From Candidatus Omnitrophota bacterium (GTDB lineage Bacteria > Omnitrophota > Gorgyraeia > Duberdicusellales > 4484-171), in the NCBI GenBank assembly GCA_037146775.1, contig JBAWWL010000003.1, positions 2,334 through 66,333 of the forward strand: a stretch of DNA of 64,000 bases, read 5' to 3'. The notes beneath the pieces were generated by a model. That model was given only the letters and a program-made list of their open reading frames with translations. It was not told where the DNA came from and did not search any database. Both the position numbers and the translations under genes were made by a program. Shown here one piece after another: positions 1 through 64,000 of this stretch. Numbering within the stretch: the first letter of the stretch is position 1; each line of letters begins with the position of its first letter.

Positions 1-70
1 CACGCGGGAACAGATTCCTAAAAAATATTTTTCTTCCTTTTCGTGCGTGCGGCAGAAGCCATAATAATAT

Positions 71-1582
71 ATGAAGACCATTGATATTAAAGAGGAAGGC
101 AGGGTCATCGAGGTAAAACGTTCGATAGCCCGCATCGAAGGATTTCCCCATTGTCTCAACGGCCAGCTTTTAGATTTCGCTTGCGGCCAGCGAGGCATGG
201 TTATGGGGTTTAAGGAAGAAGAAGTTTTTGCACTCATCTTAGGCAGCCGTCAGGACGTTAAACCTGGTGAAAAAGTATATACCAGGGAAGAAACGTTTCG
301 GATTCCTGTCGGATATGGTTTTGTCGGCAGGATCGTGAACAGTTTGGTTGAGCCGCTTGATGGCAAAGGTCCTATTGCCTTAAAGGCTCCATCCACGCCA
401 AAAAAAGATACTGTCGAGGAGGGTACGGCTAAACGCCCCGCTTCTTTTTCCGACCTGTATCCCGTATTTAGAGAAGCGCCGTCGGTATTGCAGCGCGAAC
501 CAATTACCAAGACGCTCGAAACAGGTTTACGAAGCATTGACGCTATGATCCCCATTGGCAAGGGGCAGCGTGAGCTTATCATCGGTGACCGCATGACCGG
601 GAAAACCAGTATAGCCTTGGATACTGTCTTAAATCAGAAAGATAAAAAAGTGCTTTGTATCTATTGTTTTATAGGCAAAGACTACAATACACTTAAGAAG
701 GTGGTCCAGGCGTTATCCAGCGCGCAGGCTTTTACCTATACCGTTGTGGTCGCTGCGTTTGCTTCCTCGTCTCCGGGAGAACAATACTTAGCGCCCTATG
801 CTGCGTGTACGTTGGGCGAGTTTTTTATGGAGCATGGCGAAGATGTTTTTGTGGTTTTTGATGATTTAACCAAACATGCCTGGGCTTACCGTCAGCTTTC
901 TTTGCTTTTAGAACGTTCTCCGGGCCGTGATGCCTACCCCGGAGATATTTTTTATCTCCACTCACAATTAGTGGAGCGTGCCAGCAAATTGAATAGTGAG
1001 CATGGCGGCGGTTCAATGACATTTTTCCCCATCGTCGATACCATACAGGGAGATATTACCGGCTATGTTCCTTCCAATTTGATTTCCATGACCGATGGCC
1101 AGATCTATCTCAACACTACTCTTTTTGCCGAGGGTTTTAAACCGGCGATAGACCTGGGCCTTTCGGTTTCGCGTATAGGCAGTAAGGTGCAGTCAAAGGC
1201 GATGAAAGAGTTGAGCGCTATGCTGCGGCTGGAATATCTTCAGTACAAAGAATTGCTAAAAATGTCGAAACTAAAAGCAGGACTTTCGCCCGAAGTAGAA
1301 AAAAAACTCCGTAGAGGAGAAGCCATTACACAGATTTTGATACAAGAAAAGAATAAGCCATCGCCGCACGAAGAACAGTTGCTTATGTTGTATGCTTTGC
1401 GTAAAGGTTTCCTGGATGGCTTGTCTCATGAAGAGATAGGCAAATTTAAAAAAGAAATTTATGCTTTTGCGCACGAACATGGCGAAGTCTTTATGCGGGA
1501 AATAGCCAGCAAGCGGGAATTGACAGAAACAATCAAAGAAGGGTTAGAGGCTATTCTTAAGAAATATTTCGGCAAAAAATAA
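71..1582 (+). CDS. atpA: F1-type ATPase alpha subunit, paralog 1
   Basis: 503 aa. Alpha-type motifs are present: P-loop GDRMTGKTS, then CIYCFIGK...VVVAAFASSSPGEQYLAPYAA and FDDLTKHAWAYRQLSLLLERSPGRDAYPGDIFYLHS, which closely parallel the E. coli alpha core. About 20 extra residues follow the DGKGPI motif. Confidence 0.85.
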   Translation: MKTIDIKEEGRVIEVKRSIARIEGFPHCLNGQLLDFACGQRGMVMGFKEEEVFALILGSRQDVKPGEKVYTREETFRIPVGYGFVGRIVNSLVEPLDGKGPIALKAPSTPKKDTVEEGTAKRPASFSDLYPVFREAPSVLQREPITKTLETGLRSIDAMIPIGKGQRELIIGDRMTGKTSIALDTVLNQKDKKVLCIYCFIGKDYNTLKKVVQALSSAQAFTYTVVVAAFASSSPGEQYLAPYAACTLGEFFMEHGEDVFVVFDDLTKHAWAYRQLSLLLERSPGRDAYPGDIFYLHSQLVERASKLNSEHGGGSMTFFPIVDTIQGDITGYVPSNLISMTDGQIYLNTTLFAEGFKPAIDLGLSVSRIGSKVQSKAMKELSAMLRLEYLQYKELLKMSKLKAGLSPEVEKKLRRGEAITQILIQEKNKPSPHEEQLLMLYALRKGFLDGLSHEEIGKFKKEIYAFAHEHGEVFMREIASKRELTETIKEGLEAILKKYFGKK

Positions 1583-1641
1583 GTTCTCGCAGAATATCTT
1601 GAAACAAAGTTTTACACAATATCGCAGGTAGTAACCTTGTT

Positions 1642-3225
1642 TTGGGCCAAAGAGCAAACAATCTTATGCAAACTCAATCATATCCTTTCCGGATTAAAGA
1701 ATTGGGCCGCGTTAAAGAAGTAAGAAAATTTATCGTTAAAATCGAAGGATTCCCTTCGTGTATGAACGGCCAGCTGGTTTCTTTTCCCGGAGGGACCAAG
1801 GGGTTGGTGATGGGTTTTAACGAGCGCGAGGCGCTGGCTATCATTTTAGGTTACGAAGGCAGCGTGCGCATCGGCGATATTGTCGAAGCACAAAGCCAGG
1901 CATTTACAGTGCCGGTTAACGATAGTTTACCGGGTAGAATTATCACCGCGCTGGGAAAGCCTTGCGACGAGAAAGGCCCGATCGCGGTAAGTGGATTTTT
2001 ACGTTTGGCAGCGAACGCCGACAGTCTCACCGCGCACACGTCTTATTGCCCTGTGTTCACCGAAGCGCCCTCGGCCATGGAAAGATCGGATGTCCACGAG
2101 CAACTGGAGACAGGCGTAAAGATGGTCGATATGTTTGTTCCGCTCGCCAAGGGCCAGCGCATACTTATTTTTGGTGACAGGATGTCGGGCAAGACCTCTC
2201 TGGCTACGGACGCTATTATTAACCAAAAGGATAAAGATGTGGTGTGTGTGTATTGTTCGATTGGAAAAAGCTATTTTTCTCTTTTACGGGTCGTCCAGTT
2301 ACTGAAGAAGCATCGCGCTTTGGATTACACGGTTGTCGTTGCCGCAGGAGCTGCCTCGTCGTGCGGTGAACAGTATCTGGCGCCATATACAGCCACCGCG
2401 GTAGCCGAATACTTTATGAACAAAGGCAAAGATGTGTTGCTGGTAATGGATGATTTAACCAAACATGCCTGGGCTTACCGCCAGCTTTCTTTACTTTTAG
2501 AAAGGCCGCCGGGCAGAGAAGCTTGCCCCGGAGATATTTATTATATTCACGCACAACTGCTCGAGCGTTCAGGTAAATTAATAGATGAAAAAGGAGGGGG
2601 CAGTATTACGTCGCTTGTACTCGCAGACACATTGCAGGGTGATATAAGTAGCTATATTCCTTCAAACTTTGTCTCCATGCTCGACGGTCAGATATATTTA
2701 AGTACCACCTTGTTCGGCGACGGCTTTAAACCGGCGATTGATTTTGGTTTATCCATTTCGATTATGGGCGGAAAGATCCAGCATCCGGCAATAAAAGAAT
2801 TTACACAGCGCATACGTATAGAATATGCTCAGTACCGGGAATTGCTTAGGCTGATGAAGTTAAAGTCGACGCTTTCCTCCGAGGCGGAGGCAAAGATAAA
2901 ACGCGGAGAAACCATCACCGAGCTTCTTAAACAGCAGCGTTCTAGCCCGGTGTCGCAAGCGGAGCAGATAATTTTGCTGTATGCTTTGGAAAAAGGTATG
3001 CTGGATAAGCTTTCGAGCCAACAGCTCAAAACATTCAAAAATGATTTTTTTAGCTTTGTACAAAAAGAAGAACCGGAGATAGTGCGCTTGTTGGAAGAAC
3101 GGCAGCCGCTGGATAACAAAAGTGCCGCCTTGATCGAAAAAGTTCTGCAGGATTTCTTTGTGCAAATAGCGGTCAGCTTTAAGATCCAACCGCAGCCTGC
3201 GCAAGCCATCCCTGTCGGAGTATAA
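1642..3225 (+). CDS. F1-type ATPase alpha subunit, paralog 2
   Basis: 527 aa. A second alpha-type protein: P-loop GDRMSGKTS, MDDLTKHAWAYRQLSLLLERPPGREACPGDIYYIHAQLLERS. I estimate 45-50% identity to paralog 1 by eye. It starts 60 bp downstream of paralog 1. Confidence 0.8.
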   Translation: MGQRANNLMQTQSYPFRIKELGRVKEVRKFIVKIEGFPSCMNGQLVSFPGGTKGLVMGFNEREALAIILGYEGSVRIGDIVEAQSQAFTVPVNDSLPGRIITALGKPCDEKGPIAVSGFLRLAANADSLTAHTSYCPVFTEAPSAMERSDVHEQLETGVKMVDMFVPLAKGQRILIFGDRMSGKTSLATDAIINQKDKDVVCVYCSIGKSYFSLLRVVQLLKKHRALDYTVVVAAGAASSCGEQYLAPYTATAVAEYFMNKGKDVLLVMDDLTKHAWAYRQLSLLLERPPGREACPGDIYYIHAQLLERSGKLIDEKGGGSITSLVLADTLQGDISSYIPSNFVSMLDGQIYLSTTLFGDGFKPAIDFGLSISIMGGKIQHPAIKEFTQRIRIEYAQYRELLRLMKLKSTLSSEAEAKIKRGETITELLKQQRSSPVSQAEQIILLYALEKGMLDKLSSQQLKTFKNDFFSFVQKEEPEIVRLLEERQPLDNKSAALIEKVLQDFFVQIAVSFKIQPQPAQAIPVGV

Positions 3226-3258
3226 GATGTTCGTAATCGCGTAATGTAAGGAGAAATA

Positions 3259-4116
3259 GTGGCAACGCTATCGTCGCTTAAAAAGGAATATGATTTTAAT
3301 GTGGAGCTGGCATCTGTGATAGACGTTATGAAGGGTATTGCTGCCTCACAATTTCAGTCGTTACAGCGGCGCAGGGAGCGATTTAAGAAATTTCTTGATT
3401 CCTTTTCCAGCTTTTTTCAGCTCATCGATTTTAGCGCAGTCGCACACCCCTTCGGCCGCTTAGCGACAGAACGTGTGGGTATTATCATGGTGACTTCCGA
3501 CGAGGGTTTTATGGGCGGATTGAATACCCACGTTATCAATGCAGCTCTCGCCCATCGGAGGACCGAAGCCGAATTGATTATTGTCGGCGACCGCGGTGCG
3601 GCATATTTAAAAGGTTTAGGTGAACAGTTTACATATTTCCCCGGCGTTACCGACGAGAATAAATACGAGTTAGCCATAAAATTACGAGATTATATTATGC
3701 AACAAAGCAAACGCGCTAAATTTGGCATGGTTCTTTTGTCGTATCCTTTGCCGGTGTCTTTTACCTTTCAGAAGGTGGAAGTGATTAAGCTCCTGCCTTG
3801 TACGGAATTATTCGAAAAAAAAGAAGATTTGACCTCAGGCGGTGAAAAAGTTATTGTCGAGTCGCATCTCGAAGATATTATTGAGCATTTGGTGGCTGAA
3901 TGGATATCTGAAAAATTGTACGAAGTCTTTGAGGATTCAAAACTTTCTGAATTCGCCGCCCGGGCAATCAATCTTGAACAGAGCTATCAAAACGTTTCGC
4001 AGTCACGGAAAATAGCCCGGTACCGTTTTTTTCAGGCAAAACATACCGCCATAGACAGAAGTATGCGTGAAACGTTTGCCTCGCAACTTTTGCGTAAAAA
4101 AGATGCGGTTACATAA
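3259..4116 (+). CDS. atpG: F1-type ATPase gamma subunit-like protein
   Basis: 285 aa. GTG start, with an AAGGAG RBS 6 nt upstream. The N-terminal pattern ([33 protein letters not shown]) fits the gamma N-helix; both the length and the position between alpha and beta fit gamma. Confidence 0.65.
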
Positions 4117-4157
4117 TATGCACAGTACACAGGGCTGCGACAACAAGAGATAATCAT

Positions 4158-5549
4158 ATGGCAGATAATACTATTAAAAAAACAGGCAGGGTGGTTGCGG
4201 TTCAGGGGCCGGTAGTCGACGTTAAATTCGAAAAAGCGGAAGAAATTCCCGGCATATATCAAGTTATTATTACCAAAACATTTGACGGTAAGGAGCTTCT
4301 TTTGGAAGTAACCGAGCATCTCGAGGGAAACATCGCCCGCTGCGTCGCCTTGGCCTCAACGCTTAATTTGCAGCGAAACCAGCCGGCGGTTGCGCAGGGT
4401 AGTCCTATTAGTATTCCGGTGGGCAAAAGTTTATTTTCAAGAATTATCAACGTTGTCGGCGAGCCTATTGATTCGCAGGGCCCTATTGTTACCAGCGAAA
4501 GAATGCCCATACGAAAAGATATGACTTCATTTTATCTTAACCCGGACAGGCACAGCCTGGAAAAGCTCGAAATTTTAGAAACCGGCATAAAAATTATGGA
4601 TTTATTGTTTCCAATGGTCAAGGGAAGCAAGTCGGGAATACTTGGCGGCGCGGCTTTAGGCAAAAGTATTCTCACTTTGGAATTGATACATAATGTTACG
4701 CAAAAGAGCAAGGGCGTCTGTGTATTTACCGGAGCCGGCGAGCGTATCCGAGAAGGCAACGAATTATATAATGAGTTCAAGAAACAAGGTTTACTGGACA
4801 GAGTTATTATGGCATTTGGCCAGATGAATGAACCTCCGGGCGCGCGGTATGAAATTGTTTTAACCGGAGTGACCGTGGCTGAATATCTGCAAAGCCAGAA
4901 TCAGGACGTTCTCTTTTTTGTGGATAATGTTTACCGATTTGTACAGGCAGGAGCTGAGATTTCCACGCTCTTAGGCAGGGTACCCTCCGAGATGGGGTAT
5001 CAGCCAACTCTGGCCTCGGAAGTCGGTGAATTCCAGGAACGGATTCGTTCAAGAGAATCAGGTTCGATCACTGCCGTAGAGGCGATCTATGTTCCGGCTG
5101 ATGACTTAACCGATCCGGCAGTCGTCACTATATTTAGTTACTTGGATGCGGTGTTAGTGCTTTCGCGAGAACGAATACAGCTGGGGTTATATCCGGCCAT
5201 TGACCCGCTCTTGTCAAGCTGTTCCAATCTCGATCCTGAGATTGTAGGGGAAAGGCATTTCATTATAGCTCAGGAAGTAGTCAAAATTTTAACCAAATAT
5301 GAGGAGTTGAAGAAAATAGTGGCGGTTATCGGCGTGGATGAACTTTCCAAAGTCGATCGCATTCTTTATGAGCGGGCCAGAAAGCTGCAGAATTTTCTTA
5401 CCCAGCCGTTTTTTACGGCGGAAGTCTATACCGGTAAGAAAGGAGAATATGTAACTATAAAAGAAACCCTAGACGGCTGCGAGAAAATTATTTCCGGAAG
5501 AGCCGACACTATTAAGGAAGAAGATTTGTATTTGATAGGAAAACTTTAA
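4158..5549 (+). CDS. atpD: F1-type ATPase beta subunit
   Basis: 463 aa. [16 protein letters not shown]...[23 protein letters not shown]...[43 protein letters not shown]...[10 protein letters not shown]...DELSKVD parallels the E. coli beta catalytic core. The P-loop is the variant GGAALGKS. Confidence 0.88.
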
Positions 5550-5612
5550 GGGTAAGTAGTATCAAAAGTTTGGCGTACGGTAAGCGCATATAGAATGTAA
5601 CCAAGGAGACGT

Positions 5613-7298
5613 GTGGCAATACGGCTTGGAGAGATACTGGTAGATGAAAAAATTATTACGCAGGAACAGCTTGATGAAGCTTTAAAAGAACACGAGCGTA
5701 CCGGAGACTTCTTGGGGCAAATCTTGATCCGGCGAGGTTTTATCGGCGAGGGCCAGCTGGCAAGAACACTTTCGCAGCAGATGGGTGTGCCGTATCTTAA
5801 CCTGAAAGAAGTGCCGATAGATGAGGCTCTTACGCGCCGCGTCCCCGCCAAGCTTGTGTGGCATTACAAAATTATGCCGATCAAGCTCGACGGCAATGTC
5901 TTAACGGTTGCCATTTCCAACCCTTTTGATATGTGGCCGCTTGATGATATTGAAGTGAATCTGGGTTTCCGGGTTGAACGGGTACTTTCTACTCCCAGCG
6001 ACATAACGCAGGCGATAAAAAAATATTATGGCGTCGGAGCCGAAACGATCGAAAGCATTCTAGAGCAACAACCGACCGTGGTGCACGAGACGAGCCTTAA
6101 AGAAAGAACCGAGGATATCGAAAAAAGAGCCGAAGATGTTTCGGTGATTACGCTGGTAAATCAAATTTTGCATCAGGCGATCAAAGAGGGGGCGACCGAC
6201 ATCCATATCGAGCCGTCCAAAAACGAGTTGTCATTGCGTAATCGCGTTGATGGTATCCTGTACGATACCGCCGTTTCCGAAGATATACGCTATCTATACC
6301 CTTCGATTGTTTCACGCATCAAAATTATGGCTGGTCTTGATATCGTTGAGAAAAGGCTTCCCCAGGACGGCCGCGCGCGCGTAAAATTGGGCAACGAGGA
6401 ATTCGATTTACGCGTATCGGTACTACCGTCTGTGTATGGCGAAAATGTGGTTATCAGGATTTTGCCTACCACCATGCTTTTCAGCCTGGAGAAGCTCGGG
6501 CTTTTGCACGAAGACCTAAAGAAATTAAAAGAGCTTATTAGCAAACCTCACGGGATAATCTTTTTAACCGGCCCTACGGGAAGCGGAAAAACCACAACGT
6601 TATATGCGGCATTGAGCACCTTAAATACTTCCGAAACAAAGATTATTACTATCGAAGACCCGGTGGAATATGAGTTGCGTAGAATTCACCAGATACAGGT
6701 GAGCACAAAAATAGATTTAACTTTTGCAAGGGCCCTGCGCAGTATGTTGCGGCATGACCCCGATATTATGATGGTGGGAGAAGTAAGGGATTTCGAGACT
6801 GCCGAGATTGCAATCCAGGCAGCTTTAACCGGCCACCTCGTATTTTCAACTCTTCATACAAACGACGCTTCCAGCGGAGCAACACGTTTACTTGATATGG
6901 GCGTTGAGCCATATCTGGTAGCTTCCAGCGTCGAGGCTTTTATCGCCCAGCGTTTGGTGCGAGTGATTTGCTCTCACTGTAAGGAGAGTTATCAGCTTGC
7001 GCCGGAACTGCGCGCTTTTATGGAACCGAAATCAAGCGAGATATGTATGGTATACCGAGGCAAGGGGTGCGAGATGTGCCGGCATACCGGTTACAAAGGA
7101 AGGACCGCAATCTATGAGATATTGACCGCAAGTACGCCGATACGCCAGCTCATTATGACAAAAGCATCAAGCGACGAAATAAAGCAAAAAGCAATATCCT
7201 TAGGTATGCGAACCTTGAAAGATGACGGTTGGGAAAAGGTAAAGAAGGGTATTACTACTCTCGAAGAAGTGATGCGAGTAACTAAGATTACCGAATAA
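5613..7298 (+). CDS. pilB: Type IV pilus / type II secretion assembly ATPase (GspE/PilB family)
   Basis: 561 aa. GTG start with an AAGGAG RBS. N-terminal GspE_N-like domain, Walker A GPTGSGKTTTLYAAL, tetracysteine CSHC...CEMC zinc motif. Confidence 0.88.
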   Translation: MAIRLGEILVDEKIITQEQLDEALKEHERTGDFLGQILIRRGFIGEGQLARTLSQQMGVPYLNLKEVPIDEALTRRVPAKLVWHYKIMPIKLDGNVLTVAISNPFDMWPLDDIEVNLGFRVERVLSTPSDITQAIKKYYGVGAETIESILEQQPTVVHETSLKERTEDIEKRAEDVSVITLVNQILHQAIKEGATDIHIEPSKNELSLRNRVDGILYDTAVSEDIRYLYPSIVSRIKIMAGLDIVEKRLPQDGRARVKLGNEEFDLRVSVLPSVYGENVVIRILPTTMLFSLEKLGLLHEDLKKLKELISKPHGIIFLTGPTGSGKTTTLYAALSTLNTSETKIITIEDPVEYELRRIHQIQVSTKIDLTFARALRSMLRHDPDIMMVGEVRDFETAEIAIQAALTGHLVFSTLHTNDASSGATRLLDMGVEPYLVASSVEAFIAQRLVRVICSHCKESYQLAPELRAFMEPKSSEICMVYRGKGCEMCRHTGYKGRTAIYEILTASTPIRQLIMTKASSDEIKQKAISLGMRTLKDDGWEKVKKGITTLEEVMRVTKITE

Positions 7299-7314
7299 AA
7301 ATTAAACCATAACC

Positions 7315-8526
7315 ATGGCACTCTATTATTATCGCGCAAAAAAAGGGCCTAAAGAAATCGTGGAAGGTGAGTTGGCTGCCGAGAACAAAGATGCGGCAGT
7401 CGTAAAATTGTCTTCGCAGGGGCTCATCCCGGTTCATCTCGAAGAAAAGGTTTCAGGGTATGAGCCAAAAATAACGGCGGTAAAATCAGGCAAGGTTACC
7501 TTGAAAGAGGTAAATATCTTTGCGCGCCAGTTAGCCAGTTTGCTTAAGTCAGGAAACACTCTTTTACGGTCATTAGACATACTTTCCCGTCAGGCTCATA
7601 ACGCATACTTCCAGTGGGCAGTCGGTCAGATGGCGAGGCAAGTGAAAGAGGGTAGTACTTTTTCTCAAGCCCTCTCCGGTTTTGGGCGTATTTTTCCAGC
7701 CTTGTATGTCAATATGGTAAGATCGGGAGAGGAGGCGGGTACGTTGGATGAGGTTTTGCGGCGGTTAGCCGAATATGGAGAAAAAACTGAAGAAATGCGT
7801 TCAAAAATCAAAGCCGCCCTTGCCTACCCTTCTCTGCTTATTATATTAGGTATGGGAACCGTATTCGTGCTTTTAACTTTTTTTATGCCTCGTCTGGTAA
7901 ATTTATTTCAGGATTTAGGCCAAACATTGCCGCTTCCTACCAGGATACTCATAGCTCTCAGTTCATTTCTGCAAGTATACTGGCCATGGCTGATTGTTGT
8001 TGTGGCAGGTATTGTCGTGTTTGCGCGAAAACGAGGTTTGCGCGCACAAGAGCGCGTGACCATCGATTGGTTGAAACTAAAGATCCCGGTTATGGCAGAC
8101 CTGATACGTAAAGAAAATATATCCAGTTTTACCAGATCGCTTTCTTTGCTGCTTAAGGGAGGATTGCCTATATTTCGGGCAATCGAGATCATTACGCCAA
8201 CCTTAACGAATACCAAATACCGTCAAATGTTTGAGAAGGCAGGTAATAGGATCGTACAAGGGGTATCTTTGGCTAAAAGTATGGAAGAGCAAGGTGGATT
8301 TGAACCTTTTGAAATAAATATGGTTGCGGTAGGCGAAGAAAGCGGCCGGCTGGATGAGTCGCTTCTTGAGATTGCCAAAAGCTACGAGGCCGACATGGAA
8401 GGGACACTACGCGTCGCGACGTCATTACTTGAACCGCTTATTATTATCGGTGTTGGCTGTATCGTTGGCTTTATCGTGTTTGCGATGCTTTTGCCGATAT
8501 TCCAGATGGACATTACTGCCATGTAA
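7315..8526 (+). CDS. pilC: Type IV pilus / T2SS inner-membrane platform protein (GspF/PilC family)
   Basis: 403 aa. Duplicated GspF-type domains with transmembrane segments. Lies directly after pilB. Confidence 0.82.
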   Translation: MALYYYRAKKGPKEIVEGELAAENKDAAVVKLSSQGLIPVHLEEKVSGYEPKITAVKSGKVTLKEVNIFARQLASLLKSGNTLLRSLDILSRQAHNAYFQWAVGQMARQVKEGSTFSQALSGFGRIFPALYVNMVRSGEEAGTLDEVLRRLAEYGEKTEEMRSKIKAALAYPSLLIILGMGTVFVLLTFFMPRLVNLFQDLGQTLPLPTRILIALSSFLQVYWPWLIVVVAGIVVFARKRGLRAQERVTIDWLKLKIPVMADLIRKENISSFTRSLSLLLKGGLPIFRAIEIITPTLTNTKYRQMFEKAGNRIVQGVSLAKSMEEQGGFEPFEINMVAVGEESGRLDESLLEIAKSYEADMEGTLRVATSLLEPLIIIGVGCIVGFIVFAMLLPIFQMDITAM

Positions 8527-8707
8527 TTTTCGTTTACTAAATTATATGTAGTGTTGATGTGTGCCGTAGCATGTCGTAAGCGATCAATACTTTTGCTGGC
8601 CGCAAGACGAGCCGGAAAAAATAAAAACACTTCCATTTTCGTCCCCGTGTTAAAGTTCGGCCAATATGAAGTGTATCCATTAAAGACGATTAAAGAGGGG
8701 TAAGCCG

Positions 8708-9160
8708 ATGCTGTGGTCCGTAAAAGAGAAAACGAGCTATCGCCTGCGCTGCAATCAGCACATTCGGCACAAACGAACATTTACTCTTGTCGAGGCGCTC
8801 TTAAGTGTTGCAATAGTCGCTGCGGGTCTTATAGGTATCATGCAGGCCTTGATGAAAGAGGTAAGCGCGTTGAGTAATATCGAGGAAAGAATTGAAAGCG
8901 CGCGTATTCTGCAGGAGAAATTCGGAGAGGTTACGAAAGAACTTTTAAAAGCAACGCAGATCGCTCCTGTTTCCCGAGAAAATGAAATAGTGTGCGGCCC
9001 GCGCCGTTACAAAATGCAACTGTATGTGGATCAGAAGAGTCCGATAAAGTATTTGTATGAAATACAACTTGTCTGTAGTTGGCAAAAATTCGCTCGAGAG
9101 CAGAAAAATACACTGGTAACATTTTTGTATAAACCAATCCAGAGCAAGAATGAACAATAG
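8708..9160 (+). CDS. Prepilin-type N-terminal domain protein (minor pseudopilin); the annotated start is probably too far upstream
   Basis: Contains a KRTFTLVEALLSVAIVAAGL class-III signal-like hydrophobic segment. The leader is unusually long (about 33 aa) and has Thr rather than Gly at position -1. Confidence 0.5.
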   Translation: MLWSVKEKTSYRLRCNQHIRHKRTFTLVEALLSVAIVAAGLIGIMQALMKEVSALSNIEERIESARILQEKFGEVTKELLKATQIAPVSRENEIVCGPRRYKMQLYVDQKSPIKYLYEIQLVCSWQKFAREQKNTLVTFLYKPIQSKNEQ

Positions 9161-9716
9161 TCGCGATTGTCGAATAAATGTGGCAAAGAACGCTTGCGGC
9201 TTTACCCTTGTTGAGGTATTGCTTGCGATAGCTATTTTTGGAATTATTTCCGGTGCTATTTTTGCAGTATTTACCCGCAGTATTGCGGTCTGGGAAACCG
9301 CCCGTATTAAGGCAAACCACAAAGAAAAAGCGCTGTTTTTCTTGATGTCTTTTGAAAAGGAACTGAAGAACCACATTGATACAGGTAATGTTCAGTTTAT
9401 TGTCGAGGAAAATAAAATATATTTTACCACGCTCAAAGACACGATCTATAACGTACTGTATGTGTTTGACAAAGCGTCCGGGCAGTTTTACCGTTATAGG
9501 TCGGTTTATCCTATCCCGCCGGCCTCAGTAAAGCCGGTTGTGGTTTTAAAAAATGTTGTCTCTTGCGGGTTTAGCTGCGAATATCCTCTTTTGGCGCCGG
9601 GTCAAGACGCACAAAAAAATTCTAGCCTACCTTGCATGGTAACAGTAAAATTTTCGGTAGATGATGTTAAAACAAAAAATAATTATGCACTATCCCGGGT
9701 TATTTCTATTCCCTAA
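9150..9716 (+). CDS. Prepilin-type minor pseudopilin (GspJ/PilW-like)
   Basis: Canonical G|FTLVEVLLAIAIFGIISGAIF prepilin cleavage/methylation motif near the N-terminus. Confidence 0.7.
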   Translation: MNNSRDCRINVAKNACGFTLVEVLLAIAIFGIISGAIFAVFTRSIAVWETARIKANHKEKALFFLMSFEKELKNHIDTGNVQFIVEENKIYFTTLKDTIYNVLYVFDKASGQFYRYRSVYPIPPASVKPVVVLKNVVSCGFSCEYPLLAPGQDAQKNSSLPCMVTVKFSVDDVKTKNNYALSRVISIP

Positions 9717-10704
9717 GGTTCACCGCCGCAGCAGCATCCTTATTATATCGCTATGGTTGATTTTCCTTCTGGCATTCTTTACTGTGGTCATAGCCGGCAT
9801 TATCAGGCAGAAGCTGATTGTCGCAAACCGTATCGATAAAGGGTTTAAGGCGTATGCGGCAGCTCTTGCCGCTATCGAAGCAGCGAAAGCGGTCGTCGGG
9901 CAGAGTGACGAAGGAAACCGTCTCACCAATCTTTATCGTTGGTATAATGATGAACGTATATTTAAAGATAAACATCTCGGCGAAGCTTTTTATAACGTAG
10001 CCTACACCACAGACACAGGCGCATCAGCCACAAAGACTGTCTATGGGTTGATAGATGAAGAACGCAAAATTAACCTTAATAAAGCGCCGCAAGAAGTGCT
10101 TTTTAGATTATTCAGCCAAGAGGGTATTGTGGAGGCAAAGCAAATTGCCGCTTGCGTAATAGACTGGCGGGATAAAGATTCGCAAATTACCGATGCAGGC
10201 GCAGAGAATACGTATTATAATAGTCTCAAGGATCCTTATAGTGCGCGCAACGCAGATCTGAAGTCTATCTATGAACTGTTGTTGGTAAACGGTATGACTA
10301 AGAAAGACTTCGACGTGATAAAAGAATATGTGACGGTATATGGCGGCGGCGCGGTTAATGTGAATACTGCCTCGAAGGAAGTGTTGGCTGCCTTGGGGTT
10401 TGGGCCTTCGCTTATAGCCAAGATAATAGAATACAGGAACGGTCCTGACGGCGAGCTATTTACGGCGGATGATCGGATGTTTGAAAATGCTTCGAGCATT
10501 CCTGCCGTGCTACAGGCTTTTACGAAATTGTCTCCGGATGAAGAAAGCCAATTGCAGGATGCGTTGAAAAGTAATACACTGGGGATAGAAGCAGCATATT
10601 TCGAAGTAAAAGCTTTTGGTTCAACCACGGGTAAACAAGAAACCGCGTACGTTGATTGTATTATATCGAAAACCGGGAAGGTTTTATTTTGGCACGAGCA
10701 ATAA
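9661..10704 (+). CDS. GspK-like minor pseudopilin with helix-hairpin-helix repeats
   Basis: 347 aa. N-terminal transmembrane helix; two HhH-like segments (NLNKAPQEVLFRLF..., VNVNTASKEVLAALGFGPSLIAKIIEYR) typical of GspK. The true start is likely the internal Met near 9685. Confidence 0.6.
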   Translation: MMLKQKIIMHYPGLFLFPKVHRRSSILIISLWLIFLLAFFTVVIAGIIRQKLIVANRIDKGFKAYAAALAAIEAAKAVVGQSDEGNRLTNLYRWYNDERIFKDKHLGEAFYNVAYTTDTGASATKTVYGLIDEERKINLNKAPQEVLFRLFSQEGIVEAKQIAACVIDWRDKDSQITDAGAENTYYNSLKDPYSARNADLKSIYELLLVNGMTKKDFDVIKEYVTVYGGGAVNVNTASKEVLAALGFGPSLIAKIIEYRNGPDGELFTADDRMFENASSIPAVLQAFTKLSPDEESQLQDALKSNTLGIEAAYFEVKAFGSTTGKQETAYVDCIISKTGKVLFWHEQ

Positions 10705-10722
10705 TATAGAGCGGCTAGCGAT

Positions 10723-12177
10723 ATGAAAAAAATAACCTCATTTTTATCCAAACCAAAAAGAGTTGCGCTTGAGCTTGGCACGAGCTGGGTTAAGATTGCG
10801 CAAGCACAGCTTTTAGATCAACAGTATAAGATTGTGGGCTTAAGCGTAAAACGAATGCTTGATATTAAGACCACCCTGGCCCCTGCCATGAAGCAATGGT
10901 TTAGGGAAATGGATATTACCGGTAACGAAGTTACTCTAATTATTCCCCGACATTTTGTTACCATAAAAAATCTGGAGTTGCCCTCGACGGATACGCGCGA
11001 GATTAAGGAAATCATCGATTTACAGATTTCAAAACAAACACCTTATTCCCGCGACGAAATAGTATTTGGTTTTAAGGTTTTACAGGGGAACACCGAAGGT
11101 TATTCGAACGTCTTGCTTGCGATTGTCAAAAAAAATATCATCGAAGAACGCCTCAAGCTTTTAAGAGAATTGCAGCTGGAAGCGGGCTGTATTCGTATCA
11201 GCTCAGAAATGGCATACCAATATTTTTTGCTGTTTAGCCGTGCCAAGCATCTCAAGGAATCAACGGCGTTGATTATCGATATTGACGAAGAGTCTAGCGA
11301 AGTATTCGTACTTAGCGCGGGCGAGCCGGTTTTTTCCCGTAATATTTTTATTGGCAGAGAATTTATCTTAAAGAATCCAGACGACTGGGAACGTAAATTT
11401 TCCGAAGAGATTAAGAGGCTGTTCGAGCTTTATCATCACGAAGGCCACCGCGCTGCGGTTGAACGCGTATTAATTACCGGCGCCACGGATGGGCTGGCGG
11501 ATGTGTTGACGTTTGTTCGCCTTTCGCTTAATTTACCTGTTGAAAAAATAGACATACTAGACATACCTATATGTATGCCCGAAGAAGCCTCTTCTATCAA
11601 AGTAATGTCTCGTTCGGTTTCTCTTTCTTCCGTTATCGGCGCCTTATGCTCACAAGAAAAAGCTCATATCAATCTTCTTCCGAGGGAAATCGAAATAGAA
11701 CGGCAGGTAAAATATAAAGCAAAATATCTTACTATTACAGGTATTTTTAGTGTCGCGGTCCTTATTTTACTTTCGGCTTTGTTGCTTGAGAAATTCTACA
11801 CAAAGAAACATTATTATGAACTGTTACACGCTAAATTTATCAAGTCAGAAACCGAAGCCGGCGATATTGAGTCCATTAAAGTAAAGGCAAATACCATCCG
11901 TAAATATCTCGATAAGAAGAATTCCGTAGTCAACATTTTGCAGGAATTGTTTAAAATTACGCCGGACCAGATTTATTTTCGCGACATTCATTATGTCAAG
12001 AATAAAGAAGTGATTTTGACCGGTTCTTCGGAGGCAATGTCCGACGTATTCAAATTCGTTACCATACTGGAGGCTCTTGAGTGTTTTGAGAATATTAAAA
12101 CAAATTATGCGACCAAGAAGCAAAAAAATGGTAAAGACGTGGTTGATTTCGAACTGATTTGTCCTTTGAAGGAATAA
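10723..12177 (+). CDS. PilM-PilN fusion protein (type IV pilus alignment subcomplex)
   Basis: 484 aa. Actin-like PilM region (about residues 1-310), followed by the conserved INLLP motif, a single transmembrane helix (ITGIFSVAVLILLSALLL) and a periplasmic PilN-like tail. Confidence 0.65.
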   Translation: MKKITSFLSKPKRVALELGTSWVKIAQAQLLDQQYKIVGLSVKRMLDIKTTLAPAMKQWFREMDITGNEVTLIIPRHFVTIKNLELPSTDTREIKEIIDLQISKQTPYSRDEIVFGFKVLQGNTEGYSNVLLAIVKKNIIEERLKLLRELQLEAGCIRISSEMAYQYFLLFSRAKHLKESTALIIDIDEESSEVFVLSAGEPVFSRNIFIGREFILKNPDDWERKFSEEIKRLFELYHHEGHRAAVERVLITGATDGLADVLTFVRLSLNLPVEKIDILDIPICMPEEASSIKVMSRSVSLSSVIGALCSQEKAHINLLPREIEIERQVKYKAKYLTITGIFSVAVLILLSALLLEKFYTKKHYYELLHAKFIKSETEAGDIESIKVKANTIRKYLDKKNSVVNILQELFKITPDQIYFRDIHYVKNKEVILTGSSEAMSDVFKFVTILEALECFENIKTNYATKKQKNGKDVVDFELICPLKE

Positions 12178-12714
12178 ATGATGGTTAAGTTAAAAATAAC
12201 AAAAAAAGAGCGCCTTATAGCCTACGTCGCGGTTTTTATGGTTGTTGCCGCTATCGGAGACAGACTTTTTTACCAGCCAATCAGAGACAAATTCAGCGGC
12301 ATGAGCAAAAAAATTTTTGTCGAAGAAAAAAAAGTTGGTGTAAACCTACGTAACTTGGCACAAAAAGACGCTATTCTTGAAGAATATAAAAAACTTTCTA
12401 AATACGTGTCTCCGATAGGAACTGACGAGGAAGAAATCTCCCGCTTCTTAAGTATTATCGAAGAAACAGCGCGTAACTCAAATATCTATATGAGCGGCAT
12501 GAAGCCGCAGCCAACCGCAAAAGTAGATTTTTATAAGCGTTACGTTGTGGAGTTGGAGGTGGAAGCGCCGACCGAGCGATTGATAGACTTTCTGTATAGA
12601 CTGGAGTCTTCAAATCAGCTTATTAACATAGAAGAGATACAGCTAAGCACCAAAAACGAAAGTACAAAAACGCTCAAAGCCCGTATGCTGGTTGCCAGAA
12701 TTCTTATCCCCTAA
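12178..12714 (+). CDS. PilO/GspM-like bitopic membrane protein
   Basis: 178 aa. N-terminal transmembrane helix (LIAYVAVFMVVAAIG). Sits immediately after pilMN. Assignment is by context and topology. Confidence 0.4.
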   Translation: MMVKLKITKKERLIAYVAVFMVVAAIGDRLFYQPIRDKFSGMSKKIFVEEKKVGVNLRNLAQKDAILEEYKKLSKYVSPIGTDEEEISRFLSIIEETARNSNIYMSGMKPQPTAKVDFYKRYVVELEVEAPTERLIDFLYRLESSNQLINIEEIQLSTKNESTKTLKARMLVARILIP

Positions 12715-12780
12715 GCCCTTGAGATCCAGGGGCGCATGATTGGTGGTCTCGTAATGAGTTATTATAATTAAGGAGGTATC

Positions 12781-13746
12781 ATGCAAGTTAAAGAAATCCC
12801 GGCAGTGGATCTGGATACTGGGAAATTCATTGTACAAAAAACAAAAGAGATTGCTTCCCTGGTCGGCAAAGGACTCGCTATCAATGCGCTTTCCGGCGGT
12901 GTTGATTCCTCTGCCGTGACAATGCTGGGGCATAAGGCTTTAGGCGAACGCCTCAAGACCTATTTTATCAACAACGGCATTATGCGTGAAGGAGAGCCGG
13001 AAAAAATTGTCGCTTTTTTTAAAGAAGTAGGAGTAACGGTAGAGGTGATTGATGCGCAAAAGAAATTTTTTAGCGCGCTAAAAGGCATTACCGATCCGGA
13101 AGAAAAGCGCGAAGCAATCACTCAAACATTTTATAAAGATGTATTTGGTAGCTTAGTGAGAAAGAGTAAGGCAAAATATCTTCTGCAGGGGACCATCCTT
13201 ACCGATATAGACGAGACGGTTGCGGGCATCAAACGGCAGCATAACGTTTTTGAGCAGTTAGGTATAGATCCGCAAAAAGTATTCGGGTATAAAATTATTG
13301 AGCCTCTTGTTTGTTTGCGCAAAGACGGAGTAAGAAAAGTTGCCAAAGCTCTCGGTCTCGCGTATGCTATCTACAACCGTATGCCCTTTCCCGGTCCGGC
13401 GCTCGCCGCCAGGGTTATCGGCGAGGTAACGCCGGCAAAAATAGCGATCGTGCGCCGTGCTACCGCTATTACCGAAGAAGAGTTAGCTTCTAGTGGGGCG
13501 TTCCAATACATGGCAATTTTACATCACGACAGAGTTACCGGAATGAAAGAGGGAAAGAGAAATTTCGGTTTACAGATTGAAATTCGCTGCTGGGACAGTG
13601 TTGATGCGCGTTCGGCCCGGCCCACCCGCCTCTCACATGATACACTAGAGCGGCTCGCCGCGCGTATAAGCGGGGAAATCAAGGAGGTAGTGAGTGTTAC
13701 TTATAATATCGCCACAAAACCGCCTTCGACCATGGAGGCTGTGTAA
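12781..13746 (+). CDS. guaA: GMP synthase ATP-pyrophosphatase/dimerisation subunit (GuaA subunit B-type, standalone)
   Basis: 321 aa. PP-loop SGGVDSS; GuaA-specific downstream motifs DPEEKREAITQTF, LLQGTILTD, MPFPGPALAARVIGEVTPAKI, TKPPSTMEA. There is no glutamine-amidotransferase domain in this ORF or in the neighbouring genes. Confidence 0.75.
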   Translation: MQVKEIPAVDLDTGKFIVQKTKEIASLVGKGLAINALSGGVDSSAVTMLGHKALGERLKTYFINNGIMREGEPEKIVAFFKEVGVTVEVIDAQKKFFSALKGITDPEEKREAITQTFYKDVFGSLVRKSKAKYLLQGTILTDIDETVAGIKRQHNVFEQLGIDPQKVFGYKIIEPLVCLRKDGVRKVAKALGLAYAIYNRMPFPGPALAARVIGEVTPAKIAIVRRATAITEEELASSGAFQYMAILHHDRVTGMKEGKRNFGLQIEIRCWDSVDARSARPTRLSHDTLERLAARISGEIKEVVSVTYNIATKPPSTMEAV

Positions 13747-13944
13747 GAGATAAAAAAAATTTGTTTTTGACCGCCATAAAATGGTATAATAATGATATAA
13801 AAAAGAAGGTGATGGATTTATTGGTGGTTGTCACCTGTATTTTAAAAAAAGGGGAGGGTTTTTAAAAGGCCGTTCCCTTTTTTATTTCTATATGAACGTA
13901 TTTCTGTCGCGGAACGGAGAATTTAATAGCGGAGGTATATTCTT

Positions 13945-14610
13945 ATGAAAAAAAATATCGCCAAGGTATTTTTGGCGAGCGCATTTTTTGTATGCGTGTG
14001 TATTGTGGCGACCCCGGCCATAATATATCTGCGGCAATTTACCTTTAATGAAGACAAGGCTTTGGCTAAATGGAACAAGATGATATTGAACGGACAGGTT
14101 AATTATGTACTAATGAAACAGGGCGGTAACGGTTTTGTGGAGGCGCTTAGCGAAAAAGCCTGCTCAGCGCTGTATTATCGTATCGGTTTCAAATTGAAAG
14201 AGTATCCTGTGCTTAGCTGGAAATGGAAAGTATTACAGTTCCCGGATACCTCTGCCGCACAAAGCGAAGACGAAAAGGATGATTATGCTGCCAGGGTATA
14301 TGTTATTTTTCCTTTTTTTAGTTTTTCTTCTTCAAAATTTATTGAATATGTCTGGTCGCCGGATTTGCCGGTAGGAACGGTTAAAACTAACCCCAAGGCG
14401 AAAAACGTAAAGATGATAGTTGCCCGTAGCGGCCGGTCTTATGGCGGAGAGTGGGTAAGTGAGAGCCGTAATGTGTACGACGATTATATAAAAGTATTTG
14501 GCGCAAAGCCCAACAGGAATGTAGGGGCGGTGGCTATTATGTCTGATGCGGATCAGACCAAGACAGTAGCGGAGGCCGCCTTTGACGATATTGCTATTGA
14601 GCGTAAATAA
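13945..14610 (+). CDS. Secreted hypothetical protein
   Basis: 221 aa. N-terminal signal-like hydrophobic segment. No catalytic motif recognised. Confidence 0.4.
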   Translation: MKKNIAKVFLASAFFVCVCIVATPAIIYLRQFTFNEDKALAKWNKMILNGQVNYVLMKQGGNGFVEALSEKACSALYYRIGFKLKEYPVLSWKWKVLQFPDTSAAQSEDEKDDYAARVYVIFPFFSFSSSKFIEYVWSPDLPVGTVKTNPKAKNVKMIVARSGRSYGGEWVSESRNVYDDYIKVFGAKPNRNVGAVAIMSDADQTKTVAEAAFDDIAIERK

Positions 14611-14642
14611 TATATCTGGTCGATAGTATTGAGAGGAGGGCT

Positions 14643-15065
14643 GTGACGATGCTAAAAATAAAAAGAAGAAAGTACTTGGTAAAAAAAGATACGCAGTTTC
14701 GCTATATGGGGCTAGTTTTAATTCCGTTGGTGTTGCTTTTGGCGTGCCTTTATTATCTCATGTACTACGCGGTATTTTATCAAATGCTGATTCCTGAGGC
14801 AGTGATCAGCACCTTGCTGCCTGCCATGAAACAAGTAAATATCGTCTTGATGCTGTGTATGCCTGTGTTGCTGTTTTTGCTTATATATGCCGGGCTCGTT
14901 TATTCCAATCGCCTCATTGGCCCTATTCCCCGGCTTGAAAGAGAAATAGACCGCATAATCGCGGGTGATTATTCGGTGCGATTGAAAACGCGTGACAAGG
15001 ATGATTTAAGGCAATTTGTGAATAAGATTAACATAGTGCTAGAAAAGTTATCCAAGGCCTCATAA
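14643..15065 (+). CDS. Small membrane protein with a HAMP-like linker
   Basis: 140 aa. GTG start. Three or four transmembrane helices, then a HAMP-like amphipathic segment (IGPIPRLEREIDRIIAGDYSVRLKTRDKDDLRQFVNKINIVLEKL). No output domain. Confidence 0.4.
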   Translation: MTMLKIKRRKYLVKKDTQFRYMGLVLIPLVLLLACLYYLMYYAVFYQMLIPEAVISTLLPAMKQVNIVLMLCMPVLLFLLIYAGLVYSNRLIGPIPRLEREIDRIIAGDYSVRLKTRDKDDLRQFVNKINIVLEKLSKAS

Positions 15066-15088
15066 GAGTTTCCCGGCGCGCTTAAAAA

Positions 15089-15703
15089 ATGATTTTTACA
15101 TTTATGAAATATGCAATACGATGTATGTTTTGTGTTACGGTGCTCTCGTTGTTTTTATGTGCGGATATGGTTTTGGCAGAAGATTTTTCCGCCGATATAG
15201 TGTATACCGGCACCTTAGGTACGCGGCCGGGGAAAATATATGTTGCAAAAAACAAAGCACGCATGGACACACCCGAAAGCAGCATAATTACCCGTGCCGA
15301 CACTAAGACCACCATCATACTGTTGCCGGGAGTAAAGACATATATGGAGCAACCTTTTGACCCGAGCAACCTCTTGGGGGTAGGCTCCCCAAGCGCCGGT
15401 ATGATTGAAAAGAGGTTTGAGGGCCAAGAAACCATAGACGGAAAGTCAACCGACAAGTATGTGCTTATGTATGAAATGCTGGGCAGGCAACAAGTGCTTT
15501 TTCAGTGGGTTAAGCCAGGCAGTGAAGTTCCGGTGCGTACCGCTTCCGAGGATGGCAGCTGGACGATCGACTATAAAAATGTTGTTCGGGGCCAGGTAGA
15601 TTCTAATCTTTTTGAAATCCCGGCCGGATATAAAAAGTTTGCCTTGCAAGGCACTATTATGGACACCTTGGCTAAGGCAATATCATCGACGGAAGAACGC
15701 TAA
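15089..15703 (+). CDS. Secreted hypothetical protein (LolA-like/DUF-type)
   Basis: 204 aa with an N-terminal signal peptide. Confidence 0.35.
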   Translation: MIFTFMKYAIRCMFCVTVLSLFLCADMVLAEDFSADIVYTGTLGTRPGKIYVAKNKARMDTPESSIITRADTKTTIILLPGVKTYMEQPFDPSNLLGVGSPSAGMIEKRFEGQETIDGKSTDKYVLMYEMLGRQQVLFQWVKPGSEVPVRTASEDGSWTIDYKNVVRGQVDSNLFEIPAGYKKFALQGTIMDTLAKAISSTEER

Positions 15704-15906
15704 AATTTCTTGCAGTATATAACATATCTTATATCGCGCCAATAAGCACAATTAATTTTTGCCGTACATTACCGCGAATAAGTTCAAAGTAAAGGCCCCG
15801 TTTTGGCCAAGATAGTTGTAAATTTTTTTGTTGTGTCTTTGGCTGCGGATGACGCCATGGTGCTTTCTTTCTTATGCTTTCGATGGTGATGCAATCATTA
15901 AAATAC

Positions 15907-15935
15907 TTGACGTATCCTGCCGGATGTGTTAATAT
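15907..15935 (+). promoter_or_regulatory. Candidate sigma70 promoter upstream of rplU
   Basis: TTGACG - 17 nt - TAATAT. It ends only 9 nt before the rplU ATG, which would imply a leaderless or near-leaderless transcript. Confidence 0.3.
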
Positions 15936-15944
15936 TCTGTCTCT

Positions 15945-16256
15945 ATGTGGGCTATTGTAGAAATAGGAAAAAAACAATACTGGGTAGAAAAAGGTTTGCA
16001 AATCGAAGTTGAACGCCTCCCGAATAAAGAGGGAGAGTTAAACTTCGATACGGTTCTTTTGGTAGCCGACGGAGAAAATGTTTCTCTCGGTGCGCCCTAT
16101 GTCGACAAGGCCAAGGTCAAGGCCGAAATCGTTAAAGAAGTCAAAGGTAATAAAGTAATCAGCTATAAATACCGCAGACGCAAGAAATCCCGCAGAATAC
16201 GCGGCCATCGACAGATATATACCCTCCTCAAAATATCTGATATAATTAACTCGTAA
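15945..16256 (+). CDS. rplU: 50S ribosomal protein L21
   Basis: 103 aa; MWAIVEIGKKQYWVEKG...GNKVISYKYRRRKKSRRIRGHRQ is the L21 signature. Confidence 0.9.
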   Translation: MWAIVEIGKKQYWVEKGLQIEVERLPNKEGELNFDTVLLVADGENVSLGAPYVDKAKVKAEIVKEVKGNKVISYKYRRRKKSRRIRGHRQIYTLLKISDIINS

Positions 16257-16337
16257 GCGAAAAGCATACCATCGTAATTAAAAACGCAGTATTGTTCCGG
16301 TTTACTTCTCGCTGTATTTTTAACAGGCGGTCCTTTT

Positions 16338-17276
16338 ATGATTATTGATGAAGTAAAAATTTACCTTCGGGCAGGTTCCGGTGGCACCGGGGAAGTGTCT
16401 TCTATGAAACTATCCGCACGCCGGGTTGTCGGCGGCGGCGGAGACGGAGGAAATGGTGGAGATGTTATTTTTCGAGTAAGTCCCCATTGTTCAGACCTGA
16501 TCAAATTCAACGACCACAAAAGATTCATTGCACCCGACGGTGAACACGGCAAAGAATACAACAAGAAAGGTAAATTCGGAGAAAATCTAATAATTAACGT
16601 TCCCGCCGGAACCATGATTTTGGATCTCGAAGGTAATCTCATTGTTGATCTCATAAACGACGGCCAGGAATATCTTGCCTGTCGCGGCGGAGAAGGCGGT
16701 AAAGGAAACTATAAAAAGCTTTATTCGCTACCGGCTCATCCCGGAGAAGAAAAAGAAGTAGTTTTATATTATTCGATACCTAATGATGTGGCTATCGTGG
16801 GATTTCCTAATAGCGGTAAAACCGCTCTTTTTAACAAGCTTACCGGAAAATCTTACAAAGTGGCAGAATATCCTTTTACCACCACCTCATGTGTCTGGGC
16901 GCCGGTCGCCATTGACTATCAGCGGTTTACGGTTTTAGATACGCCGCCTTTAAGGCAGCACGTAAGCGATATTCATACGCAAGGCCGGTTTTTGCGCCAT
17001 CTTTTCCGCAGTAAAATCATCCTTATCTTAAGCGACAGTGTTTCTTCCTATAGGGAAGAGTTCGCCATGCTTAAAAAGATGCTTGCTTCTTTCGATGAAC
17101 GTCTTTTGGAGGACAAAAAACTTTTTTACTTATTGACTAAAATTGATACAATAGATAAAAAAGAGAAACTCGAGCGGGGAGTTGTTGCGATTTCAATCGA
17201 AAACCATGTCGTCCTCGAAGCACTCAAGAAAAAGATTATGAATTACATAAATAAGTCACACACGGGTAGTTTTTAG
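16338..17276 (+). CDS. obg: Obg-family GTPase with degenerate G3/G4 motifs
   Basis: 312 aa. Obg N-terminal glycine-rich fold (GSGGTGEVS...GGGGDGGNGGDVIF). G1 GFPNSGKT and G2 YPFTT are present, but G3 reads DTPP (not DxxG) and G4 reads TKID (not NKxD). Confidence 0.7.
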   Translation: MIIDEVKIYLRAGSGGTGEVSSMKLSARRVVGGGGDGGNGGDVIFRVSPHCSDLIKFNDHKRFIAPDGEHGKEYNKKGKFGENLIINVPAGTMILDLEGNLIVDLINDGQEYLACRGGEGGKGNYKKLYSLPAHPGEEKEVVLYYSIPNDVAIVGFPNSGKTALFNKLTGKSYKVAEYPFTTTSCVWAPVAIDYQRFTVLDTPPLRQHVSDIHTQGRFLRHLFRSKIILILSDSVSSYREEFAMLKKMLASFDERLLEDKKLFYLLTKIDTIDKKEKLERGVVAISIENHVVLEALKKKIMNYINKSHTGSF

Positions 17277-17285
17277 CTTATCCCT

Positions 17286-18326
17286 ATGAAAAAAATAGTT
17301 GTGAAAATAGGCAGCAGCCTTATCGCGCCTTCCGGGAACCTCGATATGGCGCTTTTGGCCGAGCTCGTCAAAGATATTATTGAAGCACAAAATCAGGGAT
17401 ATAAAGTGATCCTGGTTTCTTCGGGCGCTATTGCCTGCGGAGCACATAAACTGGGGCTTAAGAAAAAACCCACCGATACCCATTCGCTCATGGCTATTGC
17501 ATCGCTAGGTCAGATCGTTTTGATGGATGCTTACAGCGATGCATTTGCCGCGCATAAGAAATCTTGCGCTCAGATTCTTCTTACCTGGGATGATTTTGAC
17601 AACCGCAAACGTTTCTTAAACGCACGCAGCACTATCGCCAAGCTTTTGTCGCTGGACATTATTCCGATCATTAACGAAAATGACGCGGTATCTTGCGATG
17701 AAATAAAATTTGGAGATAACGATCGGCTTTCTGCGTTGGTCGCCGATCTTACAAGAGCAGAAACATTGATCATTCTTTCTGACGTGCCCGGGCTCCTTGA
17801 CGGTACGCGCTTGGTTCCGGTAATTGAAAAAATTGACGCCAATGTGCTGGCGCTTGTGCGCAGAGAAGACAAAGCTTTGACCTCTGGTGGTATGTTTACC
17901 AAACTTGAGGCGGCTAAAATTTCCCTTTCTTTAGGGGTGCAAATGATCATAGCTTCCGGCAGAGAAGAAAAAGTTATCTCGCGTATTGCAGCCGGAGAAC
18001 ATCTTGGCACCCTCTTCGTATCTTGTGGCCAGAAACACACAGCCCGTAAACGGTGGATCGCATTCAGTAAAAAAATCAAAGGGATGATTTATGTTGATGA
18101 CGGAGCGGCTGAGGCAATAACACATCGAGGTAAAAGCCTATTGTGCGTAGGTATCACCAAGACCGAAGGCGAGTTCAAAAGAAAAGATTCCGTTGAGGTG
18201 GTAGACAGTCATGGCAATATTCTTGGGTGCGGTTTGGTTAATTATTCGGCTGATGAGCTGGTCAATTGCCGCAGTAAAAAATTAGAACAGGAAGTTATCC
18301 ACCGGGATAACTTTGTACAGAAATAA
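17286..18326 (+). CDS. proB: Glutamate 5-kinase (with PUA domain)
   Basis: 346 aa. The N-terminus VVKIGSSLIA...VILVSSGAIACG is the ProB signature; C-terminal PUA-like region. Confidence 0.88.
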   Translation: MKKIVVKIGSSLIAPSGNLDMALLAELVKDIIEAQNQGYKVILVSSGAIACGAHKLGLKKKPTDTHSLMAIASLGQIVLMDAYSDAFAAHKKSCAQILLTWDDFDNRKRFLNARSTIAKLLSLDIIPIINENDAVSCDEIKFGDNDRLSALVADLTRAETLIILSDVPGLLDGTRLVPVIEKIDANVLALVRREDKALTSGGMFTKLEAAKISLSLGVQMIIASGREEKVISRIAAGEHLGTLFVSCGQKHTARKRWIAFSKKIKGMIYVDDGAAEAITHRGKSLLCVGITKTEGEFKRKDSVEVVDSHGNILGCGLVNYSADELVNCRSKKLEQEVIHRDNFVQK

Positions 18327-18390
18327 AACAATTAACGCATTATCCGACCCGAGAATACGAATCATAGACTTTCGTTGCGGCAAGAACTTT

Positions 18391-19641
18391 ATGGAAAAAT
18401 ACGTAAAAAGTCTGGTTAAAAAAGCCAAGATGGCGAGTTATTGTTTGGCGGGGCTTACCACCGGCAAAAAGAACGAAGTTTTAGCCGGGATGGCTGATTC
18501 TTTGCTGCAGAACAAAGACTTTATTTTAAAAGAAAACAAAAAGGACATTGCCCGCGCCATAAAAAATAAATTAACAAAAAGTTTAATTGATCGGCTTACC
18601 CTGAATGAAAAAAGATTAAATGATATGGCCGTTTCCTTAAGAGAGGTGGCCAAGCTTGCTGATCCGGTGGGTAGAATACTTAGCCAGCGCACGATGCCTA
18701 ACGGATTGCACATACAGAAGATAAGTGTTCCTATTGGTGTGGTGCTGGTTATTTACGAAGCACGGCCTAACGTTACCAGCGACTGCATAGGTTTGCTTTT
18801 TAAATCATCCAATCTCGCGATATTACGTGCCTCCGGCGACAGCATTCATTCCAATAAGGCTATAAGCTGCGCTCTCAACCAAGCGGTTAAAACCTGCGGT
18901 TTAGATTTTGAGCCATTCTTGGTGGTAGAGAAAACCGGCCACGGTATAGTAAATTTGCTTTTAAAAGAAAACGAACATATCGATCTGGTTATTCCCAGAG
19001 GCGGAGAAGCTTTGATTAGAAAGGTAGTGGCCAGTTCCCGAATACCGGTAATAAAACATTATAAAGGAGTATGCCATATTTTTATCGATAAAGAGGTTAA
19101 TATCCAGGAGGCGCTTAAAATTTGCGTAAATGCCAAAGTACAAAGGCCTTCCGTATGCAATGCGGTAGAGAAAATTCTGGTGCATAAAGATATAGCTGCA
19201 ACGTTTTTGCCGCTTTTGAAAAAAGAATTTGATTCCTGCAAGGTTGAAATGCGCGGTGACGAAAAAACCCGTAAGATTTTAAAAGGGATCAAGCCGGCCA
19301 CCCAGGAAGACTGGTATGCCGAGTATCTGGATTTAATTGTTACTATCGGCATCATGAATGATGTTGACGAGGCCATAGCACACATAAATTATTATGGCTC
19401 TCACCATACCGACAGCATTCTTACTAAAAATTCAATTAATGCCGAGAAATTCTTGAAAGAAATTGATTCTGCCTGTTGTTTTGCCAATATCTCTACACGT
19501 TTTAGCGACGGTTATCAATTTGGCTTAGGCGCTGAGATAGGTATTTCTACCGATAAGTTGCACGCCCGCGGCCCTATGGGGCTGGAGGAGCTCACCAGCT
19601 ATAAATGGGTAGTGCGAGGAGCGGGGCACATTAGGGAATAG
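18391..19641 (+). CDS. proA: Gamma-glutamyl phosphate reductase
   Basis: ProA-type aldehyde dehydrogenase core. I chose the internal Met at 18391 (MEKYVKS...), which gives about 416 aa and avoids overlap with proB. Confidence 0.85.
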   Translation: MEKYVKSLVKKAKMASYCLAGLTTGKKNEVLAGMADSLLQNKDFILKENKKDIARAIKNKLTKSLIDRLTLNEKRLNDMAVSLREVAKLADPVGRILSQRTMPNGLHIQKISVPIGVVLVIYEARPNVTSDCIGLLFKSSNLAILRASGDSIHSNKAISCALNQAVKTCGLDFEPFLVVEKTGHGIVNLLLKENEHIDLVIPRGGEALIRKVVASSRIPVIKHYKGVCHIFIDKEVNIQEALKICVNAKVQRPSVCNAVEKILVHKDIAATFLPLLKKEFDSCKVEMRGDEKTRKILKGIKPATQEDWYAEYLDLIVTIGIMNDVDEAIAHINYYGSHHTDSILTKNSINAEKFLKEIDSACCFANISTRFSDGYQFGLGAEIGISTDKLHARGPMGLEELTSYKWVVRGAGHIRE

Positions 19642-19652
19642 CAAACTCAAGG

Positions 19653-19702
19653 TTCAGTGTTGGCCGTCTAACGGCCAACATGCTTTGACGCTGAACACTG
19701 AA
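19653..19702 (+). terminator. Nested stem-loop downstream of proA
   Basis: Outer arms TTCAGTGTT / AACACTGAA; inner perfect 9-bp stem GTTGGCCGT-cta-ACGGCCAAC. No U-tract follows. Confidence 0.3.
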
Positions 19703-19725
19703 TATAGAACGCTGAATTTAAACAA

Positions 19726-20286
19726 ATGAAGATCGGAATCATCGGAGGTACATTTAATCCGCCCCATGTCGGGCATCTTATCTTGGCTCAGGAAGTCTGC
19801 CAGAAGCTGCAGCTTGATAAGATTTTTTTCATTCCGACCAATATCCCTCCACATAAAGAAAGCCACAACGTGCAAGCTGGCGATCGCTTGAATATGACCC
19901 GCTTGGCTACCGTAGGCGAAAGCCGCTTTGAGGTCCTCGACCTTGAAATTAAACGCGGCGGAGTTTCTTATACCATAGATACCGTTCGAGAACTTAAAAA
20001 CCAATATCCCAAAACAGGATTTTACCTGATTGTCGGATCAGATTTGGCTAATGATTTTCCCACTTGGAAATATTTTGAAGGGCTCAAAAAAGCAGTACAA
20101 ATTGTCGTAGCTAAAAGAAGGGCCTATCCGTTAGAAAAGAAAAACAACTTTATCGTTGTCGACATTGTACAAATGGGAATATCTTCCTCTCACATAAGAG
20201 GGTTGATAAAAAAAGGATTTTCTGTAAAATACCTTGTTACTGACCAAGTCGCTCGTTATATAAGGAAGCACAGGCTTTATACATAA
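19726..20286 (+). CDS. nadD: Nicotinate-nucleotide adenylyltransferase
   Basis: 186 aa; GIIGGTFNPPHVGHL is the (H/T)xGH motif. Confidence 0.88.
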   Translation: MKIGIIGGTFNPPHVGHLILAQEVCQKLQLDKIFFIPTNIPPHKESHNVQAGDRLNMTRLATVGESRFEVLDLEIKRGGVSYTIDTVRELKNQYPKTGFYLIVGSDLANDFPTWKYFEGLKKAVQIVVAKRRAYPLEKKNNFIVVDIVQMGISSSHIRGLIKKGFSVKYLVTDQVARYIRKHRLYT

Positions 20287-20316
20287 AGTACTTACTACGT
20301 TTAAAAAGGAGTTACG

Positions 20317-21708
20317 ATGATCAAATTTGGTACTGATGGCTGGCGCGCAGTGATTGCTCAAGATTTTACTTTCGATAACCTGAAAATTGTTTCGCAGGCA
20401 ATCGCCGATTATATGAATAAGCAAGGTTCTCAAAAGAAGAAAGTAGTTATTGGTTACGATTGCAGGTTTCTCTCCGCGGAATTTGCTCAAACTGTGGCCT
20501 TAGTGATGGCAGCTAATAACATAAAGGCTGTTCTCTCGAGCTCGCCCGTGCCCACTCCGGCGGTAAGTCTGCATACATTGTACAATAAATATGACCTAGG
20601 AATAATGATCACTGCCTCGCATAATGGGGCTGAATTTAACGGCTTAAAGATCAAAACCAAAGACGGCGGCGCCGCCGACAAGGCTCTTACCGATCGCGTC
20701 GAAGCCTTGCTGTATAAAACTAAACCAAAAATAGTGTCAATCGATGCGGCGAAAGAAAAAAAACTTTTGGAAATAAAAGATCTCACCAAGTTTTATGTTG
20801 ATTTTTTAAAAAAGTTAGTAGACGTAACCAAAATCAGAAAACTTAAACTCAAGATTTTGGTTGATACTATGTATGGCGCGGGAGACAATTTTATTGAGAA
20901 AGTTTTAGGCAAGTGCGCAGTTACCATTGAATATACCCGTAACGAGTACAATCCTTCTTTCGGCGGTATACATCCCGAGCCCATCGAGGAGAATCTGCAA
21001 TCTACTATAGCCAAAATGAATACCGGTAAGTACGATTTTTGTGTGGTACTTGACGGGGATGCGGATAGGATCGCTACTTTTGACAGCAAAGGTAATTATG
21101 TGAACGCGCAGGTGTTATTGCCGCTTTTGAGCATTCACATGATTAAAAACCGCAAAGAAAAATGCGGTATAGGTAAAACCGTCGTAGGTAGCAATATCAT
21201 CGACGACGTGGCCTTGTCTTTGGGCGCCATTTGTTATGAGACCCCGGTAGGTTTTAAGTATATATCAAGCTTATTCCAACAAGGGTTGATTTGTATCGGC
21301 GGAGAAGAAGCCGGAGGTATAGGCTATAGCGGTTATATACCGGAAAGAGACGGCTCTGCTTCGTGTTTGATGATCTTGGAAATGATGGCCCATGAGCATA
21401 AAAGTTTTGATTCGCTTATCGGCGAACTTTACAAAAAATACGGCAGATGGTTTTATAGCCGCACCGCTATTCCTGTGGCGAGCCTGAAGAAAAGCATACA
21501 CGACATGAAATTGCCCGCGCAGCTTTTTGGGAAGAAAGTAGAAAGGATAAACACTCTCGACGGTATAAAACTTATTACCAAGGATAGCTGGCTGATGTTC
21601 CGTCAGTCAGGCACCGAGCCGATCGTGCGGGTATACTCGGAAAGTAAAACAAAGAAAGAAGCGGATAGTTTACTGCAACTAGGCAAGAAAATGATCTATG
21701 ATCTATGA
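20317..21708 (+). CDS. Phosphoglucomutase/phosphomannomutase family protein
   Basis: 463 aa; active-site loop TASHNGAEFNGLK with the phosphoserine motif. Confidence 0.8.
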   Translation: MIKFGTDGWRAVIAQDFTFDNLKIVSQAIADYMNKQGSQKKKVVIGYDCRFLSAEFAQTVALVMAANNIKAVLSSSPVPTPAVSLHTLYNKYDLGIMITASHNGAEFNGLKIKTKDGGAADKALTDRVEALLYKTKPKIVSIDAAKEKKLLEIKDLTKFYVDFLKKLVDVTKIRKLKLKILVDTMYGAGDNFIEKVLGKCAVTIEYTRNEYNPSFGGIHPEPIEENLQSTIAKMNTGKYDFCVVLDGDADRIATFDSKGNYVNAQVLLPLLSIHMIKNRKEKCGIGKTVVGSNIIDDVALSLGAICYETPVGFKYISSLFQQGLICIGGEEAGGIGYSGYIPERDGSASCLMILEMMAHEHKSFDSLIGELYKKYGRWFYSRTAIPVASLKKSIHDMKLPAQLFGKKVERINTLDGIKLITKDSWLMFRQSGTEPIVRVYSESKTKKEADSLLQLGKKMIYDL

Positions 21709-22268
21709 AATCGCAAGATTCCTATCCGCACTTATCCTGAAAATACCGTTTCGCTTCGAGATAACCGGCCGGGAAGTTTTTCCTCTCCGACAACCTTTCA
21801 TTCTGGCCTCTAACCATATCAGCAATCTCGATCCGATCGTTTTAGGGGTGGCTTGCCCCGCGCCATTATATTATTTGGCTAAGGAAGAACTTTTTAAGCA
21901 GAAACTCTTTGGTCATTTTCTTAAAGCCATAAACGTGATACCGGTAAAACGGGATAAAGCCGATATGCAATCCGTGCGTATCGCCTTGAAAGTTCTGGAA
22001 ACAAGGTCTATTGTTATTTTCCCCCAAGGCACCAGGGGAGCGCCTTATGATAATTTTAAAGCGGGGGTGGGTTTTTTTTCATAGCAAGACGCACGTGCCG
22101 GTTTTTGTGGCAAAAATATCCGGAACCGACACTATACTGCCTAAAAGCGCTAATTTACTCAAGCCGGGAAAAATACATGTTTCTTTTGCTAAGCTGGGAG
22201 ATATTGCTGCCAGCGATAGCTATGAGGAGGTTGCCTTAAACGTAGTTGAGGCGATAAAAAATCTTTAA
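21698..22268 (+). pseudogene. plsC: 1-acyl-sn-glycerol-3-phosphate acyltransferase interrupted by a +1 frameshift in a T8 run
   Basis: ORF 21698-22084 carries the NHISNLD (HxxxxD) and FPQGTR motifs. ORF 22011-22268, in another frame, continues with VPVFVAKISGT. Removing one T from the T8 run at about 22071-22078 restores a contiguous ...FKAGVGFFHSKTHVPVFV... protein. Confidence 0.7.
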
Positions 22269-22353
22269 AATAGCCACGATATCTTTGTTCGTACGTCGAC
22301 AGGGCCGCTTGAGAGGGTGTTTTTGGCGGTTATAGCCGGGGAAGACTTTAATA

Positions 22354-22382
22354 TTGACAAAAATAATACTTTAAGAGATAAT
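22354..22382 (+). promoter_or_regulatory. Candidate sigma70 promoter upstream of rpsA
   Basis: TTGACA - 17 nt - GATAAT, about 110 nt upstream of the rpsA start. Confidence 0.4.
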
Positions 22383-22489
22383 GACCACCCGTTAGAAGGC
22401 CTCGATAGTTTCTTGGATATTGAATCCTTCGTATTCAATCCAGCGAGGAAAAATTCTACAGGGTAAATTTATAATGGAGGTTTACGCGA

Positions 22490-24043
22490 ATGAGTGATGT
22501 ATCTACGGAATTAGAACGCGCATATTACGATTCTATTAAGGAAATCAAGGAAGGGGAGATCATCAAGGGTAAGATCGTCAGTATGAACCCCTCGGAAGTG
22601 GTGGTTGATGTCGGTTACAAATCCGAGGGCATGATCCCGGCTGACGAGTTTGCCGGCGTTGAGATAACCGTTTCAACCGAAATTGAAGTATATGTGGAAA
22701 ATGTCGAGAACGAGGACGGCAAGATCATCCTTTCTTACCGCAGGGCGAAAGAATCAAAAGGGTGGCTGACGCTTATAAACGATCATAAGGAAGGCGATTT
22801 GGTAGAAGGCACTATTATCCGCAGAGTCAGAGGCGGCTATATCGTCGATGTGTTCGGAGTGGAAGGTTTTCTTCCTCAGAGTTTGTCCGCATTCCGCGCG
22901 ATTAACGATGATGAGATCGGCAAAAATAAAATGTATTTTCAGATAGTGAAAATGAGCCGTTCGAAGGAAAACTTTATCCTTTCCCGCAAAGACGCCGTCC
23001 GCATGGAAAAGGAAATATCCCGTAAAAAAATCTGGGAAGAAATTGAAATTGGGAAAACCATTAAAGGTAGAGTAAAAAGCGTGACGAATTTCGGCGCATT
23101 TATCGATTTGGGAGGAGTGGACGGTCTACTTCATATCGCGGATATGAGCTGGAAAAAGATTACGCATCCTTCGGAAATCGTAGCCGTGGGCGATGAAATA
23201 CAGGTAGTGATTCTTAACTTTGATAGAGAAAAAGGAAAGATTTCATTAGGTCTTAAACAGACCACGCCTGACCCTTGGAAAGAAATCGATAAAAAGTATC
23301 CTCCGAGTTCCGTTATTACAGGAAGAATCACCAATATCCAAAATTACGGTATCTTTGTAGAATTAGAAAAAGGAATCGAAGGATTGGTACATATCAGCGA
23401 AATTTCGTGGACTAAAAAGTTTATTAATCTTTATGAACAGTTTGCTATCGGAGACGCCGTAGAAGCGAAAGTTATCGGCGTGGAACCCCAAGAACGCAAA
23501 ATTTCTTTAAGCATCAAACATCTGGAAAAAGATCCTTGGGAAGATGCCGATAATCTAGTTACCATTGACTCGGTGGTTAAGGGTAAGGTAGGCGGCTACG
23601 GAGAAGGCTGCGCCTATATAGAATTAGAGAACGGTTTAGAAGGAATTATCTACAACGAAGATATTTCGTGGACTAAACGCGTGACGCGCGCACAGGAAAT
23701 CCTTAAGCGCGGTACCGCTGCCGATCTCAAGGTATTAGGTATAGACAAAAGTAACCGCAAGGTTATCGTAGGAATGAAACAGTTAGTGGATGATCCTTGG
23801 GAGGCTATCCAGCAAAAATATCCGCTTGGCACCGTTTTAGAGGGCGAAGTGGTAAAAGTTACCAATTTCGGTGTGTTTGTGAAAATCGACGAAGAGCTTG
23901 AAGGTCTCGTGTTTTCTGGCGAGATAGAGAAAGAGGCAATGGATAACGCCAAACCAAAGGATAAATTGAAAGTTAAGATCATAAAAATTGACCCAGGCTC
24001 AGCGAAAATCGGTCTCTCCGCAAAGGTCGATGAACCTAGCTAA
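22490..24043 (+). CDS. rpsA: 30S ribosomal protein S1
   Basis: 517 aa with multiple tandem S1 RNA-binding repeats (six recognisable). Confidence 0.88.
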   Translation: MSDVSTELERAYYDSIKEIKEGEIIKGKIVSMNPSEVVVDVGYKSEGMIPADEFAGVEITVSTEIEVYVENVENEDGKIILSYRRAKESKGWLTLINDHKEGDLVEGTIIRRVRGGYIVDVFGVEGFLPQSLSAFRAINDDEIGKNKMYFQIVKMSRSKENFILSRKDAVRMEKEISRKKIWEEIEIGKTIKGRVKSVTNFGAFIDLGGVDGLLHIADMSWKKITHPSEIVAVGDEIQVVILNFDREKGKISLGLKQTTPDPWKEIDKKYPPSSVITGRITNIQNYGIFVELEKGIEGLVHISEISWTKKFINLYEQFAIGDAVEAKVIGVEPQERKISLSIKHLEKDPWEDADNLVTIDSVVKGKVGGYGEGCAYIELENGLEGIIYNEDISWTKRVTRAQEILKRGTAADLKVLGIDKSNRKVIVGMKQLVDDPWEAIQQKYPLGTVLEGEVVKVTNFGVFVKIDEELEGLVFSGEIEKEAMDNAKPKDKLKVKIIKIDPGSAKIGLSAKVDEPS

Positions 24044-24124
24044 ACCTCTTCCGGCAGCATGTGCTTTTCTTGTTCGCATTATCGCTCATTTTTTCTTTAA
24101 TTGAGGAACGGGAGGTCACCGAGC

Positions 24125-25324
24125 ATGAAAAAGGAGATTGAGCGGCACCTTGAGGCGATCAAGGAAAATGCCGTCGATATAATTTCCGAACCGCAGCTGC
24201 GCGAAAAAATAACACATTCACTTTCCTCACACACCCCTCTCAAATTAAAAATCGGTTTTGATCCTACTGCGCGCGACATTCATCTCGGTCATACGGTACT
24301 GCTGCGTAAGTTGCGTACTCTGCAGCAGCTCGGCCACCACGTTATATTGATTATCGGAGATTTTACTGCGAAAATCGGCGATCCTTCGGGTAGAACGATG
24401 CTGCGCCCGGTGTTAAGCGACGAAGAAATAAAAGACAACGCTGCGACGTACACCGAGCAGGCATTTAAAATTTTAGACCGGAAAAAAACAAAAGTTATTT
24501 TCAACAGCCAGTGGTATAAAGAATTACCGATACAGAAATTTTTGTCATTGCTTTCTTCCTATACGGTGGCCAGGATACTCGAACGGGACGACTTCTCTCA
24601 ACGAATGCGCGAAAACCGTCCGTTGACTATTTTAGAATTAATATATCCGTTGATACAAGGCTATGATTCGGTCATGATGGAGTCCGATATCGAGTTTGGC
24701 GGCACAGACCAGAAATTTAACCTTATAGTAGGCAGGCATTTGCAGGAGATTTTTGGCCAGAAACCGCAGGTGATTGCGACAATGCCGCTTCTTGTCGGCT
24801 TAGATGGAAAAAATAAAATGTCGAAATCGTTAGGCAATTATATTGGCGTCACGGAAGAACCAAAAAATATGTTTGGCAAGGTGATGAGTATTTCTGACGA
24901 AGTGATGTGGGAATACTTCAGGCTTCTGACCGATGCCAATATCGCCCAGGCCAAAAAGATGCATCCCAAAGAAGCAAAACTACTGTTGGCCGAGACTATT
25001 GTTTCAGGTTATTATACTCAAGCTGCAGGCAGAAAAGAAAAAGAAGAATTTGAGAAAGTATTTTCGCAAAAAGAATTGCCCCAGGAACTGCCCCTGTATC
25101 GCACGAGCGCTTCCGTGGTTGACGTGGTAGAGGTACTCTATGGCGCAAAAATAGTTTCTTCCAAGAACGAAGCCCGTCGCTTGCTTTTACAAGGAGGGAT
25201 TTCGCTTATAGATACCGATGATCCTTCCCGTTCGCCGACGCTTAAAACACAGGAAATTCAGATACCGCTGCAAGGTTTGGTTCTTAAGGTCGGCAAGAAG
25301 AGGTTCCTTAAAATCACTTTTTAA
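24125..25324 (+). CDS. tyrS: Tyrosyl-tRNA synthetase
   Basis: HIGH-type motif HLGH, KMSKS motif, C-terminal S4-like domain. Start taken at the MKKEIE Met, which has an upstream GGAGG. Confidence 0.88.
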   Translation: MKKEIERHLEAIKENAVDIISEPQLREKITHSLSSHTPLKLKIGFDPTARDIHLGHTVLLRKLRTLQQLGHHVILIIGDFTAKIGDPSGRTMLRPVLSDEEIKDNAATYTEQAFKILDRKKTKVIFNSQWYKELPIQKFLSLLSSYTVARILERDDFSQRMRENRPLTILELIYPLIQGYDSVMMESDIEFGGTDQKFNLIVGRHLQEIFGQKPQVIATMPLLVGLDGKNKMSKSLGNYIGVTEEPKNMFGKVMSISDEVMWEYFRLLTDANIAQAKKMHPKEAKLLLAETIVSGYYTQAAGRKEKEEFEKVFSQKELPQELPLYRTSASVVDVVEVLYGAKIVSSKNEARRLLLQGGISLIDTDDPSRSPTLKTQEIQIPLQGLVLKVGKKRFLKITF

Positions 25325-25394
25325 CAATTATCTTGCACTTTATTCAAGGATTGCTATAATAACTCCTTACTATAGCAAATTATCTTAAAAAACC

Positions 25395-26402
25395 ATGCCG
25401 CAATTACGCAAAGATCCTATATTAGGAAGATGGGTTATTATTTCGACCGAACGGGCGAAGCGTCCTAAGGATTTTCCTCGTGCAGAATCCGCCCCTGCGG
25501 AAAAAGAATGCCCTTTTTGCAAAGGAAAAGAAAACTTAACTCCCGCAGAAGTTTTTTCCATAAGAGACCCGCAAGGGAATTGGCGGGTACGCGTAATACC
25601 CAGTAAAAAACCCTTTGTAAGATCGGATGTCGAGTTTTGGAAAAAAGGTAAAGGTCCCTATGATTCAATTAACGGCGTGGGCAGCCACGAGGTGGTCATC
25701 GAAACCCCCGACCATATTAATAACATGGCGGATTTGGACGAAAACCTTATAAAAGATGTATTTAACGCCTATTGCAATCGTTTTAGAGAATTGGGTAAAG
25801 ACGGGCGCATTAAATACGTGCTTGCGTTTAAAAATTACGGTTGGGATGCCGGCGGCGGCAGAGTGCGGCATTCACGCTCGCAGCTTATCGCGACACCGGT
25901 CAATCTTAAAAGGGTAAAAGAAGAGCTTGAAGGCTCCAAGGCTTACTATCATTACCACGAGCGGTGCGTTTTTTGCGATATTATCAGGCAAGAACTGCAG
26001 ACAGGGGAACGGGTAGTATTGGATCAGGACGGTTTTATCGTTCTCGTTCCGTTTGCTCCGCGTTTTCCTTTTGAGGTGTGGATACTTCCCAAAGACCATT
26101 CTCCGGATTTTTATAATGTTTGCGAAAAAAATGTCGAAGGGTTAGCCAGGGTGGTACAGAAAACATTGCGTAAGATAAAGGTGTTACTTAACGACCCGGC
26201 GTATAATTACGTCATTCACACCGCTCCGTTTCGCAGGCCATACCCGGGTTATTGGTCAACCATAGAAGAGGACTATCATTGGCATATTGAAATTACGCCT
26301 CGCCTGACCAGAGTCGCGGGGTTTGAATGGGGAAGCGGTTTCTATATCTGCCCATCATTACCGGAAGAATCGGCAAAGTTTTTACGTGAAACCAACGTAT
26401 AA
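25395..26402 (+). CDS. GalT-like (HIT superfamily) nucleotidyltransferase paralog 1, with Arg at the nucleophilic His position
   Basis: 335 aa. N-terminal DPILGRWVII, zinc CxxC (CPFC), C-terminal HWHIEITPRLTRVAGFEWGSGFY. The active-site region reads RHSRSQ instead of HxHxQ. Confidence 0.7.
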   Translation: MPQLRKDPILGRWVIISTERAKRPKDFPRAESAPAEKECPFCKGKENLTPAEVFSIRDPQGNWRVRVIPSKKPFVRSDVEFWKKGKGPYDSINGVGSHEVVIETPDHINNMADLDENLIKDVFNAYCNRFRELGKDGRIKYVLAFKNYGWDAGGGRVRHSRSQLIATPVNLKRVKEELEGSKAYYHYHERCVFCDIIRQELQTGERVVLDQDGFIVLVPFAPRFPFEVWILPKDHSPDFYNVCEKNVEGLARVVQKTLRKIKVLLNDPAYNYVIHTAPFRRPYPGYWSTIEEDYHWHIEITPRLTRVAGFEWGSGFYICPSLPEESAKFLRETNV

Positions 26403-26409
26403 ATATGAT

Positions 26410-26544
26410 AAACTCTAAATCCGAAATCCTAAACTCTAAACAAACCTCAAATCATAAACTAAAAATCCCAAACATTTGTTTTGAGTTTGGAGTTTTGTAT
26501 TTCGAGTTTGTTTAGGATTTAGATTTTAGTGTTTAGAGTTTCAT
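26410..26544. repeat. Imperfect palindrome of about 135 bp built from CTAAA/TTTAG-type units
   Basis: Left arm aaactctaaatccgaaatcctaaactctaaacaaacc... Right arm ...ggtttgtttaggatttagattttagtgtttagagttt. The reverse complement of the right arm matches the left arm at roughly 75%. Confidence 0.6.
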
Positions 26545-26560
26545 AAAATAATAATATATT

Positions 26561-27562
26561 ATGCCTGACATCAGAAAAGATCCTATTGTTGCGCGCTGGG
26601 TAGTTGTTAACGTGGAAGAGCCATATCTTCCCAAAGACTATGCGGTTGCGCCGCCGGTATGGAAGGGAGAAAAAGATTGCGCTTTTTGCTATGGCAATGA
26701 ACATCTTACTCCTCCGGAAATCGAGGCGATATCGGAAACCTGGCGCGCTCCCAATACGCCGGGATGGAAAGTAAGAGTGGTGCCGAATAAATTTCCGGCA
26801 CTGCGCATTGAGGGAGACTTAGATAAGCATGCCCTAGGCATATATGATATGTCTAATGGTGTAGGGGCGCACGAAGTAATTATAGACAGTCCGCATCACT
26901 ATAAAGGTATTCCGGAATTCACCGATACCGAAACGGAATACATGCTTAAAGCATATCGCAGCCGTACGCTTGATTTACGAAAAGACAGGCGATTTAAATA
27001 TCTGCTCATTTTTAAAAATGTTGGGGTTGAGGCAGGAGCTTCCCTTGAACACGGACATTCACAGTTGATCGCTCTTCCCATGGTGCCCAAAAATGTTTCT
27101 GACGAAGTCAGGGGCGCACAGCATTTTTATGAATACAGAGAACGTTGTATATTTTGCGATATGATCGCGTATGAACAGGAGGACGGTAAGGAAAGAATTG
27201 TTACCGAGAACGAACATTTTGTGGCGTTTTGTCCTCTTTCCGGCAGGTTCTCGTTTGAAACGTGGATTGTTCCCAAGGAACACTCGATGGATTTTGGGTC
27301 GATCGACGACAACCATATTAGAACGCTTGCTAAAATTCTTAGAGACACCTTGGGAAGGCTTAAAAAGGTTTTGGGAGACCACCCCTATAACTATATTATC
27401 CATACCTCTCCCATTAACACCGACGCACACTTTTCATACCATTGGCATATTGAAATTATGCCTAAATTAAGCCGTGTGGCCGGTTTTGAATGGGGAAGCG
27501 GTTTTTATGTCGTGTCTACTCCGCCCGAAGTGGCTGCAAAATCTTTGAAAGAAGCAGTGTAG
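26561..27562 (+). CDS. GalT-like (HIT superfamily) hexose-1-phosphate nucleotidyltransferase/phosphorylase paralog 2
   Basis: 333 aa. DPIVARWVVV, CAFC zinc site, intact EHGHSQ (HxHxQ) active site, YHWHIEIMPKLSRVAGFEWGSGFY. Confidence 0.75.
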   Translation: MPDIRKDPIVARWVVVNVEEPYLPKDYAVAPPVWKGEKDCAFCYGNEHLTPPEIEAISETWRAPNTPGWKVRVVPNKFPALRIEGDLDKHALGIYDMSNGVGAHEVIIDSPHHYKGIPEFTDTETEYMLKAYRSRTLDLRKDRRFKYLLIFKNVGVEAGASLEHGHSQLIALPMVPKNVSDEVRGAQHFYEYRERCIFCDMIAYEQEDGKERIVTENEHFVAFCPLSGRFSFETWIVPKEHSMDFGSIDDNHIRTLAKILRDTLGRLKKVLGDHPYNYIIHTSPINTDAHFSYHWHIEIMPKLSRVAGFEWGSGFYVVSTPPEVAAKSLKEAV

Positions 27563-27618
27563 TTGGCATTACCAAAATTTGATTTTGATATTGAAAAAAA
27601 GAAAATTTCATTCGTTAA

Positions 27619-28707
<1,089 letters not shown>

Positions 28708-28716
28708 CGCAGACAA

Positions 28717-28751
28717 CAGAGGACAGATAACTTCTGACCTCTGACATCTGA
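28717..28751. repeat. Copy A of the CAGAGG...CTTCTGACCTCTGACATCTGA intergenic repeat
   Basis: cagaggacagataacttctgacctctgacatctga. Internally palindromic (CAGAGGaCAGA / TTCTGaCCTCTG). Related copies lie at 62868-62902 and 63295-63333. Confidence 0.6.
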
Positions 28752-28773
28752 GCTTTGAATAATAAGGAGAAGC

Positions 28774-29955
28774 ATGGCCAAACTTACAGTAAAGGACATG
28801 GATTTTAAAGGTAAAAAAGTAATTATGCGCGTGGATTTTAATGTGCCGCTCGATAAGCAGGCAAACATCACCGACGATACGCGCATCAAAGAAGCATTAC
28901 CTACTATTACATACGTTTTGGACAAAGGCGCAAAAAAAGTGATTTTAATGAGCCATTTAGGAAGGCCGGAAGGTAAAGTCGTTGAGAACTTACGCTTGAC
29001 GCCGGTCGCGAAAAGATTAGCCGAGCTTCTGGGTCAGGATGTGGAAAAAATGGATGATTGCGTGGGTAGTGACGTCAAAAAGAAAATCGACGCAAGCAGT
29101 AAAAAAGTAATTCTTTTAGAAAATTTACGTTTCCATCCGGAAGAAGAAGCCGGGGACGATCAATTTGCCAAACAACTTGCTTCTTTGGCTGAAATATATG
29201 TGAACGATGCTTTCGGAACTGCGCATCGCGCCCATGCCTCCACCACCGTTATTGCAAAGTTTTTGCCTTCTTGCCTGGGATTCTTGATGGAAAAAGAGGT
29301 AACGCATCTTTCGTGCGCGCTTTCGCCGGAAAAACCCTATGTAGTTATTTTAGGCGGCGCGAAAGTGTCCGACAAAATAGACGTGATCTCTAACTTAATG
29401 GAAAAAGCAGACAAGATTTTAATCGGCGGCGCAATGGCATATACATTCTTGAAAAGTAAAGGCGAAGCTGTCGGCAGTTCGCGTGTTGAGGCTGATAAGC
29501 TTGATGTGGCGAAAGACATATTGAAGAAAGCGGAAAGTAAAAAAGTAAAAATTATCCTGCCCATAGATCATGTGGTGATAGATAATTTAGAAAAGCCGAC
29601 CGCAAAAAAAACGGTCAAAGTAATCCCGCAGGGTTTCTTGGGTGTTGACGTGGGGCCTGAGACAATCGCATTATTTAAGAAAGAACTTAGCGACGCCAAA
29701 ACTATTCTTTGGAATGGGCCGCTCGGCATCTTTGAGAAAGACGATTATGCAAAGGGGACAAAAGATATCGCCGAGTATCTCGCAACACTGAAAGCCGCTA
29801 CGGTTATCGTTGGCGGAGGAGATTCGGCTTCGGCGGCAAAGAAATTTGGCGTGGCTGCGAAATTGTCGCATGTATCTACCGGCGGTGGAGCATCGCTTGA
29901 ATTCTTGGAAGGAAAGCAGTTACCTGGGATCGCGATTATCTCCGATAAAAAATAG
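28774..29955 (+). CDS. pgk: Phosphoglycerate kinase
   Basis: 393 aa; hinge and nucleotide-binding motifs GGGASLE, IGGGDSA. Confidence 0.92.
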
Positions 29956-30078
29956 TTTCATTTTTCGTAATCATAAGACCAATGGAGAACCCCGCGGCCC
30001 GCTTCGCCGAAGCTTAAGTAAGGTGAGCTTACCGCGGAGAATAATAAGGTGTTTCATCTACAAGAGAGGTATTAAGCC

Positions 30079-30834
30079 ATGCGTAAACCATGTATTGCGG
30101 GAAACTGGAAAATGTATAAAACCGTAAGCCAGGCAACACAGCTGGCTCAGGGAATCAAGAAGGCGTTAAGCGGTTTTGATGCGGCAGACATCGTGTTGTG
30201 TCCGCCATTTACGGACCTGGGAGCCGTCTACAATATCATTTCCGATACTGATATTCATCTGGGAGCGCAGGACCTTTTTTGGGAAAAGGAAGGTGCTTAT
30301 ACCGGAGAAATTTCCCCCATTATGCTTAAAGACTGCGGATGTGAGTATGTGATCATCGGACATTCCGAACGCAGAAAGTATTTTTTTGAAACCGATGAAA
30401 CGGTAAACAAAAAGGTCAAAACAGCGTTAGGGGTTGGCCTCGTGCCGATTTGTTGTATCGGCGAAACGCTTGATGAACGAGAAGGTTCGAAGACTATCGA
30501 AGTGGTCAAGAAACAGCTTGAAGGCTGTTTCAACGGTTTGCAGCATGAAGATATGCGCGGTGTCATAATCGCCTACGAGCCGGTATGGGCTATCGGTACC
30601 GGTAAAAACGCTACCCCTGCCCAGGCGGAGGAAGTGCATAAGTTTATCCGTTCCTGGATAGAAAAGAACTATTCTTTCGGGGTGGCGGATACGATACGGA
30701 TTCTGTACGGCGGTAGCGTGAAACCGGCAAATACCAAGGAATTGATGAACGAAGAGAATGTTGATGGTGCGCTGGTTGGCGGCGCGTCATTAGAGGTCTC
30801 TTCGTTTGTGGATATCGTTAAAAACTCTATATAA
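30079..30834 (+). CDS. tpiA: Triosephosphate isomerase
   Basis: 251 aa; CIAGNWKMY, AYEPVWAIGTGK, GGASL. Confidence 0.92.
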   Translation: MRKPCIAGNWKMYKTVSQATQLAQGIKKALSGFDAADIVLCPPFTDLGAVYNIISDTDIHLGAQDLFWEKEGAYTGEISPIMLKDCGCEYVIIGHSERRKYFFETDETVNKKVKTALGVGLVPICCIGETLDEREGSKTIEVVKKQLEGCFNGLQHEDMRGVIIAYEPVWAIGTGKNATPAQAEEVHKFIRSWIEKNYSFGVADTIRILYGGSVKPANTKELMNEENVDGALVGGASLEVSSFVDIVKNSI

Positions 30835-30838
30835 CGCT

Positions 30839-31156
30839 ATGTTATACAATTTTATTTTAATACTTCATCTTATTGTGGTGGTAGCTTTGATGGCAGTGAT
30901 CCTGGTGCAGCGTGGCAGGACTGGCGGACTCGTGGAAGCGCTCGGCGGTGTTGAGTCTATCTTTGGCACTAAGACGAGCTCGTTTTTTGTGAAACTGACG
31001 GTGGGGCTGGTGATTGCATTCTTTGCTACGTGTATATCGTTGGCATATTTATCCAAAGAGAGAGGAAAATCACTTATGGATAGATATAAAGACACCCCGG
31101 CCAAACAGGAAAAAGTCCTTCCCCAGAATAATCCGCCGGCCAATGAAAAAAAATAA
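30839..31156 (+). CDS. secG: Preprotein translocase subunit SecG
   Basis: MLYNFILILHLIVVVALMAVILVQRGRTGG is the SecG signature. Start taken at the internal Met to avoid overlap with tpiA. Conserved gap-pgk-tpi-secG order. Confidence 0.8.
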   Translation: MLYNFILILHLIVVVALMAVILVQRGRTGGLVEALGGVESIFGTKTSSFFVKLTVGLVIAFFATCISLAYLSKERGKSLMDRYKDTPAKQEKVLPQNNPPANEKK

Positions 31157-31220
31157 AACTTTTCACTATTTTTTTTCAGGCCTACGCATGAGAAAAAAGA
31201 CTGCCAAGGAGTGAAGACTC

Positions 31221-32279
31221 TTGACACTGCTATGGATTTATGCTAAATTAAAATCAATGCGGCATCTTTTTATCTGCATGTTACTCGTTTTTCCTCTGTG
31301 TTCTTCTTACGGCAAAGATTATGACGAATTTTCAGACCTTCAGGCCGACGAAGCGCCATCCGGAAGTGTCACTACCCGTACCGGCGGTACAGTAACTACG
31401 CGAGGCAGTAAATCTGTTGACAGGCAAGAGACAAAGAAAGATATTCCCCGGCGACAACCGCTTCCTCGAAAAGCTGCTTTTAAGGCTTTTGAGAAAAAGT
31501 CAGATTCGTTCTCTTCCAATGATATGTTGCAAGAGCAAGCACAGTCTTACCACAGCCAGGGATATGATTTACAGACTAACGGAGACATAAAAGGAGCGTT
31601 GATATACTATCAGAAAGCTCTGGAGCTTGACCCGTCTAACACGCAGGTGATTAACGATGTGGGCGTGGCTTACGAAGGTATCGGCGATGCGGGGAATGCG
31701 TTACGGATGTATAAGAAAGCAATAGAAATGAATCCGCGATACCTGGCCGCCTACAGTAACCTTGCTGCGTTGTACGAATCTAAAGGTGATATTAAAAATG
31801 CCACTTATTATTGGGCCAAGCGCTATGAGCTTGGCCAGGATGGTGACCGTTGGCGCGAGATCGCTAAACAGCACCTTCTTAAGTTAGGCACGTATCCGGA
31901 AATTCAGAAAGAAATAGAAGAAAAAGACGCTGCCCGGCTTTCGCGGGAACTCCGGTATGAACGCCAGGAGAAACGCAAGAATTCGAATAAAGATGCTCGA
32001 TTACATATGTATATCGGCGCTCGGCTTTTTATGAACAAAGATTACACTGGAGCGTTAAAAGAATTTGACACAGGCCTTTCCTTGGAGCCGTCCGACGAAG
32101 AATTACGGTCAAAATTGATGGATTTTTATAAGAAGGCAGAAGCCGCAGCCGCAAAAGATAAAGCATTAACCGACGCTCAGGGGGCTATCGGTTCCCTAAG
32201 GGACGAAGACTTTCTTTCCGCAGAAGGAAAACTCAGAAGCGCTCTTTCGACAGTATATCGTGTGGCCCAGGAGAAATAA
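31221..32279 (+). CDS. Secreted TPR-repeat protein
   Basis: Signal peptide (start probably at the Met near 31257); several TPR-like repeats (ALIYYQKALELDPSN, LRMYKKAIEMNPRY). Confidence 0.5.
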   Translation: MTLLWIYAKLKSMRHLFICMLLVFPLCSSYGKDYDEFSDLQADEAPSGSVTTRTGGTVTTRGSKSVDRQETKKDIPRRQPLPRKAAFKAFEKKSDSFSSNDMLQEQAQSYHSQGYDLQTNGDIKGALIYYQKALELDPSNTQVINDVGVAYEGIGDAGNALRMYKKAIEMNPRYLAAYSNLAALYESKGDIKNATYYWAKRYELGQDGDRWREIAKQHLLKLGTYPEIQKEIEEKDAARLSRELRYERQEKRKNSNKDARLHMYIGARLFMNKDYTGALKEFDTGLSLEPSDEELRSKLMDFYKKAEAAAAKDKALTDAQGAIGSLRDEDFLSAEGKLRSALSTVYRVAQEK

Positions 32280-32534
32280 TATTACCAGCCTCACCTCTTT
32301 TGTTAGGTTATCCTAAATACGTAAAAGTAACTCAAAATATTTACGGTCAACATACCATAACCAATTCAACAAAAAATATCCGATGCTAAGCTATGCATGT
32401 AATTAATTCCTGCCTCTAAACAAGGCAAGTGAGTTTGCGCTGTTTTTCATTCGTATGGTTCAGGTATATATTTGATGCTGATAAAGATCATGTTCGCTAA
32501 CCGTTATTGTTTGTAAGGTACTCGCACACCATTC

Positions 32535-35054
32535 ATGTCTAACAATACCATTTATCTTGTTGATGGAACCTCGATATGCTATCGTTCATTTTTTGCAATA
32601 CGGCTTTCTACTTCAAAAGGGATACCGTCGGGAGCGGTTTTTGGATTTTATCAGACGCTTAAAAAAATACTTGCGCGCGACAAATCCGCGCATATCGGCA
32701 TTTGTTTTGATGTTTCGCGTAAAACGTTTCGTCAGGATAAGTTTGCCGCTTATAAGATTCAGCGCCAACCGATGCCCGACAATTTGAAATCGCAGATACC
32801 GCTGATAAAAAAACTCGTGTGCTTGATGGGCCTGACCATAATAGAAAAAGAGGGATTTGAGGCCGACGATGTGATTGCGTCATTGACCGAGCGGGCTCTG
32901 CGGGATAATTTCAAGGTGGTCATTGTTGCCTCAGATAAAGACATGTATCAACTCCTGCATGGCGAAGAGGCCACGATATACGATCCGGCCCGGGAAGAAA
33001 TATTTACCGAAGATGATTTTTTCAAAGTTTTTGGATTTCCTTCTAGCCGCATTGTTGATTATCTGGCGTTAGTAGGAGACAGCGTGGATAATGTGCCGGG
33101 CGCCAAGGGTATTGGTAAGGTTGGAGCCGCTAAACTGATAAAGGAATTTGCGACCGTAGAGCACATGTTTGAGAATATTGAAAATATTTCTTCCAAAACA
33201 AGGCAGATTTTAGAACGGGAACGTGACAGCATTTTTCTCAGTAAAGACTTGGTAACATTGCGGCCGTGCGAGATAGATCTCGGCTGGCAAGACTTTCAAG
33301 TGAAAGAGGCCAATCAACACGAAATGTATACTATGTTTCAGGAGTTAGAATTTAAAAGCTTACTTAAGGATGTCGCTCCGCCCGCACTACAGATAAAGGT
33401 CGATGTTGTCGAAAAGTTTCCCGCTGACTTTTTGCGGAAAAATAAATCAGAGCCGCTGGTATGTTACGGCGATTGCGGATACGTCTATTTTCTCAAGCCA
33501 CCTTCCGACAGCGTGTATAAGGTGGAGCTAAAAACTGCGGCAGAGATATTAGCCGATGCCAGCATACCAAAGATCTCTTACGATTTTAAAGCGCAGCTGC
33601 GTGGCTTAGAACCTTTGTCGGTGAAGGGGTTGTGGTTTGATGTACAGCTTGCGGCGTATCTGGTTGACCCCGCGCTGACAGACTATCAGCTCACTACCAT
33701 TATTGCTCAATGTCTGTCGGAATTCGCGGCAGAGGTTCCGGCTGAGGCTGTGCCGTTTTTTATTCACCGGCTCTATCTTTTCTTGCATCCGAAGTTGAAA
33801 GAAAATGGTCTGGAAAAGTTATTTTTCGAAGTAGAAATGCCTTTAATTAACATATTATACGAAATGCAGCGTTTCGGCGTGACCATACATATACCCACCA
33901 TGGAGAAACTTTCGAAAGAGGTCGAAAAGCGCCTAGAAGAGATCAAAAAAGAAGTTTTCAAGATTGCCGGCAAAGATTTTAATCTGAATTCACCAAAACA
34001 ACTTGCGGCGATACTGTTCGAAGAGCTGAAAATTCCGGCTTTAAAGAAAACAAAAACAGGCTATTCCACGAACGAAGAGGTACTGGAAAAGTTATCGTCC
34101 GAGTATGCAATAGCGAAGCTCATATTGGAGTATCGCGAGCTTAGTAAATTGGAAACTACATATATTATGCCGTTGATTGAAAGTGTCAAATTGCATGGGG
34201 GGAAGCTGCATGCCGAATTTAACCAAACTGCGACGCAAACGGGCAGGCTTTCCAGTTCATCGCCAAACCTGCAAAGTATCCCTGTCAAGGGTACCTTTTC
34301 TTCGTATCTGCGCAGCGCTTTTACGCCGTCTTTCGACGACGGTTTTCTTGTATCGGCGGATTATTCGCAGATTGAACTGCGTATTTTAGCGCATTTTTCA
34401 TCGGATGAGAAACTCAAGGAAGCATTTGTGAAAAAACTCGATGTGCACCGTTACACCGCTTCGCTTCTTTTCCAAACCGGTGAGAACGATATCAGCGATA
34501 GCCAGCGCACCATCGCTAAACGAGTCAATTTTGGGATTATTTACGGAATGAGCCCCTACGGGCTTTCCCAGGAATTGCAGATAAGCCCTCAGGAAGCGGA
34601 AAACTTCATTCACGATTATTTCCTGCGTTATCCCCGGGTTAACGAATATATTAAAAATATTTATCAAAAAGCATATGAGCAAGGGTTTGTTACCACCATC
34701 TTGGGAAGGAAAAGATATTTGCCAGATTTTCATAGCAACCATCAACAGCTGCAGGATTTTGCGAAGCGCCAGGCAGTCAATACCCCTATCCAGGGTTCTT
34801 GTGCCGATCTGATCAAGGTGGCGATGATAAAAATACACGAGGAGTTTGAGGCAAAAAATTTTCAGTCACAACTCATTATGCAAATTCACGACGAGTTGGT
34901 TTTTGATGTGCCCAGGAATGAACTTAAAGCAGTAGCGGCAATCGTGAAAAAGAATATGGAAGAAAGCATTATGTTAAGCGTTCCTGTTGACGTGGATATT
35001 AAGATTGGGAAAAATTGGGCCCAGATGCAGGAATTTAAGGGCGATGTTATATAA
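32535..35054 (+). CDS. polA: DNA polymerase I (5'-3' nuclease + polymerase; 3'-5' exo region apparently degenerate)
   Basis: 839 aa. N-terminal FEN/5'-nuclease domain; polymerase motif A DYSQIELRILAH; motif C QIHDELVF. The ExoI DxE motif is not seen (the region reads LVCYGDCGYVYFL). Confidence 0.88.
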   Translation: MSNNTIYLVDGTSICYRSFFAIRLSTSKGIPSGAVFGFYQTLKKILARDKSAHIGICFDVSRKTFRQDKFAAYKIQRQPMPDNLKSQIPLIKKLVCLMGLTIIEKEGFEADDVIASLTERALRDNFKVVIVASDKDMYQLLHGEEATIYDPAREEIFTEDDFFKVFGFPSSRIVDYLALVGDSVDNVPGAKGIGKVGAAKLIKEFATVEHMFENIENISSKTRQILERERDSIFLSKDLVTLRPCEIDLGWQDFQVKEANQHEMYTMFQELEFKSLLKDVAPPALQIKVDVVEKFPADFLRKNKSEPLVCYGDCGYVYFLKPPSDSVYKVELKTAAEILADASIPKISYDFKAQLRGLEPLSVKGLWFDVQLAAYLVDPALTDYQLTTIIAQCLSEFAAEVPAEAVPFFIHRLYLFLHPKLKENGLEKLFFEVEMPLINILYEMQRFGVTIHIPTMEKLSKEVEKRLEEIKKEVFKIAGKDFNLNSPKQLAAILFEELKIPALKKTKTGYSTNEEVLEKLSSEYAIAKLILEYRELSKLETTYIMPLIESVKLHGGKLHAEFNQTATQTGRLSSSSPNLQSIPVKGTFSSYLRSAFTPSFDDGFLVSADYSQIELRILAHFSSDEKLKEAFVKKLDVHRYTASLLFQTGENDISDSQRTIAKRVNFGIIYGMSPYGLSQELQISPQEAENFIHDYFLRYPRVNEYIKNIYQKAYEQGFVTTILGRKRYLPDFHSNHQQLQDFAKRQAVNTPIQGSCADLIKVAMIKIHEEFEAKNFQSQLIMQIHDELVFDVPRNELKAVAAIVKKNMEESIMLSVPVDVDIKIGKNWAQMQEFKGDVI

Positions 35055-35121
35055 TTATTAATTTATTTAGTTAAGTTTTCGGCGTGTATGCCGGAAACGG
35101 GTCTACTAAAGGAGGGTTTAC

Positions 35122-36498
35122 ATGAAAATAGCGCTTTGTTCCTCGGAGGTTTTTCCGTATGCAAAAACAGGTGGCTTAGCAGACGTAGCCGGCGCGTTGC
35201 CCGCGGCCTTAGCCAAACAAGGTTGCGAAGTGAAGGTTTTCATGCCTTGTTATAAAAACGTAAAGCCTCAGAAAAACTTTGAGCGTTTTGGCGTTATTAA
35301 AGAAGGAAACGTGGAATTTATTTTTATCAAGAACGACAACTACTTTTTGCGTGATGCATTATACGGTACTCCGCAGGGCGATTACCCCGATAATTTAGAA
35401 AGGTTTTCTTTCTTTAGCAAAGCCGTACTTGATACCTTAAAGGAATTGAAATTTTGTCCTGACATCATTCATAGTAACGACTGGCAGGTTGCCTTGGTAA
35501 ATATCTATCTTAAAACTCTCTACAGAAACGATGATTTTTTCCGCAACACCAAATGTGTGTTAACGGTGCATAACATGGCTTATCAGGGTTTGTTTGAAAA
35601 AGATAAATATCCCCTTCTGGGAATCTCCTGGGACTATTTTAATATGCGCTGTTTAGAATTTTACGGCAAGATCAATCTTTTAAAAGGGGGTATCGTATTC
35701 TCGGACATGATTAATACCGTCAGCCCCACCTATGCCAAGCAGATCCAGACCTCTGATTATGGTTGTGGCCTGGATGGCGTATTGCGGGAAGAAAGGGAAC
35801 GGCTGGTAGGGATACTGAACGCTATCGATTACGATGTGTGGAACCCCAAAATAGACAAACTACTCTATAAGACCTATTCGCCGGCAACTCTTCAAGACAA
35901 ATATGTTAACAAAAAAATGTTTCAAAAGGAGTTAGGACTGAAAGTAGATGCCGATACGCCGCTATTAGGAATGGTTAGCCGGCTTGCGGAGCAAAAAGGC
36001 GTGGACATCCTTACGCAGTCTCTTGATTATGTGCTCAAAGGCTGTCAGGTGGTTATTTTAGGTTTCGGCGACGAAAAGTATCATCAAATATTAAAGCAGA
36101 AGGCTCTCAAGTTTAAGAAAGCCTTTTCTCTCAACTTAAAGTTTGACGAAACGTTTGCCCACCGTATTTATGCGGCTTGCGATTGCTTTCTCATGCCTTC
36201 GCGTTTTGAGCCGTGTGGGCTTTCGCAGATGATCAGTTATAAATACGCCACCGTTCCCATTGTGCATTCTACCGGTGGTTTGGCTGATACGGTTGTTGAT
36301 GTTCAGGACCAGGGTGGAGGTTTTGTACTCGCTAATTATAGCAGTAAAGAACTAAGCAGTTGCGTGGATAGGGCTTGTGAGCTTTATGCAAAGAAAGCGC
36401 AATGGAAGAAACTATTACAGAAAATCACCAAATATAACTTTTCCTGGGATGCGGCCGCGAAAAAATATATCGCGATGTACAAAAAAGCGCACCTGTAA
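35122..36498 (+). CDS. glgA: Glycogen synthase (ADP-glucose type)
   Basis: 458 aa; N-terminal KTGGLADV motif; GT-B fold. Confidence 0.85.
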   Translation: MKIALCSSEVFPYAKTGGLADVAGALPAALAKQGCEVKVFMPCYKNVKPQKNFERFGVIKEGNVEFIFIKNDNYFLRDALYGTPQGDYPDNLERFSFFSKAVLDTLKELKFCPDIIHSNDWQVALVNIYLKTLYRNDDFFRNTKCVLTVHNMAYQGLFEKDKYPLLGISWDYFNMRCLEFYGKINLLKGGIVFSDMINTVSPTYAKQIQTSDYGCGLDGVLREERERLVGILNAIDYDVWNPKIDKLLYKTYSPATLQDKYVNKKMFQKELGLKVDADTPLLGMVSRLAEQKGVDILTQSLDYVLKGCQVVILGFGDEKYHQILKQKALKFKKAFSLNLKFDETFAHRIYAACDCFLMPSRFEPCGLSQMISYKYATVPIVHSTGGLADTVVDVQDQGGGFVLANYSSKELSSCVDRACELYAKKAQWKKLLQKITKYNFSWDAAAKKYIAMYKKAHL

Positions 36499-36523
36499 TA
36501 AGTCTATCGTTCTCAAATACACA

Positions 36524-37114
36524 ATGTCTACTTTTGCTTTAACTGGTCATTGGGCAAGCGGTAAAAGCGCAGTCTTGGGGCTCTTGCGTAAGAAAGGGGC
36601 GGTTATCTTTGACGCCGACAAGAGCGTACACGCGTATTATCGCGACCAATCCAGCACTGTGTACAAAAGGATTGTTGCCGCGTTTCCCGGTGTAAGCGGC
36701 CGTAAAGGCATATCTCGCAAAAAGTTAGGCGCAGCAGTCTTTTCTGACTTCGAGAAGCTCACTCAATTGGAACGCATCGTACATCCGGTAGTTATACGCG
36801 ATTTAAAGCACTGGGTACGAGACGCTCAAAGCCGACAAGCCATCCATATCGCCGAAGTGCCGCTTCTTTTCGAAAAGGGTCTCGGGCGATATTTCGATGC
36901 GGTGATTGTGGTTTCAGCCAAAGAGAAAATTATTCGCCGCCGGCTGCGCGCTAAAACCGGCCTTTCGGATCTGCTGATGACAAGGCGGCTGTCATTGTAT
37001 ATGCCAATGGCCAAGAAGATAAGGATGGCCGATTTTGTGTTGGACAACAATTCCGGATTACGGGCACTGCAAAGAAAAGTGAACGTTTTGTGGGAACAAC
37101 TACGGCAATACTAG
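36524..37114 (+). CDS. coaE: Dephospho-CoA kinase
   Basis: P-loop ALTGHWASGKS near the N-terminus. Start taken at the internal Met; the longer ORF overlaps glgA. Confidence 0.7.
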   Translation: MSTFALTGHWASGKSAVLGLLRKKGAVIFDADKSVHAYYRDQSSTVYKRIVAAFPGVSGRKGISRKKLGAAVFSDFEKLTQLERIVHPVVIRDLKHWVRDAQSRQAIHIAEVPLLFEKGLGRYFDAVIVVSAKEKIIRRRLRAKTGLSDLLMTRRLSLYMPMAKKIRMADFVLDNNSGLRALQRKVNVLWEQLRQY

Positions 37115-37202
37115 CAACATATTTTTTCGAAGGTTTCAGGGGTTAAGTGATTAACAATAGAAAAGTAATAATTATTGTGTAGCACTGTAAGGAGGTTGTG
37201 TC

Positions 37203-38474
37203 ATGGATGAGAGCATTGATATGGGGGCGTTAAAAGAGATGAAAATCTCGGAGTTGAATAAGATCGCCAAGGGGCTGGATATTAACGGCCTAAGCGGTTT
37301 TAAGAAACAGGATCTTATTTTTAAGATTCTGCAGGCTAAAGCGGAGAAGGAAGGGCTGATGTTCGGTAACGGCGTCTTGGAAGTTCTTTCTGAAGGTTTT
37401 GGCTTTTTGCGCGCGCAAAACTACAACTATTTGCCCTCACCCGACGATATTTATGTATCGCCGTCGCAAATCAGGAAATTTACGCTTAAAACAGGTGATA
37501 CGGTGAGCGGTCAAATCCGTCCACCCAAAGATAATGAAAAATATTTCGCTCTTCTTAAGGTTGAGGCGGTCAACTTTGAAGATCCCGAGCAGTCTCGCGA
37601 CCGGGTACTTTTTGACAACCTTACTCCCGTGTACCCCAAGGAGAGATTTATCTTAGAGACTGTTTCTAACGAATTGTCTATGCGCGTCCTTGACCTGCTT
37701 TGTCCCATAGGTAAGGGCCAGCGTGGTTTGATTGTCGCTCCTCCCTATAGCGGAAAAACAGTGTTGTTGCAGAAAGTGGCCAACGCCATCATGAACAATT
37801 ATCCCGAAGTAATTCTTATTGTACTGCTTATTGACGAGCGTCCGGAAGAAGTTACGGAAATGAAGACCATGGTTAAGGGCGAAGTGATCAGTTCAACGTT
37901 CGATGAACCTGCCCAGCGCCACGTACAGGTTGCGGAAATGACTATCGAAAAAGCGAAACGCCTGATCGAACACAAAAAAGACGTGGTAATACTTTTGGAT
38001 AGTATTACGCGTTTAGCCCGCGCCTATAACCTGGTTGAGCCGCATTCTGGCAGGATTCTTTCCGGTGGTATCGATTCCAGCGCCCTGCATAAGCCTAAAA
38101 GGTTTTTCGGCGCAGCAAGAGCATTGGAGGAAGGCGGATCCCTGACTATTATCGCCACTTCGCTCATCGATACCGGCTCGCGAATGGATGATGTTATTTT
38201 CGAGGAATTTAAAGGTACCGGCAATATGGAAATAACACTTGACAGAAATATCTTTCAGAGGAGAATTTATCCTTCGATTGACATTAAGCGTTCCAATACG
38301 AGGCGAGAAGAGCTCCTTATCCATCCCGACGAACTGCAGAGGATATGGATGTTGCGTAAAGCGCTGAACGAGCTTAGTTCCGTGGAGGCGTTGGAGCTGC
38401 TTATCGAGAAGCTTGGTAAAACAAAGAATAATGTTGAGTTTTTAGTGACATTAAGCAAAAGCAGCATGGCTTAA
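37203..38474 (+). CDS. rho: Transcription termination factor Rho
   Basis: 423 aa. N-terminal Rho_N/cold-shock domain ([14 protein letters not shown]), RecA-like ATPase with Walker [10 protein letters not shown]- and R-loops. Confidence 0.92.
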
Positions 38475-38562
38475 ACAACTTTACTGTGTGAGCGCTGAGC
38501 TTCTGTTTTGACATCTACGGATAAGAGGCTTGCTGCGAATGTATAAATACAAGGAGGATAGA

Positions 38563-38766
38563 ATGAAAGAAAAGATTCACCCTAAGTATGAGCTTGCTAC
38601 TGTTATGTGTGCGTGCGGAAATGTGCTGCATACACGTTCTACGAAAAAGACCATTAACGTGGAAATCTGCTCAAAATGCCACCCGTTTTTTACGGGTAAG
38701 CAGAAATTTGTCGATTCCGAAGGAAGAGTCGATAAATTCATGAAGAAATACGCTAAAAAGAAATAA
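38563..38766 (+). CDS. rpmE: 50S ribosomal protein L31
   Basis: [29 protein letters not shown]...[12 protein letters not shown], the Zn-ribbon-type L31. AGGAGG RBS upstream. Confidence 0.9.
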
Positions 38767-38789
38767 CCACAAATGGGCACAGATTACGA

Positions 38790-38830
38790 TCACAGATAGC
38801 CACGGATGTCTATCTGTGCTTATTCGTTTT
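38790..38830 (+). terminator. Rho-independent terminator-like hairpin after rpmE
   Basis: Perfect 9-bp stem CACAGATAG - 10 nt loop - CTATCTGTG, followed by the T-rich tract CTTATTCGTTTTCT. Confidence 0.5.
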
Positions 38831-38901
38831 CTCCGCCACCTTTAAAAAATAAGGCGGATCCGCCTCGGGCGGAAAATCTGCGATTATCTGCGTAATGAAC
38901 T

Positions 38902-39972
38902 ATGATTAATGTCGATAAATTAAAAGAAGAGCGGGAGAGGATATCGCAGGAATTATCTTCCAGTACGGTCCTTAATGACCGCGAGCGGTATCAGCAGCTT
39001 GCTAAACGATTTTCTTTTCTCGAGAAGGTTCTTAAACTCGATAAAACAAAAGAAGATCAGCTTGAGGAAAAAACACATCTCCAGCAGATGCTGGCTAACC
39101 CCAAAGAGGATGAAGAATTAAAGAAAATGGCCAAGGAAGAAATTGTTCAGCTCGAATTAAGCATCAAGGTTCTTGAGGAGGAGATTGAGAATAAATTATT
39201 TCAGGCTGAGGAGCCGGACAGAGATATTCTTATTGAAATAAGAGCTGCTGCCGGCGGCGGAGAATCGGCATTGTTTGCCGTTGATTTATTCAAAATGTAT
39301 TCAAAATACATTGAAAAGCAAGGCTGGAAATTGGAAGTAATGGATTCAAGTTCTACCGATATCGGCGGCTTGAAGGAAATAATTTTTTCAATCACCGGAG
39401 AAGGCGCCTATGCGCATCTTAAATTTGAAAGCGGGGTACATCGGGTCCAGCGCGTTCCGGAAACCGAGGCCAGCGGCAGGATCCATACCTCAACGGTAAC
39501 GGTGGTTGTGTTGATTGAACCCAAAGATGTTGAATTGAATATCAACCCCGGTGACTTAAGGATCGAAACATTCCGTGCTTCCGGCAAGGGCGGCCAGCAC
39601 GTTAACAGAACCGACTCGGCAGTGCGCATTACGCACCTTCCTACCGGTACCGTTGCCGGTTGTCAGGACGAACGCTCTCAAGGCAGGAATAAAGAAAAAG
39701 CCATGCGTGTATTGAAGGCGCGTATTTTAGAAAAAATGCAGCGTGATGCTTCAAACAAAATCACTAATTTACGGCGGGTCCAGATCGGTAGCGGAGAACG
39801 CAGCGAAAAAATACGGACCTATAATTTTTCAGAACGCCGTATTACTGACCACCGGATAAATTTTACTCTCTATCAGTTAGACCGAGTGCTCGAGGGCGAT
39901 CTTGACGAAGTTATAAAACAGCTGATTCAAGAAGATAGGAAAAAGCTCTATGAGTCCAAGGGACTTGTCTAG
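38902..39972 (+). CDS. prfA: Peptide chain release factor 1
   Basis: 356 aa; GGQ motif (SGKGGQHVNRTDSAVRITHLPTG); PxT-type tripeptide region; followed by prmC. Confidence 0.88.
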   Translation: MINVDKLKEERERISQELSSSTVLNDRERYQQLAKRFSFLEKVLKLDKTKEDQLEEKTHLQQMLANPKEDEELKKMAKEEIVQLELSIKVLEEEIENKLFQAEEPDRDILIEIRAAAGGGESALFAVDLFKMYSKYIEKQGWKLEVMDSSSTDIGGLKEIIFSITGEGAYAHLKFESGVHRVQRVPETEASGRIHTSTVTVVVLIEPKDVELNINPGDLRIETFRASGKGGQHVNRTDSAVRITHLPTGTVAGCQDERSQGRNKEKAMRVLKARILEKMQRDASNKITNLRRVQIGSGERSEKIRTYNFSERRITDHRINFTLYQLDRVLEGDLDEVIKQLIQEDRKKLYESKGLV

Positions 39973-39996
39973 AAGTACAGAGTTTTAGATGTAGCC

Positions 39997-40803
39997 ATGA
40001 AACTGAAAGAATGGATTACGCAAAATAAAAATGTCTTTATCGAGGGCGACTTACGATTTCTTCTAAAACACGTCCTTTCCAACCGTATCGCGGTTTATGA
40101 CGGACAGGAGATTACCGAAAACCAATTATGTTTTCTTGAAAACATAAAAAATCAATATGCGCAGGGCCTGCCACTGGGATATCTTTTAGGTAAAGAAGAA
40201 TTTTTTGGTTTGGAATTAAACGTTGGCCCCGGGGCGCTTCTCCCGCGCAAGGAAACAGAGTTAATCGTCGAACGGGCTATTGCCTGTATCGCACAGCATG
40301 GTTTACGTCGTGTATTGGATGTCGGTTGTGGCTCCGGTAATATTTCCCTTGCAATAAAAAAAAGATTTAATCAGGATGTAAAAGTTTTTTCTGCGGATAT
40401 CAGCCCGGAGGCGCTCGGGTTAGCCAAGGCTAATTTTACGAACCATAAACTACCCAGCCATTTTATCCAGACGGATATTTTTGCAGGATTTTTGCCTCGC
40501 ACGTTTGATTTGATTATTTCCAATCCCCCCTACGTAGCCAACGATGAAATAGAAGGGAGTTTGTGCCATGAGCCGCGAATTGCTTTAGAGGCTTCCGATA
40601 AGGGTTTTTCTTTTATCGAAAAGATAGTCACTACAGGCGCTGAATATTTGAAAGGGCGTGGTTATCTTATCTTGGAAATAGGGTATAATCATAAGGAACG
40701 GTTAGAAAGGTTGCTTGCAAAGCTATATAGCTATGAAATAATAGAGTGGATAAAAGATTATGACGGGAATTGGAGAGGAATAGTTATAAAATTAACGCAT
40801 TAA
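39997..40803 (+). CDS. prmC: Release factor glutamine N5-methyltransferase
   Basis: 268 aa; SAM motif VLDVGCGSGNISL; NPPY motif (ISNPPYV). Confidence 0.85.
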   Translation: MKLKEWITQNKNVFIEGDLRFLLKHVLSNRIAVYDGQEITENQLCFLENIKNQYAQGLPLGYLLGKEEFFGLELNVGPGALLPRKETELIVERAIACIAQHGLRRVLDVGCGSGNISLAIKKRFNQDVKVFSADISPEALGLAKANFTNHKLPSHFIQTDIFAGFLPRTFDLIISNPPYVANDEIEGSLCHEPRIALEASDKGFSFIEKIVTTGAEYLKGRGYLILEIGYNHKERLERLLAKLYSYEIIEWIKDYDGNWRGIVIKLTH

Positions 40804-40880
40804 CGGATTAAATGATTATATGTTAGATTGTCAGATCATGCAATGCGTTAATTCTTTAATTCGTTAATTTTTTAATCGAC

Positions 40881-40918
40881 GCGCAGATAACCCTGGCTTT
40901 GCCAGGGTTAAAATGCGC
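40881..40918 (+). repeat. Palindromic hairpin element after prmC
   Basis: GCGCAgatAACCCTGGC-ttt-GCCAGGGTTaaaaTGCGC, a perfect 9-bp inner stem nested in a 5-bp outer stem. No U-tract. Confidence 0.4.
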
Positions 40919-41106
40919 CAAAGATTATCTTCCGGGATGCCTTTATACCGTGAAAATTTTGATAGAAAATTTTTACGGAGCATCACGGAACCTATTGGCC
41001 GACGAGGTTGCGGGAAATTGGCGAAGAGAATTTCCCGCATATTCAGCCGAGTCGGGAATATCCAGAGAAACCACGGGCTTTAGCCCGTGGAGGTTCATTT
41101 CTTATT

Positions 41107-42369
41107 ATGGATAAATTTGTTGTGTATCGTTCAGTACTTTCTGGGGTAGTCGAGGTCAGCGGTTCAAAAAATGCCGCCCTTCCTATTATGGCGGCAACTT
41201 TATTGACCGATGAGGAGTGCATTTTGTATAATGTGCCGAACCTGATGGATATCAGGACTATGGCCAAGATTTTGGAAGTGTTGGGCAAAGCGGTTACATT
41301 TGAAAACGGCACTATGGCTATCAAGCCGACAAAAAAACAGGCTTACGTCGCACCCTACCGGTTGGTAAGAACCATGCGTGCTTCGTTCTGTTGTCTAGGG
41401 CCGTTACTAGCAAAGCGTAAAAGAGCAAAAGTATCTCTTCCCGGCGGTTGTATTATTGGTGTTCGGCCGGTGGACTTACACATAAAAGGTTTAGAAGCGC
41501 TCGGCGCTAAGCTGACGATAGAAAGAGGCTATTGTGTTGGCGATGGCAAGAATCTGCGCGGCAGTCATCTGTATTTGGGTGGACAATTCGGTTCGTCGGT
41601 ACTCGCTACCGATAACATTATGATGGCAGCTACTCTGATAGACGGAGAAACAATAATTGAATATGCTGCTTGTGAGCCGGAGGTAGAAACGCTTGGCTTA
41701 TTTTTGAAAAAAATGGGCGCCGATATTATTGGCGAAGGCACTCCTTTAGTAAAAGTAAGGGGGGTCAAAAAATTAGGCGGTTGTGAATTTACGATTATTC
41801 CCGATAGAATTGAGGCAGGAACGTTTATTGCGGCCGCCTTGGCTACTAACTCGACGCTTGAGATAAAAGGTGCGAATCCATTTCATCTTACCGCCGCTAT
41901 CGTGGTAGCGAAGGAGATGGGCGCGGAAGTGCAGATTACGCATGATAATTCTATTATTGTTAAGCCAAAACAGTCGACAAAGCCGGTAAATGTCACCACT
42001 TTGCCTTATCCCGGTTTCCCCACTGATTTACAGGCGCAATTTATGGTTTGTCTTTGTTTTGCGAAAGGCATTTCACTCATTACCGAAAAAATTTATCCCG
42101 ACCGCTTTATGCACGTTGCTGAATTGAATCGTATGGGTGCGCGTATCCAGCGTAGCGGCCCCTATGCGATTATCGAAGGAAAAGATAAACTATTCGGCGC
42201 AGAAGTCATGGCGTCCGACTTGCGGGCTTCAGCCGCGCTGGTCATTGCCGGTTTAGCCGCCGAAGAACGGACTGAAGTGTTGCGTGTCTATCATATCGAC
42301 CGCGGCTACGAACATATCGAAGAGAAGCTGCGCAAAGTAGGGGCCAGAATAAAGAGGGAAAAACAATAA
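41107..42369 (+). CDS. murA: UDP-N-acetylglucosamine 1-carboxyvinyltransferase
   Basis: The N-terminus MDKFVVYRSVLSGVVEVSGSKNAALPIMAA is the MurA signature; catalytic Cys loop. Start taken at the internal Met. Confidence 0.88.
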   Translation: MDKFVVYRSVLSGVVEVSGSKNAALPIMAATLLTDEECILYNVPNLMDIRTMAKILEVLGKAVTFENGTMAIKPTKKQAYVAPYRLVRTMRASFCCLGPLLAKRKRAKVSLPGGCIIGVRPVDLHIKGLEALGAKLTIERGYCVGDGKNLRGSHLYLGGQFGSSVLATDNIMMAATLIDGETIIEYAACEPEVETLGLFLKKMGADIIGEGTPLVKVRGVKKLGGCEFTIIPDRIEAGTFIAAALATNSTLEIKGANPFHLTAAIVVAKEMGAEVQITHDNSIIVKPKQSTKPVNVTTLPYPGFPTDLQAQFMVCLCFAKGISLITEKIYPDRFMHVAELNRMGARIQRSGPYAIIEGKDKLFGAEVMASDLRASAALVIAGLAAEERTEVLRVYHIDRGYEHIEEKLRKVGARIKREKQ

Positions 42370-42461
42370 TTATTACAGGTTGATATGTTGACAGGTTATT
42401 ATGTTTATATGTTTTATCGATTGGCCTATCAACATGCCAACCCAATAACCTAACAACCAAC

Positions 42462-43025
42462 ATGGTTTTAGTAATAGACAATTACGACTCTTTTACCTAT
42501 AACTTGGTGCAGTATCTGCAAGAATTAGGAGCCAAGGTTGTAGTCTATCGTAACGACGCTGTTACTATTGCGCAGTTAAAGAAAATGAAGATAGAAAGAA
42601 TAGTGGTTTCTCCCGGCCCTGGCAGGCCTGAGGATAGCGGTATCAGTTGTGAGGCGATACAAACATTTTACAAAAAAATTCCTGTTTTAGGCGTGTGCCT
42701 GGGGCATCAATGTATCGGCCATATTTTTGGGGCCTCGATAGTCCGCGCGCCAGAAATCATGCACGGCAAAACCTCGTCTATTTACCATAACGGCAAAGCG
42801 CTTTTTAAGGGCGTGAAAAATCCTTTTGTTGCTACCCGTTATCACTCTTTGATCATCGATAAATCAACATTAGCAAAGAATTTAACTATCACCGCTCATA
42901 CCAAAAATGGTATAATAATGGCGGTGAAAGAGAAGAGTTTTCCGCTTTTTGGCGTGCAATTCCACCCCGAATCGATCCTTACCGAAGAAGGAAAGAAAAT
43001 TCTGAAAAACTTTTTGCATATATGA
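42462..43025 (+). CDS. trpG: Anthranilate synthase component II / glutamine amidotransferase (TrpG/PabA type)
   Basis: 187 aa; class-I GATase triad, GVCLGHQ. Confidence 0.85.
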   Translation: MVLVIDNYDSFTYNLVQYLQELGAKVVVYRNDAVTIAQLKKMKIERIVVSPGPGRPEDSGISCEAIQTFYKKIPVLGVCLGHQCIGHIFGASIVRAPEIMHGKTSSIYHNGKALFKGVKNPFVATRYHSLIIDKSTLAKNLTITAHTKNGIIMAVKEKSFPLFGVQFHPESILTEEGKKILKNFLHI

Positions 43026-44074
43026 TACGCGACGCCATTATAGCTTTGGTGAAAGGTGAAAGCCTGTCGTTTGAAGAAATGAGACAGGTCTTCCGGGATA
43101 TTTTCGATCATAAGACCGAAGCTTCCCAGGTGGCAGCATTTCTGACTGCGCTAAAGATGAAAGGGGAAAACGAAGAAGAAATTTTTGCCGCCGCCACAGT
43201 TATCCGTGAGCGCGCGCGCCCATTAAAAGTAAGAAGTAGTTTTGTTGGTATTGAGCTTCAAGATGAGCTGGTGGTTGATACCTGCGGTACCGGCGGCTCA
43301 GGAGTAAGTAAATTCAATATATCAACCGCTGTTGCGTTTGTGCTGGCTGCTTCCGGAGCCAAGATCGCTAAACACGGTAACCGCGCCATGTCTTCTCATT
43401 GCGGCAGCGCTGATGTGTTAGAGGCAATGGGGCTTGCGATAGACGTAGAACCGCTTTTGATGGAAAAAGCAATTAAACAAATAGGTATAGGGTTCCTTTA
43501 TGCACCCTTGTACCATCCCGCGCTCAAAGAGGTTGCCGCCCTGCGCCGGGAAATCGGCATACGTACTATTTTTAATTTATTGGGGCCACTTTGTAACCCC
43601 GCCGGTGCTACCCACCAATTGTTGGGTGTCTATAGTAAAGAACTTGTTCCGGTTATGGCGAATGTATTAAAAAAATTAGGGACACAAAAAGCGTTGGTAG
43701 TGTATGGTAAGGATTTCAAAGACGAGATTTCCTTAAGCGGTGAAACTGTTGTTGCTTTCTTGCATCACAAAAAAATCGAAAAATTTAAAATCTTTCCAGC
43801 TGATTTTGGCCTCAGAAAAATTTGCGTAGAAGATATAAAAGTAAAGAATGCTGAGGAAAGCGCGCGGCTCGTTCGCGCCGTATTGAATGGTAAGAAAAGT
43901 CCGGCCCGGGATGTCGTCTTAGCTGGTGCCAGCGCCGGGCTGTACCTGTTAAATAAAGTAAAAACTTTTAAAGAAGGGGTTATTGCGGCAGCAGAGATTA
44001 TTGATTCAGGAAAAGCGAATGAGAAGTTTATTGAGCTTAAACGATTCATTGATACGCACAAAAAGGCTGCGTAA
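43022..44074 (+). CDS. trpD: Anthranilate phosphoribosyltransferase
   Basis: 350 aa; GTGGSG...KHGNRA motif. Confidence 0.88.
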   Translation: MIRDAIIALVKGESLSFEEMRQVFRDIFDHKTEASQVAAFLTALKMKGENEEEIFAAATVIRERARPLKVRSSFVGIELQDELVVDTCGTGGSGVSKFNISTAVAFVLAASGAKIAKHGNRAMSSHCGSADVLEAMGLAIDVEPLLMEKAIKQIGIGFLYAPLYHPALKEVAALRREIGIRTIFNLLGPLCNPAGATHQLLGVYSKELVPVMANVLKKLGTQKALVVYGKDFKDEISLSGETVVAFLHHKKIEKFKIFPADFGLRKICVEDIKVKNAEESARLVRAVLNGKKSPARDVVLAGASAGLYLLNKVKTFKEGVIAAAEIIDSGKANEKFIELKRFIDTHKKAA

Positions 44075-44104
44075 TAGATCTCAGGCTATCTTATAAAGAA
44101 AAAT

Positions 44105-44884
44105 ATGCATAATATTCTAGCACTTATCGTAGAGGCAAAGAAAAAACGCATTGCGATATTGAAAAAAAACCGCGATGAGCTCTTGTCTCTTGTAAAACGA
44201 GCCCCGAAGCCGCTATCATTCAAAAAAGCGATTAACCGCGCGGGGAAAATTTCTCTTATTGCCGAAATAAAACAGGCTTCTCCCTCGGCGGGAGTTTTGC
44301 GTAAAAATTTCTCGGCGGTTACCATAGCGAAGGCCTTAGAACAGCTCAACGTTAACGCCATATCAGTTCTTACCGAGAGCGAGTTTTTTTTGGGAAAAGT
44401 TAACTACATCGAAGATATCAAGAAAGAAGTAAGCATACCTGTTTTACGCAAAGATTTCATTTTAGATGAGATTCAGATTATTGAGTCACGGGCGGTCGGC
44501 GCGGACGCAATTTTGTTGATTATGCGTATCCTGGATGAGCCGCGTTTAAGCCACCTGCAGCATTTTGCCCAAGAGTTGGGGATGGACGTGTTAGTTGAGG
44601 TACATACGGAAAAAGAACTTTGTAAGATTTTAAAATTAGGCGTGCAGATAGCCGGAGTAAATAACCGTAACCTCAATACTTTAAAAGTTGATTTGAATAC
44701 CACCCAAAAAGTTATTCCGTTCATACCGCCTGATATAGTGAAGGTGAGCGAAAGCGGTATCCATTCTTTAAAAGATGTTTTGTGGCTTAAAGGTTTGGGC
44801 GTGGATGCTATGTTGATAGGCGAAACTATCATGAAAGCCGATAGTATTGAAGAAAAAGTGAAAGAATTACATATCGACGCCTAA
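44105..44884 (+). CDS. trpC: Indole-3-glycerol phosphate synthase
   Basis: 259 aa; IAEIKQASPSAG..., DAILLI, GVNNRNL motifs. Confidence 0.88.
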   Translation: MHNILALIVEAKKKRIAILKKNRDELLSLVKRAPKPLSFKKAINRAGKISLIAEIKQASPSAGVLRKNFSAVTIAKALEQLNVNAISVLTESEFFLGKVNYIEDIKKEVSIPVLRKDFILDEIQIIESRAVGADAILLIMRILDEPRLSHLQHFAQELGMDVLVEVHTEKELCKILKLGVQIAGVNNRNLNTLKVDLNTTQKVIPFIPPDIVKVSESGIHSLKDVLWLKGLGVDAMLIGETIMKADSIEEKVKELHIDA

Positions 44885-44886
44885 AA

Positions 44887-44975
44887 TCCACAGATGATCA
44901 CGGATAGAGAGTCGCAGATGATCACAGATAAATTCATCTGCGATCATCTGTTTCCAAATCTGTGTTAATCTGTGC
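44887..44975. repeat. CAGATGATCAC/CACAGAT palindromic repeat cluster between trpC and trpF
   Basis: ccacagatgatcacggatagag...gcagatgatcacagataaattcatctgcgatcatctg...atctgtgttaatctgtgc. Nested inverted repeats. Shares CCACA(G/A)AT, GATCACAGATA and CACGGAT words with the rpmE-downstream hairpin at 38766-38820. Confidence 0.55.
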
Positions 44976-44989
44976 AAAGCGGAGCAGAC

Positions 44990-45616
44990 ATGGTAAAAGT
45001 TAAAATTTGCGGCATTACCAATAAAGAAGACGCTTTGCTATGTGTGAAGGAAGGCGCTGACGCTCTCGGATTCATTTTTACTAAAAAAAGCCCGCGCTAC
45101 ATCACGCATCTGGAAGCGAAAAAGATTATCGCGGAACTAGACCCTTTTACCGTCAAGGTGGGTGTTTTTTTAGATGAAGTAAAAGAAAGAGTCTTTGAGA
45201 TCGCCGAAGAACTTTCTTTAGATGTTTTACAATTTCACGGAAAAGAATCAGCAGCGTATTGCAATTTTTTTAAACACAAATATAAAGTTATCAAAGTGTT
45301 TTTTCCTCAAGGTAGCCCTCTTCGTGAGGCCATTGCTTCTTATAAGATTGACGCGTTTCTTTTTGACGTAAAACCGGAAAATAAATTGAAAGGTCAAAGT
45401 ACATTACCCGGCGATTTATTAAGAGAAATAGCCGCTCTCATCAAAGAGGGTAACCGGATTATTATTTCCGGCGGGCTTACCGTAAAGAATATTTCCCGGA
45501 TAAGGAAGCTGCATCCTTATGCCGTAGACATAGCTAGTGGTGTGGAGAAATTTGTCGGAAAAAAAGATGAGCAGCTGGTAAAGATGTTTATCGAAAAAGC
45601 CAAAGGTATCGGATAA
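44990..45616 (+). CDS. trpF: Phosphoribosylanthranilate isomerase
   Basis: MVKVKICGIT... is the TrpF N-terminus. Start taken at the internal Met. Confidence 0.85.
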   Translation: MVKVKICGITNKEDALLCVKEGADALGFIFTKKSPRYITHLEAKKIIAELDPFTVKVGVFLDEVKERVFEIAEELSLDVLQFHGKESAAYCNFFKHKYKVIKVFFPQGSPLREAIASYKIDAFLFDVKPENKLKGQSTLPGDLLREIAALIKEGNRIIISGGLTVKNISRIRKLHPYAVDIASGVEKFVGKKDEQLVKMFIEKAKGIG

Positions 45617-45671
45617 TAAAAAATTATACGTTTTTTAAAAGACCCAAGTCCAACAGGCGCCTTAAAAAAAC

Positions 45672-46865
45672 ATGAAACTACCTAACAATAAAGGTTATTT
45701 TGGCGAATTCGGGGGGAGATTTATTCCTGAGACCCTTTCTTCCTGTGTCGCCCAGCTTGACGAAGCCTACCAAAAGGCAAAACGTGATAAGCATTTTCAG
45801 CAGGAGTTCTCCTTTTACCTGAAAAACTATGCCGGTCGGCCAACCCTATTGTATTTTGCTGAAAACTTGAGCAAAGTCACTGGTTTGAAGATTTATTTAA
45901 AAAGAGAAGATTTGTTGCATACCGGAGCGCATAAGATTAACAACTCTTTAGGCCAGGCGCTTTTGGCAAGATTTATGGGCAAAAAAAGAATTATTGCCGA
46001 AACCGGAGCCGGCCAGCATGGCGTGTCTGCGGCAACCGTTGCCCGGTTATTCAATATATCTTGCGATGTCTATATGGGAGAGGAAGATATTCGGCGCCAG
46101 AAGATGAATGTATTTCGTATGAAAACTTTGGGTGCCAAGGTGATTCCTGTTACGAGCGGTTCAAAGACCCTTAAAGATGCGTGTAGCGAAGCTATGCGGG
46201 ATTGGGTAACTAACGTAAGAGACACTTATTATTTGATTGGTTCTACCTTTGGCCCTCATCCTTATCCGATGATGGTAAGAGATTTCCAATCAGTGATAGG
46301 AAAAGAAGCGCGTAGAGAGATTTTAAAACAAGAAAAAAGGTTGCCCGACTATATCGTTGCGTGCGTCGGAGGCGGCAGTAATGCTATGGGGTTGTTTTAT
46401 CCTTTCTATAAAGACAAGCAGGTGAAGATGATCGGTGTGGAAGCCGGCGGCCTGAATAGAAATTTAAACTCCGCGTCGCTTACCTATGGCGAAGCAGGAG
46501 TTTTGCACGCAGCGAAAACATATATTTTACAGGATAAGTTTGGCCAGATAAAAAGTACGCACTCTATCGCCGCAGGCCTGGATTATCCGGGAGTCGGCCC
46601 GGAACACTCTTTCTATAAAGAGACTCACCGTGCGCGATACGTTACGGTAAACGACAAAGAAGCCATTGAAGGGTTTATAACTCTTAGCAGAAAAGAGGGG
46701 ATCATCCCCGCATTAGAATCGGCGCATGCGATTTATTACTTAAAAAAGTTAACTAAAAAGGCAAGAGGGAGTTTAGTGATAGTGTGCTTATCGGGAAGAG
46801 GCGATAAAGATTTGGATATTATCCAAGGTTATTTAGAAACAGATAAACATAAAATTCACGGTTGA
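45672..46865 (+). CDS. trpB: Tryptophan synthase beta chain
   Basis: 397 aa; PLP-lysine region [11 protein letters not shown]; GGGSNA. Confidence 0.92.
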
Positions 46866-46922
46866 TGAACGCATTACGCAATAATCGTTGTAATCTTTTC
46901 TTAATCACTGTAATCATAAAAA

Positions 46923-47720
46923 ATGTTAACCATAAAACAAAAATTTGACGAATTAAAAAAACAAGGTAGAAAGGCATTCATTGCTTATGTTCCATTCGGT
47001 TTTCCGACTATTGCGTTAAGCAAAAAGATTATTCTCACCCTGCAGACGGCCGGCGTAGATATTATTGAAATAGGTATTCCTTTTTCCGATCCTATAGCCG
47101 ATGGGCCGATCATCCAGGAGGCGACCACTATTGCCTTAAAAAATGGAGCCAACACGCATAAACTGTTTTTCATGTTGCAAGAAATGAAAAGTACGCTTAA
47201 AGTCCCCATCGCGCTCATGACTTACTATAATCCTGTTTTAAAATTCGGCTTAGAAAAATTTTTTCACCACATGCAAAAAATCGGTATTTCCGGGATTATG
47301 ACGGTGGATTTACCGGTAGAAGAAGCCGGCGCATATCTTGCGCAATGCCGGTCACGTGGCCTAGAGACTATATTTTTTATTACGCCGGTAACTCGCCCGG
47401 CGCGCATTAAACATATTGTTAAGGCTAGTCGGGGTTTTATCTACTATATTTCCGTAACCGGTATTACCGGGCCAAAAGACATTTCTTACTCTCAACTGGA
47501 AAAACCCATACGCGCGCTAAAAAAAATAACTACTGTGCCGGTATGTGTCGGCTTCGGTGTGCATACTAAAGAACAGGTACACCGTATATGGGAATACAGC
47601 GACGGCGCGATTGTCGGAAGCGATATCGTCAAGTTCATAAAAGAACACCACTCTCAGCCCAACTTTTTAACTAAGTTGCAGCGCTACGTCGTTGCGTTAA
47701 AAGGCAATAATGTTGTATAA
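46923..47720 (+). CDS. trpA: Tryptophan synthase alpha chain
   Basis: 265 aa; IPFSDPIADGPIIQ motif. Confidence 0.9.
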   Translation: MLTIKQKFDELKKQGRKAFIAYVPFGFPTIALSKKIILTLQTAGVDIIEIGIPFSDPIADGPIIQEATTIALKNGANTHKLFFMLQEMKSTLKVPIALMTYYNPVLKFGLEKFFHHMQKIGISGIMTVDLPVEEAGAYLAQCRSRGLETIFFITPVTRPARIKHIVKASRGFIYYISVTGITGPKDISYSQLEKPIRALKKITTVPVCVGFGVHTKEQVHRIWEYSDGAIVGSDIVKFIKEHHSQPNFLTKLQRYVVALKGNNVV

Positions 47721-47763
47721 TGAATTGGTTCGAACACCCAATGAGGTAATGGGTTAACGCAGT

Positions 47764-49032
47764 ATGTACGAAATAACTACCACTAATGGCGTTACGCTGA
47801 TACTTGCCCCCTTCGAAGGCTTAGAAACCGCTTCGTTGGGTATTTTTATCAAGATAGGTTCGCGCTATGAACAGAAACAGCTGCGGGGCATTTCTCATTT
47901 CCTCGAGCACATGCTTTTTAAAGGAAGCAGGTGCTATTCGCATCGCCATATTAAACAGGAAATCGAGGGCCGCGGCGGCTCGTTGAATGGTTTTACTTCC
48001 CAGGAAATCACCGCTTACTACGCTCATTTTTTAAAAAAGAATATAGAGCCGACGCTAGATATTCTACTGGATATGGTGCGTTACCCTACCTTAAAAGAAG
48101 AAGAAATCAAAAAAGAAAGGAACGTGATCTTGGAAGAAATAAAAATGTATAACGATTTGCCTTCTTCCCGTGCCGCCGCAATTTTAGATACTTTGTTGTG
48201 GCCTCATCACTCGTTAGGCGAAGAGGTTATTGGAGATACCGCCACCGTGACGAAAATCAATCGTACGGACCTGTCCCGGTTTCAAAAAACGTACTATAAG
48301 CCTTGCAGTATGGTTATTTCCTGCAGCGGAGATTTTGACCTGGTTACTGTTTCAAGATTATTGCGTGAGAGGATCCAGAAATCCTCGTCGCATCTGCAAT
48401 TAAAAAACATAGCTCCGCAAAGCTTGCAGGGCCAGCATGTTACGGTTGAAGCGAAGAAAATCGAACAAACGCATCTATGCGTAGGTTTTCGCGGTGTCTC
48501 TTACAACAGTAAAGAAAAATTTACGATTGAACTTCTCAATGTTATTTTAGGTGCGAACATGAGCAGCCGTCTTTTTGAAGAGATGCGCGAAAAGCGCGCG
48601 CTGTGCTATGATATTTCTAGCGATGCGCGAAAATATCATGATACCGGCGCATTTGTTATCCATGCGGGGCTGGATAAGCGTAATATTGAAGTAGCTTTGA
48701 CTATTATATTGAGAGAGCTCTCGCGGATAAAGGAGCAGAAAGTTTACGAAAAAGAGTTAAACAGAGCCAAAGACTATATAATTGGCCAGATTTCTATGGG
48801 TTTGGAACGGCCGCAGGGGATGATGCCGTATGCGGCAGAGAGTTATATTACCACGGGTAAGATTTACACCCTCGAAGAAATAAAACATGAAATTACCAAT
48901 ATCAGCGCGGCAGAAATAAGAGATGTGTCCCGTAAAATATTCAATTTCGGCGCGGTCTGTGTTTCTTGCGTAGGCGATGTGGAGCAGAATCACCAAGAGC
49001 GCATAGCAAACATTTTACAAAAAAGGAGGTAG
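47764..49032 (+). CDS. M16-family (pitrilysin-like) zinc peptidase
   Basis: 422 aa; inverted zinc motif HFLEHMLFKGS (HxxEH). Confidence 0.82.
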   Translation: MYEITTTNGVTLILAPFEGLETASLGIFIKIGSRYEQKQLRGISHFLEHMLFKGSRCYSHRHIKQEIEGRGGSLNGFTSQEITAYYAHFLKKNIEPTLDILLDMVRYPTLKEEEIKKERNVILEEIKMYNDLPSSRAAAILDTLLWPHHSLGEEVIGDTATVTKINRTDLSRFQKTYYKPCSMVISCSGDFDLVTVSRLLRERIQKSSSHLQLKNIAPQSLQGQHVTVEAKKIEQTHLCVGFRGVSYNSKEKFTIELLNVILGANMSSRLFEEMREKRALCYDISSDARKYHDTGAFVIHAGLDKRNIEVALTIILRELSRIKEQKVYEKELNRAKDYIIGQISMGLERPQGMMPYAAESYITTGKIYTLEEIKHEITNISAAEIRDVSRKIFNFGAVCVSCVGDVEQNHQERIANILQKRR

Positions 49033-49034
49033 TT

Positions 49035-49403
49035 ATTCCAAAGAAACAGTCAGTAAGTAAACAAAAGGCGTTACAAATAGCGGAGTTCGTTTTGGAAAAA
49101 CAGGCGCACAAGCCGGTCGTATTAGATATGACGAGAGTTTCACATCTGTGCGATTACTTTGTTATTTGTTCGACCCAAACGAATACGCAGGTTGAAGGTA
49201 TCTACCGGTGGGTGAGTAAGCGTTGTGCGGAAAATAATATTATCGTTCATCGCTGGGAACATGACGAAGCATCGCGCTGGGTGTTGGTTGATTTATTTGA
49301 CGTGGTATTGCATATCTTTATTGATGAGGCGAGAGAATTCTATAATCTTGAAAACCTTTGGTCGCAGGCAAAAAAAGTCCGGCTGCCAACCAAGAAAAAA
49401 TAA
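49035..49403 (+). CDS. rsfS: Ribosomal silencing factor RsfS (Iojap family)
   Basis: VVLDMTRVSHLCDYFVICSTQTNTQVEGI...ASRWVLVDLFDVVLHIF is the RsfS signature. The start codon is uncertain: no in-frame ATG precedes the conserved N-helix, so it may be non-canonical (ATT?). Confidence 0.7.
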   Translation: MPKKQSVSKQKALQIAEFVLEKQAHKPVVLDMTRVSHLCDYFVICSTQTNTQVEGIYRWVSKRCAENNIIVHRWEHDEASRWVLVDLFDVVLHIFIDEAREFYNLENLWSQAKKVRLPTKKK

Positions 49404-49491
49404 CCACGCAACTTAAAAGTATTGTGCTCTTACTTTCGGCGATTTTCGTCTTGGTGTGATAAATTCAGCGCTATCTAGCATAAGGAGCAAT

Positions 49492-49743
49492 ATGCACGAA
49501 TATCATCTAATACAAACTATTTTAAAGACCATTTCCGAAAAAACCGCCGGTATGTCCGGTATAAAAAAAATAAGTTCCATTCGCCTCACGCTCGGCCAAC
49601 TAAAAATGGTCAGCAAAGAGAGTTTCTCGGAAATTTTCAAAGAGCTTTCCAAGGGAACAATGTGTGAAGGGGCAAAATTAGATATTGAAGAAGTTCCGGG
49701 GGATGTGCTGGTAGTTGAACACATTGAAGCTGAATTTGAATAG
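49492..49743 (+). CDS. HypA-like N-terminal (nickel-binding MHE) domain protein lacking the C-terminal zinc finger
   Basis: 84 aa from MHEYHLIQTIL...; aligns with E. coli HypA residues 1-70 (MHE..L.Q..L..I...G.K....L.G......F.....G...EG.KL..EE). There are no CxxC pairs. AAGGAG RBS upstream. Confidence 0.5.
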   Translation: MHEYHLIQTILKTISEKTAGMSGIKKISSIRLTLGQLKMVSKESFSEIFKELSKGTMCEGAKLDIEEVPGDVLVVEHIEAEFE

Positions 49744-49793
49744 ATAGGCGGCCTCCGGCGGCACCATACAGGACGATCTAATCGTCAAAAACA

Positions 49794-50372
49794 ATGTTTA
49801 CTGGTATAATAAAAGAAGTTGGCCGCGTCATAAAAATTATCAAGAAAGGTTCTTTGATAACATTGGGGATACAAGTAGCTTCGCAGGAGTCTTTCTTTGT
49901 CTCTGACAGTGTGTGCGTAAACGGAGTCTGTCTTACCGTAACCAAGAAAGAAAAAGACGTTCTTTTCTTTGATGCGATATTATCGACTCTTGCTAAAACC
50001 AATCTTAAACGCCTGAAAATAGGCGATATGGTTAATCTTGAACCGGCATTAAACGTGCATGACAAGCTTGGTGGGCATTTTGTTCTGGGTCATGTGGATA
50101 GCGAAGCGAAATTGAAACGTATTACTAAACAGGCTGGCTCTTGGCGGATAGTGGTTGAATTAGCGCCGCAGTTTAAAGCATATATTGTTGAGAACGGTTC
50201 AATTGCTATCGAGGGTATTTCTCTTACCGTAAAAAAAGTATTGCCGCGGGAGTTTACGGCTGATATCATTCCTTTTACCTACGAGCATACAACTTTAAAA
50301 TATAAACATCCTGGTGCTTGGCTTAATATAGAATTTGATTATCTTTTAAAGAAAACAGAAAATAATAAGTAG
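49794..50372 (+). CDS. ribE: Riboflavin synthase (alpha chain)
   Basis: 192 aa; MFTGIIKEVGRV...; two lumazine-binding repeats. Confidence 0.85.
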   Translation: MFTGIIKEVGRVIKIIKKGSLITLGIQVASQESFFVSDSVCVNGVCLTVTKKEKDVLFFDAILSTLAKTNLKRLKIGDMVNLEPALNVHDKLGGHFVLGHVDSEAKLKRITKQAGSWRIVVELAPQFKAYIVENGSIAIEGISLTVKKVLPREFTADIIPFTYEHTTLKYKHPGAWLNIEFDYLLKKTENNK

Positions 50373-50541
50373 AGAATAGAGAAAAAGGAATAATTTATAA
50401 GGCGTTTCGGCTAGATCATCTATGTACCAGAAAAAAACAAGGAAATTGCATAATTAAGTTTTTTCACTTTAAGGCATCTTGGATGCATATTCCCGATGCC
50501 GATAAAAAATAAAGAATAACCCTAAGTAATTGCTTTTTTAT

Positions 50542-50616
50542 CGGGGCGTGGCTCAGTCCGGCTAGAGCACTTGGTTCGGGACCAAGGAGTCGGAGGTTCA
50601 AATCCTCTCGCCCCGA
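50542..50616 (+). tRNA. tRNA-Pro (anticodon CGG)
   Basis: I folded it by hand. 7-bp acceptor stem CGGGGCG/CGCCCCG with a C1:G72 pair and A73 discriminator (typical of bacterial tRNA-Pro). D-stem GCTC/GAGC. Anticodon stem CTTGG/CCAAG with loop TTCGGGA. T-stem GGAGG/CCTCT with loop TTCAAAT. No encoded CCA. Confidence 0.85.
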
Positions 50617-50878
50617 TTCTTTCTTCTTAATTATCTAATTCTTTAATCCTTTGATTTCTCCACATATCAACCTAATAACCTATCAACATATCACCCCTAC
50701 TACCCCATGCCCCTTTTTCTTAATAATCCCTTATCCTTTAATCCGTTAATTATTTAATTTTTTAATTCGTTAATCCTTTAATCTCTTCGCATGTCAACCT
50801 GTTATCCCATCCCCTAATAATCCATATTTTTCAGCATTTTTTAATTGCAAATAGTAAATTATTCGATAAAATAACTTA
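50617..50878. repeat. Gene-free 260-bp tract downstream of tRNA-Pro made of dispersed short repeats (TTAATCCTTTAAT / TTAATTCGTTAAT / ATCAACATATCA families)
   Basis: Copies of the same words occur at 40845-40878 (gttaattctttaattcgttaattttttaatcg) and 42377-42460. The reverse complement of 50657-50690 matches 42379-42411 at roughly 90%. Confidence 0.6.
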
Positions 50879-51784
50879 ATGAAGGCATTCTTAGGGATTG
50901 ATTGGGGAGGAACATATATAAAAGCTGGCGTTGTCGACTCAAACGGTAAGATACTCAAAAAAACAGTTTACGCTTCAGAGAAACTCAAATGTAAGCAGGC
51001 TTTTCTTAGCACCATAAAGTCGCTTTTGGATAGTTTCAAAGCATTTGATATTAAAGCTGTTGGGGTAGGCGCACCGGGAATTATCGACGTAAAAAGCGGT
51101 TTTATCTACTATCTTCCCAATATCCCTGGTTGGGAAAAATATCCTCTTAAGAGTGCCTTACAAAACAAGATTAAACTTCCGGTTTTCCTCGATAATGATG
51201 CCAATGTTTTTGCTTTGGCGCAAGCGCGCTTAGGTGTTGGCCGAGGAAATAGCCGGATGATCTTTTTAACACTCGGTACTGGTTTAGGCGGTGCAATTAT
51301 CCTTAATGGTAAAATTCTAGAAGGCCAGACAAGCGCCCTGGAGCTAGGGCATGTGCCCATTGAGTTGGAAGGAAGGCTGTGCGGTTGTGGAGGTCGGGGC
51401 TGCATTGAAACGTGTACCGGCAGCAATCATCTTCTAAATCGCTATCGAGAATTGAAAAAAGAGCAGAGGTCTTGTAAAGAAGTAAAAGAGATTTTCGAGG
51501 CAGCTTTAAAAGGGGAAAAAGAAGCGATTCAGGTATGGCAAGAATTCTCGCATGCTTTAGGAAAATTTCTTGCGGGAATGATAAATATTTTTAATCCCGA
51601 GGTGATTATTCTCGGCGGCGGCGTGTCCGGAGCTTTTAGTTTCTTTAAACCTCTTCTTTGGAAGGAAATCAAACAACAGGCTATGTGGCCGCAGATTAAA
51701 GGTTTAAAATTGGTAAAAGCAGACTTGAAAGATTCCGGTATTATTGGGGCTGCATTATTGGCGCAACAAGGTCTTTATCAATGA
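50879..51784 (+). CDS. ROK-family sugar kinase (glucokinase-like)
   Basis: 301 aa; GIDWGGTYIKAGVVD; ROK zinc motif GHVPIE...CGCGGRGCIE. Confidence 0.8.
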   Translation: MKAFLGIDWGGTYIKAGVVDSNGKILKKTVYASEKLKCKQAFLSTIKSLLDSFKAFDIKAVGVGAPGIIDVKSGFIYYLPNIPGWEKYPLKSALQNKIKLPVFLDNDANVFALAQARLGVGRGNSRMIFLTLGTGLGGAIILNGKILEGQTSALELGHVPIELEGRLCGCGGRGCIETCTGSNHLLNRYRELKKEQRSCKEVKEIFEAALKGEKEAIQVWQEFSHALGKFLAGMINIFNPEVIILGGGVSGAFSFFKPLLWKEIKQQAMWPQIKGLKLVKADLKDSGIIGAALLAQQGLYQ

Positions 51785-51833
51785 GCAGTTCATCGTTGAA
51801 CACCGAGCTTTGAACGTCAAACAATAAAAAACA

Positions 51834-52493
51834 ATGAAACTATTCATAGACACCGCAAACTTAGAAGAGATTAAAAAAGCAAATTCTTTCGGAATCCTGG
51901 ATGGCGTTACTACCAATCCTACGCTTTTAGCCAGAGAAAAGGTTGATCCGCTCGTCCAACTTAAAAAAATATGTAAAGAGGTATCCGGGCCGATCAGCGC
52001 TGAGGTAATTTCGCTTGAGGCCGATAAAATGGTCGAAGAGGCCCGCGCCTTGGCCGGTATCGCAGAAAATATCGTGATCAAAGTTCCTTCCACTGTCGAG
52101 GGGTTAAAAGTTACCAAGAAATTGTGCGCGTTCAAAATTAAAACTAATCTTACGCTCTGTTTTTCTTCTTCGCAGGCTCTTCTGGTAGCGAAAGCCGGTG
52201 CCACCTACGTGTCTCCTTTTGTGGGCAGGCTCGATGACATTTCTTGGGAGGGGATGGATTTAATCCGCGACATCCGCATGATATATGATAATTATAATAT
52301 TACCACACAGATTATTGTTGCCTCTATCCGGCATCCGCTTCATTTTGTGGAGGCGGCGCGTATGGGCGCGGATGTAGCGACGGTTCCTTTTGGTGTGATA
52401 GAAAAGCTTATGCAGCACCCACTTACTGATATTGGCATAAAAAGATTTCTTGAGGATTGGCAAAAGTCAGTCAAGGCTACGAAGAAGAAATGA
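51834..52493 (+). CDS. Transaldolase-type fructose-6-phosphate aldolase
   Basis: 219 aa; [14 protein letters not shown]...GVTTNPTL; Schiff-base lysine region. Confidence 0.85.
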
Positions 52494-54676
52494 TCAAGCG
52501 TTTTTTTACCGCAAGTACATTTTTATTTCTTGTTTTTATCTTACCCGTATTCAGCCAGGAAAAGGCTCCTGATACGGTATTGCCTGTTGAAATTAACGGC
52601 GATGAAATAAATTATCTCCAGGAGGAAGGAGCAGTTGTCGTTAAAAACAATGTTAAATTACGCTACAAGGATGTTGAGCTTACCTGTGATGAAGCCCGCT
52701 ACAACGCGAATACGCACGTCGCGACCATGAAGGGAAATGTTAAGATAGTGCGCGAAGGAACTACGGTACATGGCGAGAGTATAATTTATGATTTTAATAC
52801 GCAGAATGCTCAAATCGCAAATCTCAGAATGGAATCGCCGCCGCTCTACGGAGTTGCGAAAGAGGCCGATAGAATCGGCTCCGAGCAATATGCGTTAAAA
52901 GAAGGCTATGTAAGTACCTGTAATTTAGAAAAGCCCCACTATCGCTTAACAGCCAAAAAAATTATTGCTTATCCCGGGGTCAAAGTGGTAGCCAAAAACG
53001 TTGTTATGAGAGTGGGGGAAGTGCCGATATTCTATTTCCCCTACTATTCACATTCCCTCAAGCAAAAATCATTTCCTCTGCAGATCGTTCCCGGCAAGAA
53101 AAGCGACTGGGGTTATTACGTGTTGGGCCGCTGGAATTACCGCCTCAACGACGAGCATCGCGGAAGGTTGATTCTCGACTGGTACGAAAAAAGAGGCGTG
53201 GCTACCGGTATCGCCCACAAAGCAGAAACGAAGAAGTATGGCGAAGCAATGGTGAATTATTATCATATTACCGATCAGCTCTATAATTCCGAAAAAAGAG
53301 GGGATCTATTTAACGAGTATCCGGAGCGCCAATCCCTCCCGGATAAATATTTGGATAGCAACCGTTACAAAGGGCAATTATGGCATAATTGGCAGCCCAC
53401 CCAGAATTTTTCGACCAAGACCGAATTCAATAAATTTTCCGATGAAAACTTTATGAAAGATTTTTTCAAGCGCGAATACGAAATTGATCCGAACCCTATG
53501 ACATACAACTTGAGTGCCTACGCATTTACGAATTCAGCACTGTCTTTATTAACCCAAAAACGCGTTAATAAATTTTTTACTACCACCGAATATCTTCCGC
53601 AGCTAGATTATGATTTTTATAAACAGGCCCTAGGAAAAAGTAACATTTATTTCCAGTCAAAATCAACATTTTCTTACTTAAATTATACGCCTGCTAACGT
53701 TGCTCTGGCGTATGCTTCCGGCCGCGCCAATTCCCATAATGTGTTCAGCTACCCAAAAAATATTAAGTGGCTTTATCTTAGTCCTTATGTTGGCAACTAC
53801 GCCACGTTTTATACTAAAACCGTACCGGGAGATACGGATATCTGGCGGGTTGCTCCGGAATTCGGCATGGATATGAGCACTAAACTGTACCGCATTTTTT
53901 CGACTAATCTGAATGTGTTCGGAACCAAGGTTCAACAGGTACGCCACATATTCAGTCCTACGATTAGCTACGGCTACATTCATCCGCCCACTATTGCTAA
54001 GGCTAAGATTTTTCAATTTGACAATATTGATGATTTAACACGTAAAGAAACGGTAACTGTCGCCTTTTCTAATAAATTACAGGCTAAAAACGCTGAGCGT
54101 GTATGGGATTTTTTATACTTTAGCCCTTCGGTGGAATACCGAGTAAATAACAAAGATAGATTAGGCAATTTGGATAGAGGCGGATCTCATTTGAGTAAAA
54201 TTAAATCCGACTTAGAAATCTATCCAATCGAAGGGGTGGCTCTTAATTCCGATACAGAATATGACTGCGTGATTAAGGCGTTTAAAGCGGCAAACGTAGA
54301 CGTGTCCTTTAGCGATACCAAGAATAAAAAATATACCGTATCCTTTGGCCACCGTTATGCCCGGGAATACGATTATAATGTTGATAGCGGCCAATACACT
54401 TCTCAAAGCACCTTTGATCTTACCTACCAACTTACTAAAAAACTGCAGTTTAAGAATTATCTGCGTTACGAATATAAGGAAGGTAATTTCGAAGAGCAAC
54501 AATACGCGTTACGTACAGACCTGCATTGCTGGTGGATGGATGTAGGTATCGATATTGATCGCCAGAGAGAGGGCGTAAATGATTTTACTTTTTGGGTAGC
54601 TTTTATCCTTAAAGATTTTCCGGACATGAACATAGGATTCCGCCAAGGTTATAAGGGAGCAAAAGAGAGTTACTAA
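52490..54676 (+). CDS. lptD: LptD/OstA-family outer-membrane LPS-assembly protein
   Basis: Signal peptide from the Met at 52490. N-terminal OstA-like beta-jellyroll region, then a long aromatic-rich beta-barrel-type C-terminus ending in F/Y-rich terminal strands. Confidence 0.6.
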
Positions 54677-54706
54677 AATGTTTCCGGTTTCACTCATGAG
54701 CCTGGT

Positions 54707-56041
54707 ATGACACAAGAGAGTAATTATAAAATTTGCGTTATCGGTGCCGGTCACGTCGGTTTGGTAACCGCGTCTTGCTTTGCTGAGCTAGGGTATCATG
54801 TGGTTTGCGTTGATAATGATATAAAAAAGATAAAAGGCTTAAAAAAGTTGCACCTGCCCTTTTACGAGCCGGACTTGGAACCATTGGTAAAAAAGAATCT
54901 CCAAAGCCGCCGGCTTATTTTTTCTTCCTCGATAGAGGGCGCCATCAGGGATTCCCAGGTTATTTTTCTCGTGGTGGGCACTCCGCCTCTTTCTGATGGT
55001 TCGGCCGATCTTACTTCTATTGAGAATATTGCCCGCAGTATTGCCAAGAATCTTAATGCGTATAAGCTGGTGGTAGAAAAATCTACTGTTCCGGTTCAGA
55101 CTGGCCAGAAGGTAAAAGAAACCATCTATCGTTATCGAAAGAGCGCGGTAGCGTTTGATGTTGCCTCTAACCCTGAATTTTTGAGGGAAGGCAAAGCCGT
55201 ATATGACTTTTTCCATCCCGACAGGATTGTTATCGGCGTCGAAACAGAAAAGGCAGGAAGAATCCTTAAAAGTTTGTATTCTGCCATTAAGGCTCCGATG
55301 GTGACCACCGACATCAATACTTCGGAGCTTATTAAGCACGCTTCGAACTCTTTTCTGTCGACAAAAATTTCTTTTATTAATGCAGTGGCCAGAGTGTGCG
55401 ATCTTTCCGGGGCGAATATCAATAAGGTCAAGGAAGCGATGGGTTTTGATAAAAGGATCGGTAAAGATTTTTTAAATGCCGGCATCGGCTACGGCGGATT
55501 CTGCTTTCCGAAAGACCTTGAGGCTTTTATCTATATTTCTAAAAAATTAGGCTATGATTTTGGTTTGCTGAAAGAAGTAAAACGCATAAATGACGATCAA
55601 CGCGCTTATTTTGTAGGTAAAATAAAAGAGCATCTTTGGGTTTTGAAAGGTAAAAAAGTCGCAATTTTAGGCTTATCCTTTAAGCCTGATACCGACGATA
55701 TGCGGTTTGCGCCTTCCCTGGATATCGTCCAGCTTTTGTTGAAAGAAGGAGCGAGCCTTCGTTTGTACGATCCTCAGTCTATTGGTGAAGCGAGAAAAAT
55801 GTTTTCAGGATTAACCGCAAGCGGGAAAAATGCGCGGATTACTTTTGCGCAAAATCCTTACGACGCAGCGAAAGAATGTGATTGTGTCTGTATTCTTACC
55901 GAATGGAAAGAATTCTCTTCTTTGGATTTCAGAAAAATCAAGAAACTGATGCGTTATCCTTTGCTTGCTGACGGAAGAAATATGCTTGACGCCGACGATT
56001 TGGTCAAGAAAGGGTTTGAATATATAGGCATAGGCACATAG
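54707..56041 (+). CDS. ugd: UDP-glucose 6-dehydrogenase family protein
   Basis: 444 aa; N-terminal GAGHVGL Rossmann; catalytic GGFCFPKD. Confidence 0.85.
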   Translation: MTQESNYKICVIGAGHVGLVTASCFAELGYHVVCVDNDIKKIKGLKKLHLPFYEPDLEPLVKKNLQSRRLIFSSSIEGAIRDSQVIFLVVGTPPLSDGSADLTSIENIARSIAKNLNAYKLVVEKSTVPVQTGQKVKETIYRYRKSAVAFDVASNPEFLREGKAVYDFFHPDRIVIGVETEKAGRILKSLYSAIKAPMVTTDINTSELIKHASNSFLSTKISFINAVARVCDLSGANINKVKEAMGFDKRIGKDFLNAGIGYGGFCFPKDLEAFIYISKKLGYDFGLLKEVKRINDDQRAYFVGKIKEHLWVLKGKKVAILGLSFKPDTDDMRFAPSLDIVQLLLKEGASLRLYDPQSIGEARKMFSGLTASGKNARITFAQNPYDAAKECDCVCILTEWKEFSSLDFRKIKKLMRYPLLADGRNMLDADDLVKKGFEYIGIGT

Positions 56042-56102
56042 TTTAATGCCGCACTACATATGTATATAACTTATAACTTCACATCATATACCTGTTGCTA
56101 AG

Positions 56103-58871
56103 ATGAGCCATTTCAATCTGCTAAAAAATAGAATTCAAACCAAAAAAGCCAAGCTGTGTGTTATTGGCCTGGGGTACGTGGGTCTTCCTTTGGCTTTAGC
56201 GTTCAGCAAGAAAGGCTATCTTGTCTACGGTTTAGACAATAACGTTTCCCGCATCGAACGTCTGAAGAAAGGCGAACGGTATATTTTGGATTTTGAACCC
56301 CGAGAAGCTCTCGCATTAATTAAAGCCGGCAGATTTATACCTACCACCGAAAGTAGAGTTATCCAGAATTGTGACGCGGTGATTGTCTGCGTTCCTACGC
56401 CGTTACGTAAGGTAAAGATGCCTGATGTTTCTTATATTATTGATGCCAGTAAAACCATTAAAGAGCATGTGCGAGTGCCGCAGTTAATTATTTTAGAAAG
56501 CACTTCTTATCCTACTACGACCAGAGACGTAGTTTTGCCGATTCTAGAAAAAAATGGCCTTAAGGAAGGAAAGGATTTTTTTCTTTGTTTTTCTCCCGAG
56601 CGGGTGAACCCCGGCGATAAAAAATTTCCCCTGATAAAAGTTCCTAAGGTCGTTGGCGGGATTTCACCTCAATCTACGGAACTTGCGAAAACGCTCTATT
56701 CAAAGATCATAAAGAAAATTTTTTGTGTCTCAAGCGCCGAGGCAGCCGAAACAGCAAAACTTTTAGAAAATACATTTCGTTTGGTTAACATTGCCTTGAT
56801 AAACGAGTTTGCTATCGTGTGTCAGAAGTTAGGTATAAATGTGTGGGAGGTTATTGAAGCGGCAAAAACCAAACCATTTGGTTTTATGCCTTTTTATCCC
56901 GGCCCCGGTCTTGGTGGCCATTGCTTAGACGGTAAAGAAGTTATATTTAGCGATAATGGCAAAGGCATTGAAACAAAGACAATAGATTCATTAACAGAAA
57001 GTATCCGTAATGATCCCCTGTCTTTGAAGAAAAAAATAAATGGAGTTGAATATCTTAAACCGGCTCCGCGTTATCGAATGCTTACTTTTGATATAACTGC
57101 CAAAAAAGCTGTTTTTAAACCTATCGAGATGTTTTCCAAGCGCAAAACAGAGGATGATTTATTTAAAATAACCACCAGCGATAACCGGAATATTACTGTA
57201 ACGCATGGCCATCCGATGTTTATTTTTACGGAGGACGATTTGGAAATAAAGTTTGCCAGAGATTTAAAAATAGGAGACAGAATCCCGTTTGCTTTAAAAA
57301 CCGATTATGAAATACAAACACAAAATAACGAACCCTTAAAAATTGATTTAATTGAATCTATAAAAAACAATCCGCAGCTTATCAGCAAAATAAGAGTTAG
57401 GCAACGTATTGGCTTATGGAATGCCTTTAAAGAGAACATTTATAAAATAAATTTCGATAATGCTAATTATCATGATTATATACGTTATAATTCTTTACCG
57501 CTGACATATTTCTTACGTGCCGAGGCGGATAAACTTTTAAATATAGACCACAAGGATTTATTGCTTTGTTCCGGACGAGGGCCTTCTTATAGCGAAATCC
57601 CAGCAGTTATTGACTTAGATCCCGAATTTTGCAGATTAATAGGCTACTATTTAAGCGAAGGCTGTATCACTGTTGATAAATCTATGCGGGTTAGGTTTTC
57701 TTTTAACAGCTGCGAGAAAGAATATATAGAAGATGTATGTTCTATATTAAAAAATGTCGGTATCAAATATTCTTTATACAATTCCAAACAATGGAAAGCA
57801 TCATGCATAAAAGTATCTTCTAACTTATTTGGTTTTTTATTGAAGAGAATATTAAATTGCGGCAGCAATTGTTATGAGATGAATATACCAGCGCCATTTT
57901 TTAAGCTGAATAAGCAATATAAATGGGAGTTATTGAAAGGTTTATTTAGGGGCGATGGGGGGGTAGATATTGAAACTGGTAAGGCCCATTATATCAAAAA
58001 TGGTAAGCAGTATTACCATAATCGTAATTCAATAGGGATTAACTATTTTTCTTCAAGCAAGGTATTATTCCAGCAAGTAGTGTTTTTGCTGCAAGAGTTT
58101 GGGATAGTCCCTACTTTTAAGAAAAGAGAAGGATTGCTATATATATTTGGGTATAAACAAGCGGAACGCTTCAGGGGTGTTTTCCTGGGTTCAAAAAACA
58201 ACAAAATAGAAACATATTTTGTTAATAACCGCAAAATTATTTCCAATAGAGGATTTAAAGTCCATGAAGGTTTTGGCACGTCAATTATAAAATCTATCAA
58301 ACGCACAAAAGGAGATTATGTTTATTCTGCAGAAGTTAAAGACACCCATACTATAATTACTTCGTATGGTACTATAGTGCATAATTGTATACCGGTAGAT
58401 CCTCTCTATTTATCCTGGAAAGCAAAAAAGTTAGGCTTTAAAACAAAAATGATTGATTTGGCGTCGTATGTAAATCGCTTTATGCCCGGCTATGTTATCG
58501 AAAGGGTTGAAGCGTTATTGAAAGAAAAAGGCATTGCCATAAGCCAGGCCCGCATTTTAATTTTAGGCGTTACCTACAAGAAAGACACCAAAGACATCCG
58601 CGAATCGCCCGCGTTAGAAATCATTGAGGGCCTAAAAACAAAGAAAACAAAAGTTGATTTTTATGACCCTCTTATCCCGTACCTTAAAATAGACGGCATT
58701 AATTTAAATGGCATTTCGCTTACTAAAGACAATCTAAAAAAATATGATTGTTTAATCGTTGTCGCCGACCATTCAAGCGTTGATTATGAATTTATCAGGA
58801 AAAATTCAAAACTAGTTTTCGATACACGCAATGTTTACAAAACCAACAAAGAAAGGGTGGTGAGATTATGA
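56103..58871 (+). CDS. Intein-containing nucleotide-sugar dehydrogenase (WecC/TviB/UDP-ManNAc-DH-like extein of about 434 aa plus a 488-aa intein)
   Basis: N-extein (56103-56921) carries GLGYVGLPLA Rossmann and ...GPGLGGH. C-extein starts CIPVDPLYLSWKAK..., completing the catalytic GGHC-IPxD motif. Confidence 0.85.
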   Translation: MSHFNLLKNRIQTKKAKLCVIGLGYVGLPLALAFSKKGYLVYGLDNNVSRIERLKKGERYILDFEPREALALIKAGRFIPTTESRVIQNCDAVIVCVPTPLRKVKMPDVSYIIDASKTIKEHVRVPQLIILESTSYPTTTRDVVLPILEKNGLKEGKDFFLCFSPERVNPGDKKFPLIKVPKVVGGISPQSTELAKTLYSKIIKKIFCVSSAEAAETAKLLENTFRLVNIALINEFAIVCQKLGINVWEVIEAAKTKPFGFMPFYPGPGLGGHCLDGKEVIFSDNGKGIETKTIDSLTESIRNDPLSLKKKINGVEYLKPAPRYRMLTFDITAKKAVFKPIEMFSKRKTEDDLFKITTSDNRNITVTHGHPMFIFTEDDLEIKFARDLKIGDRIPFALKTDYEIQTQNNEPLKIDLIESIKNNPQLISKIRVRQRIGLWNAFKENIYKINFDNANYHDYIRYNSLPLTYFLRAEADKLLNIDHKDLLLCSGRGPSYSEIPAVIDLDPEFCRLIGYYLSEGCITVDKSMRVRFSFNSCEKEYIEDVCSILKNVGIKYSLYNSKQWKASCIKVSSNLFGFLLKRILNCGSNCYEMNIPAPFFKLNKQYKWELLKGLFRGDGGVDIETGKAHYIKNGKQYYHNRNSIGINYFSSSKVLFQQVVFLLQEFGIVPTFKKREGLLYIFGYKQAERFRGVFLGSKNNKIETYFVNNRKIISNRGFKVHEGFGTSIIKSIKRTKGDYVYSAEVKDTHTIITSYGTIVHNCIPVDPLYLSWKAKKLGFKTKMIDLASYVNRFMPGYVIERVEALLKEKGIAISQARILILGVTYKKDTKDIRESPALEIIEGLKTKKTKVDFYDPLIPYLKIDGINLNGISLTKDNLKKYDCLIVVADHSSVDYEFIRKNSKLVFDTRNVYKTNKERVVRL
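56922..58385 (+). mobile_element. Full-length intein with LAGLIDADG homing-endonuclease domain
   Basis: Block A CLDGKEVIF (Cys1); block B TVTHGH; LAGLIDADG motifs LIGYYLSEGCI and LLKGLFRGDGGV; blocks F/G DYVYSAEVKDTHTIITSYGTIVHN ending His-Asn, with the +1 residue Cys. Confidence 0.85.
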
Positions 58872-59314
58872 TTAAAGGCGTTGAAGTAAAAGAGCTAAAA
58901 GTGAATTATGACGATAGAGGATATCTTATGGAAATTTTGCGCCGAGATGACCCGGTTTTCGAGAAATTCGGCCAAGTGTATATCACTACCGCAAAACCGG
59001 GGGTAGTCAAAGCCTGGCATTACCATAAAATGCAAAATGATCACTTTTGTTGTATTGCGGGAAAAATGCGGCTGGTTCTTTACGATGCCCGCAAAAAATC
59101 TAAAACATTTGGAGAAATTATGGAATGGGATTTAGGCTTGGATTGTCCTAAGCTTATAAAGATTCCTAAACTTGTGTATCATGGATTTAAGGCTATTTCA
59201 GCCGTAGACGCCGTGGTTGTCAATGTTCCTACCTTACCGTATAATAGAAAAAAGCCAGACGAATATAGGATCGATGCGTTTAGCGGCGGTGTCCCCTACG
59301 ACTGGAAACGTTAA
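58868..59314 (+). CDS. RmlC-like cupin (dTDP-4-dehydrorhamnose 3,5-epimerase family, short form)
   Basis: 148 aa; NYDDRGYLMEILR, WHYHKMQNDHFCCIAGKMRLVLYD and PKLVYHGFKAIS parallel the RmlC core. Confidence 0.6.
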   Translation: MIKGVEVKELKVNYDDRGYLMEILRRDDPVFEKFGQVYITTAKPGVVKAWHYHKMQNDHFCCIAGKMRLVLYDARKKSKTFGEIMEWDLGLDCPKLIKIPKLVYHGFKAISAVDAVVVNVPTLPYNRKKPDEYRIDAFSGGVPYDWKR

Positions 59315-59348
59315 CATTATTCTTAAATAGTAAAAGGAGCAAATCTTC

Positions 59349-60089
59349 ATGAAGGGTATTATTTTAGCCGGCGGTACCGGCAGCCGTCTGAATCCTCTTA
59401 CCAGGATAACCAACAAACATCTTTTGCCTGTGTTTGATAAACCCATGATTTATTACCCGATTCATACGCTCGTAGAGGCCGGCATAAAGGATATTCTTAT
59501 CGTTACCGGAGGAAACCATGCCGGAGATTTTTTACAACTGCTGGGCAACGGCAACGAGTTTGGCTTAAAAGAGGTCCATTATACCCATCAGGCCGGAGAA
59601 AAGGGCATTGCTGATGCACTGCGCCTGGCAGAAGACTTCGCCGATAAAGATAAAATAGTAGTAGTGTTGGGCGACAATTTATTTGAACAATCAATTAAAA
59701 AATACGTCGAGAAATTTAAACAACAAGATCATGGTGCCAAAATTATTCTTAAAAAAGTTGCTGACCCGCGCCGTTTTGGCGTCGCCGCATTTAAGAATGG
59801 TAAAGTCGTTGCCATAGAAGAAAAGCCAAAAAAACCCAAATCACCGTATGCGGTTACCGGCATTTATATGTACGACGCAAAGGTTTTTGACTATATACGC
59901 AGCTTAAAAATTTCTGCCAGAGGAGAATACGAAATTACCGACATCAACAACAGGTATTTAAACGCCGGCTCCTTAACCTATGATATTATCAATGGTTTTT
60001 GGACAGATTGCGGGACATTTGATTCTCTCCTGAAAGCAACCTTGCTGGTTGCTAAAAAGAGCGGCCATCGCCCGAAGGAGCTATCATGA
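59349..60089 (+). CDS. Glucose-1-phosphate thymidylyltransferase-like sugar nucleotidyltransferase (short form)
   Basis: 246 aa; GIILAGGTGSRLNPLTRITNKHLLPV. Confidence 0.75.
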   Translation: MKGIILAGGTGSRLNPLTRITNKHLLPVFDKPMIYYPIHTLVEAGIKDILIVTGGNHAGDFLQLLGNGNEFGLKEVHYTHQAGEKGIADALRLAEDFADKDKIVVVLGDNLFEQSIKKYVEKFKQQDHGAKIILKKVADPRRFGVAAFKNGKVVAIEEKPKKPKSPYAVTGIYMYDAKVFDYIRSLKISARGEYEITDINNRYLNAGSLTYDIINGFWTDCGTFDSLLKATLLVAKKSGHRPKELS

Positions 60090-61045
60090 AATTGCTTGTA
60101 ACCGGCGGTTGTGGCTTCATTGGTTCCCATTTTATACGTTATATTTTGCAAATGTATCCGCAATACAAGATTATCAATATAGACAACTTATGTTACGCGG
60201 GAAATTTGGAGAATTTACGCGACGTAGAAAAAAATAAAGATTACAGGTTTGTGAAGGGGGATATACGAAATTTTGCTTTAGCCAAAAGGCTCATGAAGGG
60301 GACAGATATAGTTATCAATTTTGCCGCGCAAACCCACGTGGACAGGTCTATTAAAAGCGCAAAAGATTTTATCGAAACCAATATAAACGGGGTATATACG
60401 TTGCTTGAGGCAGCTCGCTCTTCAGATCTAAAGTTATTTGTTCAGATAAGCACGGATGAGGTTTACGGCAGTATCTCTGAGGGGTCATTCATGGAAACCG
60501 ACTCGCTTTTTCCTTCCAGCCCCTATTCCGCCTCTAAAGCCGGCGCCGACGTGTTATGCCACGCCTACGGCCTTACCTATAAGATACCGATTATTGTAAC
60601 CAGGAGCGTAAATAATTTCGGGCCCTGCCAATATCCTGAAAAAATAATTCCGCTCTTTGTCACCAATATTTTAGAAAAAAAGAAAGTTCCTCTTTACGGA
60701 GACGGACTGAACGTACGAGACTGGATCTATGTTTTGGATAACGTCAGAGCAATAGATTTTCTTCTGCATCAAGGCAAAACCGGTGAAATTTATAATATTT
60801 CTGTCGGTAACGAGATAGCCAATATTGATTTGACCAACATTATTTTAAAGAAATTTAATTTGGATGATAGCTGGATAAAACCAGTAGTTGACCGCCCTGC
60901 TCATGACCGCCGCTATTCCTTGGATTTTAGCAAGTTACATAGTCTTGGTTGGAAGCCTTTGTATGACTTTAGTTCTTCTCTCGATGCTACCATCGACTGG
61001 TATAAAAAAAATAAAAAGTGGTGGAAGAAGTTAAAAAAATCTTAA
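60086..61045 (+). CDS. rmlB: dTDP-glucose 4,6-dehydratase
   Basis: 319 aa; TGGCGFIGSH; catalytic YSASK; conserved RmlB C-terminus. Confidence 0.85.
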   Translation: MKLLVTGGCGFIGSHFIRYILQMYPQYKIINIDNLCYAGNLENLRDVEKNKDYRFVKGDIRNFALAKRLMKGTDIVINFAAQTHVDRSIKSAKDFIETNINGVYTLLEAARSSDLKLFVQISTDEVYGSISEGSFMETDSLFPSSPYSASKAGADVLCHAYGLTYKIPIIVTRSVNNFGPCQYPEKIIPLFVTNILEKKKVPLYGDGLNVRDWIYVLDNVRAIDFLLHQGKTGEIYNISVGNEIANIDLTNIILKKFNLDDSWIKPVVDRPAHDRRYSLDFSKLHSLGWKPLYDFSSSLDATIDWYKKNKKWWKKLKKS

Positions 61046-61884
61046 TTACCGGCGCGCAAGGAATGTTGGGTAGTGCTCTTTGTGAAACCTTGTCTTCCCA
61101 TTATCAGATTATTGCCGTTGATAAAGACGAGTGTGATATTACAGACAGAGAAAAGACGCTCACTTTTTTCCGTAATGCCGGAGCCGATATTATTCTACAT
61201 TGTGCGGCCTATACGGATGTTGATCGGTCCGAAGACCAGCCACAGCAAGTTTATGCGGTGAACGTCGAGGGCACCGCCAATATTATCGAAGCCATTAAAG
61301 GCACAAATTGTTTATTGGTGTATATAAGCACCGACTATGTCTTTGACGGCACAAAAAAAGGAGCGTATATTGAGCCCGATCTTCCTCACCCCTTGGGGGT
61401 ATATGGGTATTCAAAATTGGAAGGTGAGAAGGTTGTTCAGAACTTTCCCAAGCATCTTATCGTAAGAACGAGTTGGCTCTTTGGCCCGCGAGGCAAAAAT
61501 TTTGTTGCCACCATAGCGAGCAAAGCCAAAGAGAAAGAAGCATTGCAAGTAGTGGACGACCAGGTAGGCTCGCCGACCTATACGCGGGATTTAGCCAAGG
61601 CTTTAGCGGCTTTGCTCGATCTGTATTGTGCCAATCGCCTTACATACGGCATATATCATGTGACAAATTCCGGCCAATGCAGTTGGTTTGAATTTGCTAA
61701 ATATATATTGAGTTTATTACATTCCAGCGTTACAATAAAGCCTATTTCATCCAAAGATCTAAATCGTAAAGCAAAAAGGCCGCTTAATTCTTTACTTTCC
61801 AATGAAAAATTTTATGCTTTAAGCGGGTTTTTTCTGCCTTCATGGCAGGAGGCAGTTAAGCACTATATCGAACATTGTATGTAG
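61018..61884 (+). CDS. rmlD: dTDP-4-dehydrorhamnose reductase
   Basis: 288 aa; ILITGAQGMLGSAL; YGYSKLEGE catalytic motif. Confidence 0.8.
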   Translation: MVEEVKKILITGAQGMLGSALCETLSSHYQIIAVDKDECDITDREKTLTFFRNAGADIILHCAAYTDVDRSEDQPQQVYAVNVEGTANIIEAIKGTNCLLVYISTDYVFDGTKKGAYIEPDLPHPLGVYGYSKLEGEKVVQNFPKHLIVRTSWLFGPRGKNFVATIASKAKEKEALQVVDDQVGSPTYTRDLAKALAALLDLYCANRLTYGIYHVTNSGQCSWFEFAKYILSLLHSSVTIKPISSKDLNRKAKRPLNSLLSNEKFYALSGFFLPSWQEAVKHYIEHCM

Positions 61885-61935
61885 TAAAGGTTGTCTTTAG
61901 TATTTTACAGATAGTTTGTCGCTTGATGGTGTACC

Positions 61936-62892
61936 ATGAAAAACTTAAAAAATAAACGAATTTTAGTTACTGGCGGCGCTGGATTTATTGGCTCACACAT
62001 TGTAGACAGGCTCGTTAAGGAAGGTGCCAAAGTAACGGTGCTGGATAACTTGTTGTCAGGTAAATTAAAAAATATAGAGCAGCATTTAAAGAAAATAAAA
62101 TTTATCCAGAAAGATTTACGTGACGATTTGGCCCTGGATGAGGCTTTGGACGGTGTAGAATTTATTTCACATCAGGCCGCCTTGCGTAGCGTCCCCAAGT
62201 CGATATCCAGGCCCCTCGAATACCACGATGTTAATGTTACCGCAACGCTAAAACTTTTTCTTAAGGCAAAAGAAAAAGGCGTAAAACGCATAGGTTTTGC
62301 CTCCAGCAGCTCGGTTTATGGAGAGCGTTTTGATTTCCCGGAAAAAGAAACCGATTATCCCAAGCCTATATCGCCCTATGCTGCCACCAAGCTTCTTTGC
62401 GAGCATTATGCCTACCTTTTTAGCCAACAATACAAACTGGGGGTGGTGGGTTTACGTTATTTTAATGTATATGGCCCCAAGCAGTCTCTTGATGACGAAT
62501 ATGCGGTAGTTATCCCTAAATTTATCGCTTGTTTATTGAAAGGAGAAAAACCGCCTATTTATGGCGATGGTGAACAAGAAAGAGATTTTACCTATGTGGA
62601 AAACGTAGTAGAGGCGAATATCTCAGCGCTTCTGCAACCTAATATTGAAGGTGAAATATTTAATATAGGTAACGGCTCTCCTAATACAGTGAACGGGTTA
62701 TTGGAATCTTTAAACCAGATTATGGGTAAAAATATCGCCGCCAGTTATCAACCGCCACGGCAAGGAGATGTACGTAAAACCCACGCTGATATAAGTAAAG
62801 CAAAAAAACTTCTTAAATGGCAACCAAAAATTGATTTTACCGAAGGTTTGAGGAGAGCAGTGGATTGGTTTAGGGAGACAGAGGTCAGATGA
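61936..62892 (+). CDS. NAD-dependent nucleotide-sugar epimerase/dehydratase (GalE/WbpP-like)
   Basis: 318 aa; [10 protein letters not shown]; YAATK catalytic motif. Confidence 0.8.
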   Translation: MKNLKNKRILVTGGAGFIGSHIVDRLVKEGAKVTVLDNLLSGKLKNIEQHLKKIKFIQKDLRDDLALDEALDGVEFISHQAALRSVPKSISRPLEYHDVNVTATLKLFLKAKEKGVKRIGFASSSSVYGERFDFPEKETDYPKPISPYAATKLLCEHYAYLFSQQYKLGVVGLRYFNVYGPKQSLDDEYAVVIPKFIACLLKGEKPPIYGDGEQERDFTYVENVVEANISALLQPNIEGEIFNIGNGSPNTVNGLLESLNQIMGKNIAASYQPPRQGDVRKTHADISKAKKLLKWQPKIDFTEGLRRAVDWFRETEVR

Positions 62893-62902
62893 CAGAGGAC
62901 AG
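62868..62902. repeat. Copy B of the CAGAGGTCAGA/TCTGACCTCTG repeat (overlaps the epimerase stop codon)
   Basis: acagaggtcagatgacagaggacagaagtcagagg. Its reverse complement matches copy C (63295-63333) over an 18-bp core of the type TCTGACTTCTGnCCTCTG. Confidence 0.6.
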
Positions 62903-62923
62903 AAGTCAGAGGGTAGAGGAGAG

Positions 62924-63319
62924 ATGGGTATAAAAACGATAAAAGATTTGAAAGTATACGAGATTGCTTATAAATTAGCTATGGAGATATTTGAAATAAC
63001 AAAGAAGTTTCCCAAAGAAGAGACGTATTCGTTGACTGATCAGATAAGACGTTCTTCTCGGTCAGTAGCCATAAATATCCGTGAAGGGTATGCTAAACGA
63101 AAATATGAGCAAGTATTTATCAGGCATCTAAATGATTCATTAGGTTCAGGCGAAGAAACAAGGGGATGGTTAAGCTTTGCGAAAGATTGCAAATATATTA
63201 CAGAAGTTTTATATAATAAATTAGACGTTAGGTATGATGAGCTCTGTGCCATGCTTTATTCTCTCATGAATAGCTGGGAGAGCCCTTCTACCGTTGAGGT
63301 TCTGACTTCTGACCTCTGA
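62924..63319 (+). CDS. Four-helix-bundle protein (23S rRNA intervening-sequence protein family)
   Basis: 131 aa; KDLKVYEIAYKLAMEIFEITKKFPKEETYSLTDQIRRSSRSVAINIREGY matches the family's signature layout. Confidence 0.75.
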   Translation: MGIKTIKDLKVYEIAYKLAMEIFEITKKFPKEETYSLTDQIRRSSRSVAINIREGYAKRKYEQVFIRHLNDSLGSGEETRGWLSFAKDCKYITEVLYNKLDVRYDELCAMLYSLMNSWESPSTVEVLTSDL

Positions 63320-63333
63320 TTTCTGACATCTGA
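63295..63333. repeat. Copy C of the CTTCTGACCTCTGA...TCTGACATCTGA repeat (contains the stop codon of the four-helix-bundle ORF)
   Basis: gaggttctgacttctgacctctgatttctgacatctga; the same as copy A at 28731-28751 plus a 7-bp duplication (tttctga). Confidence 0.6.
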
Positions 63334-63390
63334 TATTCAAATGCACTCACGACTACATACTCACTACTACATACTATATACTATATACTC

Positions 63391-64000
63391 ATGACTATCC
63401 TCATTACCGGTGGTGCCGGATTTATTGGTTCTCATCTATGCCGAAGTTTGCTTCGTCGTAGCGATCATGTAATTTGCGTTGATAATTTTATCACTGGTTC
63501 CAGAGAAAACATCAAAGAATTTCTGGATAACAAAAATTTTCGGCTTATTGAGCATGATGTCTCAAATGCGCTTTACGTAGACGAAAAGCTTGATTGGGTA
63601 TTGCATCTTGCCTCCATCGCTTCACCTAAAGATTACCTGGGTTATCCCATTAAAACCTTAAAGTCCGGTCTCCTGGGCACCTATAACTGTTTGGGGCTGG
63701 CCAAAGCCAAACAAGCAAAGTTCTTCTTAGCCTCAACTTCTGAAATTTATGGCGATCCGCTTGTTCATCCGCAAACAGAAAGCTACTGGGGTAATGTTAA
63801 TTCTATAGGTGTACGCAGCTGCTACGATGAAAGTAAGCGTGGCGCAGAGGCTCTTACCTATGCGTACCAACGTCAGCATAATGTAGATGTTAGAGTAATA
63901 CGTATTTTTAATACTTATGGGCCAAACATGCAATTAGACGATGGCAGGGTAGTTTCCAATTTCATTGTTCAGGCGCTTAGAGGCGAAGATTTAACTGTCT
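63391..64000 (+). CDS. UDP-glucuronate decarboxylase (UXS-like), 5' partial, runs off the window
   Basis: [17 protein letters not shown]...; UXS-specific [34 protein letters not shown]. No stop codon before position 64000. Confidence 0.8.

Follow-up and report, generated by a model that had tools for sequence, protein, structure and literature searches.

The locus described here raises the question of whether four genes for F1 subunits, placed immediately ahead of a pilus ATPase gene, form a free-standing F1-like motor or belong to a larger rotary ATPase, and what a second alpha subunit would mean for such an enzyme. The window (the whole 64-kb stretch of DNA that was analysed), which comes from a Candidatus Omnitrophota MAG, encodes proteins with 100%-identical counterparts named Candidatus Omnitrophota at NCBI. 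The four successive genes on the + strand, for two alpha-type, one gamma-like and one beta-type subunit, had been called in an earlier sequence-only reading, and Pfam and NCBIfam confirm them (Table 1). The absence of atpC after beta, also noted in that reading, is real, as the next gene encodes a PilB/GspE-type ATPase. The module is no orphan: it forms the 3' portion of an operon for a divergent F-type ATPase.

Table 1. F-ATPase and pilus/secretion features at the start of the window. Positions are counted from its first base.
Feature	Position	Strand	Length	Basis or remark
b-delta fusion gene, last six codons and stop	1-21	+		cut by window edge; identity to related contig L001
Spacer between b-delta and alpha-1	22-70	.	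49 bp	non-coding
alpha-1	71-1582	+	503 aa	Pfam, NCBIfam
alpha-2	1666-3225	+	519 aa	Pfam, NCBIfam
Divergent gamma	3259-4116	+	285 aa	Pfam, NCBIfam
beta	4158-5549	+	463 aa	Pfam, NCBIfam
PilB/GspE-type hexameric ATPase, N-terminal MshEN (c-di-GMP-binding) domain	5613-7298	+		63 bp after beta
PilC/GspF platform protein	7315-8526	+		Pfam, NCBIfam
Minor (pseudo)pilins, GspI-, GspJ- and GspK-like	8708-9160, 9150-9716, 9661-10704	+		three overlapping genes
PilM-PilN fusion	10723-12177	+		
PilO/GspM-like protein	12178-12714	+		end of pilus/secretion cluster; housekeeping genes after

Alpha-1 and alpha-2 score 552 and 500 bits against TIGR00962 (cut-off 484), and beta scores 573 bits against TIGR01039 (cut-off 463). 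Alpha-1 is 39% identical to the E. coli protein and carries a Walker A motif (GDRMTGKT at residue 172), the arginine finger (R368, codon 1172-1174) and, where the barrel passes into the nucleotide-binding domain, some 20 inserted aa; in the PDB, canonical F1 alphas match best. A TTG start at position 1642 is possible for alpha-2, but the ATG at 1666 agrees with the NCBI call of 519 aa. Beta is 47% identical to E. coli beta, and its catalytic residues are intact, with Walker A reading GGAALGKS and the catalytic Glu present in GERIREG; the DELSEED motif reads DELSKVD. The gamma gene, which starts with GTG and has the ribosome-binding site AAGGAG ahead of it, predicts a protein that reaches 82 bits against TIGR01146, far below the cut-off of 194. 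It is nevertheless a match to Pfam PF00231 (2e-31) that can be aligned end to end with the gamma subunit of Bacillus PS3, and homology at the level of the fold is clear.

The lack of delta, epsilon and Fo genes, from which the module had been taken for an orphan, is an artefact of the window edge. Contig L001 is identical to the window in DNA over the aligned 200 bp and encodes the same alpha-1 protein, and within 2 kb upstream of alpha-1 it carries genes for epsilon, a CheY-like receiver, subunit c and a b-delta fusion. The fusion predicts a 247-aa protein (L001 positions 1823-2566, ending in HAGTDS before the stop) with Pfam domains PF00430 and PF00213, epsilon has 75 aa and consists of the N-domain only, lacking the C-terminal helices, and subunit c has about 70 aa. 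The full operon order is epsilon, CheY-like gene, c, b-delta, alpha-1, alpha-2, gamma, beta. A search upstream for atpBEFH and atpC had been proposed, and it recovers c and b-delta directly upstream and epsilon nearby, with no subunit a. Subunit c (100%-identical protein, NCBI tag WCI77_02925) and alpha-2 are listed with the same figure for the longest contig, 200,232 bp, which suggests that the window starts at a tile boundary rather than at a contig end. What had been described as 70 bp of promoter-like, non-coding DNA before alpha-1 is reduced to the 49-bp spacer, and both promoter-like and terminator-like matches over positions 1-9000 occur at chance level only.

The rotor parts gamma, epsilon and c and the stator parts b-delta, alpha and beta are therefore all encoded, and only a is missing at the locus. 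The canonical stator joint is gone on both sides. The N-terminal delta-binding helix is absent from all alphas of this type, both alphas in the window beginning at the beta-barrel, and the AF2 model of b-delta shows one helix (residues 2-135) followed by the C-terminal domain of delta only, without the delta N-terminal domain. That C-terminal domain superposes on mycobacterial b-delta at 1.3-1.7 A over 64-69 columns (Foldseek, AF2 model). As here, the mycobacterial protein (PDB 7njn, 7jg5, 9vkp, chain d) unites b and delta in one polypeptide, but its chain has 380-445 residues and is accompanied by a separate b' and by subunit a.

Subunit a (PF00119) gave nothing better than E = 0.3 in the 64-kb window or in 25 related loci (L001-L017, L089-L096) from 18 independent lineages, searched over about 10 kb on either side of each locus with an HMM whose scores for the a subunits detected in canonical loci are 200-300 bits. 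In all 18 lineages it is missing from the locus, although the remaining subunits are kept together in at least three different gene orders. No conserved unannotated multi-TM ORF was found in these loci. Of all the subunits in the cluster, c is conserved best, with a median identity of 70% compared with 65% for beta and 57% for alpha. Its hairpin carboxylate, the Glu in FAESIA in this genome, is present in 119 of the 120 closest relatives and is lost in four more distant sequences (L009, L013, L017 and P0250). Such conservation is what would be expected of a rotor that binds ions and works against a genuine stator channel, an observation that counts against a role as an accessory motor.

Among the 13 lineages with downstream sequence, 12 have PilB directly after beta, at a distance of -1 to 113 bp, and no terminator-like site was found in the 63-bp gap between the two genes in the window. 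This synteny extends across the phylum. The link to the pilus/secretion machinery considered in the sequence-only reading is well supported, in agreement with PMC10066038. The adjacency is evidence of joint inheritance and, probably, of joint transcription, but not of any physical or mechanical coupling. In relatives, the F-ATPase genes also lie beside giant ORFs. In a neighbour-joining (NJ) tree with limited outgroups and no Omnitrophota 'respiratory' alpha in the sample, each of the 71 canonical alphas sampled falls outside the clade made up by alphas of this type (bootstrap 100/100); an alpha phylogeny had been proposed in the sequence-only reading. The deep order inside the clade is not resolved.

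Seymour et al. 2023 (Nat Microbiol, PMC10066038) described 'symbiotic' F-ATPase/type-4a-pilus loci of Omnitrophota on the basis of alpha/beta phylogeny and of co-location; on 57 of 66 contigs the two lay no more than 10 kb apart. The present locus resembles theirs in its Omnitrophota genome, in an alpha outside the canonical clade and in an F-ATPase directly beside a PilB-led pilus cluster; in that locus type, at most 10 kb separate the F-ATPase from a type-4 pilus cluster, and here pilB begins 63 bp after beta. The idea of a pilus-linked F-ATPase is reasonable and already published. One difference is that the alpha is reported in PMC10066038 to cluster with Mycoplasma types 2 and 3, whereas here alpha scores higher on canonical atpA models than on the Mycoplasma models. 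No mention of a second alpha, arginine-finger loss, a missing a or a truncated b-delta was found in the text and supplements of PMC10066038. The details not found in the literature consulted are the clade of second alphas with Ile or Thr, the absence of the N-terminal helix from subunit alpha, a b-delta with the C-domain only of delta, and c as the best-conserved subunit.

With slightly better than even confidence, we favour a lineage-specific divergent F-type rotary ATPase that serves as a membrane-anchored, ATP-hydrolysing accessory motor of the pilus/secretion machinery. The complex, probably co-expressed with the pilus machine, would correspond to the 'symbiotic' F-ATPase of PMC10066038 and assist both the neighbouring pilus/secretion apparatus and that of the giant surface protein; it would not be the main ATP synthase of the cell.

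A more tentative reading is that of an ordinary ion-translocating F1Fo ATPase or synthase from a split operon, with a encoded elsewhere, the proximity of pilB reflecting conserved order or co-regulation (e.g. membrane potential for secretion) rather than a shared machine. The highly conserved c with its carboxylate present in this lineage, the b-like TM anchor, gamma, epsilon and a catalytically intact beta all suit an ordinary enzyme, as do the scores of alpha-1, alpha-2 and beta above the NCBIfam atpA/atpD cut-offs and the canonical F1 alphas among the top PDB matches. The absence of a from every lineage, through the different orders of the other genes, does not. In known split atp operons a stays with c and b, which also counts against this reading, and so do the carboxylate lost in four c sequences, the stator joint gone on both sides and an arginine-finger-less alpha in half of the lineages. 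A V/A-type ATPase is moreover found in many Omnitrophota, with subunits in 70-99% of the rest of the class Gorgyraeia (preprint 10.64898/2026.06.07.730766).

The second alpha is a conserved paralogue without the catalytic arginine finger. Alpha-2 is 50% identical to alpha-1 and has Ile in place of the finger (I366, codon 2761-2763, ATT). Ile or Thr occupies the position of E. coli alpha-R376 in the second alpha of 9/9 two-alpha lineages and in 31 of 116 database homologues (after duplicate removal), and Arg stands there in every first, single or canonical alpha. Alpha-2 sequences are monophyletic (NJ, bootstrap 82/100). In characterised F1 enzymes the three alpha subunits are identical. In the accessory motor favoured above, alpha-1 and alpha-2 would sit with beta in a single ring; any beta site facing alpha-2 would then be catalytically crippled, giving an asymmetric motor.

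A stronger form of this proposal, which we consider doubtful, is that two-alpha lineages make an obligate alpha-1/alpha-2/beta heterohexamer with one or two permanently disabled catalytic sites and have no a in the genome. ATP hydrolysis would then turn the unusually conserved c-ring, or rock it, against a membrane partner that is not the canonical one, and the output would be mechanical work on the pilus/secretion apparatus and not ion transport. Candidates for this partner are the pilus platform and the membrane anchor of the giant surface protein together with its small neighbour.

That alpha-2 is a functionless decaying duplicate or an assembly artefact is very improbable: it lacks a residue essential for catalysis in characterised F1 enzymes, but its reading frame is intact, Walker A (GDRMSGKT) and most other alpha invariants are present, and the Arg-less alphas form one clade of 37 sequences from many samples, with identities to the window copy as low as about 45-55%, and always stand second, next to an Arg-bearing first alpha, in all nine lineages.

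If alpha-2 keeps nucleotide binding without the arginine finger, the enzyme would be a built-in asymmetric F1, and in an a-less operon nearly fused to PilB it would offer a testable example of a rotary ATPase rewired for a cell-surface role. The hosts are ultra-small bacteria, probably with a predatory or parasitic way of life, and growing them alone is not yet possible. The published proposal of a 'symbiotic F-ATPase' is sharpened, the parts kept, lost and duplicated now being listed.

A soluble orphan F1-like motor without a membrane sector, modelled on the gliding motor of Mycoplasma mobile and allowed for in the sequence-only reading, fits the window taken alone, where no Fo, delta or epsilon gene is visible, but is hardly tenable, being refuted by the end of the membrane-anchored b-delta inside the window, by c and epsilon just upstream, by the same gene set in relatives wherever the contig reaches far enough, and by Mycoplasma NCBIfam scores far below the cut-offs. 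Scores for the type 2 (gliding) models of the MMOB1660 and MMOB1670 families were 408 and 381 bits (NF045863, cut-off 600) and 428 bits (NF045858, cut-off 850), and those for the type 3 F1-like X0 models, MSC_0619 and MSC_0618, were 317 and 298 bits (NF045936, cut-off 520) and 406 bits (NF045934, cut-off 570). No multi-TM partner comparable to the 12-TM X0 partner of Mycoplasma type 3 was found in the loci. The Mycoplasma systems are nonetheless similar in several respects. Type 3 (Berlureau et al. 2026, PMC12994834) and type 2 of M. mobile both place F1-derived alpha, beta, gamma and epsilon beside a surface or host-interaction system, as here, and in Mycoplasma, too, the alpha-like subunit is without the N-terminal helix to which delta and b bind (PMC12994834). 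However, the Mycoplasma clusters are without c, b and delta and have the 12-TM protein and other novel partners instead (PMC12994834), whereas the Omnitrophota locus keeps c and b-delta, and no two-alpha arrangement is described for Mycoplasma.

Two further ATPase families were rejected. N-ATPase (alternate F1Fo) models for alpha, beta and gamma gave 497 bits (TIGR03324, cut-off 750), 512 bits (TIGR03305, cut-off 752) and 35 bits (TIGR03323, cut-off 282), and the N-ATPase gene order atpDCQRBEFAG is also unlike that found here. The FliI/SctN type III export ATPase model TIGR01026 gave 168-193 bits (cut-off 379.5).

Like canonical F1Fo (atpBEFHAGDC), the locus encodes homologous alpha, beta, gamma, epsilon, c and a b-like stalk, with the beta catalytic residues and the c carboxylate present. 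It differs in having no a, in the order epsilon, c, b-delta, alpha, alpha-2, gamma, beta, in an epsilon without C-terminal helices, in the absence of the delta N-domain and the alpha N-terminal helix, in a second alpha without the arginine finger, and in an operon joined to a pilus operon. Gamma was detectable in only 30 of 176 genomes in a recent survey (preprint 10.64898/2026.06.07.730766), and the gamma, c and b-delta of this Omnitrophota F-ATPase family escape KO-based surveys.

The four consecutive F1 genes described by the sequence-only reading are present in the window, as confirmed by an ORF listing and family scans (see table), and a PilB/GspE-type ATPase gene preceded by AAGGAG starts 63 bp past beta, as it had noted. 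That reading also took the genes for an orphan module without delta, epsilon and Fo genes, which is an artefact of the window edge. An exact look-up of the alpha-1 protein, the first of the two F1 alphas, recovered L001, a 43.6-kb contig (GCA_964613555.1) that is identical to the window across the aligned 200 bp of DNA and reaches 2.6 kb further upstream, where genes for epsilon, subunit c and a fusion of stalk subunit b with delta (b-delta) directly precede the module. Hence the locus encodes epsilon, b, c and part of delta, and a alone is missing. Look-ups with alpha-1 and b-delta yielded just this contig and one of 3.2 kb. The 100% identical c carries the NCBI tag WCI77_02925. For both this c and alpha-2 the longest contig listed is 200,232 bp, so the window start is probably a tile boundary and not the end of a contig.

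Coordinates of features in the window and in related loci (L-numbers).
Feature	Sequence	Position	Strand	Details
epsilon	L001	upstream of CheY-like gene		75 aa; N-terminal beta-sandwich alone
CheY-like receiver, stand-alone	L001	880-1242		120 aa; between epsilon and c, ~1.4-1.7 kb upstream of window base 1
subunit c	L001	1448-1657		~70 aa; uncalled gene, upstream of b-delta
b-delta, 3' end	window	1-21	+	final six codons and stop of 247-aa fusion; Pfam ATP-synt_B and OSCP matches
alpha-1	window	71-1582	+	503 aa
alpha-2	window	1642-3225 (ORF)	+	519 aa from ATG 1666, as NCBI annotates
gamma-like protein	window	3259-4116	+	285 aa; GTG start, AAGGAG in front
beta	window	4158-5549	+	463 aa
PilB-type ATPase	window	5613-7298	+	N-terminal MshEN (c-di-GMP-binding) domain
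GalT/HIT-family pair	window	25395-26402; 26561-27562	+	galactose-1-phosphate uridylyltransferase-like paralogues just upstream of gap-pgk-tpi
tRNA-Pro	window	50541-50617		
PilZ domain or extra stand-alone MshEN genes	L004; L010	15096-17237; 5244-8912		
epsilon, third arrangement	L011	15595-15834		between PilB and PilC
diversity-generating-retroelement-like set	L089	3509-7500		bAvd/IVP, FGE-sulfatase-fold, second bAvd, reverse transcriptase; between epsilon and c
FGE-sulfatase-type or bAvd/23S_rRNA_IVP genes	L001; L006; L002; L008; L014; L092	2-526; 5944-7434; 105-491; 1304-1738; 7975-8352; 12481-12855		
TM protein without Pfam match	L008; L011; L015; L006; L016; L017	2-844; 7283-8080; 1222-2091; 4197-5693; 509-1801; 7102-8526		
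Peptidase_MA_2 protein	L014; L094; L004	6507-7403; 7521-8345; 18556-19413		upstream of epsilon or past PilC

Both alphas and beta clear the NCBIfam atpA/atpD cut-offs. Gamma falls short of its own NCBIfam cut-off (82 bits vs 194), yet Pfam PF00231 detects it at 2e-31 and its alignment with Bacillus PS3 gamma spans the full length. In beta the key residues are intact, including the catalytic Glu and Walker A (GGAALGKS), and DELSEED has become DELSKVD. The best solved-structure matches of the module are canonical F1 alphas, and it fails the family cut-offs for Mycoplasma type 2 and type 3, N-ATPase and FliI/SctN. Unlike the Mycoplasma F1-like X0, the Omnitrophota cluster retains c and b-delta; both are without the alpha N-terminal helix. 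PilB is followed by PilC/GspF, three minor pseudopilins, a PilM-PilN fusion and a PilO-like protein. This cluster ends at 12714, from which point housekeeping genes were found in Pfam scans covering ORFs 12178-36498 and Rho at 37203. Counts of promoter and terminator matches were not above chance level.

Twenty-five related loci among the matches listed were annotated with profile HMMs and, together with the window, represent 18 independent lineages. In the commonest order, the F-ATPase genes come after a giant ORF (>2000 aa, truncated where the contig stops) and a gene for a small protein with a signal peptide and a TM helix at its C-terminus. They run epsilon, c, b-delta, alpha, (alpha-2), gamma, beta and lead into PilB, PilC, pseudopilins, PilMN and PilO. 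A second order, alpha, alpha-2, epsilon, c, b-delta, gamma, beta, is found in L012, L016 and L017. L011 represents a third arrangement, with epsilon displaced, and an F-ATPase subunit gene is therefore located inside its pilus operon. The gene set is kept together in all orders seen, and of 13 lineages with sequence past beta, 12 have PilB -1 to 113 bp beyond it.

The findings fit a rotary ATPase of F-type origin that is anchored in the membrane and whose genes are inherited, and very probably transcribed, together with those of a pilus/secretion machine and a giant surface protein. On balance we lean towards an enzyme that runs on ATP and serves this apparatus as an accessory motor. The chief alternative, which we regard as possible but less likely, is an ordinary ion-coupled enzyme whose subunit a is encoded at another place in the genome.

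Against this rival, subunit a is missing from every cluster looked at. An HMM built from the E. coli protein and 40 a subunits of canonical loci (ordinary bacterial atp operons) was applied without filters to the window and L001-L017, and with a threshold of E <= 1e-3 to L089-L096. It scored 200-300 bits on the a subunits detected in canonical loci; no hit in the window or the 25 related loci was better than E = 0.3, and no subunit a was found anywhere in the window. With ~10 kb visible on each side of a locus, these loci contained no conserved unannotated multi-TM ORF. Unannotated ORFs upstream of epsilon were rejected as candidates, none being multi-TM and a-like; they encode the signal-peptide protein with one C-terminal TM helix, Peptidase_MA_2, FGE-sulfatase-type and bAvd/IVP proteins. 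In the accessible part of the 2023 supplement table of Seymour et al. (PMC10066038), K02111 is recorded in only two species, one with K02111 and K02112 but without K02108-K02110. As c was missed by KO too, the absence of K02108-K02110 in that part is uninformative on subunit a.

The ion-coupled enzyme draws its support from the strong conservation of c and of its Glu. A Glu at the E. coli D61 position is present in this genome and in 119/120 closest relatives, and c is more strongly conserved than any other subunit of the cluster: its median identity is 70%, above beta (65%) and alpha (57%). Across phyla, c of canonical operons is ~39% identical where alpha reaches ~66%. However, the carboxylate is absent in some lineages, the Glu being replaced by Ile in L009, Gln in L013, and Met in L017 and the database match P0250. 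The 120 best database matches to c (P0150-P0269) are 78-100% identical, and a few are labelled as Kiritimatiellia or Deltaproteobacteria MAGs. Among two-alpha lineages, c is 77-91% identical even where alpha-1 is just 53-55% identical.

The stator joint is also missing, a further point against ion coupling. The N-terminal delta-binding helix is absent from all alphas of Omnitrophota type; in the window, L002 and L006 these alphas also have 16-22 extra residues inserted between the barrel and the nucleotide-binding domain. In an AF2 model of b-delta (mean pLDDT 85), a helix (2-135) and a short helix precede an alpha/beta domain (170-246), and only the C-terminal 65-70 residues can be superposed on the delta/OSCP C-domain of E. 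coli, PS3 and mycobacterial chains, at 1.3-2.0 A. According to the model, the delta N-domain is lost together with its alpha partner helix. The b-delta coordinates are from Pfam and this model; iterated b/delta HMMs were discarded as they absorbed fusions and fitted coordinates to themselves.

Half of the lineages carry an alpha without the arginine finger, which likewise argues against a normal enzyme. Alpha-1 and alpha-2 share 50% identity. At the position of E. coli alpha-R376, within the motif GxSVSRVG, alpha-1 has R368 (CGT, 1172-1174) and alpha-2 I366 (ATT, 2761-2763). All 9 two-alpha lineages have Arg in the first copy and Ile or Thr in the second, and Arg is kept in 9/9 single-alpha lineages and 71/71 canonical alphas; it is absent from 31/116 database homologues of alpha-2 (duplicates removed). 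In a neighbour-joining tree of 207 alphas (100 bootstraps, constructed without Mycoplasma sequences), Omnitrophota-type alphas are split from canonical ones with 100/100 support and the 37 Arg-less alphas form one clade (82/100); the order among alpha-1, alpha-2 and single-alpha groups is not settled by this tree. Alpha-2 still has Walker A and most of the residues invariant among alphas, which marks it as a maintained gene rather than a relic; these invariants and the Arg-less clade exclude a decaying duplicate. In F1 enzymes the catalytic site of a beta is completed by the arginine finger of the alpha next to it, so any beta site that faced alpha-2 would be expected to be nearly inactive. 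A soluble orphan F1 is excluded by the b-delta gene ending in the window and the c and epsilon genes upstream.

The identical proteins in the database bear the name Candidatus Omnitrophota, as do the named entries among the closest homologues. An F-type ATPase termed "non-respiratory" and "symbiotic" has been reported from many Omnitrophota, where it lies beside type-4a pilus genes, co-located within 10 kb in 57/66 contigs, with loci in all classes (PMC10066038); the paper also reports a Mycoplasma affinity of alpha. The module fits the description of this locus. The repurposed motor with a pilus link suggested by the sequence-only reading is thus an idea already published in that 2023 report. 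Type II secretion-like loci adjoin giant genes of this phylum (West-Roberts et al., 10.1101/2023.11.21.568195). Of 176 complete genomes, 125 were reported to have F-type alpha/beta but just 30 a gamma that could be recognised, and V/A-type ATPases were noted as common (10.64898/2026.06.07.730766). Neither a second alpha nor the arginine finger nor an Fo/stalk inventory turned up in the accessible portions of the literature on these loci.

The MshEN domain of PilB, and the PilZ domain or extra MshEN genes in some relatives, hint that the locus may be under c-di-GMP control. At the position of the CheY-like insert most relatives have nothing, or another insert. FGE-sulfatase-type or bAvd/23S_rRNA_IVP genes are scattered within the atp cluster of several relatives, and in the window's genome the ORF that stops upstream of epsilon shares 54% identity with the L006 FGE-sulfatase protein. 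The conserved protein without a Pfam match, between the giant ORF and epsilon, has a signal peptide, a coiled coil, 1-2 copies of a ~200-aa module and, at its C-terminus, a TM helix (..TWxIIFIIxxFxGxLAGxFFFTW). The giant ORF itself ends in this TM motif in L004 and L014. Peptidase_MA_2 proteins are recurrent. Titles of L008, L009, L016 and L017 place the locus type in MAGs labelled Nitrospiraceae, Planctomycetota and Victivallales, labels that could reflect mis-binning, mislabelling or transfer beyond the phylum. Within the window (1-64000), all long real-looking ORFs are on the + strand, GC skew is positive in each 2-kb bin, and the single tRNA is the only Rfam find.

Follow-up and report, generated by a model that had tools for sequence, protein, structure and literature searches.

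The window (the whole stretch of 64,000 nucleotides analysed here) opens within an F-type ATPase operon in which two full-length genes for the F1 alpha subunit, alpha1 and alpha2, lie in tandem, followed by the genes for gamma and beta and by a block of type IV pilus genes (Table 1). The gene order of the operon is eps-(RR)-c-bdelta-a1-a2-g-b. Only the 3′ end of the gene for the fused b-delta subunit falls within the window; locus L001, where this fusion occupies 1823-2566, is the same DNA with an offset of 2545 nt. The longest ORF at alpha2 runs from 1642 to 3225 with a TTG start (527 aa). We used the ATG at 1666, which is the start in the gene call of a second assembly and agrees with the N-termini of the orthologues.

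Table 1. Features of the ATPase operon and the adjoining pilus genes, in window positions
Feature	Position	Strand	Details
b-delta fusion gene, 3′ end	1..54	+	247 aa, remainder upstream of the window
alpha1 (F1 alpha, Arg finger kept)	71..1582	+	ORF, 503 aa; PF02874, PF00006, PF00306
alpha1 insert, about 22 aa (KAPSTPKKDTVEEGTAKRPASF)	383..448	+	crown-to-nucleotide-domain linker, after DGKGPI
alpha1 P-loop GDRMTGKTS	584..610	+	residues 172-180
alpha1 Arg finger R368 (SVSRIG)	1172..1174	+	aligned to SVSRVG of solved alphas
alpha1-alpha2 spacer	1583..1665	+	83 nt
alpha2 (F1 alpha paralogue without Arg finger)	1666..3225	+	ATG start, 519 aa; PF00006, PF00306
alpha2 insert, 16 aa (GFLRLAANADSLTAHT)	1993..2040	+	after DEKGPI; gap versus solved alphas
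alpha2 P-loop GDRMSGKTS	2173..2199	+	residues 170-178
alpha2 Ile366 at the finger position (SISIMG)	2761..2763	+	aligned to R of SVSRVG, solved alphas
gamma subunit	3259..4116	+	285 aa; PF00231
beta subunit	4158..5549	+	463 aa; TIGR01039 573 vs 462.85
beta P-loop GGAALGKS	4644-4667	+	motif survey
beta catalytic Glu	4740-4742	+	motif survey
type IV pilus genes, whole block	5613..12714	+	Pfam domains on matching gene calls
PilB-like ATPase with MshEN domain	5613-7298	+	Pfam
PilC	7315-8526	+	Pfam
pseudopilins	8708-10704	+	Pfam
PilM/N	10723-12177	+	Pfam
PilO	12178-12714	+	Pfam

A first, sequence-only reading of this DNA had described two tandem alpha paralogues at roughly 45-50% identity, each with an intact P-loop, and all of this holds. 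BLASTP aligned alpha1 and alpha2 with 249/495 identical residues (50%) and 6 gap positions, both P-loops are intact, and both proteins carry the Walker B aspartates in a DDLTKHA motif. Searching Pfam, we found the three alpha/beta domains or their equivalents in both. The alpha1 protein scored over both atpA equivalog cutoffs (NF009884, 555.7 vs 554; TIGR00962, 552.2 vs 484.45), while alpha2 scored over the TIGR00962 cutoff (500.4 vs 484.45) and under that of NF009884 (537 vs 554). The best PDB matches of alpha1 were F1 alpha chains (E = 1e-138), and the alpha chains of M. smegmatis were among its matches. Domain order, P-loop and Walker B are common to canonical bacterial AtpA, and identity to the solved alphas is ~40-50%. 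The differences from canonical AtpA are that the pair operons of Omnitrophota hold two alpha types, with alpha2 lacking the arginine finger; that K or R replaces the Gln of AIGQK; that a variable insert follows D(G/E)KGPI; and that alpha1 and alpha2 lack the ~15-20 N-terminal residues that bind delta.

Scanning the spacer between the two genes, we found no promoter-like or terminator-like site. In relatives, the genes overlap or lie 2-18 nt apart, always adjacent and always with alpha1 before alpha2. The cores of alpha1 and alpha2 are only ~67% identical in DNA and share no long near-identical tract, so the pair is neither an assembly duplication nor the product of a recent conversion. The same pair is also present on an independently assembled contig. 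Duplication during assembly, which had been named as a way in which the pair might prove unreal, is thereby excluded.

Through the arginine finger, alpha takes part in the catalytic site of beta; to our knowledge, every known alpha supplies this residue. Conservation of this residue held for one copy only: R368 is kept in alpha1, and its counterpart in alpha2 is replaced by I366. Both fingers are visible in 14 Omnitrophota operons, of which 11 hold complete and 3 partial tandem pairs; in every one the motif of the upstream alpha is SVSRIG, and I, T or V stands at the finger position of the downstream alpha. Single-alpha operons keep the Arg in 70/70 alphas, and it is invariant in 81/81 Omnitrophota alphas outside the finger-less clade. 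Within that clade (n = 16), the position is Ile in 13 members, Thr in 2 and Val in 1. When we defined a clade-specific position as one conserved at ≥80% both in the finger-less clade and in the other 81 Omnitrophota alphas, the finger was the only position that separated the two groups; with relaxed criteria, the sole additions were changes from I to V and from M to L. The loop positions -5, -4 and -2 around the finger are more variable in alpha2. The G-K-T of the P-loop (G175, K176, T177) and the DD of Walker B are invariant in 26 finger-less alphas. Judged from these sequences, alpha2 is a conserved and specialised F1 alpha paralogue with the alpha fold, the P-loop and Walker B, from which the finger has been lost.

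F1 enzymes with the arginine finger mutated to alanine still rotate, 1,000 to 10,000 times slower and with ~50% torque (review PMC5380711). All alphas of the Omnitrophota clade, alpha2 included, have K or R four residues past the finger position, where most canonical alphas have N or T, and this residue might partly compensate for the lost Arg of alpha2. In beta, the P-loop Lys, GER(I)REG, DNVYRF, LLGR and VPADDLTDP are all present, and the catalytic motifs of beta are intact in pair operons and in single-alpha operons.

We built the alpha trees by neighbour-joining only. The finger-less alphas were monophyletic in 93/100 bootstraps, and the Omnitrophota-specific alpha clade was recovered in 100/100. 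Clustering at 90% identity, we counted 37 finger-less clusters among the best 120. From four orthologue pairs, dN/dS was 0.11-0.16 for alpha2 and 0.06-0.17 for alpha1; by this measure, alpha2 is under purifying selection. Seen in one genome alone, an alpha without an essential catalytic residue would look like a redundant or decaying duplicate, and in most of the compared pairs alpha2 evolves at a slightly higher rate than alpha1 (window against L002: 65.5% vs 73.8% identity). Decay is contradicted by the low dN/dS and the absence of frameshifts and stop codons, by an old monophyletic clade of at least 37 such clusters, and by a single residue class at the finger position in all clade members. 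An assembly artefact is at odds with the DNA divergence of the paralogues and their recurrence in independent assemblies. We thus regard decay or artefact, which the finger pattern, dN/dS, DNA divergence and monophyly refute for practical purposes, as extremely improbable. Loci L114 and L127 fall inside the alpha1 clade of the pair operons yet have no alpha2, so alpha2 can be lost. Across the loci compared, the alpha1/alpha2 pair is lineage-wide, neither unique to the window nor decaying. The earlier suggestion of subfunctionalisation gains support from the old monophyletic alpha2 lineage, from its purifying selection and from the loss of the finger while alpha1 keeps its Arg.

Both alphas also carry extra residues after D(G/E)KGPI, which appear as an alignment gap against the solved alphas. 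The sequence-only reading had placed them after DGKGPI in both copies, with about 20 aa in alpha1 and more in alpha2. Its estimate for alpha1 was close, as 22 residues between residues 105 and 128 are unmatched in the solved alphas. The comparison with alpha2 was the wrong way round, the alpha2 insert being the shorter (16 aa), and DGKGPI is true of alpha1 only, the motif in alpha2 being DEKGPI. We take this loop to lie on the outer surface of alpha, between the crown and the nucleotide domain. That location, and the presence of an insert at the same loop in both paralogues of the window, would suit a functional module, such as a stalk docking loop, that defines both paralogues. The relatives argue otherwise. 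Insert length varies from 0 to +39 aa across the alphas, and the insert is missing from both alpha1 and alpha2 of L085, L091, L124, L133 and L138. The alpha1 proteins of L083 and L087 are 95.7% identical yet differ by a clean indel (+32 vs 0 aa). The insert in alpha1 of L083 is bounded by perfect terminal inverted repeats, and its folding gave z = -5.5, and inverted heptamer arrays lie at the insert in L002, L084, L087 and L127. In the AF2 model of alpha2, the insert (residues 110-124) is disordered, with pLDDT below 50. A defining module is, on this evidence, very unlikely, and the insert loses its standing as a feature of the paralogues. It is, as far as these alignments tell, a permissive hypervariable surface loop that has repeatedly received in-frame palindromic or heptamer-repeat DNA in the clade, and it is separate from the loss of the finger in alpha2.

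The alpha1 insert of the window has the same length as the heptamer-repeat insert of its L002 orthologue. The window inserts gave no hairpin or palindrome signal (z = 0.13 for alpha1 and z = 1.11 for alpha2), and no further copies of them were found in the window. Rickettsia palindromic elements and MITEs are comparable, in that short palindromic DNA sits in-frame in housekeeping genes at fold-compatible sites (review PMC10969869), with presence and absence between close relatives common to both cases. The Omnitrophota inserts differ in that many are inverted 7-nt tandem arrays with no conserved 100-150 bp family, and those of the window no longer show a palindrome. The insert has a smaller interest of its own, as a clear case of a core bioenergetic gene that tolerates mobile repeat DNA in its reading frame.

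The b-delta fusion matches the b profile at residues 7-155 and the delta C-terminal domain at residues 148-234, and no profile match was found for the delta N-domain. The N-terminal delta-binding helix, the other feature whose conservation had been in question, is absent from both alphas. Only 9 (alpha1) and 13 (alpha2) residues precede the first crown strand, as counted to an anchor Gly, compared with 28 in Clostridium, Blautia and Youngiibacter and 28-34 across four references, and the alignments of both alphas to the solved chains begin at chain residue 22-31. With neither a delta N-domain nor N-terminal helices on the alphas, this lineage has lost the usual means of attaching the stator. 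The remaining subunits are a gamma that passes PF00231 (110 vs 39.9) and falls below the NCBIfam equivalog cutoffs (TIGR01146, 81.9 vs 194.45), a 75-aa epsilon that consists of the N-terminal domain alone, without the C-terminal helices, and a highly conserved 70-aa c subunit with its conserved Glu (FAE[SA]IA). The atpB profile for subunit a had no match at E ≤ 1 in the 95 loci of the Omnitrophota set or in the 64-kb window; in the outgroup loci, by contrast with these, the profile does recover canonical a subunits, with E = 1e-29. The only recurrent nearby protein with ≥4 TM helices is PilC.

A head without the canonical attachment needs another holder, and this could point to a role of alpha2 outside the hexamer. 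The ring would then consist of three alpha1 and three beta, and alpha2 might serve as part of the stator, as an adaptor, as an assembly factor or as a sensor of nucleotide that binds the b-delta stalk or the pilus machinery; with its kept P-loop, it may still bind nucleotide. We find this rather improbable. The surfaces that would be freed from beta carry no clade-specific changes, conservation of alpha2 is that of a ring subunit, and no domain has been added, the hypervariable insert being the sole added segment.

The PilB-like gene begins 64 nt past beta in the window and lies no more than 4 kb after beta in 42/45 related loci, the window included. A 'symbiotic' F-type ATPase of Omnitrophota that adjoins type-4a pilus clusters has been described (Seymour et al. 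2023, Nat Microbiol, PMC10066038). By its place in the same phylum, the same pilus synteny (F-type ATPase genes ≤10 kb from a type-4a pilus cluster) and alphas that fall in the Omnitrophota-specific clade, the window operon is this pilus-linked enzyme. In keyword searches of the main text and available supplementary files of that study, we found no mention of two alphas, of a lost finger, of a fused b-delta, of truncation in epsilon or at the N-termini of the alphas, or of the absence of subunit a. The same authors group the Omnitrophota alpha with the Mycoplasma type 2/3 ATPases (PMC10066038). Our HMM scores do not support this grouping, as alpha1 (408 vs 600 and 317.5 vs 520) and beta (428 vs 850 and 406 vs 570) are far below the Mycoplasma type 2/3 family cutoffs. 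The Mycoplasma pairs, MMOB1660/1670 of the gliding motor and MSC_0619/0618 of MIB-MIP, likewise consist of F1-derived alpha and beta adjoining surface machinery, and their function is thought to be non-respiratory and surface-related; the Omnitrophota operon differs by retaining c, b-delta and epsilon homologues. We also rejected an N-ATPase (TIGR03324/TIGR03305), for which alpha1 (497 vs 750.5), alpha2 (481 vs 750.5) and beta (512 vs 752) all scored too low and whose gene order, atpDCQRBEFAG, does not match.

The two isoforms had been taken to imply a mixed head or alternative complexes. A mixed head is the most economical reading, because the genes are adjacent, in fixed order and often overlapping, and the rest of alpha2 has changed in no systematic way. 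What we favour, with modest confidence, for the pilus-linked Omnitrophota F-type ATPase is a head that mixes alpha1 and alpha2 and in which one or two catalytic sites are crippled. Both alphas would come from one transcript, and of the three places for an alpha in an (alpha1/alpha2)3-beta3-gamma head, alpha2 would occupy one or two. A beta site facing alpha2 would bind nucleotide and turn it over 1,000 to 10,000 times slower. With such sites crippled, the three catalytic sites would be non-equivalent, and the head would in effect have a dwell position or a brake on hydrolysis built into it and would handle fewer than three ATP per turn. Since the usual stator attachment is gone, the distinct alpha may also be the one partner to which the single b-delta stalk docks. 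Co-assembly, stoichiometry and the kinetic consequence are what we infer here. Each alpha contacts only beta in the ring, so the sequences fix no stoichiometry, and the AF2 monomer model of alpha2 has a mean pLDDT of 67.5, which is only moderate, and is poor at the interface loops.

The same ring contacts pose no obstacle to homo-trimers of either alpha. Conditions might then select between alternative heads, an active one with three alpha1 and three beta and a near-dead one, parked or regulatory, with three alpha2 and three beta, and no mixed rings would form. That alpha2 has all conserved alpha features bar the finger, and that some lineages manage without it (L114, L127), would fit such an arrangement. 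However, the genes are adjacent, in fixed order and often overlapping, and with a spacer free of promoter or terminator, differential expression would need post-transcriptional control. Three finger-less interfaces would also make the alpha2-only head almost inert, and the strong purifying selection would then be hard to explain. We judge separate homo-oligomeric heads unlikely. The mixed head remains our preferred reading, and the pairing of alpha1 with a finger-less alpha2 suggests that the catalytic sites in the head of this rotary ATPase are unequal by design.

Partial parallels exist among known enzymes. The mycobacterial F-ATP synthase is latent, its ATP hydrolysis being suppressed by a structural add-on, the C-terminal extension of alpha. 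It shares a fused b-delta stalk subunit with the Omnitrophota operon, but its fusion keeps the full delta, there is a second b′ subunit, and all three alphas are identical; the Omnitrophota fusion has no delta N-domain, and a second alpha would act as the proposed brake. In Acetobacterium woodii, the F1Fo rotor is reported to be made from F-type and V-type c paralogues, one of which has lost its ion site (Fritz & Müller 2007, cited in PMC9171764). That too is a ring of paralogues, one of them without the working residue, which changes the active sites per turn. The A. woodii case concerns the ion sites of the membrane rotor, whereas the Omnitrophota case would concern the ATP sites of the catalytic head, for which we found no natural precedent in the literature that we searched.

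In all characterised F1 heads that we know of, the three alphas are identical and the three catalytic sites equivalent. This symmetry underlies the way in which the binding-change mechanism is formulated, and the laboratory F1 hybrids with one crippled site of which we are aware are tools only. A natural finger-less alpha that is always co-encoded with a normal one would mean that evolution broke the symmetry on purpose. It is possible, though we stop short of calling it probable, that the head of this Omnitrophota clade holds the two alphas in a fixed arrangement with fewer than three catalytically competent beta sites. If so, a natural rotary ATPase would for the first time be seen to run on fewer working catalytic sites per turn, and its head would have a one-way brake or an indexing position built in. 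If an ion-driven rotor is coupled to it as well, the ion-per-ATP ratio would be higher without enlarging the c-ring. The hosts of this pilus-linked complex are ultra-small, host-dependent bacteria. Their operon would give a ready-made system for the function of an asymmetric head, be it a brake, indexing or an altered coupling ratio, and the same system bears on how a head is held without the attachment between delta and the alpha N-terminus, and on the purpose of a pilus-linked F-type complex that apparently has no subunit a.

Four co-oriented genes encoding alpha1, alpha2, gamma and beta fill positions 71 to 5549 of the window. The sequence-only reading had described two tandem, full-length F1 alpha subunits with intact P-loops, and this was confirmed by the ORFs, by alignment and by a second assembly. 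The upstream (alpha1) and downstream (alpha2) proteins, whose P-loops are both intact, share 50% identity over 495 residues. Comparing the two genes at the DNA level, we find about 67% identity and no long near-identical tract. The tandem arrangement is also present on an independently assembled contig from the Candidatus Omnitrophota MAG GCA_964613555.1. The recovery of the pair in an independent assembly and the divergence of its DNA together show that the duplication is real. They dispose of an assembly duplication, the refuting explanation that the earlier reading had itself named, and the low DNA identity without a long identical tract rules out gene conversion in the window. Unlike the window pair, the paralogues of the related locus L002 share a 71-nt tract at 93% identity that spans the insert, that is, the extra residues after the D(G/E)KGPI motif.

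Coordinates of the ATPase genes and other features in the window and in related loci (L numbers; L001 is a second assembly overlapping the window)
Feature	Location	Strand	Remark
alpha1	window 71-1582	+	503 aa
alpha2	window 1666-3225	+	519 aa; longest ORF starts at TTG 1642
gamma	window 3259-4116	+	
beta	window 4158-5549	+	
epsilon	L001 607-834		75 aa, N-terminal domain only
c subunit	L001		70 aa, conserved Glu
b-delta fusion	L001 1823-2566; 3' end at window 1-54		247 aa
response-regulator receiver	L001 880-1242; L098		stand-alone; one or two between epsilon and c
gene upstream of epsilon	L003 29-7063; L004 16-8229; L008 27-8330; L009 45-8720; L082 2197-3693; many others		
diversity-generating retroelement cassette	L083 1509-5500		between epsilon and c
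FGE-sulfatase-fold gene adjoining epsilon	L082 3944-5434; L001 2-526		L001 is the window's own genome
inserted or replacing genes	L084 10481-10855 and 12369-13465		
alpha1 of L002	L002 1699-3315		
intergenic inverted arrays	window 26409-26541, 40791-40876, 50616-50783, 62877-62924, 63300-63397		

Whether each copy conserves the arginine finger, the catalytic Arg that alpha lends to the beta site, had been left as a point to check. Alignment to solved alphas places R368 of alpha1 at this position, but Ile366 of alpha2 (SISIMG) aligns to the R of SVSRVG. The same rule holds in 11/11 complete pairs, where the upstream alpha reads SVSRIG and the downstream one carries I, T or V at the finger, and in 3 partial pairs with both finger regions visible. 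The Arg is kept in all 70 alphas of single-alpha operons. Performing a conservation scan of the finger-less alphas against the other 81 Omnitrophota alphas, we find that the finger is the sole radical position that is conserved yet different, and looser criteria bring in nothing beyond I to V and M to L. The residues just N-terminal of the finger are under weaker constraint in alpha2.

We also checked how the finger-less alphas are related. Those of both double-alpha layouts form one clade (93/100 neighbour-joining bootstraps), nested within an Omnitrophota-specific alpha radiation (100/100). They are the exclusive sister of their own alpha1 partners in 0/100 bootstraps, and the duplication is therefore old. 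The alphas of loci L114 and L127 group among pair-type alpha1s, yet their operons have no alpha2, an example of the losses or transfers that came after the duplication. The dN/dS values are 0.06-0.17 for alpha1 and 0.11-0.16 for alpha2, indicating purifying selection on both; they were taken from closer orthologue pairs because dS between the window and L002 is saturated. The P-loop and Walker B of the finger-less alphas are invariant, and the finger is absent from 37 of the 120 nearest clusters at 90% identity. A decaying duplicate, the other explanation named earlier as a refuter, is ruled out by the dN/dS values, the monophyly and the breadth of the clade, so that alpha2 as a decay product or artefact is effectively excluded. 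In a profile search of 1.84 billion representatives, the scores do not separate alpha2 from other alphas. Six of the best 150 matches have no Arg at the finger: P0122, P0218 and P0259 resemble alpha2, P0234 and P0239 have diverged and align poorly at that position, where P0229 has a gap. Among the top matches are also delta-alpha and b-delta-alpha fusions in unrelated taxa (P0123, 689 aa; P0125, 753 aa).

Comparison with other Omnitrophota alphas revealed no alpha2-specific compensating substitution. All alphas of the pilus-linked Omnitrophota clade, alpha2 included, share a K or R at finger+4, and this basic residue might offset the finger loss in part. A catalytic carboxylate regained in alpha1 is ruled out, since both paralogues have K or R at the alpha Gln / beta Glu position. 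Across the same clade, the window pair included, K or R stands for the Gln of the canonical AIGQK; canonical LLLRRPPGRE becomes LLLERPPGRE, and HSRLLER becomes HSQL(L/M/V)ER. In the AF2 model of alpha2 the interface loops are too weak to read the finger region, and we used it for insert disorder only; the identification as alpha is unambiguous from the sequence matches to solved structures.

The sequence-only reading had laid its emphasis on the insert, and this emphasis was misplaced. Extra residues are indeed present in both alphas relative to solved F1 alphas, 22 in alpha1 and 16 in alpha2, so the insert of alpha2 is the smaller of the two and not the larger as had been claimed. The alpha1 insert matches its L002 orthologue exactly in length, and the alpha2 insert is disordered in the AF2 model (pLDDT below 50). 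Across the clade, the length ranges from 0 to 39 aa in both paralogues, and it is zero in 66/70 single alphas and in several pairs. In the alpha1 of L083, the inserted element measures about 80 nt and is bounded by perfect inverted repeats (fold z = -5.5). The alpha1 proteins of L083 and L087 are 95.7% identical, yet L083 has 32 extra aa and L087 has none, the two differing by a clean indel. The inserts of L002, L084, L087 and L127 are inverted arrays of 7-nt tandem repeats. A nested 17-aa palindromic insert separates the alpha2 of L002 from P0005, its near-twin from a metagenome, and the alpha1 of L002 carries a second repeat-like in-frame element in another surface loop ('ARGKQSQDGIASS...RNDE', about 31 aa ahead of the GGS motif). 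An 11-aa in-frame repeat-like insert also follows INQ in the alpha gene P0003, in a different surface loop. The window inserts themselves are not recognisable repeats: in neither does folding exceed that of shuffled sequences (z = 0.13 and 1.11), and no further copy of either occurs within the 64 kb. Intergenic inverted arrays of 7-8-nt tandem repeats in the window, such as (TAAAYCC)n facing (GTTTRGA)n and (GACAGAG)n facing (TTCTGAC)n, have the same architecture as the in-frame alpha inserts of relatives; these arrays may be terminators, MITE-like elements or expandable repeats. Our best reading is that the insert site is a permissive surface loop tolerating in-frame mobile or expandable repeat DNA, in parallel to the Rickettsia palindromic elements (PMC10969869), and that the insert is no functional signature of the paralogues.

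Across 95 related loci drawn from genomic and metagenomic collections, we find three layouts: the common single-alpha operon eps-c-bdelta-alpha-gamma-beta, the window type eps-c-bdelta-alpha1-alpha2-gamma-beta, and alpha1-alpha2-eps-c-bdelta-gamma-beta. The two-alpha system is lineage-wide and not a one-off. Type IV pilus genes lie directly downstream of beta in the window (a PilB-like ATPase with an MshEN domain, PilC, pseudopilins, PilM/N and PilO), and a PilB-like gene is found at most 4 kb past beta in 42/45 loci. The window operon is the "symbiotic", non-respiratory F-type ATPase/T4aP locus already described in Omnitrophota (Seymour et al. 2023, PMC10066038). A term search of the main text and available supplementary files of that paper found no mention of two alphas or finger loss, and no relevant report emerged from literature searches on two alphas, alpha paralogues and finger loss in ATP synthases. 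Seymour et al. group the Omnitrophota alpha with Mycoplasma type 2/3 ATPases, a grouping that curated profiles do not support: alpha1 and beta pass the ordinary atpA and atpD equivalogs and miss the cutoffs of the Mycoplasma and N-ATPase families by a wide margin.

L001 adds 2.5 kb upstream of the window and gives the gene order epsilon, response-regulator receiver, c, b-delta fusion, alpha1, alpha2, gamma, beta. Using Firmicutes b/delta profiles, we find a complete b (residues 7-155) followed by the delta C-terminal domain alone (residues 148-234), the delta N-terminal bundle being missing. This bundle normally clamps the alpha N-termini, whose N-terminal helix binds delta/OSCP. The earlier reading had raised conservation of that helix in each copy, and it proved to be missing from both. 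Alignments of alpha1 and alpha2 to solved alphas start at chain residue 22-31, and only 9 and 13 residues, respectively, precede the first crown strand, compared with 28 in 3/4 reference alphas; the N-terminus of alpha2 has the sequence TQPFRIKE. The bundle is gone from b-delta and the helix from both alphas, so that the two losses coincide. Epsilon retains only its N-terminal beta-sandwich and measures 74-100 aa in most loci; this and the b-delta(C-terminal) fusion are phylum-wide features of the pilus-linked operon. The beta catalytic motifs are intact in single-alpha and pair operons alike.

A Firmicutes atpB profile, which does pick up canonical a subunits in outgroup loci, found no subunit a in the window, L001 or any of the 95 related loci. 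Clustering proteins with at least 4 TM helices, we find PilC as the sole recurrent polytopic protein near the operons. Though no atpB was found nearby, the operon has a c subunit that is highly conserved and carries the carboxylate. The gene directly upstream of epsilon, present in most loci with conserved synteny, is ruled out as subunit a: it encodes a variable or giant surface protein (about 260-2900 aa) with one conserved C-terminal TM segment (TTWxII..F.GLL.G.FFFTW) and then a charged tail. The L083 retroelement cassette comprises bAvd, a reverse transcriptase and an FGE-sulfatase-fold target gene. In L084, a 23S_rRNA_IVP-family gene lies between gamma and beta, and the pilus genes after beta are replaced by a Y1 transposase gene and a UPF0102/NERD-family gene. 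Nearly all ORFs of at least 150 aa in window 1-64000 have + orientation, and GC skew stays positive along the whole length, which would fit a long co-directional segment of a single replichore.

The alpha2 gene always lies directly after alpha1, the two often overlapping or 2-18 nt apart, and the 83-nt spacer of the window holds no promoter-like or terminator-like site. Alpha2 looks in all respects like a ring subunit able to bind its own nucleotide and to touch beta on both sides. The earlier interpretation, that two alpha isoforms mean a mixed head, alternative complexes or subfunctionalisation, is supported in part; the mixed head is what we infer. The rival readings are alternative homo-oligomeric heads and an alpha2 acting outside the ring. 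A mixed (alpha1/alpha2)3-beta3 head is the simplest model, and we lean slightly towards it. In such a head, alpha2 would no longer provide the transition-state arginine, and each beta site facing it would be crippled. With Ala in place of the finger, rotation is 1,000- to 10,000-fold slower and has half the torque, yet it stays unidirectional (review PMC5380711). The mixed head would then have a built-in long dwell or hydrolysis brake, and each turn would yield fewer than three ATP if the complex is driven from the membrane side. With the usual attachment of delta to the alpha N-terminus gone, the distinct alpha could also serve as a unique partner for the single b-delta stalk.

The machine that hosts the finger loss is an already described pilus-linked F-type ATPase whose stator is remodelled and for which the DNA examined shows no subunit a. 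What stands out is that a second alpha, never encoded without a normal partner, has cleanly lost the finger and that this loss is conserved; such a finger-less second alpha is unreported in the literature that we could search.

Follow-up and report, generated by a model that had tools for sequence, protein, structure and literature searches.

Inteins of the kind carried by UDP-glucose dehydrogenases have been known since the 1990s; they make up the 'udp' allele, named Mja UDP GD in InBase. Its hosts on record are 7 Halobacteria and 6 further Euryarchaeota, among them M. jannaschii (NP_248048.1), together with 2 Bacteria, namely Dictyoglomus thermophilum and a member of the Fervidibacteria (PMC4071816), and 10 'UDP-GlcDH' inteins were reported in Euryarchaeota (PMC4760082). 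An archaeal UDP-glucose dehydrogenase intein, mentioned in a preliminary description of the locus analyzed here, is on record (PMC2874743, PMC4071816, PMC4760082). Structures are available for intein-less relatives of the host enzyme, the P. horikoshii UDP-ManNAcA dehydrogenase (4r16) and S. aureus Cap5O (3ojl). The solved LAGLIDADG inteins compared here reside in other hosts (DNA polymerase, RNR and V-ATPase) and have biochemically proven activities, whereas those of the intein presented here are predicted.

We analyzed a stretch of 64,000 nucleotides of Omnitrophota DNA (the window), in which a spliceable 'udp' intein with a homing endonuclease, apparently exchanged laterally among Omnitrophota, very probably interrupts the gene of a UDP-sugar 6-dehydrogenase (Table 1). 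The exact protein, from an Omnitrophota MAG, is annotated at NCBI only as 'nucleotide sugar dehydrogenase', and the stop codon of its ORF shares bases with the start codon of the gene that follows (ATGA). Within the 922 residues of this ORF the additional segment, previously put at about 490 residues, spans residues 274 to 761; at the DNA level it is 1464 bp long and is absent from intein-less orthologues. No further intein was found among the window ORFs scanned with Pfam, which included PolA, ATP synthase subunits and Rho.

Table 1. Features of the intein-interrupted dehydrogenase gene and its neighbor. Positions are those of the window; conservation is given across 119 homologues.
Feature	Position	Strand	Remarks
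Adjacent intein-less paralogue, Ugd-type	54707..56041	+	GYGGFCFPKD; context
Precursor ORF, 922 aa, 105.4 kDa	56103..58871	+	Intein-interrupted nucleotide-sugar dehydrogenase
N-extein, 273 aa, NAD-binding domain and most of central domain	56103..56921	+	Ends ...FYPGPGLGGH
Intein, 488 aa, 56.5 kDa, precursor residues 274-761	56922..58385	+	GC 33.3% vs 41.9% in N-extein
Block A, CLDGKEV, intein positions 1-7	56922..56942	+	Cys1 100%, Glu6 100% conserved
Block B, TVTHGHP, intein positions 92-98	57195..57215	+	TxxH pair: Thr94 97%, His97 100%
LAGLIDADG motif 1, LIGYYLSEGCI, intein positions 239-249	57636..57668	+	Glu246 (codon 57657-57659) 99% conserved
LAGLIDADG motif 2, LLKGLFRGDGGV, intein positions 337-348	57930..57965	+	Asp345 (codon 57954-57956) 97% conserved
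Block F, VYSAEVKDTHTIIT	58320..58361	+	V467, S469, E471 invariant; Y468 nearly so
Block G, GTIVHN, intein positions 483-488	58368..58385	+	His487 99%, Asn488 100% conserved; then Cys+1
C-extein, 161 aa and stop, remaining central domain and UDP-binding domain	58386..58871	+	
Cys+1 codon TGT	58386..58388	+	Splice nucleophile and dehydrogenase catalytic Cys (GGH-C-IPVD, GGxCxxxD motif)

Once the insert is removed, the two exteins add up to a product of 434 residues with a calculated mass of 48.9 kDa; this value and that of the intein agree with the products of about 48 and 56 kDa expected beforehand. The spliced sequence covers TIGR03026 end to end (431.6 bits, positions 2-413 of 413), and the ORF matches the three domain models that define the host family of the 'udp' allele, UDPG_MGDP_dh N, central and C (PF03721, PF00984 and PF03720; E values of 1e-40, 2e-28 and 1e-22 in Pfam). 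Aligned with 4r16 and Cap5O, it shows no gap across the junction ('...pgpgvGGHClavdp...'), which places the insertion between the His and the catalytic Cys, as had been proposed. The Cys that follows the intein corresponds to residue 269 of the Cap5O chain, taken to be Cys258 given an assumed offset of 11 residues for the N-terminal tag. Cys258 is the catalytic nucleophile of Cap5O and the equivalent of Cys260 in the S. pyogenes UDPGDH (PMC4794789). As to substrate, the spliced extein stays below the NCBIfam equivalog cut-offs for WecC (NF008286), archaeal UDP-ManNAc dehydrogenase (NF040825), TviB (NF011729) and Ugd/TuaD/AglM, with scores of 245 vs 459, 288 vs 750 and 251 vs 592, and passes the generic TIGR03026 alone; close intein-less orthologues bear the JGI label UDP-N-acetyl-D-glucosamine dehydrogenase. 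Intein-less orthologues from Omnitrophota (P0121-P0240) share 65-72% identity with the spliced extein, occupy the same gene neighborhood and have an identical active-site motif, FYPGPGLGGHCIPxDPLYLS. The fused-extein site in DNA reads TTTTATCCCGGCCCCGGTCTTGGTGGCCAT/TGTATACCGGTAGATCCTCTCTATTTATCC, and the predicted junction peptide of the spliced enzyme is ...GPGLGGHCIPVDPLY... (here and below, a slash marks a splice junction).

Profile matches, a structure model of high confidence, the gap-free extein alignment regained after removal of the insert and conservation across the family together support the reading of the insert as a complete class-1 intein of the LAGLIDADG type with all predicted splice-critical residues intact. 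Intein and endonuclease profiles scored above their cut-offs both in Pfam (Intein_splicing PF14890, 41.3 bits vs 35.8; LAGLIDADG_3 PF14528, 53-56 bits vs 22.5) and in NCBIfam (intein_Nterm TIGR01445, 39.1 vs 24.5; intein_Cterm TIGR01443, 21.5 vs 15.6). The AlphaFold (AF2) model of the intein (pLDDT 94.1, pTM 0.92) found PI-PkoII (E 3.8e-26), the TliVMA intein, PI-PfuI and PI-SceI as its best PDB matches. Foldseek gave a probability of 1.00 both for full-size inteins and for the mini-inteins TvoVMA, RadA and TFIIB, the latter with an rmsd near 2 A over some 125 columns, and its endonuclease matches comprised I-Tsp061I, I-DmoI and I-OnuI-family enzymes in addition to intein endonucleases. Block B of the insert aligns with that of the Mja KlbA intein (2jmz). 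The insert thus combines Cys1, TxxH, HN/Cys+1, a Hint fold and a host protein that is contiguous after its removal, as in class 1, with an endonuclease fold and two helices ending in ...YYLSE246G and ...FRGD345G, as in two-motif LAGLIDADG enzymes. All the motifs quoted in the preliminary description (CLDGKEV, TVTHGH, LIGYYLSEGCI, the second LAGLIDADG motif and IVHN followed by Cys) were located in it, and the residues described there as intact or present, here numbered C1, T94, H97, H487, N488 and C+1 for splicing and E246 and D345 for cleavage, are indeed present and conserved in 97-100% of the homologues. The insert ends in HN in 118 of the 119 homologues and in GN in the remaining one, Cys+1 follows in all, and every one of the 79 parsed genome loci has the arrangement GGx/C...(H or G)N/C.

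Two other classes of insert were considered. An unrelated domain, the outcome that would have spoken for a non-intein insertion, was not found: blocks A, B, F and G and the extein catalytic motif are all there. BIL domains are Hint domains without an endonuclease; they typically occur in secreted proteins that are variable, rather than at conserved sites of housekeeping enzymes. A bacterial intein-like (BIL) or other Hint domain was rejected, as this insert has an endonuclease, lies at a conserved active-site position and matches the Pfam Hint model PF01079 marginally (E 0.02-0.06). Concerning block F, an Asp at position F:4 is common in inteins, though not universal; here it is absent from the motif VYSxEV, in which Ser469 and Glu471 are invariant family-wide. 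Because it is conserved across the family, the Ser is probably a tolerated family-wide variant and not a disqualifying one.

Judged from its insertion site, compared with that of the D. thermophilum member, this intein is a member of the long-known 'udp' (InBase UDP-glucose dehydrogenase) allele. The D. thermophilum protein P0394, assumed to be the listed accession YP_002250310.1, carries a homologous intein, 38% identical over the full length (residues 1-488, E 1e-98), at the same GGH/C site, reading GPGLGGH/CLLGKE...YVHN/CIPIDPFYLS where the window reads GPGLGGH/CLDGKE...IVHN/CIPVDPLYLS. Since an allele is defined in the literature as a distinct position, the site would by implication also be that of the founding member, M. 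jannaschii MJ1054, which was absent from the matches listed in the homologue searches and the genome scan. The window intein shares with the 'udp' members the host protein family, the full-size LAGLIDADG intein and the C1...HN/C ends, but differs in its Omnitrophota host and in an extein of the GGHC-IPxDP (WecC/WbpA-like) branch, and the inteins of most members from other lineages are only 35-47% identical to it. Outside the dehydrogenases, the nearest relatives are inteins of PurL (FGAM synthase II; P0279, P0284 and P0287), with 33-37% identity over 488 residues and the same C1...HN/C ends but a different host and site (...HN/C[VI]GVPTV...). PI-PkoII (2cw7), PI-PfuI (1dq3), the TliVMA and PhoVMA inteins (7qss, 7qst) and PI-SceI (1vde) have the same architecture of Hint and two-motif LAGLIDADG domains, and the LxGYYxSEG and GxFxGDG motifs align with PI-PkoII; yet identity to the solved LAGLIDADG inteins is only 11-15%, and TM-scores are 0.4-0.65 because the domain orientations differ.

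The allele proved far more frequent than the early surveys indicated. All 120 best database matches carry the intein, and the allele is present in at least 237 species-level genomes, confirmed with only two peptide patterns; among the 80 listed, most are bacterial. Its bacterial carriers include Omnitrophota, Acidobacteriota, Chloroflexota, Elusimicrobia, Desulfobacterales and CPR. The earlier statement that such inteins are uncommon in bacteria therefore holds for the literature of 2014-2015, with its 2 bacteria, and not for present data. Mini-intein derivatives of about 165-193 residues occur at the same site, as expected from the homing cycle. The cultured Desulfonema magnum 4be13 shows the same architecture, with in-frame junctions, in its complete genome.

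The host enzyme is presumably a UDP-sugar 6-dehydrogenase of the WecC/WbpA/TviB-like branch that would be made as a 105-kDa precursor. In this precursor the GG turn is parted from the catalytic Cys and the general-base Asp of the GGxCxxxD motif, therefore it cannot be an active enzyme. Following the standard intein pathway, splicing would begin with an N-to-S acyl shift at Cys1, and the resulting thioester would be attacked by Cys+1 to give a branched intermediate; cyclisation of Asn488, assisted by His487, would then free the intein, and an S-to-N shift would leave the mature enzyme with a native GGH-C peptide bond. DNA cleavage is likewise predicted from the residues present: with Glu246 and Asp345 the endonuclease would cut intein-free alleles around ...GGTGGCCAT/TGTATACCG..., and homologous repair of the cut would spread the intein. 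At the equivalent site the DNA of the adjacent paralogue matches at 31 of 60 positions (11 of the 24 central ones).

We compared the distribution and divergence of the intein with those of its host gene. In the syntenic loci ROK-TAL-LptD-[Ugd]-DH-Rml the intein is present in L001 and absent from L082 and L083. On a neighbor-joining tree of 239 exteins, a Fitch sketch of intein presence needs at least 11 changes, and the clade of the window itself contains 3 intein-plus and 23 intein-minus members, in a biased sample that combines the best database matches, all with the intein, with those of the spliced-extein search. The latter listed only intein-less proteins, without P0001 or P0002, which we treated as a search artefact. 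Between the window and L001, the one close intein-bearing relative compared, the inteins are 80% identical in amino acids and 79% in nucleotides vs 72% and 68% (70% and 66% in nucleotides) for the two exteins. Since codon usage is AT-biased, the raw Nei-Gojobori pS difference (0.60 vs >0.8) was distrusted alone and replaced by a codon-usage-corrected test of same-codon use at identical amino acids. In this test the intein retains the same codon at 63% of positions vs 47% expected (z=6.9), and for the exteins, Ugd, LptD and ROK same-codon use is as expected (z 0.5-1.9). Values of dN/dS for the same pair are 0.10 for the intein and 0.09 for its endonuclease part. Synonymous similarity kept in the intein while the host genes are saturated, together with dN/dS near 0.1, points to lateral transfer of the intein among Omnitrophota after divergence of the hosts and to an endonuclease that appears to be under selection.

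The same comparisons bear on an alternative that we consider doubtful, although it is the strongest one: that an intein still able to splice has an endonuclease that has stopped homing, with the LAGLIDADG domain kept for folding, splicing or some other role and the intein inherited vertically. Overall, the divergence of the inteins correlates with that of their exteins (r=0.76), intein GC has ameliorated to host GC from 24% to 72% across 79 genomes, and no co-conversion tract was seen within 40 extein codons to each side of the junction when the window was compared with L001 (z=0.7), all of which such inheritance would explain. The correlation and the GC tracking indeed imply that most of the history of the family was vertical. 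They also deprive base composition of value as evidence of arrival: the inteins are AT-richer than their own exteins in 74 of the 79 genomes, by a mean of 5.7 points, hence the low GC of the window intein (33% vs 42%) was rejected as a sign of recent arrival. A non-homing endonuclease is harder to reconcile with the near-complete conservation of its catalytic Glu and Asp, with the low dN/dS of its region, with an intein younger than the host gene at synonymous sites (z=6.9 vs <2) and with the patchy presence among syntenic loci and across the extein tree. Some pairs also have an intein identity far above that of the extein, such as L020/L034 with 61% vs 37%.

Less probable is a conditional switch, in which a disulfide between Cys1 and Cys+1 (or the catalytic Cys), or some other cue, would block splicing and so control envelope sugar-acid synthesis post-translationally. 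Cysteines serve as both splice nucleophiles, and Cys+1 is a redox-sensitive catalytic thiol, whose equivalent in Cap5O is oxidized to a regulatory disulfide (PMC4794789); PMC4760082 cites redox-trapped inteins, and in many lineages the intein has been retained with its endonuclease intact. However, the sequence bears no direct sign of a switch, orthologues that occupy the same locus are functional without an intein, and mini-inteins and losses occur. It is very improbable that the insert is a decayed, non-splicing remnant or another domain that effectively inactivates the gene: the block F variant could be read in this way, but the frame is uninterrupted, the splice residues are conserved, dN/dS is low for the whole intein and the predicted fold combines Hint and LAGLIDADG domains with high confidence. 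Finally, a mis-assembly joining intein and dehydrogenase, conceivable for a window derived from a MAG, is effectively refuted, since over 200 independent genomes, the complete one of D. magnum among them, show the same in-frame architecture.

A 'udp' intein with a homing endonuclease, as favored here, leaves the general understanding of inteins unchanged. It does change the annotation of the gene, as the mature enzyme would have 434 residues and not 922, and the picture of the allele, which in 2014-2015 comprised about 15 genomes, almost all archaeal, and is now widespread in uncultivated bacteria and DPANN archaea; D. magnum 4be13, as a cultured carrier, offers a route to experiments. The 'udp' allele is one of the few inserted right at a catalytic nucleophile; this is special to the allele and not, as previously stated, a frequent property of +1 residues. 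Since Cys+1 is an oxidation-sensitive catalytic thiol and adjoins Cys1 in the precursor, splicing could be redox-conditional, and we mention as a long shot that the intein is not merely parasitic and that its splicing depends on redox or other stress. If this were true, it would place a post-translational switch on the supply of UDP-sugar acids for envelope polysaccharide in Omnitrophota and many other uncultivated bacteria, and it could account for the retention, in hundreds of lineages, of a full-size intein with a conserved endonuclease at one of the rare insertion sites on a catalytic residue.

The segment of about 490 aa that the preliminary description saw interrupting the 922-aa ORF proved to be 488 aa long (see table). 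Three UDP-glucose/GDP-mannose dehydrogenase domains were matched in the ORF by Pfam, the central one in two pieces in the precursor and whole (positions 1-93 of 94) after removal of the insert. The extein spliced in silico matched NCBIfam model TIGR03026 from end to end and aligned without a gap at the junction with the UDP-ManNAcA dehydrogenase of P. horikoshii (4r16) and Cap5O of S. aureus (3ojl). The Cys following the intein paired with Cap5O chain residue 269, read as Cys258 by subtracting an assumed 11-residue tag offset. In Cap5O, Cys258 acts as the covalent catalytic nucleophile and lies within the invariant G-G-x-C-x-x-x-D motif (PMC4794789). These alignments confirmed the insertion between His and Cys, directly before the catalytic Cys as first described. 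The insert comes between the GG turn and the catalytic Cys and Asp, so enzymatic activity requires splicing and is precluded in the precursor. The precursor has a calculated mass of 105.4 kDa, the spliced enzyme one of 48.9 kDa and the intein one of 56.5 kDa.

Features of the interrupted dehydrogenase (nucleotide positions in the window; residues numbered from intein Cys1; conservation counted over 119 full-length homologues)
Feature	Position (nt)	Strand	Size or role	Sequence or conservation
Precursor ORF	56103-58871	+	922 aa	
N-extein			273 aa	ends ...FYPGPGLGGH
Intein	56922-58385		488 aa	starts CLDGKEV, ends GTIVHN
C-extein			161 aa	starts CIPVDPLYLS
Cys1			block A nucleophile	100%
Thr94			block B	97%
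His97			block B	100%
Glu246			LAGLIDADG acidic residue	99%
Asp345			LAGLIDADG acidic residue	97%
Residues 467-472	58320-58337		block F	VYSAEV
His487			block G	99%
Asn488			block G	100%
Cys+1			splice and catalytic nucleophile	100%

The Pfam models LAGLIDADG_3 and Intein_splicing scored above their gathering thresholds and the NCBIfam models intein_Nterm and intein_Cterm above cut-off; long partial NCBIfam matches corresponded to the intein portions of the archaeal Pol II large subunit and intein-containing Tes synthase models. An AlphaFold2 model of the intein, built with 63 aligned homologues as input, reached a mean pLDDT of 94.1 and a pTM of 0.92. Its top Foldseek match in the PDB was PI-PkoII (E 3.8e-26), followed by the TliVMA intein, PI-PfuI, the PhoVMA intein and PI-SceI, and then by free-standing LAGLIDADG enzymes (middle domain) and mini-inteins (Hint domain). 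All splice-critical residues and both LAGLIDADG acidic residues, described earlier as intact, were present and 97-100% conserved in the 119 homologues. Every detail of the original observation was thus confirmed and its interpretation supported. The sole departure from the textbook intein pattern was block F, where many inteins have Asp at the position held here by Ser. Because the family pattern VYSxEV is conserved, with Ser469 and Glu471 invariant among 63-119 homologues, we regard it as a variant and not as decay; the Ser and Glu may form a family-specific catalytic arrangement.

The anatomy, exact junction, conservation of splice and endonuclease residues and predicted fold are established for this element. 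Following established intein chemistry, splicing would begin with an N-to-S acyl shift at Cys1 and continue with trans-thioesterification by Cys+1 and cyclisation of Asn488 helped by His487, and an S-to-N shift would complete the native peptide bond. That conditional (redox) splicing serves as a switch on sugar-acid synthesis seems very improbable.

UDP-glucose dehydrogenase has long been on record as a host of inteins (PMC2874743, citing InBase), and the archaeal example named in the preliminary description is indeed found there and, for M. jannaschii and Halobacteria, in PMC4071816. Soucy et al. (2014), who defined intein alleles as distinct insertion positions, placed in one 'udp' allele inteins from 7 Halobacteria and 6 further Euryarchaeota, M. 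jannaschii (NP_248048.1) among them; its 2 bacterial hosts were Dictyoglomus thermophilum H-6-12 and a member of the Fervidibacteria (PMC4071816). Novikova et al. counted 10 'UDP-GlcDH' inteins in Euryarchaeota (PMC4760082). The D. thermophilum protein (P0394) carries its intein at the same position, between GGH and C, and this intein is homologous to that of the window along the full 488 residues (38% identity, E 1e-98); the window element is therefore a member of the 'udp' allele. For M. jannaschii, the shared site rests on the allele definition of PMC4071816. The element is not novel in kind, being a new, unpublished member of this allele in an Omnitrophota MAG. Among relatives of the Dictyoglomus protein, P0402 and P0403 (623 aa; 193-aa intein in P0403) and P0406 (591 aa; about 165-aa intein) bear mini-inteins of about 165-193 aa that occupy the same site and lack the endonuclease, a stage of degeneration that the homing cycle leads one to expect. 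Outside dehydrogenases, the nearest relatives include inteins in proteins of about 1080-1260 aa with the junction ...HN-C(V/I/M/T)G.... Three such proteins (P0279, P0284, P0287) were identified by Pfam as PurL/FGAM synthase II with AIRS domains, and their inteins are 33-37% identical to ours over the full length; four more (P0294, P0300, P0301, P0311) were assigned by length and junction motif only. This kinship suggests that an intein may have jumped ectopically from one metabolic enzyme to another.

The ORF product is identical to NCBI record P0001, 'MAG: nucleotide sugar dehydrogenase [Candidatus Omnitrophota bacterium]'. All of the best 120 database matches to the full ORF contain the same-site intein; they measure 885-967 aa, except one 610-aa fragment, and some were named 'UDP-N-acetyl-D-mannosaminuronate dehydrogenase/intein/homing endonuclease' by JGI. 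A library of representatives at 50% identity contained 66 clusters matching the intein (E<=1e-30), the majority being dehydrogenases of about 860-940 aa interrupted before the catalytic Cys, and intein-bearing clusters span the GGHC-IPxDP (WecC/WbpA-like) and GGSC-FPKD (Ugd-like) branches. With one genome per GTDB species and only two peptide patterns, 237 intein loci were confirmed. Hosts among the 80 listed include Omnitrophota, MAGs labelled Planctomycetia, Elusimicrobia, Chloroflexota, Acidobacteriota, Desulfobacterales, Paceibacterota and Woesearchaeota, one locus being from the complete genome of cultured Desulfonema magnum 4be13; GGx-C...(H/G)N-C junctions were found in 79 of 79 parsed loci. 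The same allele occurs in DPANN archaea (L020, L031, L034, L047 and L060, from Woesearchaeota and unclassified archaeon MAGs). With 237 species-level loci and 120 best matches all bearing the intein, the earlier view that such inteins are uncommon in bacteria no longer holds; nor is the +1 nucleophile often a catalytic residue, as was stated, insertion at such residues being rare for inteins. A search with the spliced extein listed intein-less proteins only, P0001 and P0002 being absent despite exteins 100% and 71% identical; interrupted homologues were seemingly lost, so intein-plus and intein-minus counts from that search are biased. Three IMG/VR contigs, L084 (2164-4926), L085 and L086 (62.5, 442 and 340 kb), also encode intein-containing nucleotide-sugar dehydrogenases with the same GGH-C site and 35-39% identity; although placed in a viral collection, they could represent either large viruses that serve as vectors or cellular contigs that were misclassified.

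The window is ordinary bacterial chromosome, with genes for ATP synthase, type II secretion/pilus, Obg, glycolysis, PolA, Rho, RF1, LptD, the trp operon and the rml cluster. All its sizeable Pfam-matched ORFs (1-64000) lie on the + strand, a strongly one-sided orientation over 64 kb; every minus-strand ORF of >=120 aa overlaps a larger + strand ORF, and cumulative GC skew rises steadily across 50-64 kb. Tandem F1-ATPase alpha-like genes (71-1582 and 1642-3225; 503 and 527 aa, 50% identical) precede genes for the gamma subunit (3259-4116) and for a beta-like subunit (4158-5549), the C-terminal end of which hits the V/A-type ATP synthase C-terminal domain model; this duplicated-alpha arrangement is unusual. 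Upstream of GAPDH-PGK-TPI are two adjoining, divergent galactose-1-phosphate uridylyltransferase-like genes (25395-26402 and 26561-27562), with GalT N and C domains and DUF4921/DUF4931 signals.

The order of genes around the dehydrogenase (ROK kinase, transaldolase, LptD, (Ugd), dehydrogenase, rml and epimerase genes) is common to the window and three related Omnitrophota loci, whose exteins share about 70% identity with the window extein; the intein is present in L001 and absent from L082 and L083. Across the empty site, the amino acid sequence of L082 shows no difference from that of the window and the sequence of L083 shows two; 43-45 of 60 DNA positions match. A small '23S rRNA-intervening-sequence protein'/bAvd-like four-helix-bundle gene is kept within the sugar-nucleotide cluster in the window (62924-63319), L082 (11523-11942) and L083 (8337-8696), three syntenic Omnitrophota loci. 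A neighbour-joining tree of 239 exteins, with biased sampling and no more than a sketch, required at least 11 gains or losses of the intein; in the window's clade 3 alleles had the intein and 23 lacked it, and the sister of the window itself was intein-less.

The evolutionary reading rests mainly on the window and L001, plus this sketch tree. Between these two loci the intein is 80% identical in amino acids and 79% in nucleotides, the two exteins 72% and 68% (70% and 66%), and most neighbouring genes 57-72%, with transaldolase at 80%. Synonymous differences had reached saturation in ROK, Ugd and the exteins (pS about 0.8), against a pS of 0.60 in the intein. As the intein is AT-rich, same-codon use was also compared at positions with identical amino acids: it was 63% observed against 47% expected from codon usage in the intein (z=6.9), at expectation in the exteins, Ugd, LptD and ROK (z 0.5-1.9), and elevated in transaldolase (z=3.6). 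This test revealed no co-conversion tract in the intein flanks. Low intein GC was rejected as a mark of recent arrival, lower intein GC being general (74 of 79 genomes). Since synonymous sites of the intein are more similar than those of the host genes, the two inteins appear to have a more recent common ancestor than their host genes, which is the signature of lateral transfer, i.e. homing. Intein dN/dS was 0.10, and 0.09 when only the endonuclease region was taken, indicating purifying selection since transfer, on the endonuclease as well.

Across 76 genomes, intein and extein identity were correlated (r=0.76) with outliers both ways, and therefore long vertical descent seems mixed with occasional replacement or invasion. 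The pair formed by the window and locus L002 showed the third-largest positive residual among 2850 pairs, and L005 and L010, with equally similar exteins (70%), have inteins only 45-47% identical. The archaeal loci L020 and L034, whose exteins are only 37% identical and whose inteins are 61% identical, are the clearest case in the data set of an intein passing between hosts that have diverged. No intein has entered the neighbouring Ugd paralogue, whose DNA at the corresponding site shows 29 differences in 60 positions; this fits a sequence-specific endonuclease. Because the catalytic residues are conserved, dN/dS is low, synonymous sites point to transfer and the distribution is patchy, we consider it rather likely that the homing endonuclease is active now, or was so recently.

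Follow-up and report, generated by a model that had tools for sequence, protein, structure and literature searches.

Genomic context of the element

Near the end of the 64-kb window (the whole stretch of DNA that was analysed, from a Candidatus Omnitrophota MAG), a small gene of the four-helix-bundle (4HB) type lies between two genes for sugar enzymes, enclosed by two inverted arrays of heptamers. A hairpin of the same heptamer family is located far upstream, between gap (27655-28707) and pgk (28774-29955), whose identities were confirmed. The features are as follows:

28709-28751, + strand: cargo-less two-armed hairpin of the same heptamer family (fold, motif matches)
61936-62892, + strand: upstream host gene, NAD-dependent sugar epimerase/dehydratase (ORF; PF01370, E 7e-60)
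62876-62924, + strand: 5' arm, about 7 purine-rich heptamer units in tandem (TRF period 7, 6.9 copies at 62877-62924)
62879-62910, + strand: pairing part of the 5' arm, complementary to 63301-63332
62908-62923, + strand: SD-like purine-rich stretch AGAGGGTAGAGGAGAG, innermost in the 5' arm and immediately 5' of the ATG (read from the sequence)
62924-63319, + strand: 4HB cargo ORF, 131 aa, S23p / 23S_rRNA_IVP / Avd-like family
63296-63336, + strand: 3' arm, a pyrimidine-rich tandem heptamer array (TRF period 7, 4.9 copies at 63300-63333)
63345-63397, + strand: second heptamer array, ACTACAT/ACTCACG (TRF), unrelated to the arms, abutting the cassette and running to the UXS start
63391-64000, + strand: downstream host gene, UDP-glucuronate decarboxylase-like (UXS; PF01370, PF16363), continuing past the window end

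The original prediction had described a 131-aa ORF bracketed by inverted repeats, and the ORF at 62924-63319 does lie between the arrays at 62876-62924 and 63296-63336. The overlap of the upstream repeat with the epimerase stop was also borne out: the last five epimerase codons and the TGA (62890-62892) are inside the 5' arm. In relatives without the element, the epimerase tail beyond the conserved 'WF' is longer and different. Likewise, the 3' arm encodes the last codons and the stop (TGA, 63317-63319) of the 4HB gene, as had been claimed for the downstream repeat. Such arrays rewrite the C-termini of adjoining genes, here those of the epimerase and the 4HB protein itself, which should be kept in mind during annotation. 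No partner array was found for the ACTACAT/ACTCACG array at 63345-63397.

The complete UXS gene is visible in a related locus (L001, 10468-11415), where the genes over about 10 kb upstream and about 5 kb downstream of the 4HB gene encode LptD and sugar-nucleotide or polysaccharide enzymes. The whole arrangement might be a coincidence of low-complexity tracts beside an ordinary small gene, or a mis-assembly. The latter is contradicted by an independent Logan assembly, which is identical to the window across 11 kb.

The cargo protein

The 4HB protein matched PF05635 (23S_rRNA_IVP) over residues 7-112 (profile positions 1-105 of 106) with an E value of 9e-34 and 116.3 bits (cut-off 33.8), and TIGR02436 with 109.8 bits (cut-off 24). 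Both scores are above the cut-offs and agree with the predicted four-helix-bundle (23S-IVS-type) family. The only other Pfam family on the cargo of the unit 62876-63336 was a weak match to PF22296 bAvd (E 1e-6). The S23p/PF05635 family is very large and of unknown function. The protein also resembles PDB entries 2gsc_A and 2rld_A by sequence similarity (E ~5e-7); 2GSC is a four-helix bundle that forms a homopentamer. Proteins of PF05635/TIGR02436 have the conserved motif GxxRxxxSxxxNxxE (Zhang & Ye 2013, PMC3936711). The segment LTDQIRRSSRSVAINIREG of the 4HB protein contains R-x3-S-x3-N-x2-E, and the leading G of the motif is replaced.

More than 7,900 homologues of the protein were found; the best 120 of these share 72-100% identity with it, or 72-83% when the window's own cluster is left out. 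Comparison of the 4HB copies gave pN values of 0.12-0.25 versus saturated pS values of 0.6-0.9, which indicates that the protein is under purifying selection. About 9% of the copies are pseudogenes. The GC content of the ORF is 35.5%, versus 42.9% for the window. PADLOC returned no match for membership in a defence system, and no defence or regulator family was matched. The Avd proteins of diversity-generating retroelements (DGR) have a homologous four-helix-bundle fold (PF22296 bAvd), and the relationship between Avd and PF05635 is discussed in PMC10053308. The 4HB protein was rejected as a DGR Avd, with an NF033474 score of 25.5 bits, below the cut-off of 80. The called genes of L001, spanning about 10 kb on the upstream side of the 4HB gene and 5 kb on its downstream side, include no reverse transcriptase.

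The inverted heptamer arrays

The 5' arm is composed of the units GACAGAG, GTCAGAT, GACAGAG, GACAGAA, GTCAGAG, GGTAGAG and GAGAGAT, and the 3' arm of TTCTGAC, TTCTGAC, CTCTGAT, TTCTGAC and ATCTGAT. The repeats had been described as imperfect reverse complements, and two 32-nt arms (62879-62910 and 63301-63332), located 390 nt apart, are indeed 84% complementary. The 32 stem positions include 27 Watson-Crick pairs, one G-U pair and four mismatches about 7 nt apart. In both the MFE and the centroid folds, the arms are predicted to pair. Of the 32 positions, 27 have a pair probability of 0.89 or more, whether the context is 491 nt or 1.5 kb long; the predicted energy of the arm duplex is -47.9 kcal/mol. 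The motif TCTGACCTCTGA, with at most two mismatches, occurs 17 times in the window versus 2.2 expected, and this number was reached in none of 100 shuffles, which argues against coincidence. Its strong matches all fall in 62878-62917, 63301-63333 and 28716-28758, and the exact 12-mer was found only at 28733 and 63308 in the 64-kb window.

The 5' arm is SD-like and the 3' arm is anti-SD-like. AGAGGGTAGAGGAGAG at 62908-62923 may act as the Shine-Dalgarno sequence of the 4HB ORF. The 3' arm contains TGA at 63303, 63310, 63317, 63324 and 63331, that is, in all three frames, and is directly followed by ATATTCAAATG. No intrinsic terminator (GC-rich stem plus U tract) was found at either arm or at 28709-28751, and no promoter-like site was found for the element 62876-63336. 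The Rfam search gave no match at the arms, and the sole match in the window was a tRNA.

The CAGA motif persists in the arms although synonymous sites between the copies are saturated (pS 0.6-0.9), and the arms are therefore constrained. Among the arm mismatches on the sense strand, G:U (204) exceeded A:C (106); base composition alone could explain this excess. Shuffling the order of the units did not lower the complementarity of the CAGA-family stem (window 23 versus 23.7 expected pairs), which means that position-specific covariation, the evidence that would prove an RNA helix, is absent. Covariation of the arms exists at the level of the heptamer family only. The features that have been kept are the motif and its orientation, and a DNA-level or protein-binding role fits them equally well.

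Boundaries and distribution of the unit

In most of the best-matching loci, about 25 copies in unrelated metagenomic contexts, the homology starts at 62876-62886 and ends at 63318-63336. Since these boundaries are shared, the arms and the ORF form one unit; the alignments support the view that the 4HB gene and its two arms act as a discrete, evolutionarily mobile unit. The flanks were compared by alignment-based inverted-repeat scores, using 68 related loci and 174 neighbouring genes as the control. The median score was 14 for the 4HB loci versus 7 for the control, and 42 of the 68 loci were above the control 95th percentile (Mann-Whitney p 1e-25). RNA duplex energy of the flanks was dropped in favour of these scores because it discriminates poorly: purine-rich and pyrimidine-rich flanks pair even when shuffled (on average -42 versus -65 kcal/mol for the real flanks). 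This is also the one observation on the side of coincidence, which the motif counts, the shared boundaries and the 68-locus statistics reduce to a negligible explanation. Among loci picked regardless of 4HB content, moreover, 7 of 12 4HB genes had an array within 100 nt, versus 0.96 expected (0 of 2000 random placements). Where complementary array pairs are 301-600 nt apart, a 4HB gene is enclosed in 56 of 58 cases.

The same design was found in Nostoc and Leptolyngbya plasmids, in a Halobacteriota MAG and in Saprospiraceae. It also surrounds the XCC0516 orthologue between accB and accC of X. campestris, where the arms are the genome-wide heptamer GGGAATC. With more distant 4HBs the heptamer differs, both arms having changed together. 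Exceptions also exist: the arrays are direct rather than inverted in L070 and L165, and the 4HB gene on plasmid L170 has none. A scan of the 40 closest relatives found none that is located in rRNA, and the biology of this clade may thus differ from that of classical IVSs. Genes next to the 4HB mostly share its strand (upstream 50 versus 2, downstream 51 versus 5). This co-orientation, together with the lack of a promoter- or terminator-like site, suggests dependence on host transcription.

A comparison of the epimerase-UXS junction in relatives, which had been proposed as a check, showed the element to be patchy. The junction is without the element in L002, L005 and L006, and has the hairpin only in L003 and L011. 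In L004 it carries a different PF05635 gene with different arms; this 4HB gene was rejected as an orthologue of the one in the window, as BLASTP gave no alignment. The more distant L103 has the same cassette at this junction. These states indicate mobility or turnover of the element. Conservation of the 4HB gene at this position is therefore lacking, and the association of the repeat with 4HB genes is strong; the contrary outcome named in the original prediction was not found.

Patchy presence and absence, with independent cassettes at one junction, and discrete unit boundaries are also what a mobile element at the DNA level (MITE or small-transposon type) would show. The arrays would then be terminal inverted repeats that offer multiple binding sites, either to a recombinase encoded elsewhere or to the 4HB protein. 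In this case the RNA stem would arise incidentally, and hairpins lacking the cargo would represent non-autonomous derivatives. The CAGA core with its interchangeable units indeed resembles a series of repeated binding sites more than it does a specific helix, same-family hairpins do occur near cassettes, and one hairpin lies in frame within an ORF (L100). However, no target-site duplication was identified, no direct repeat was found flanking 62876 and 63336, and no target motif is common to filled and empty junctions. Neither a transposase nor an integrase or reverse transcriptase is encoded in the unit, and its neighbours are sugar enzymes. Co-orientation with host transcription and the fixed purine-5'/pyrimidine-3' polarity are unexpected for a DNA transposon, and the synonymous saturation between copies argues against recent transposition bursts. 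A DNA-level element is thus considered unlikely. The miniature insertion cassette of the original prediction holds as a discrete mobile unit, with about 25 contexts; however, its arms are heptamer arrays and not classical terminal inverted repeats, and a transposon-type insertion cassette is unproven because neither a target-site duplication nor, within the unit, a transposase was found.

The cargo-less hairpins

The hairpin at 28709-28751 has both arms back to back, and can be written as ACAGAGGACAGA-taac-TTCTGACCTCTGACATCTGA or as CAGACAACAGAGGACAGA-taac-TTCTGACCTCTGACATCTGA. Alone, it has a predicted fold of -23.9 kcal/mol with a z score of -7.1. A related sequence after gap had been predicted as a solo or derivative end of the cassette; the relationship and the location between gap and pgk stand, whereas the sequence is a two-armed hairpin without cargo and not a solo end. 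Such hairpins may derive from the element, or may be its targets. The window also contains hairpins of other families, with TAAACTC/GTTTAGA at 26409-26541 and TTAACG octamers at 40791-40876.

The position of hairpins between co-transcribed genes (gap-pgk, L003, L100) raises a further reading, in which they are regulatory and beneficial to the host. Like REP/BIME sequences, they would punctuate operons by stabilising the mRNA, by serving as processing sites or by insulating translation. The 4HB pentamer would recognise them by binding RNA or DNA and, being encoded inside one of its own sites, would regulate itself. The SD-like 5' arm, the anti-SD-like 3' arm with TGA in three frames and the strong purifying selection on the protein are consistent with such a role. 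The heptamer family also co-varies with the 4HB clade, and in the Xanthomonas cassette the arms consist of the GGGAATC repeat found genome-wide. The other arrays of the Nostoc plasmid L169, however, fall into families that differ from the 4HB arms. Nucleic-acid binding by the 4HB protein is putative, and no regulator family was matched. Moreover, close relatives keep the same operon without the element, which indicates that it is not needed for operon function, and the pseudogene copies (~9%) and the decaying, apparently untranslated copy of Coxiella do not suggest a beneficial gene. Host-beneficial punctuation is therefore an improbable explanation.

Comparison with the Coxiella 23S rRNA IVS

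The published description of the 23S IVS of Coxiella burnetii was compared with the window sequence. This IVS, in helix 45, has an S23p ORF in its loop and terminal inverted repeats that form a 28-bp stem; two or three tandem GACAGAT and one GACAGAA are located just 5' of the S23p ATG (Warrier et al. 2016, PMC4990558). Cleavage of its stem by RNase III was demonstrated, and the copy is decaying and apparently untranslated (PMC4990558). A 23S IVS of Leptospira is attributed in PMC4990558 and PMC3936711 to Ralph & McClelland (1993). The window element and the Coxiella IVS have in common a PF05635-family ORF in the loop, terminal inverted repeats with a stem of about 30 bp, and tandem GACAGAN heptamers of variable copy number just 5' of the ATG. 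Both are AT-richer than their hosts (GC 35-38% versus 43% for the window element, ~36% versus 42.5% for the Coxiella IVS). Like the 23S IVSs, the window element is co-oriented with its host transcript and sporadically distributed.

There are also differences between them. The window element is located between two protein-coding genes, whereas a classical IVS is in an rRNA helix (9, 25 or 45); no 23S/16S rRNA helix location applies here, with no rRNA in the window according to Rfam. Its stem has a mismatch about every 7 nt (27 of 32 positions Watson-Crick); whereas the Coxiella stem is nearly perfect. The window ORF is intact and under purifying selection, in contrast to the decaying Coxiella copy, and the window element is accompanied by cargo-less hairpins, unlike the Coxiella IVS. 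RNase III cleavage is demonstrated for Coxiella, whereas the window element has a predicted duplex.

Proposed explanation

We consider it probable, at about 0.68, that 62876-63336 is an IVS-type selfish stem-loop element in a protein-coding operon, co-transcribed with that operon and probably processed by RNase III. By analogy with the Coxiella IVS, an RNA stem-loop appears to be a better-supported mechanism than an insertion cassette of the transposon type. The element is built from a purine-rich GACAGAN array, the S23p/PF05635 ORF and an inverse pyrimidine-rich NTCTGAC array. It would be transcribed from the sugar-nucleotide operon in the order epimerase, element, UXS, without a promoter or terminator of its own; the three are probably co-transcribed. 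In the operon RNA, the arms would form a duplex of about 32 bp closing a loop of about 390 nt that holds the whole ORF.

This duplex would be a substrate of RNase III, an extrapolation from the homologous Coxiella IVS. A cut in the stem would detach the upstream cistron from the downstream one, and would also free a small 4HB mRNA whose ends are paired. Both stops, that of the truncated epimerase and that of the 4HB gene, are supplied by the arms, as is the SD-like stretch before the ATG. The ORF-less hairpins (28709-28751, and that of the orthologous junction in L003) would be cargo-less forms of the element.

Relation to other repeat systems

In a REPtron, a RAYT gene lies between inverted REPs, and further REPs, not accompanied by the gene, are dispersed in the intergenic regions of operons. 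The window element is similar in that a gene lies between inverted short repeats that also occur without it. The cargo of the REPtron, however, is a Y1 (IS200/IS605-like) HUH transposase and not a 4HB protein, for which we know of no catalytic role; moreover, its arms are single REP hairpins instead of tandem heptamer arrays. RNase III cuts the Correia/NEMIS elements of Neisseria, and similar MITEs, once they have been transcribed as part of an operon, and Rickettsia palindromic elements insert in frame in ORFs. Like the window element, all of them are small palindromes inserted where transcription occurs, and the in-frame insertion recalls the L100 hairpin. They contain no gene and have arms of unique sequence, whereas the window element has a gene and heptamer arms.

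Over-represented heptamers include the STRR of cyanobacteria. GGGAATC in Xanthomonas and GGGGA(T/C)T in Nostoc are over-represented, and the Xcc genome contains 186 heptamer arrays, including 70 convergent pairs (Rehm et al. 2015, PMC4692102). TAACTGA repeats were described in Beggiatoaceae, Cyanobacteria and Bacteroidetes (MacGregor 2015, PMC4679880). Like the arms, these repeats are intergenic and tandem, often in convergent pairs able to form stem-loops; they are transcribed and differ in length between relatives. The window arrays are the arms of a gene-bearing unit, whereas the heptamer papers draw no connection to 4HB genes. For example, the text of PMC4692102 contains no mention of xcc0516, accB or helix bundle, and that of PMC4679880 no mention of S23, intervening or four helix. 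The genome-wide arrays match the arms of the resident 4HB for GGGAATC in X. campestris and for the window hairpin at 28709-28751. As a strict rule this was rejected: on the Nostoc plasmid L169 the other arrays are ATCAGTT, GATTGCA and AATCTCC, versus 4HB arms of GCAGRGR.

Implications

To our knowledge, the description of 23S rRNA IVSs as selfish elements goes back 30 years and has come without a mechanism. The window locus and about 100 related loci show that the IVS design, a 4HB ORF inside an inverted-heptamer stem, is not specific to rRNA. It is a general cassette, located inside operons of Omnitrophota, Cyanobacteria, Xanthomonas and Bacteroidota, and possibly of archaea. A testable prediction is that operon mRNAs are processed by RNase III at such elements, and accB-XCC0516-accC of X. 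campestris offers a tractable model with a solved protein structure.

The cassette design may also help to explain the heptamers, as a candidate link to their unexplained over-representation in bacterial genomes. A bolder and rather doubtful extension is that the 4HB protein and the heptamer arrays together make up a single system, in which the 4HB pentamer would recognise, maintain or spread its cognate heptamer in a RAYT-REP-like manner. If this is true, the excess heptamers (GGGAATC of Xanthomonas, STRR/GGGGATT of cyanobacteria and TAACTGA of Beggiatoaceae) would be the footprint of IVS-type 4HB elements, and the classical 23S rRNA IVS would represent a special case, one landing site out of many transcribed hairpins.

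A 4HB gene enclosed by heptamer arrays

The features at the epimerase-UXS junction are listed below:
61936..62892 (+): NAD-dependent epimerase/dehydratase, upstream of the 4HB gene, by profile match
62877-62924: 5' flanking array, period 7, 6.9 copies (Tandem Repeats Finder)
62924..63319 (+): four-helix-bundle (4HB) ORF, 131 aa; PF05635 (23S_rRNA_IVP), E 9e-34; TIGR02436
63300-63333: 3' flanking array, period 7, 4.9 copies (Tandem Repeats Finder)
63391 (start, +): UXS-like decarboxylase, downstream, by profile match; full gene in L001, the same region in an independent Logan assembly

The sequence agrees with the original prediction of a 131-aa ORF between inverted flanks at 62868-63333, and the ORF belongs to the PF05635/TIGR02436 family. 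The flanks had been read as plain inverted repeats; both are in fact period-7 tandem arrays (arms), which had been overlooked. With at most two mismatches, TCTGACCTCTGA was found 17 times in the window against 2.2 expected (0/100 shuffles), and nearly all matches lie in the two ORF flanks and at 28716-28758. Complementarity between positions 62879-62910 and 63301-63332 is 84% across the 32 nt. Arm-arm pairing was predicted alike in the MFE and centroid folds of a 491-nt segment, with pair probabilities of at least 0.89 at 27 of the 32 positions, also in a 1.5-kb context, and a predicted duplex energy of -47.9 kcal/mol. Purines dominate the 5' arm, which is Shine-Dalgarno-like, and pyrimidines the 3' arm, where TGA occurs in each of the three frames. 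The ORF has a lower GC content than the host (35.5% vs 42.9%). The independent Logan assembly is identical across 11 kb, and therefore the element is not an assembly artefact; chance or artefact as the whole explanation is given a negligible probability.

An ACTACAT/ACTCACG heptamer array (63345-63397) abuts the 3' side of the cassette and reaches into the UXS start codon (63391); no complementary partner was found nearby. Further upstream, a 922-aa UDP-glucose/GDP-mannose dehydrogenase (56103-58871, +) is split by an intein that carries a LAGLIDADG homing-endonuclease domain (PF14890, PF14528).

The junction in relatives

By its epimerase, compared with species-representative genomes, the window belongs to Candidatus Omnitrophota. 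The best relatives of the window epimerase in the genomes scanned are only 74-77% identical, and their junctions differ, as does that of a metagenomic locus.

Junction states at comparison loci
L002, L005, L006: epimerase and UXS directly adjacent, no array
L003: CAGA-type hairpin without gene, -37.5 kcal/mol, z -6.3
L011: hairpin of another heptamer, TAGAAGG
L004: different PF05635 gene, probably decayed; arms of another heptamer family, GTTCAGA/TCTGAAC
L103 (metagenome): cassette of the window kind

In L004, the PF05635 gene (10977-11450) lacks the first 17 profile positions and has a TGA in place of the conserved Trp expected in the N-terminal 'VW' motif, which suggests that it is probably a pseudogene; its arms still close the gene, and its protein gave no BLASTP alignment with the window protein. 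The L103 epimerase (64% identical) is more distant than those of the cassette-less relatives. In all filled junctions, the array takes the place of the last 8-10 epimerase codons after a conserved Trp-Phe and provides the stop codon. These mixed states indicate that the element is not a conserved resident of the junction. The junction has been either repeatedly occupied or repeatedly vacated.

The arms and ORF as one unit

More than 7,900 homologues of the window 4HB protein were found; the best 120 are 72-100% identical (72-83% outside the window's own cluster) and are annotated only as 'four helix bundle protein'. Among 80 sampled metagenomic loci with 4HB relatives 54-85% identical, nearly all have a purine-rich heptamer array just 5' of the ORF and a complementary pyrimidine-rich array beginning within its last codons. 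In about 25 unrelated contexts, BLASTN alignments of 62400-64000 with these loci have the same limits, 62876-62886 on the left and 63318-63336 on the right, which shows that arms and ORF form one unit, as the original prediction of a cassette had it. A DNA-level transposon or MITE, with the arrays as reiterated binding sites, is an unlikely explanation of such a unit. The search for a transposase, an integrase or a reverse transcriptase of the element found none, and no duplicated target site was seen.

The best inverted-repeat score between flanks had a median of 14 for 68 4HB genes and 7 for 174 neighbouring long ORFs, and exceeded the control 95th percentile in 42 of the 68 (p 1e-25). Complementary period-7 array pairs fall into two spacing classes: those at most 60 nt apart form 17 cargo-less hairpins, and 56 of the 58 pairs 301-600 nt apart enclose a 4HB gene. 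In the loci chosen by epimerase, a sample unbiased for 4HB genes, a period-7/8 array lies within 100 nt of 7 of 12 4HB genes (0.96 expected; 0/2000). More distant 4HB proteins have other heptamers, with both arms altered together (AAGTAAG/CTTACTT, GAAGATG/CATCTTC, GGACGAT/ATCGTCC, GCAAGAA/TTCTTGC). The same design occurs in a Halobacteriota MAG, in Saprospiraceae, and on Nostoc and Leptolyngbya plasmids (GGAGCAG/CTGCTCC and GGAGATN arms). It also occurs at the Xanthomonas campestris orthologue (L166:2929-3372) of XCC0516, the crystallised family member (PDB 2GSC); the orthologue is located between accB and accC and flanked by GGGAATC x4 and ATTCCCC-type arrays (fold z -8.7).

Cargo-less hairpins and other arrays

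The repeat copy at 28717-28751 had been regarded as a solo or derivative end of the cassette, which does not hold: between gap and pgk, whose identities were confirmed, both arms stand back to back and can fold into a hairpin (-23.9 kcal/mol, z -7.1). This sequence is the element without its cargo. An account of the cassette and its cargo-less relatives as regulatory hairpins of the host, bound by the 4HB protein, is considered improbable.

Other arrays were also observed. A hairpin of about 130 nt (26409-26541) between GalT-like genes (25395-26402 and 26561-27562) has a TAAACTC/AAATCCG arm and a GTTTAGA/GTTTGGA arm and contains no 4HB gene; the arms of the L004 cassette resemble this heptamer family. 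A methyltransferase gene and aroA are separated by inverted octamer arrays at 40791-40876 (ATTAACGC/ATTAACGG vs GCGTTAAT/TTAATTCN). Immediately after the tRNA gene at 50542-50616 come about 170 nt of octamer arrays in direct orientation, to 50783 (ATTCTTTA, ACATATCA, TAATCCTT), for which no inverted partner was found; in two other loci (L088, L139) a 4HB cassette lies directly 3' of a tRNA end. In the metagenomic locus L100 (4498-5150), most intergenic gaps of a gvp-like gas-vesicle cluster hold CAGA-type hairpins, and one (about 5090-5150) lies in frame within a 422-aa ORF (translated ...RGQKSEVRSQTSVFCSLSSV...), reminiscent of the Rickettsia palindromic elements.

Relationship to 23S rRNA intervening sequences

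The 428-nt intervening sequence (IVS) in helix 45 of the Coxiella burnetii 23S rRNA has an S23p (PF05635) ORF in its loop, a 28-bp stem made by its terminal inverted repeats, a GC content below that of the host and, just 5' of the ATG, 2-3 tandem GACAGAT and one GACAGAA, with strain-variable copy number (Warrier et al. 2016, PMC4990558). It is cut by Coxiella and E. coli RNase III alike, and the cuts were RACE-mapped to mid-stem, the 5' site being the first heptamer (PMC4990558). By this description, the window element is alike in architecture and has the same heptamer; however, the IVS sits in rRNA, and no rRNA was found in the window or at the 40 closest relatives scanned. The window element is therefore best filed, by this comparison, as an IVS homologue that would work in an IVS-like manner, a variant living in mRNA operons. 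The 18 genes of the 4HB kind inserted within cas operons (Zhang & Ye 2013, PMC3936711) agree with such operon hitchhiking.

The 4HB gene shares the strand of its upstream neighbour in 50 cases (opposite in 2) and of its downstream neighbour in 51 (opposite in 5), and no promoter-like or terminator-like site was found at the window element. These suggest that the element relies on read-through transcription, as does the IVS in an rRNA operon. All ORFs of at least 200 aa in the 64-kb window are on the + strand, an unusually long co-directional run (1-64000). The element would be co-transcribed with its host operon, the arms would pair within the operon RNA, and RNase III would probably cut the paired arms; this IVS-type stem-loop is the preferred reading, with a probability of roughly two in three.

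The 4HB protein has a pN of 0.12-0.25 with saturated pS (0.6-0.9), and about 9% of copies are broken. The CAGA core of the arms is retained despite this saturation, and therefore the arms are either under constraint or constantly renewed. The CAGA family shows no position-specific covariation, and permuted heptamer units pair no worse; what is conserved is the motif, the inverted orientation and a rhythm of six paired positions and one mismatch, mostly A.A in CAGA-family arms and seen as repeated ((((((. in Xanthomonas. On the sense strand, G:U mismatches outnumber A:C (204 vs 106), in keeping with a role in RNA, although base composition could also account for this. In the CAGA-family cassettes (L082-L161), the 5' units are mostly CAGA[A/G]GA and the 3' units TCTGAC-type, a systematic asymmetry by which every seventh position is mismatched and each unit contains a TGA. 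The array also encodes the 4HB C-terminus (...NFSD[LIF]*), which explains the varying protein lengths (121-153 aa, one outlier of 219 aa).

Heptamer arrays and the 4HB protein

Bacterial heptamer arrays have been described as intergenic, often convergent and transcribed (PMC4692102, PMC4679880). Rehm et al. 2015 (PMC4692102), who examined the GGGAATC repeat as a G-quadruplex motif, counted 186 arrays of it in X. campestris, and 70 convergent pairs; TAACTGA repeats were also described (MacGregor 2015, PMC4679880). Neither paper mentions 4HB genes, and the former is silent on XCC0516; a Nostoc preprint speculated on a binding partner for heptamer repeats. No link between heptamer repeats and 4HB genes was found in the full-text literature searched, which leaves out most subscription journals, so that an earlier description is possible.

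It seems doubtful that the 4HB protein underlies heptamer arrays in general. In favour of this, the Xanthomonas arms are identical to the repeat that occurs throughout that genome, and cassettes have hairpins of their own family, without cargo, next to them; against it, the remaining arrays on the Nostoc plasmid L169 belong to other families, and L170 has a 4HB gene without arrays. The window element is a 4HB cassette of the IVS type that lies outside rRNA and has hairpin relatives without cargo. Its main value lies in the general pattern that it exposes and in the experiments that this pattern makes possible in Xanthomonas.
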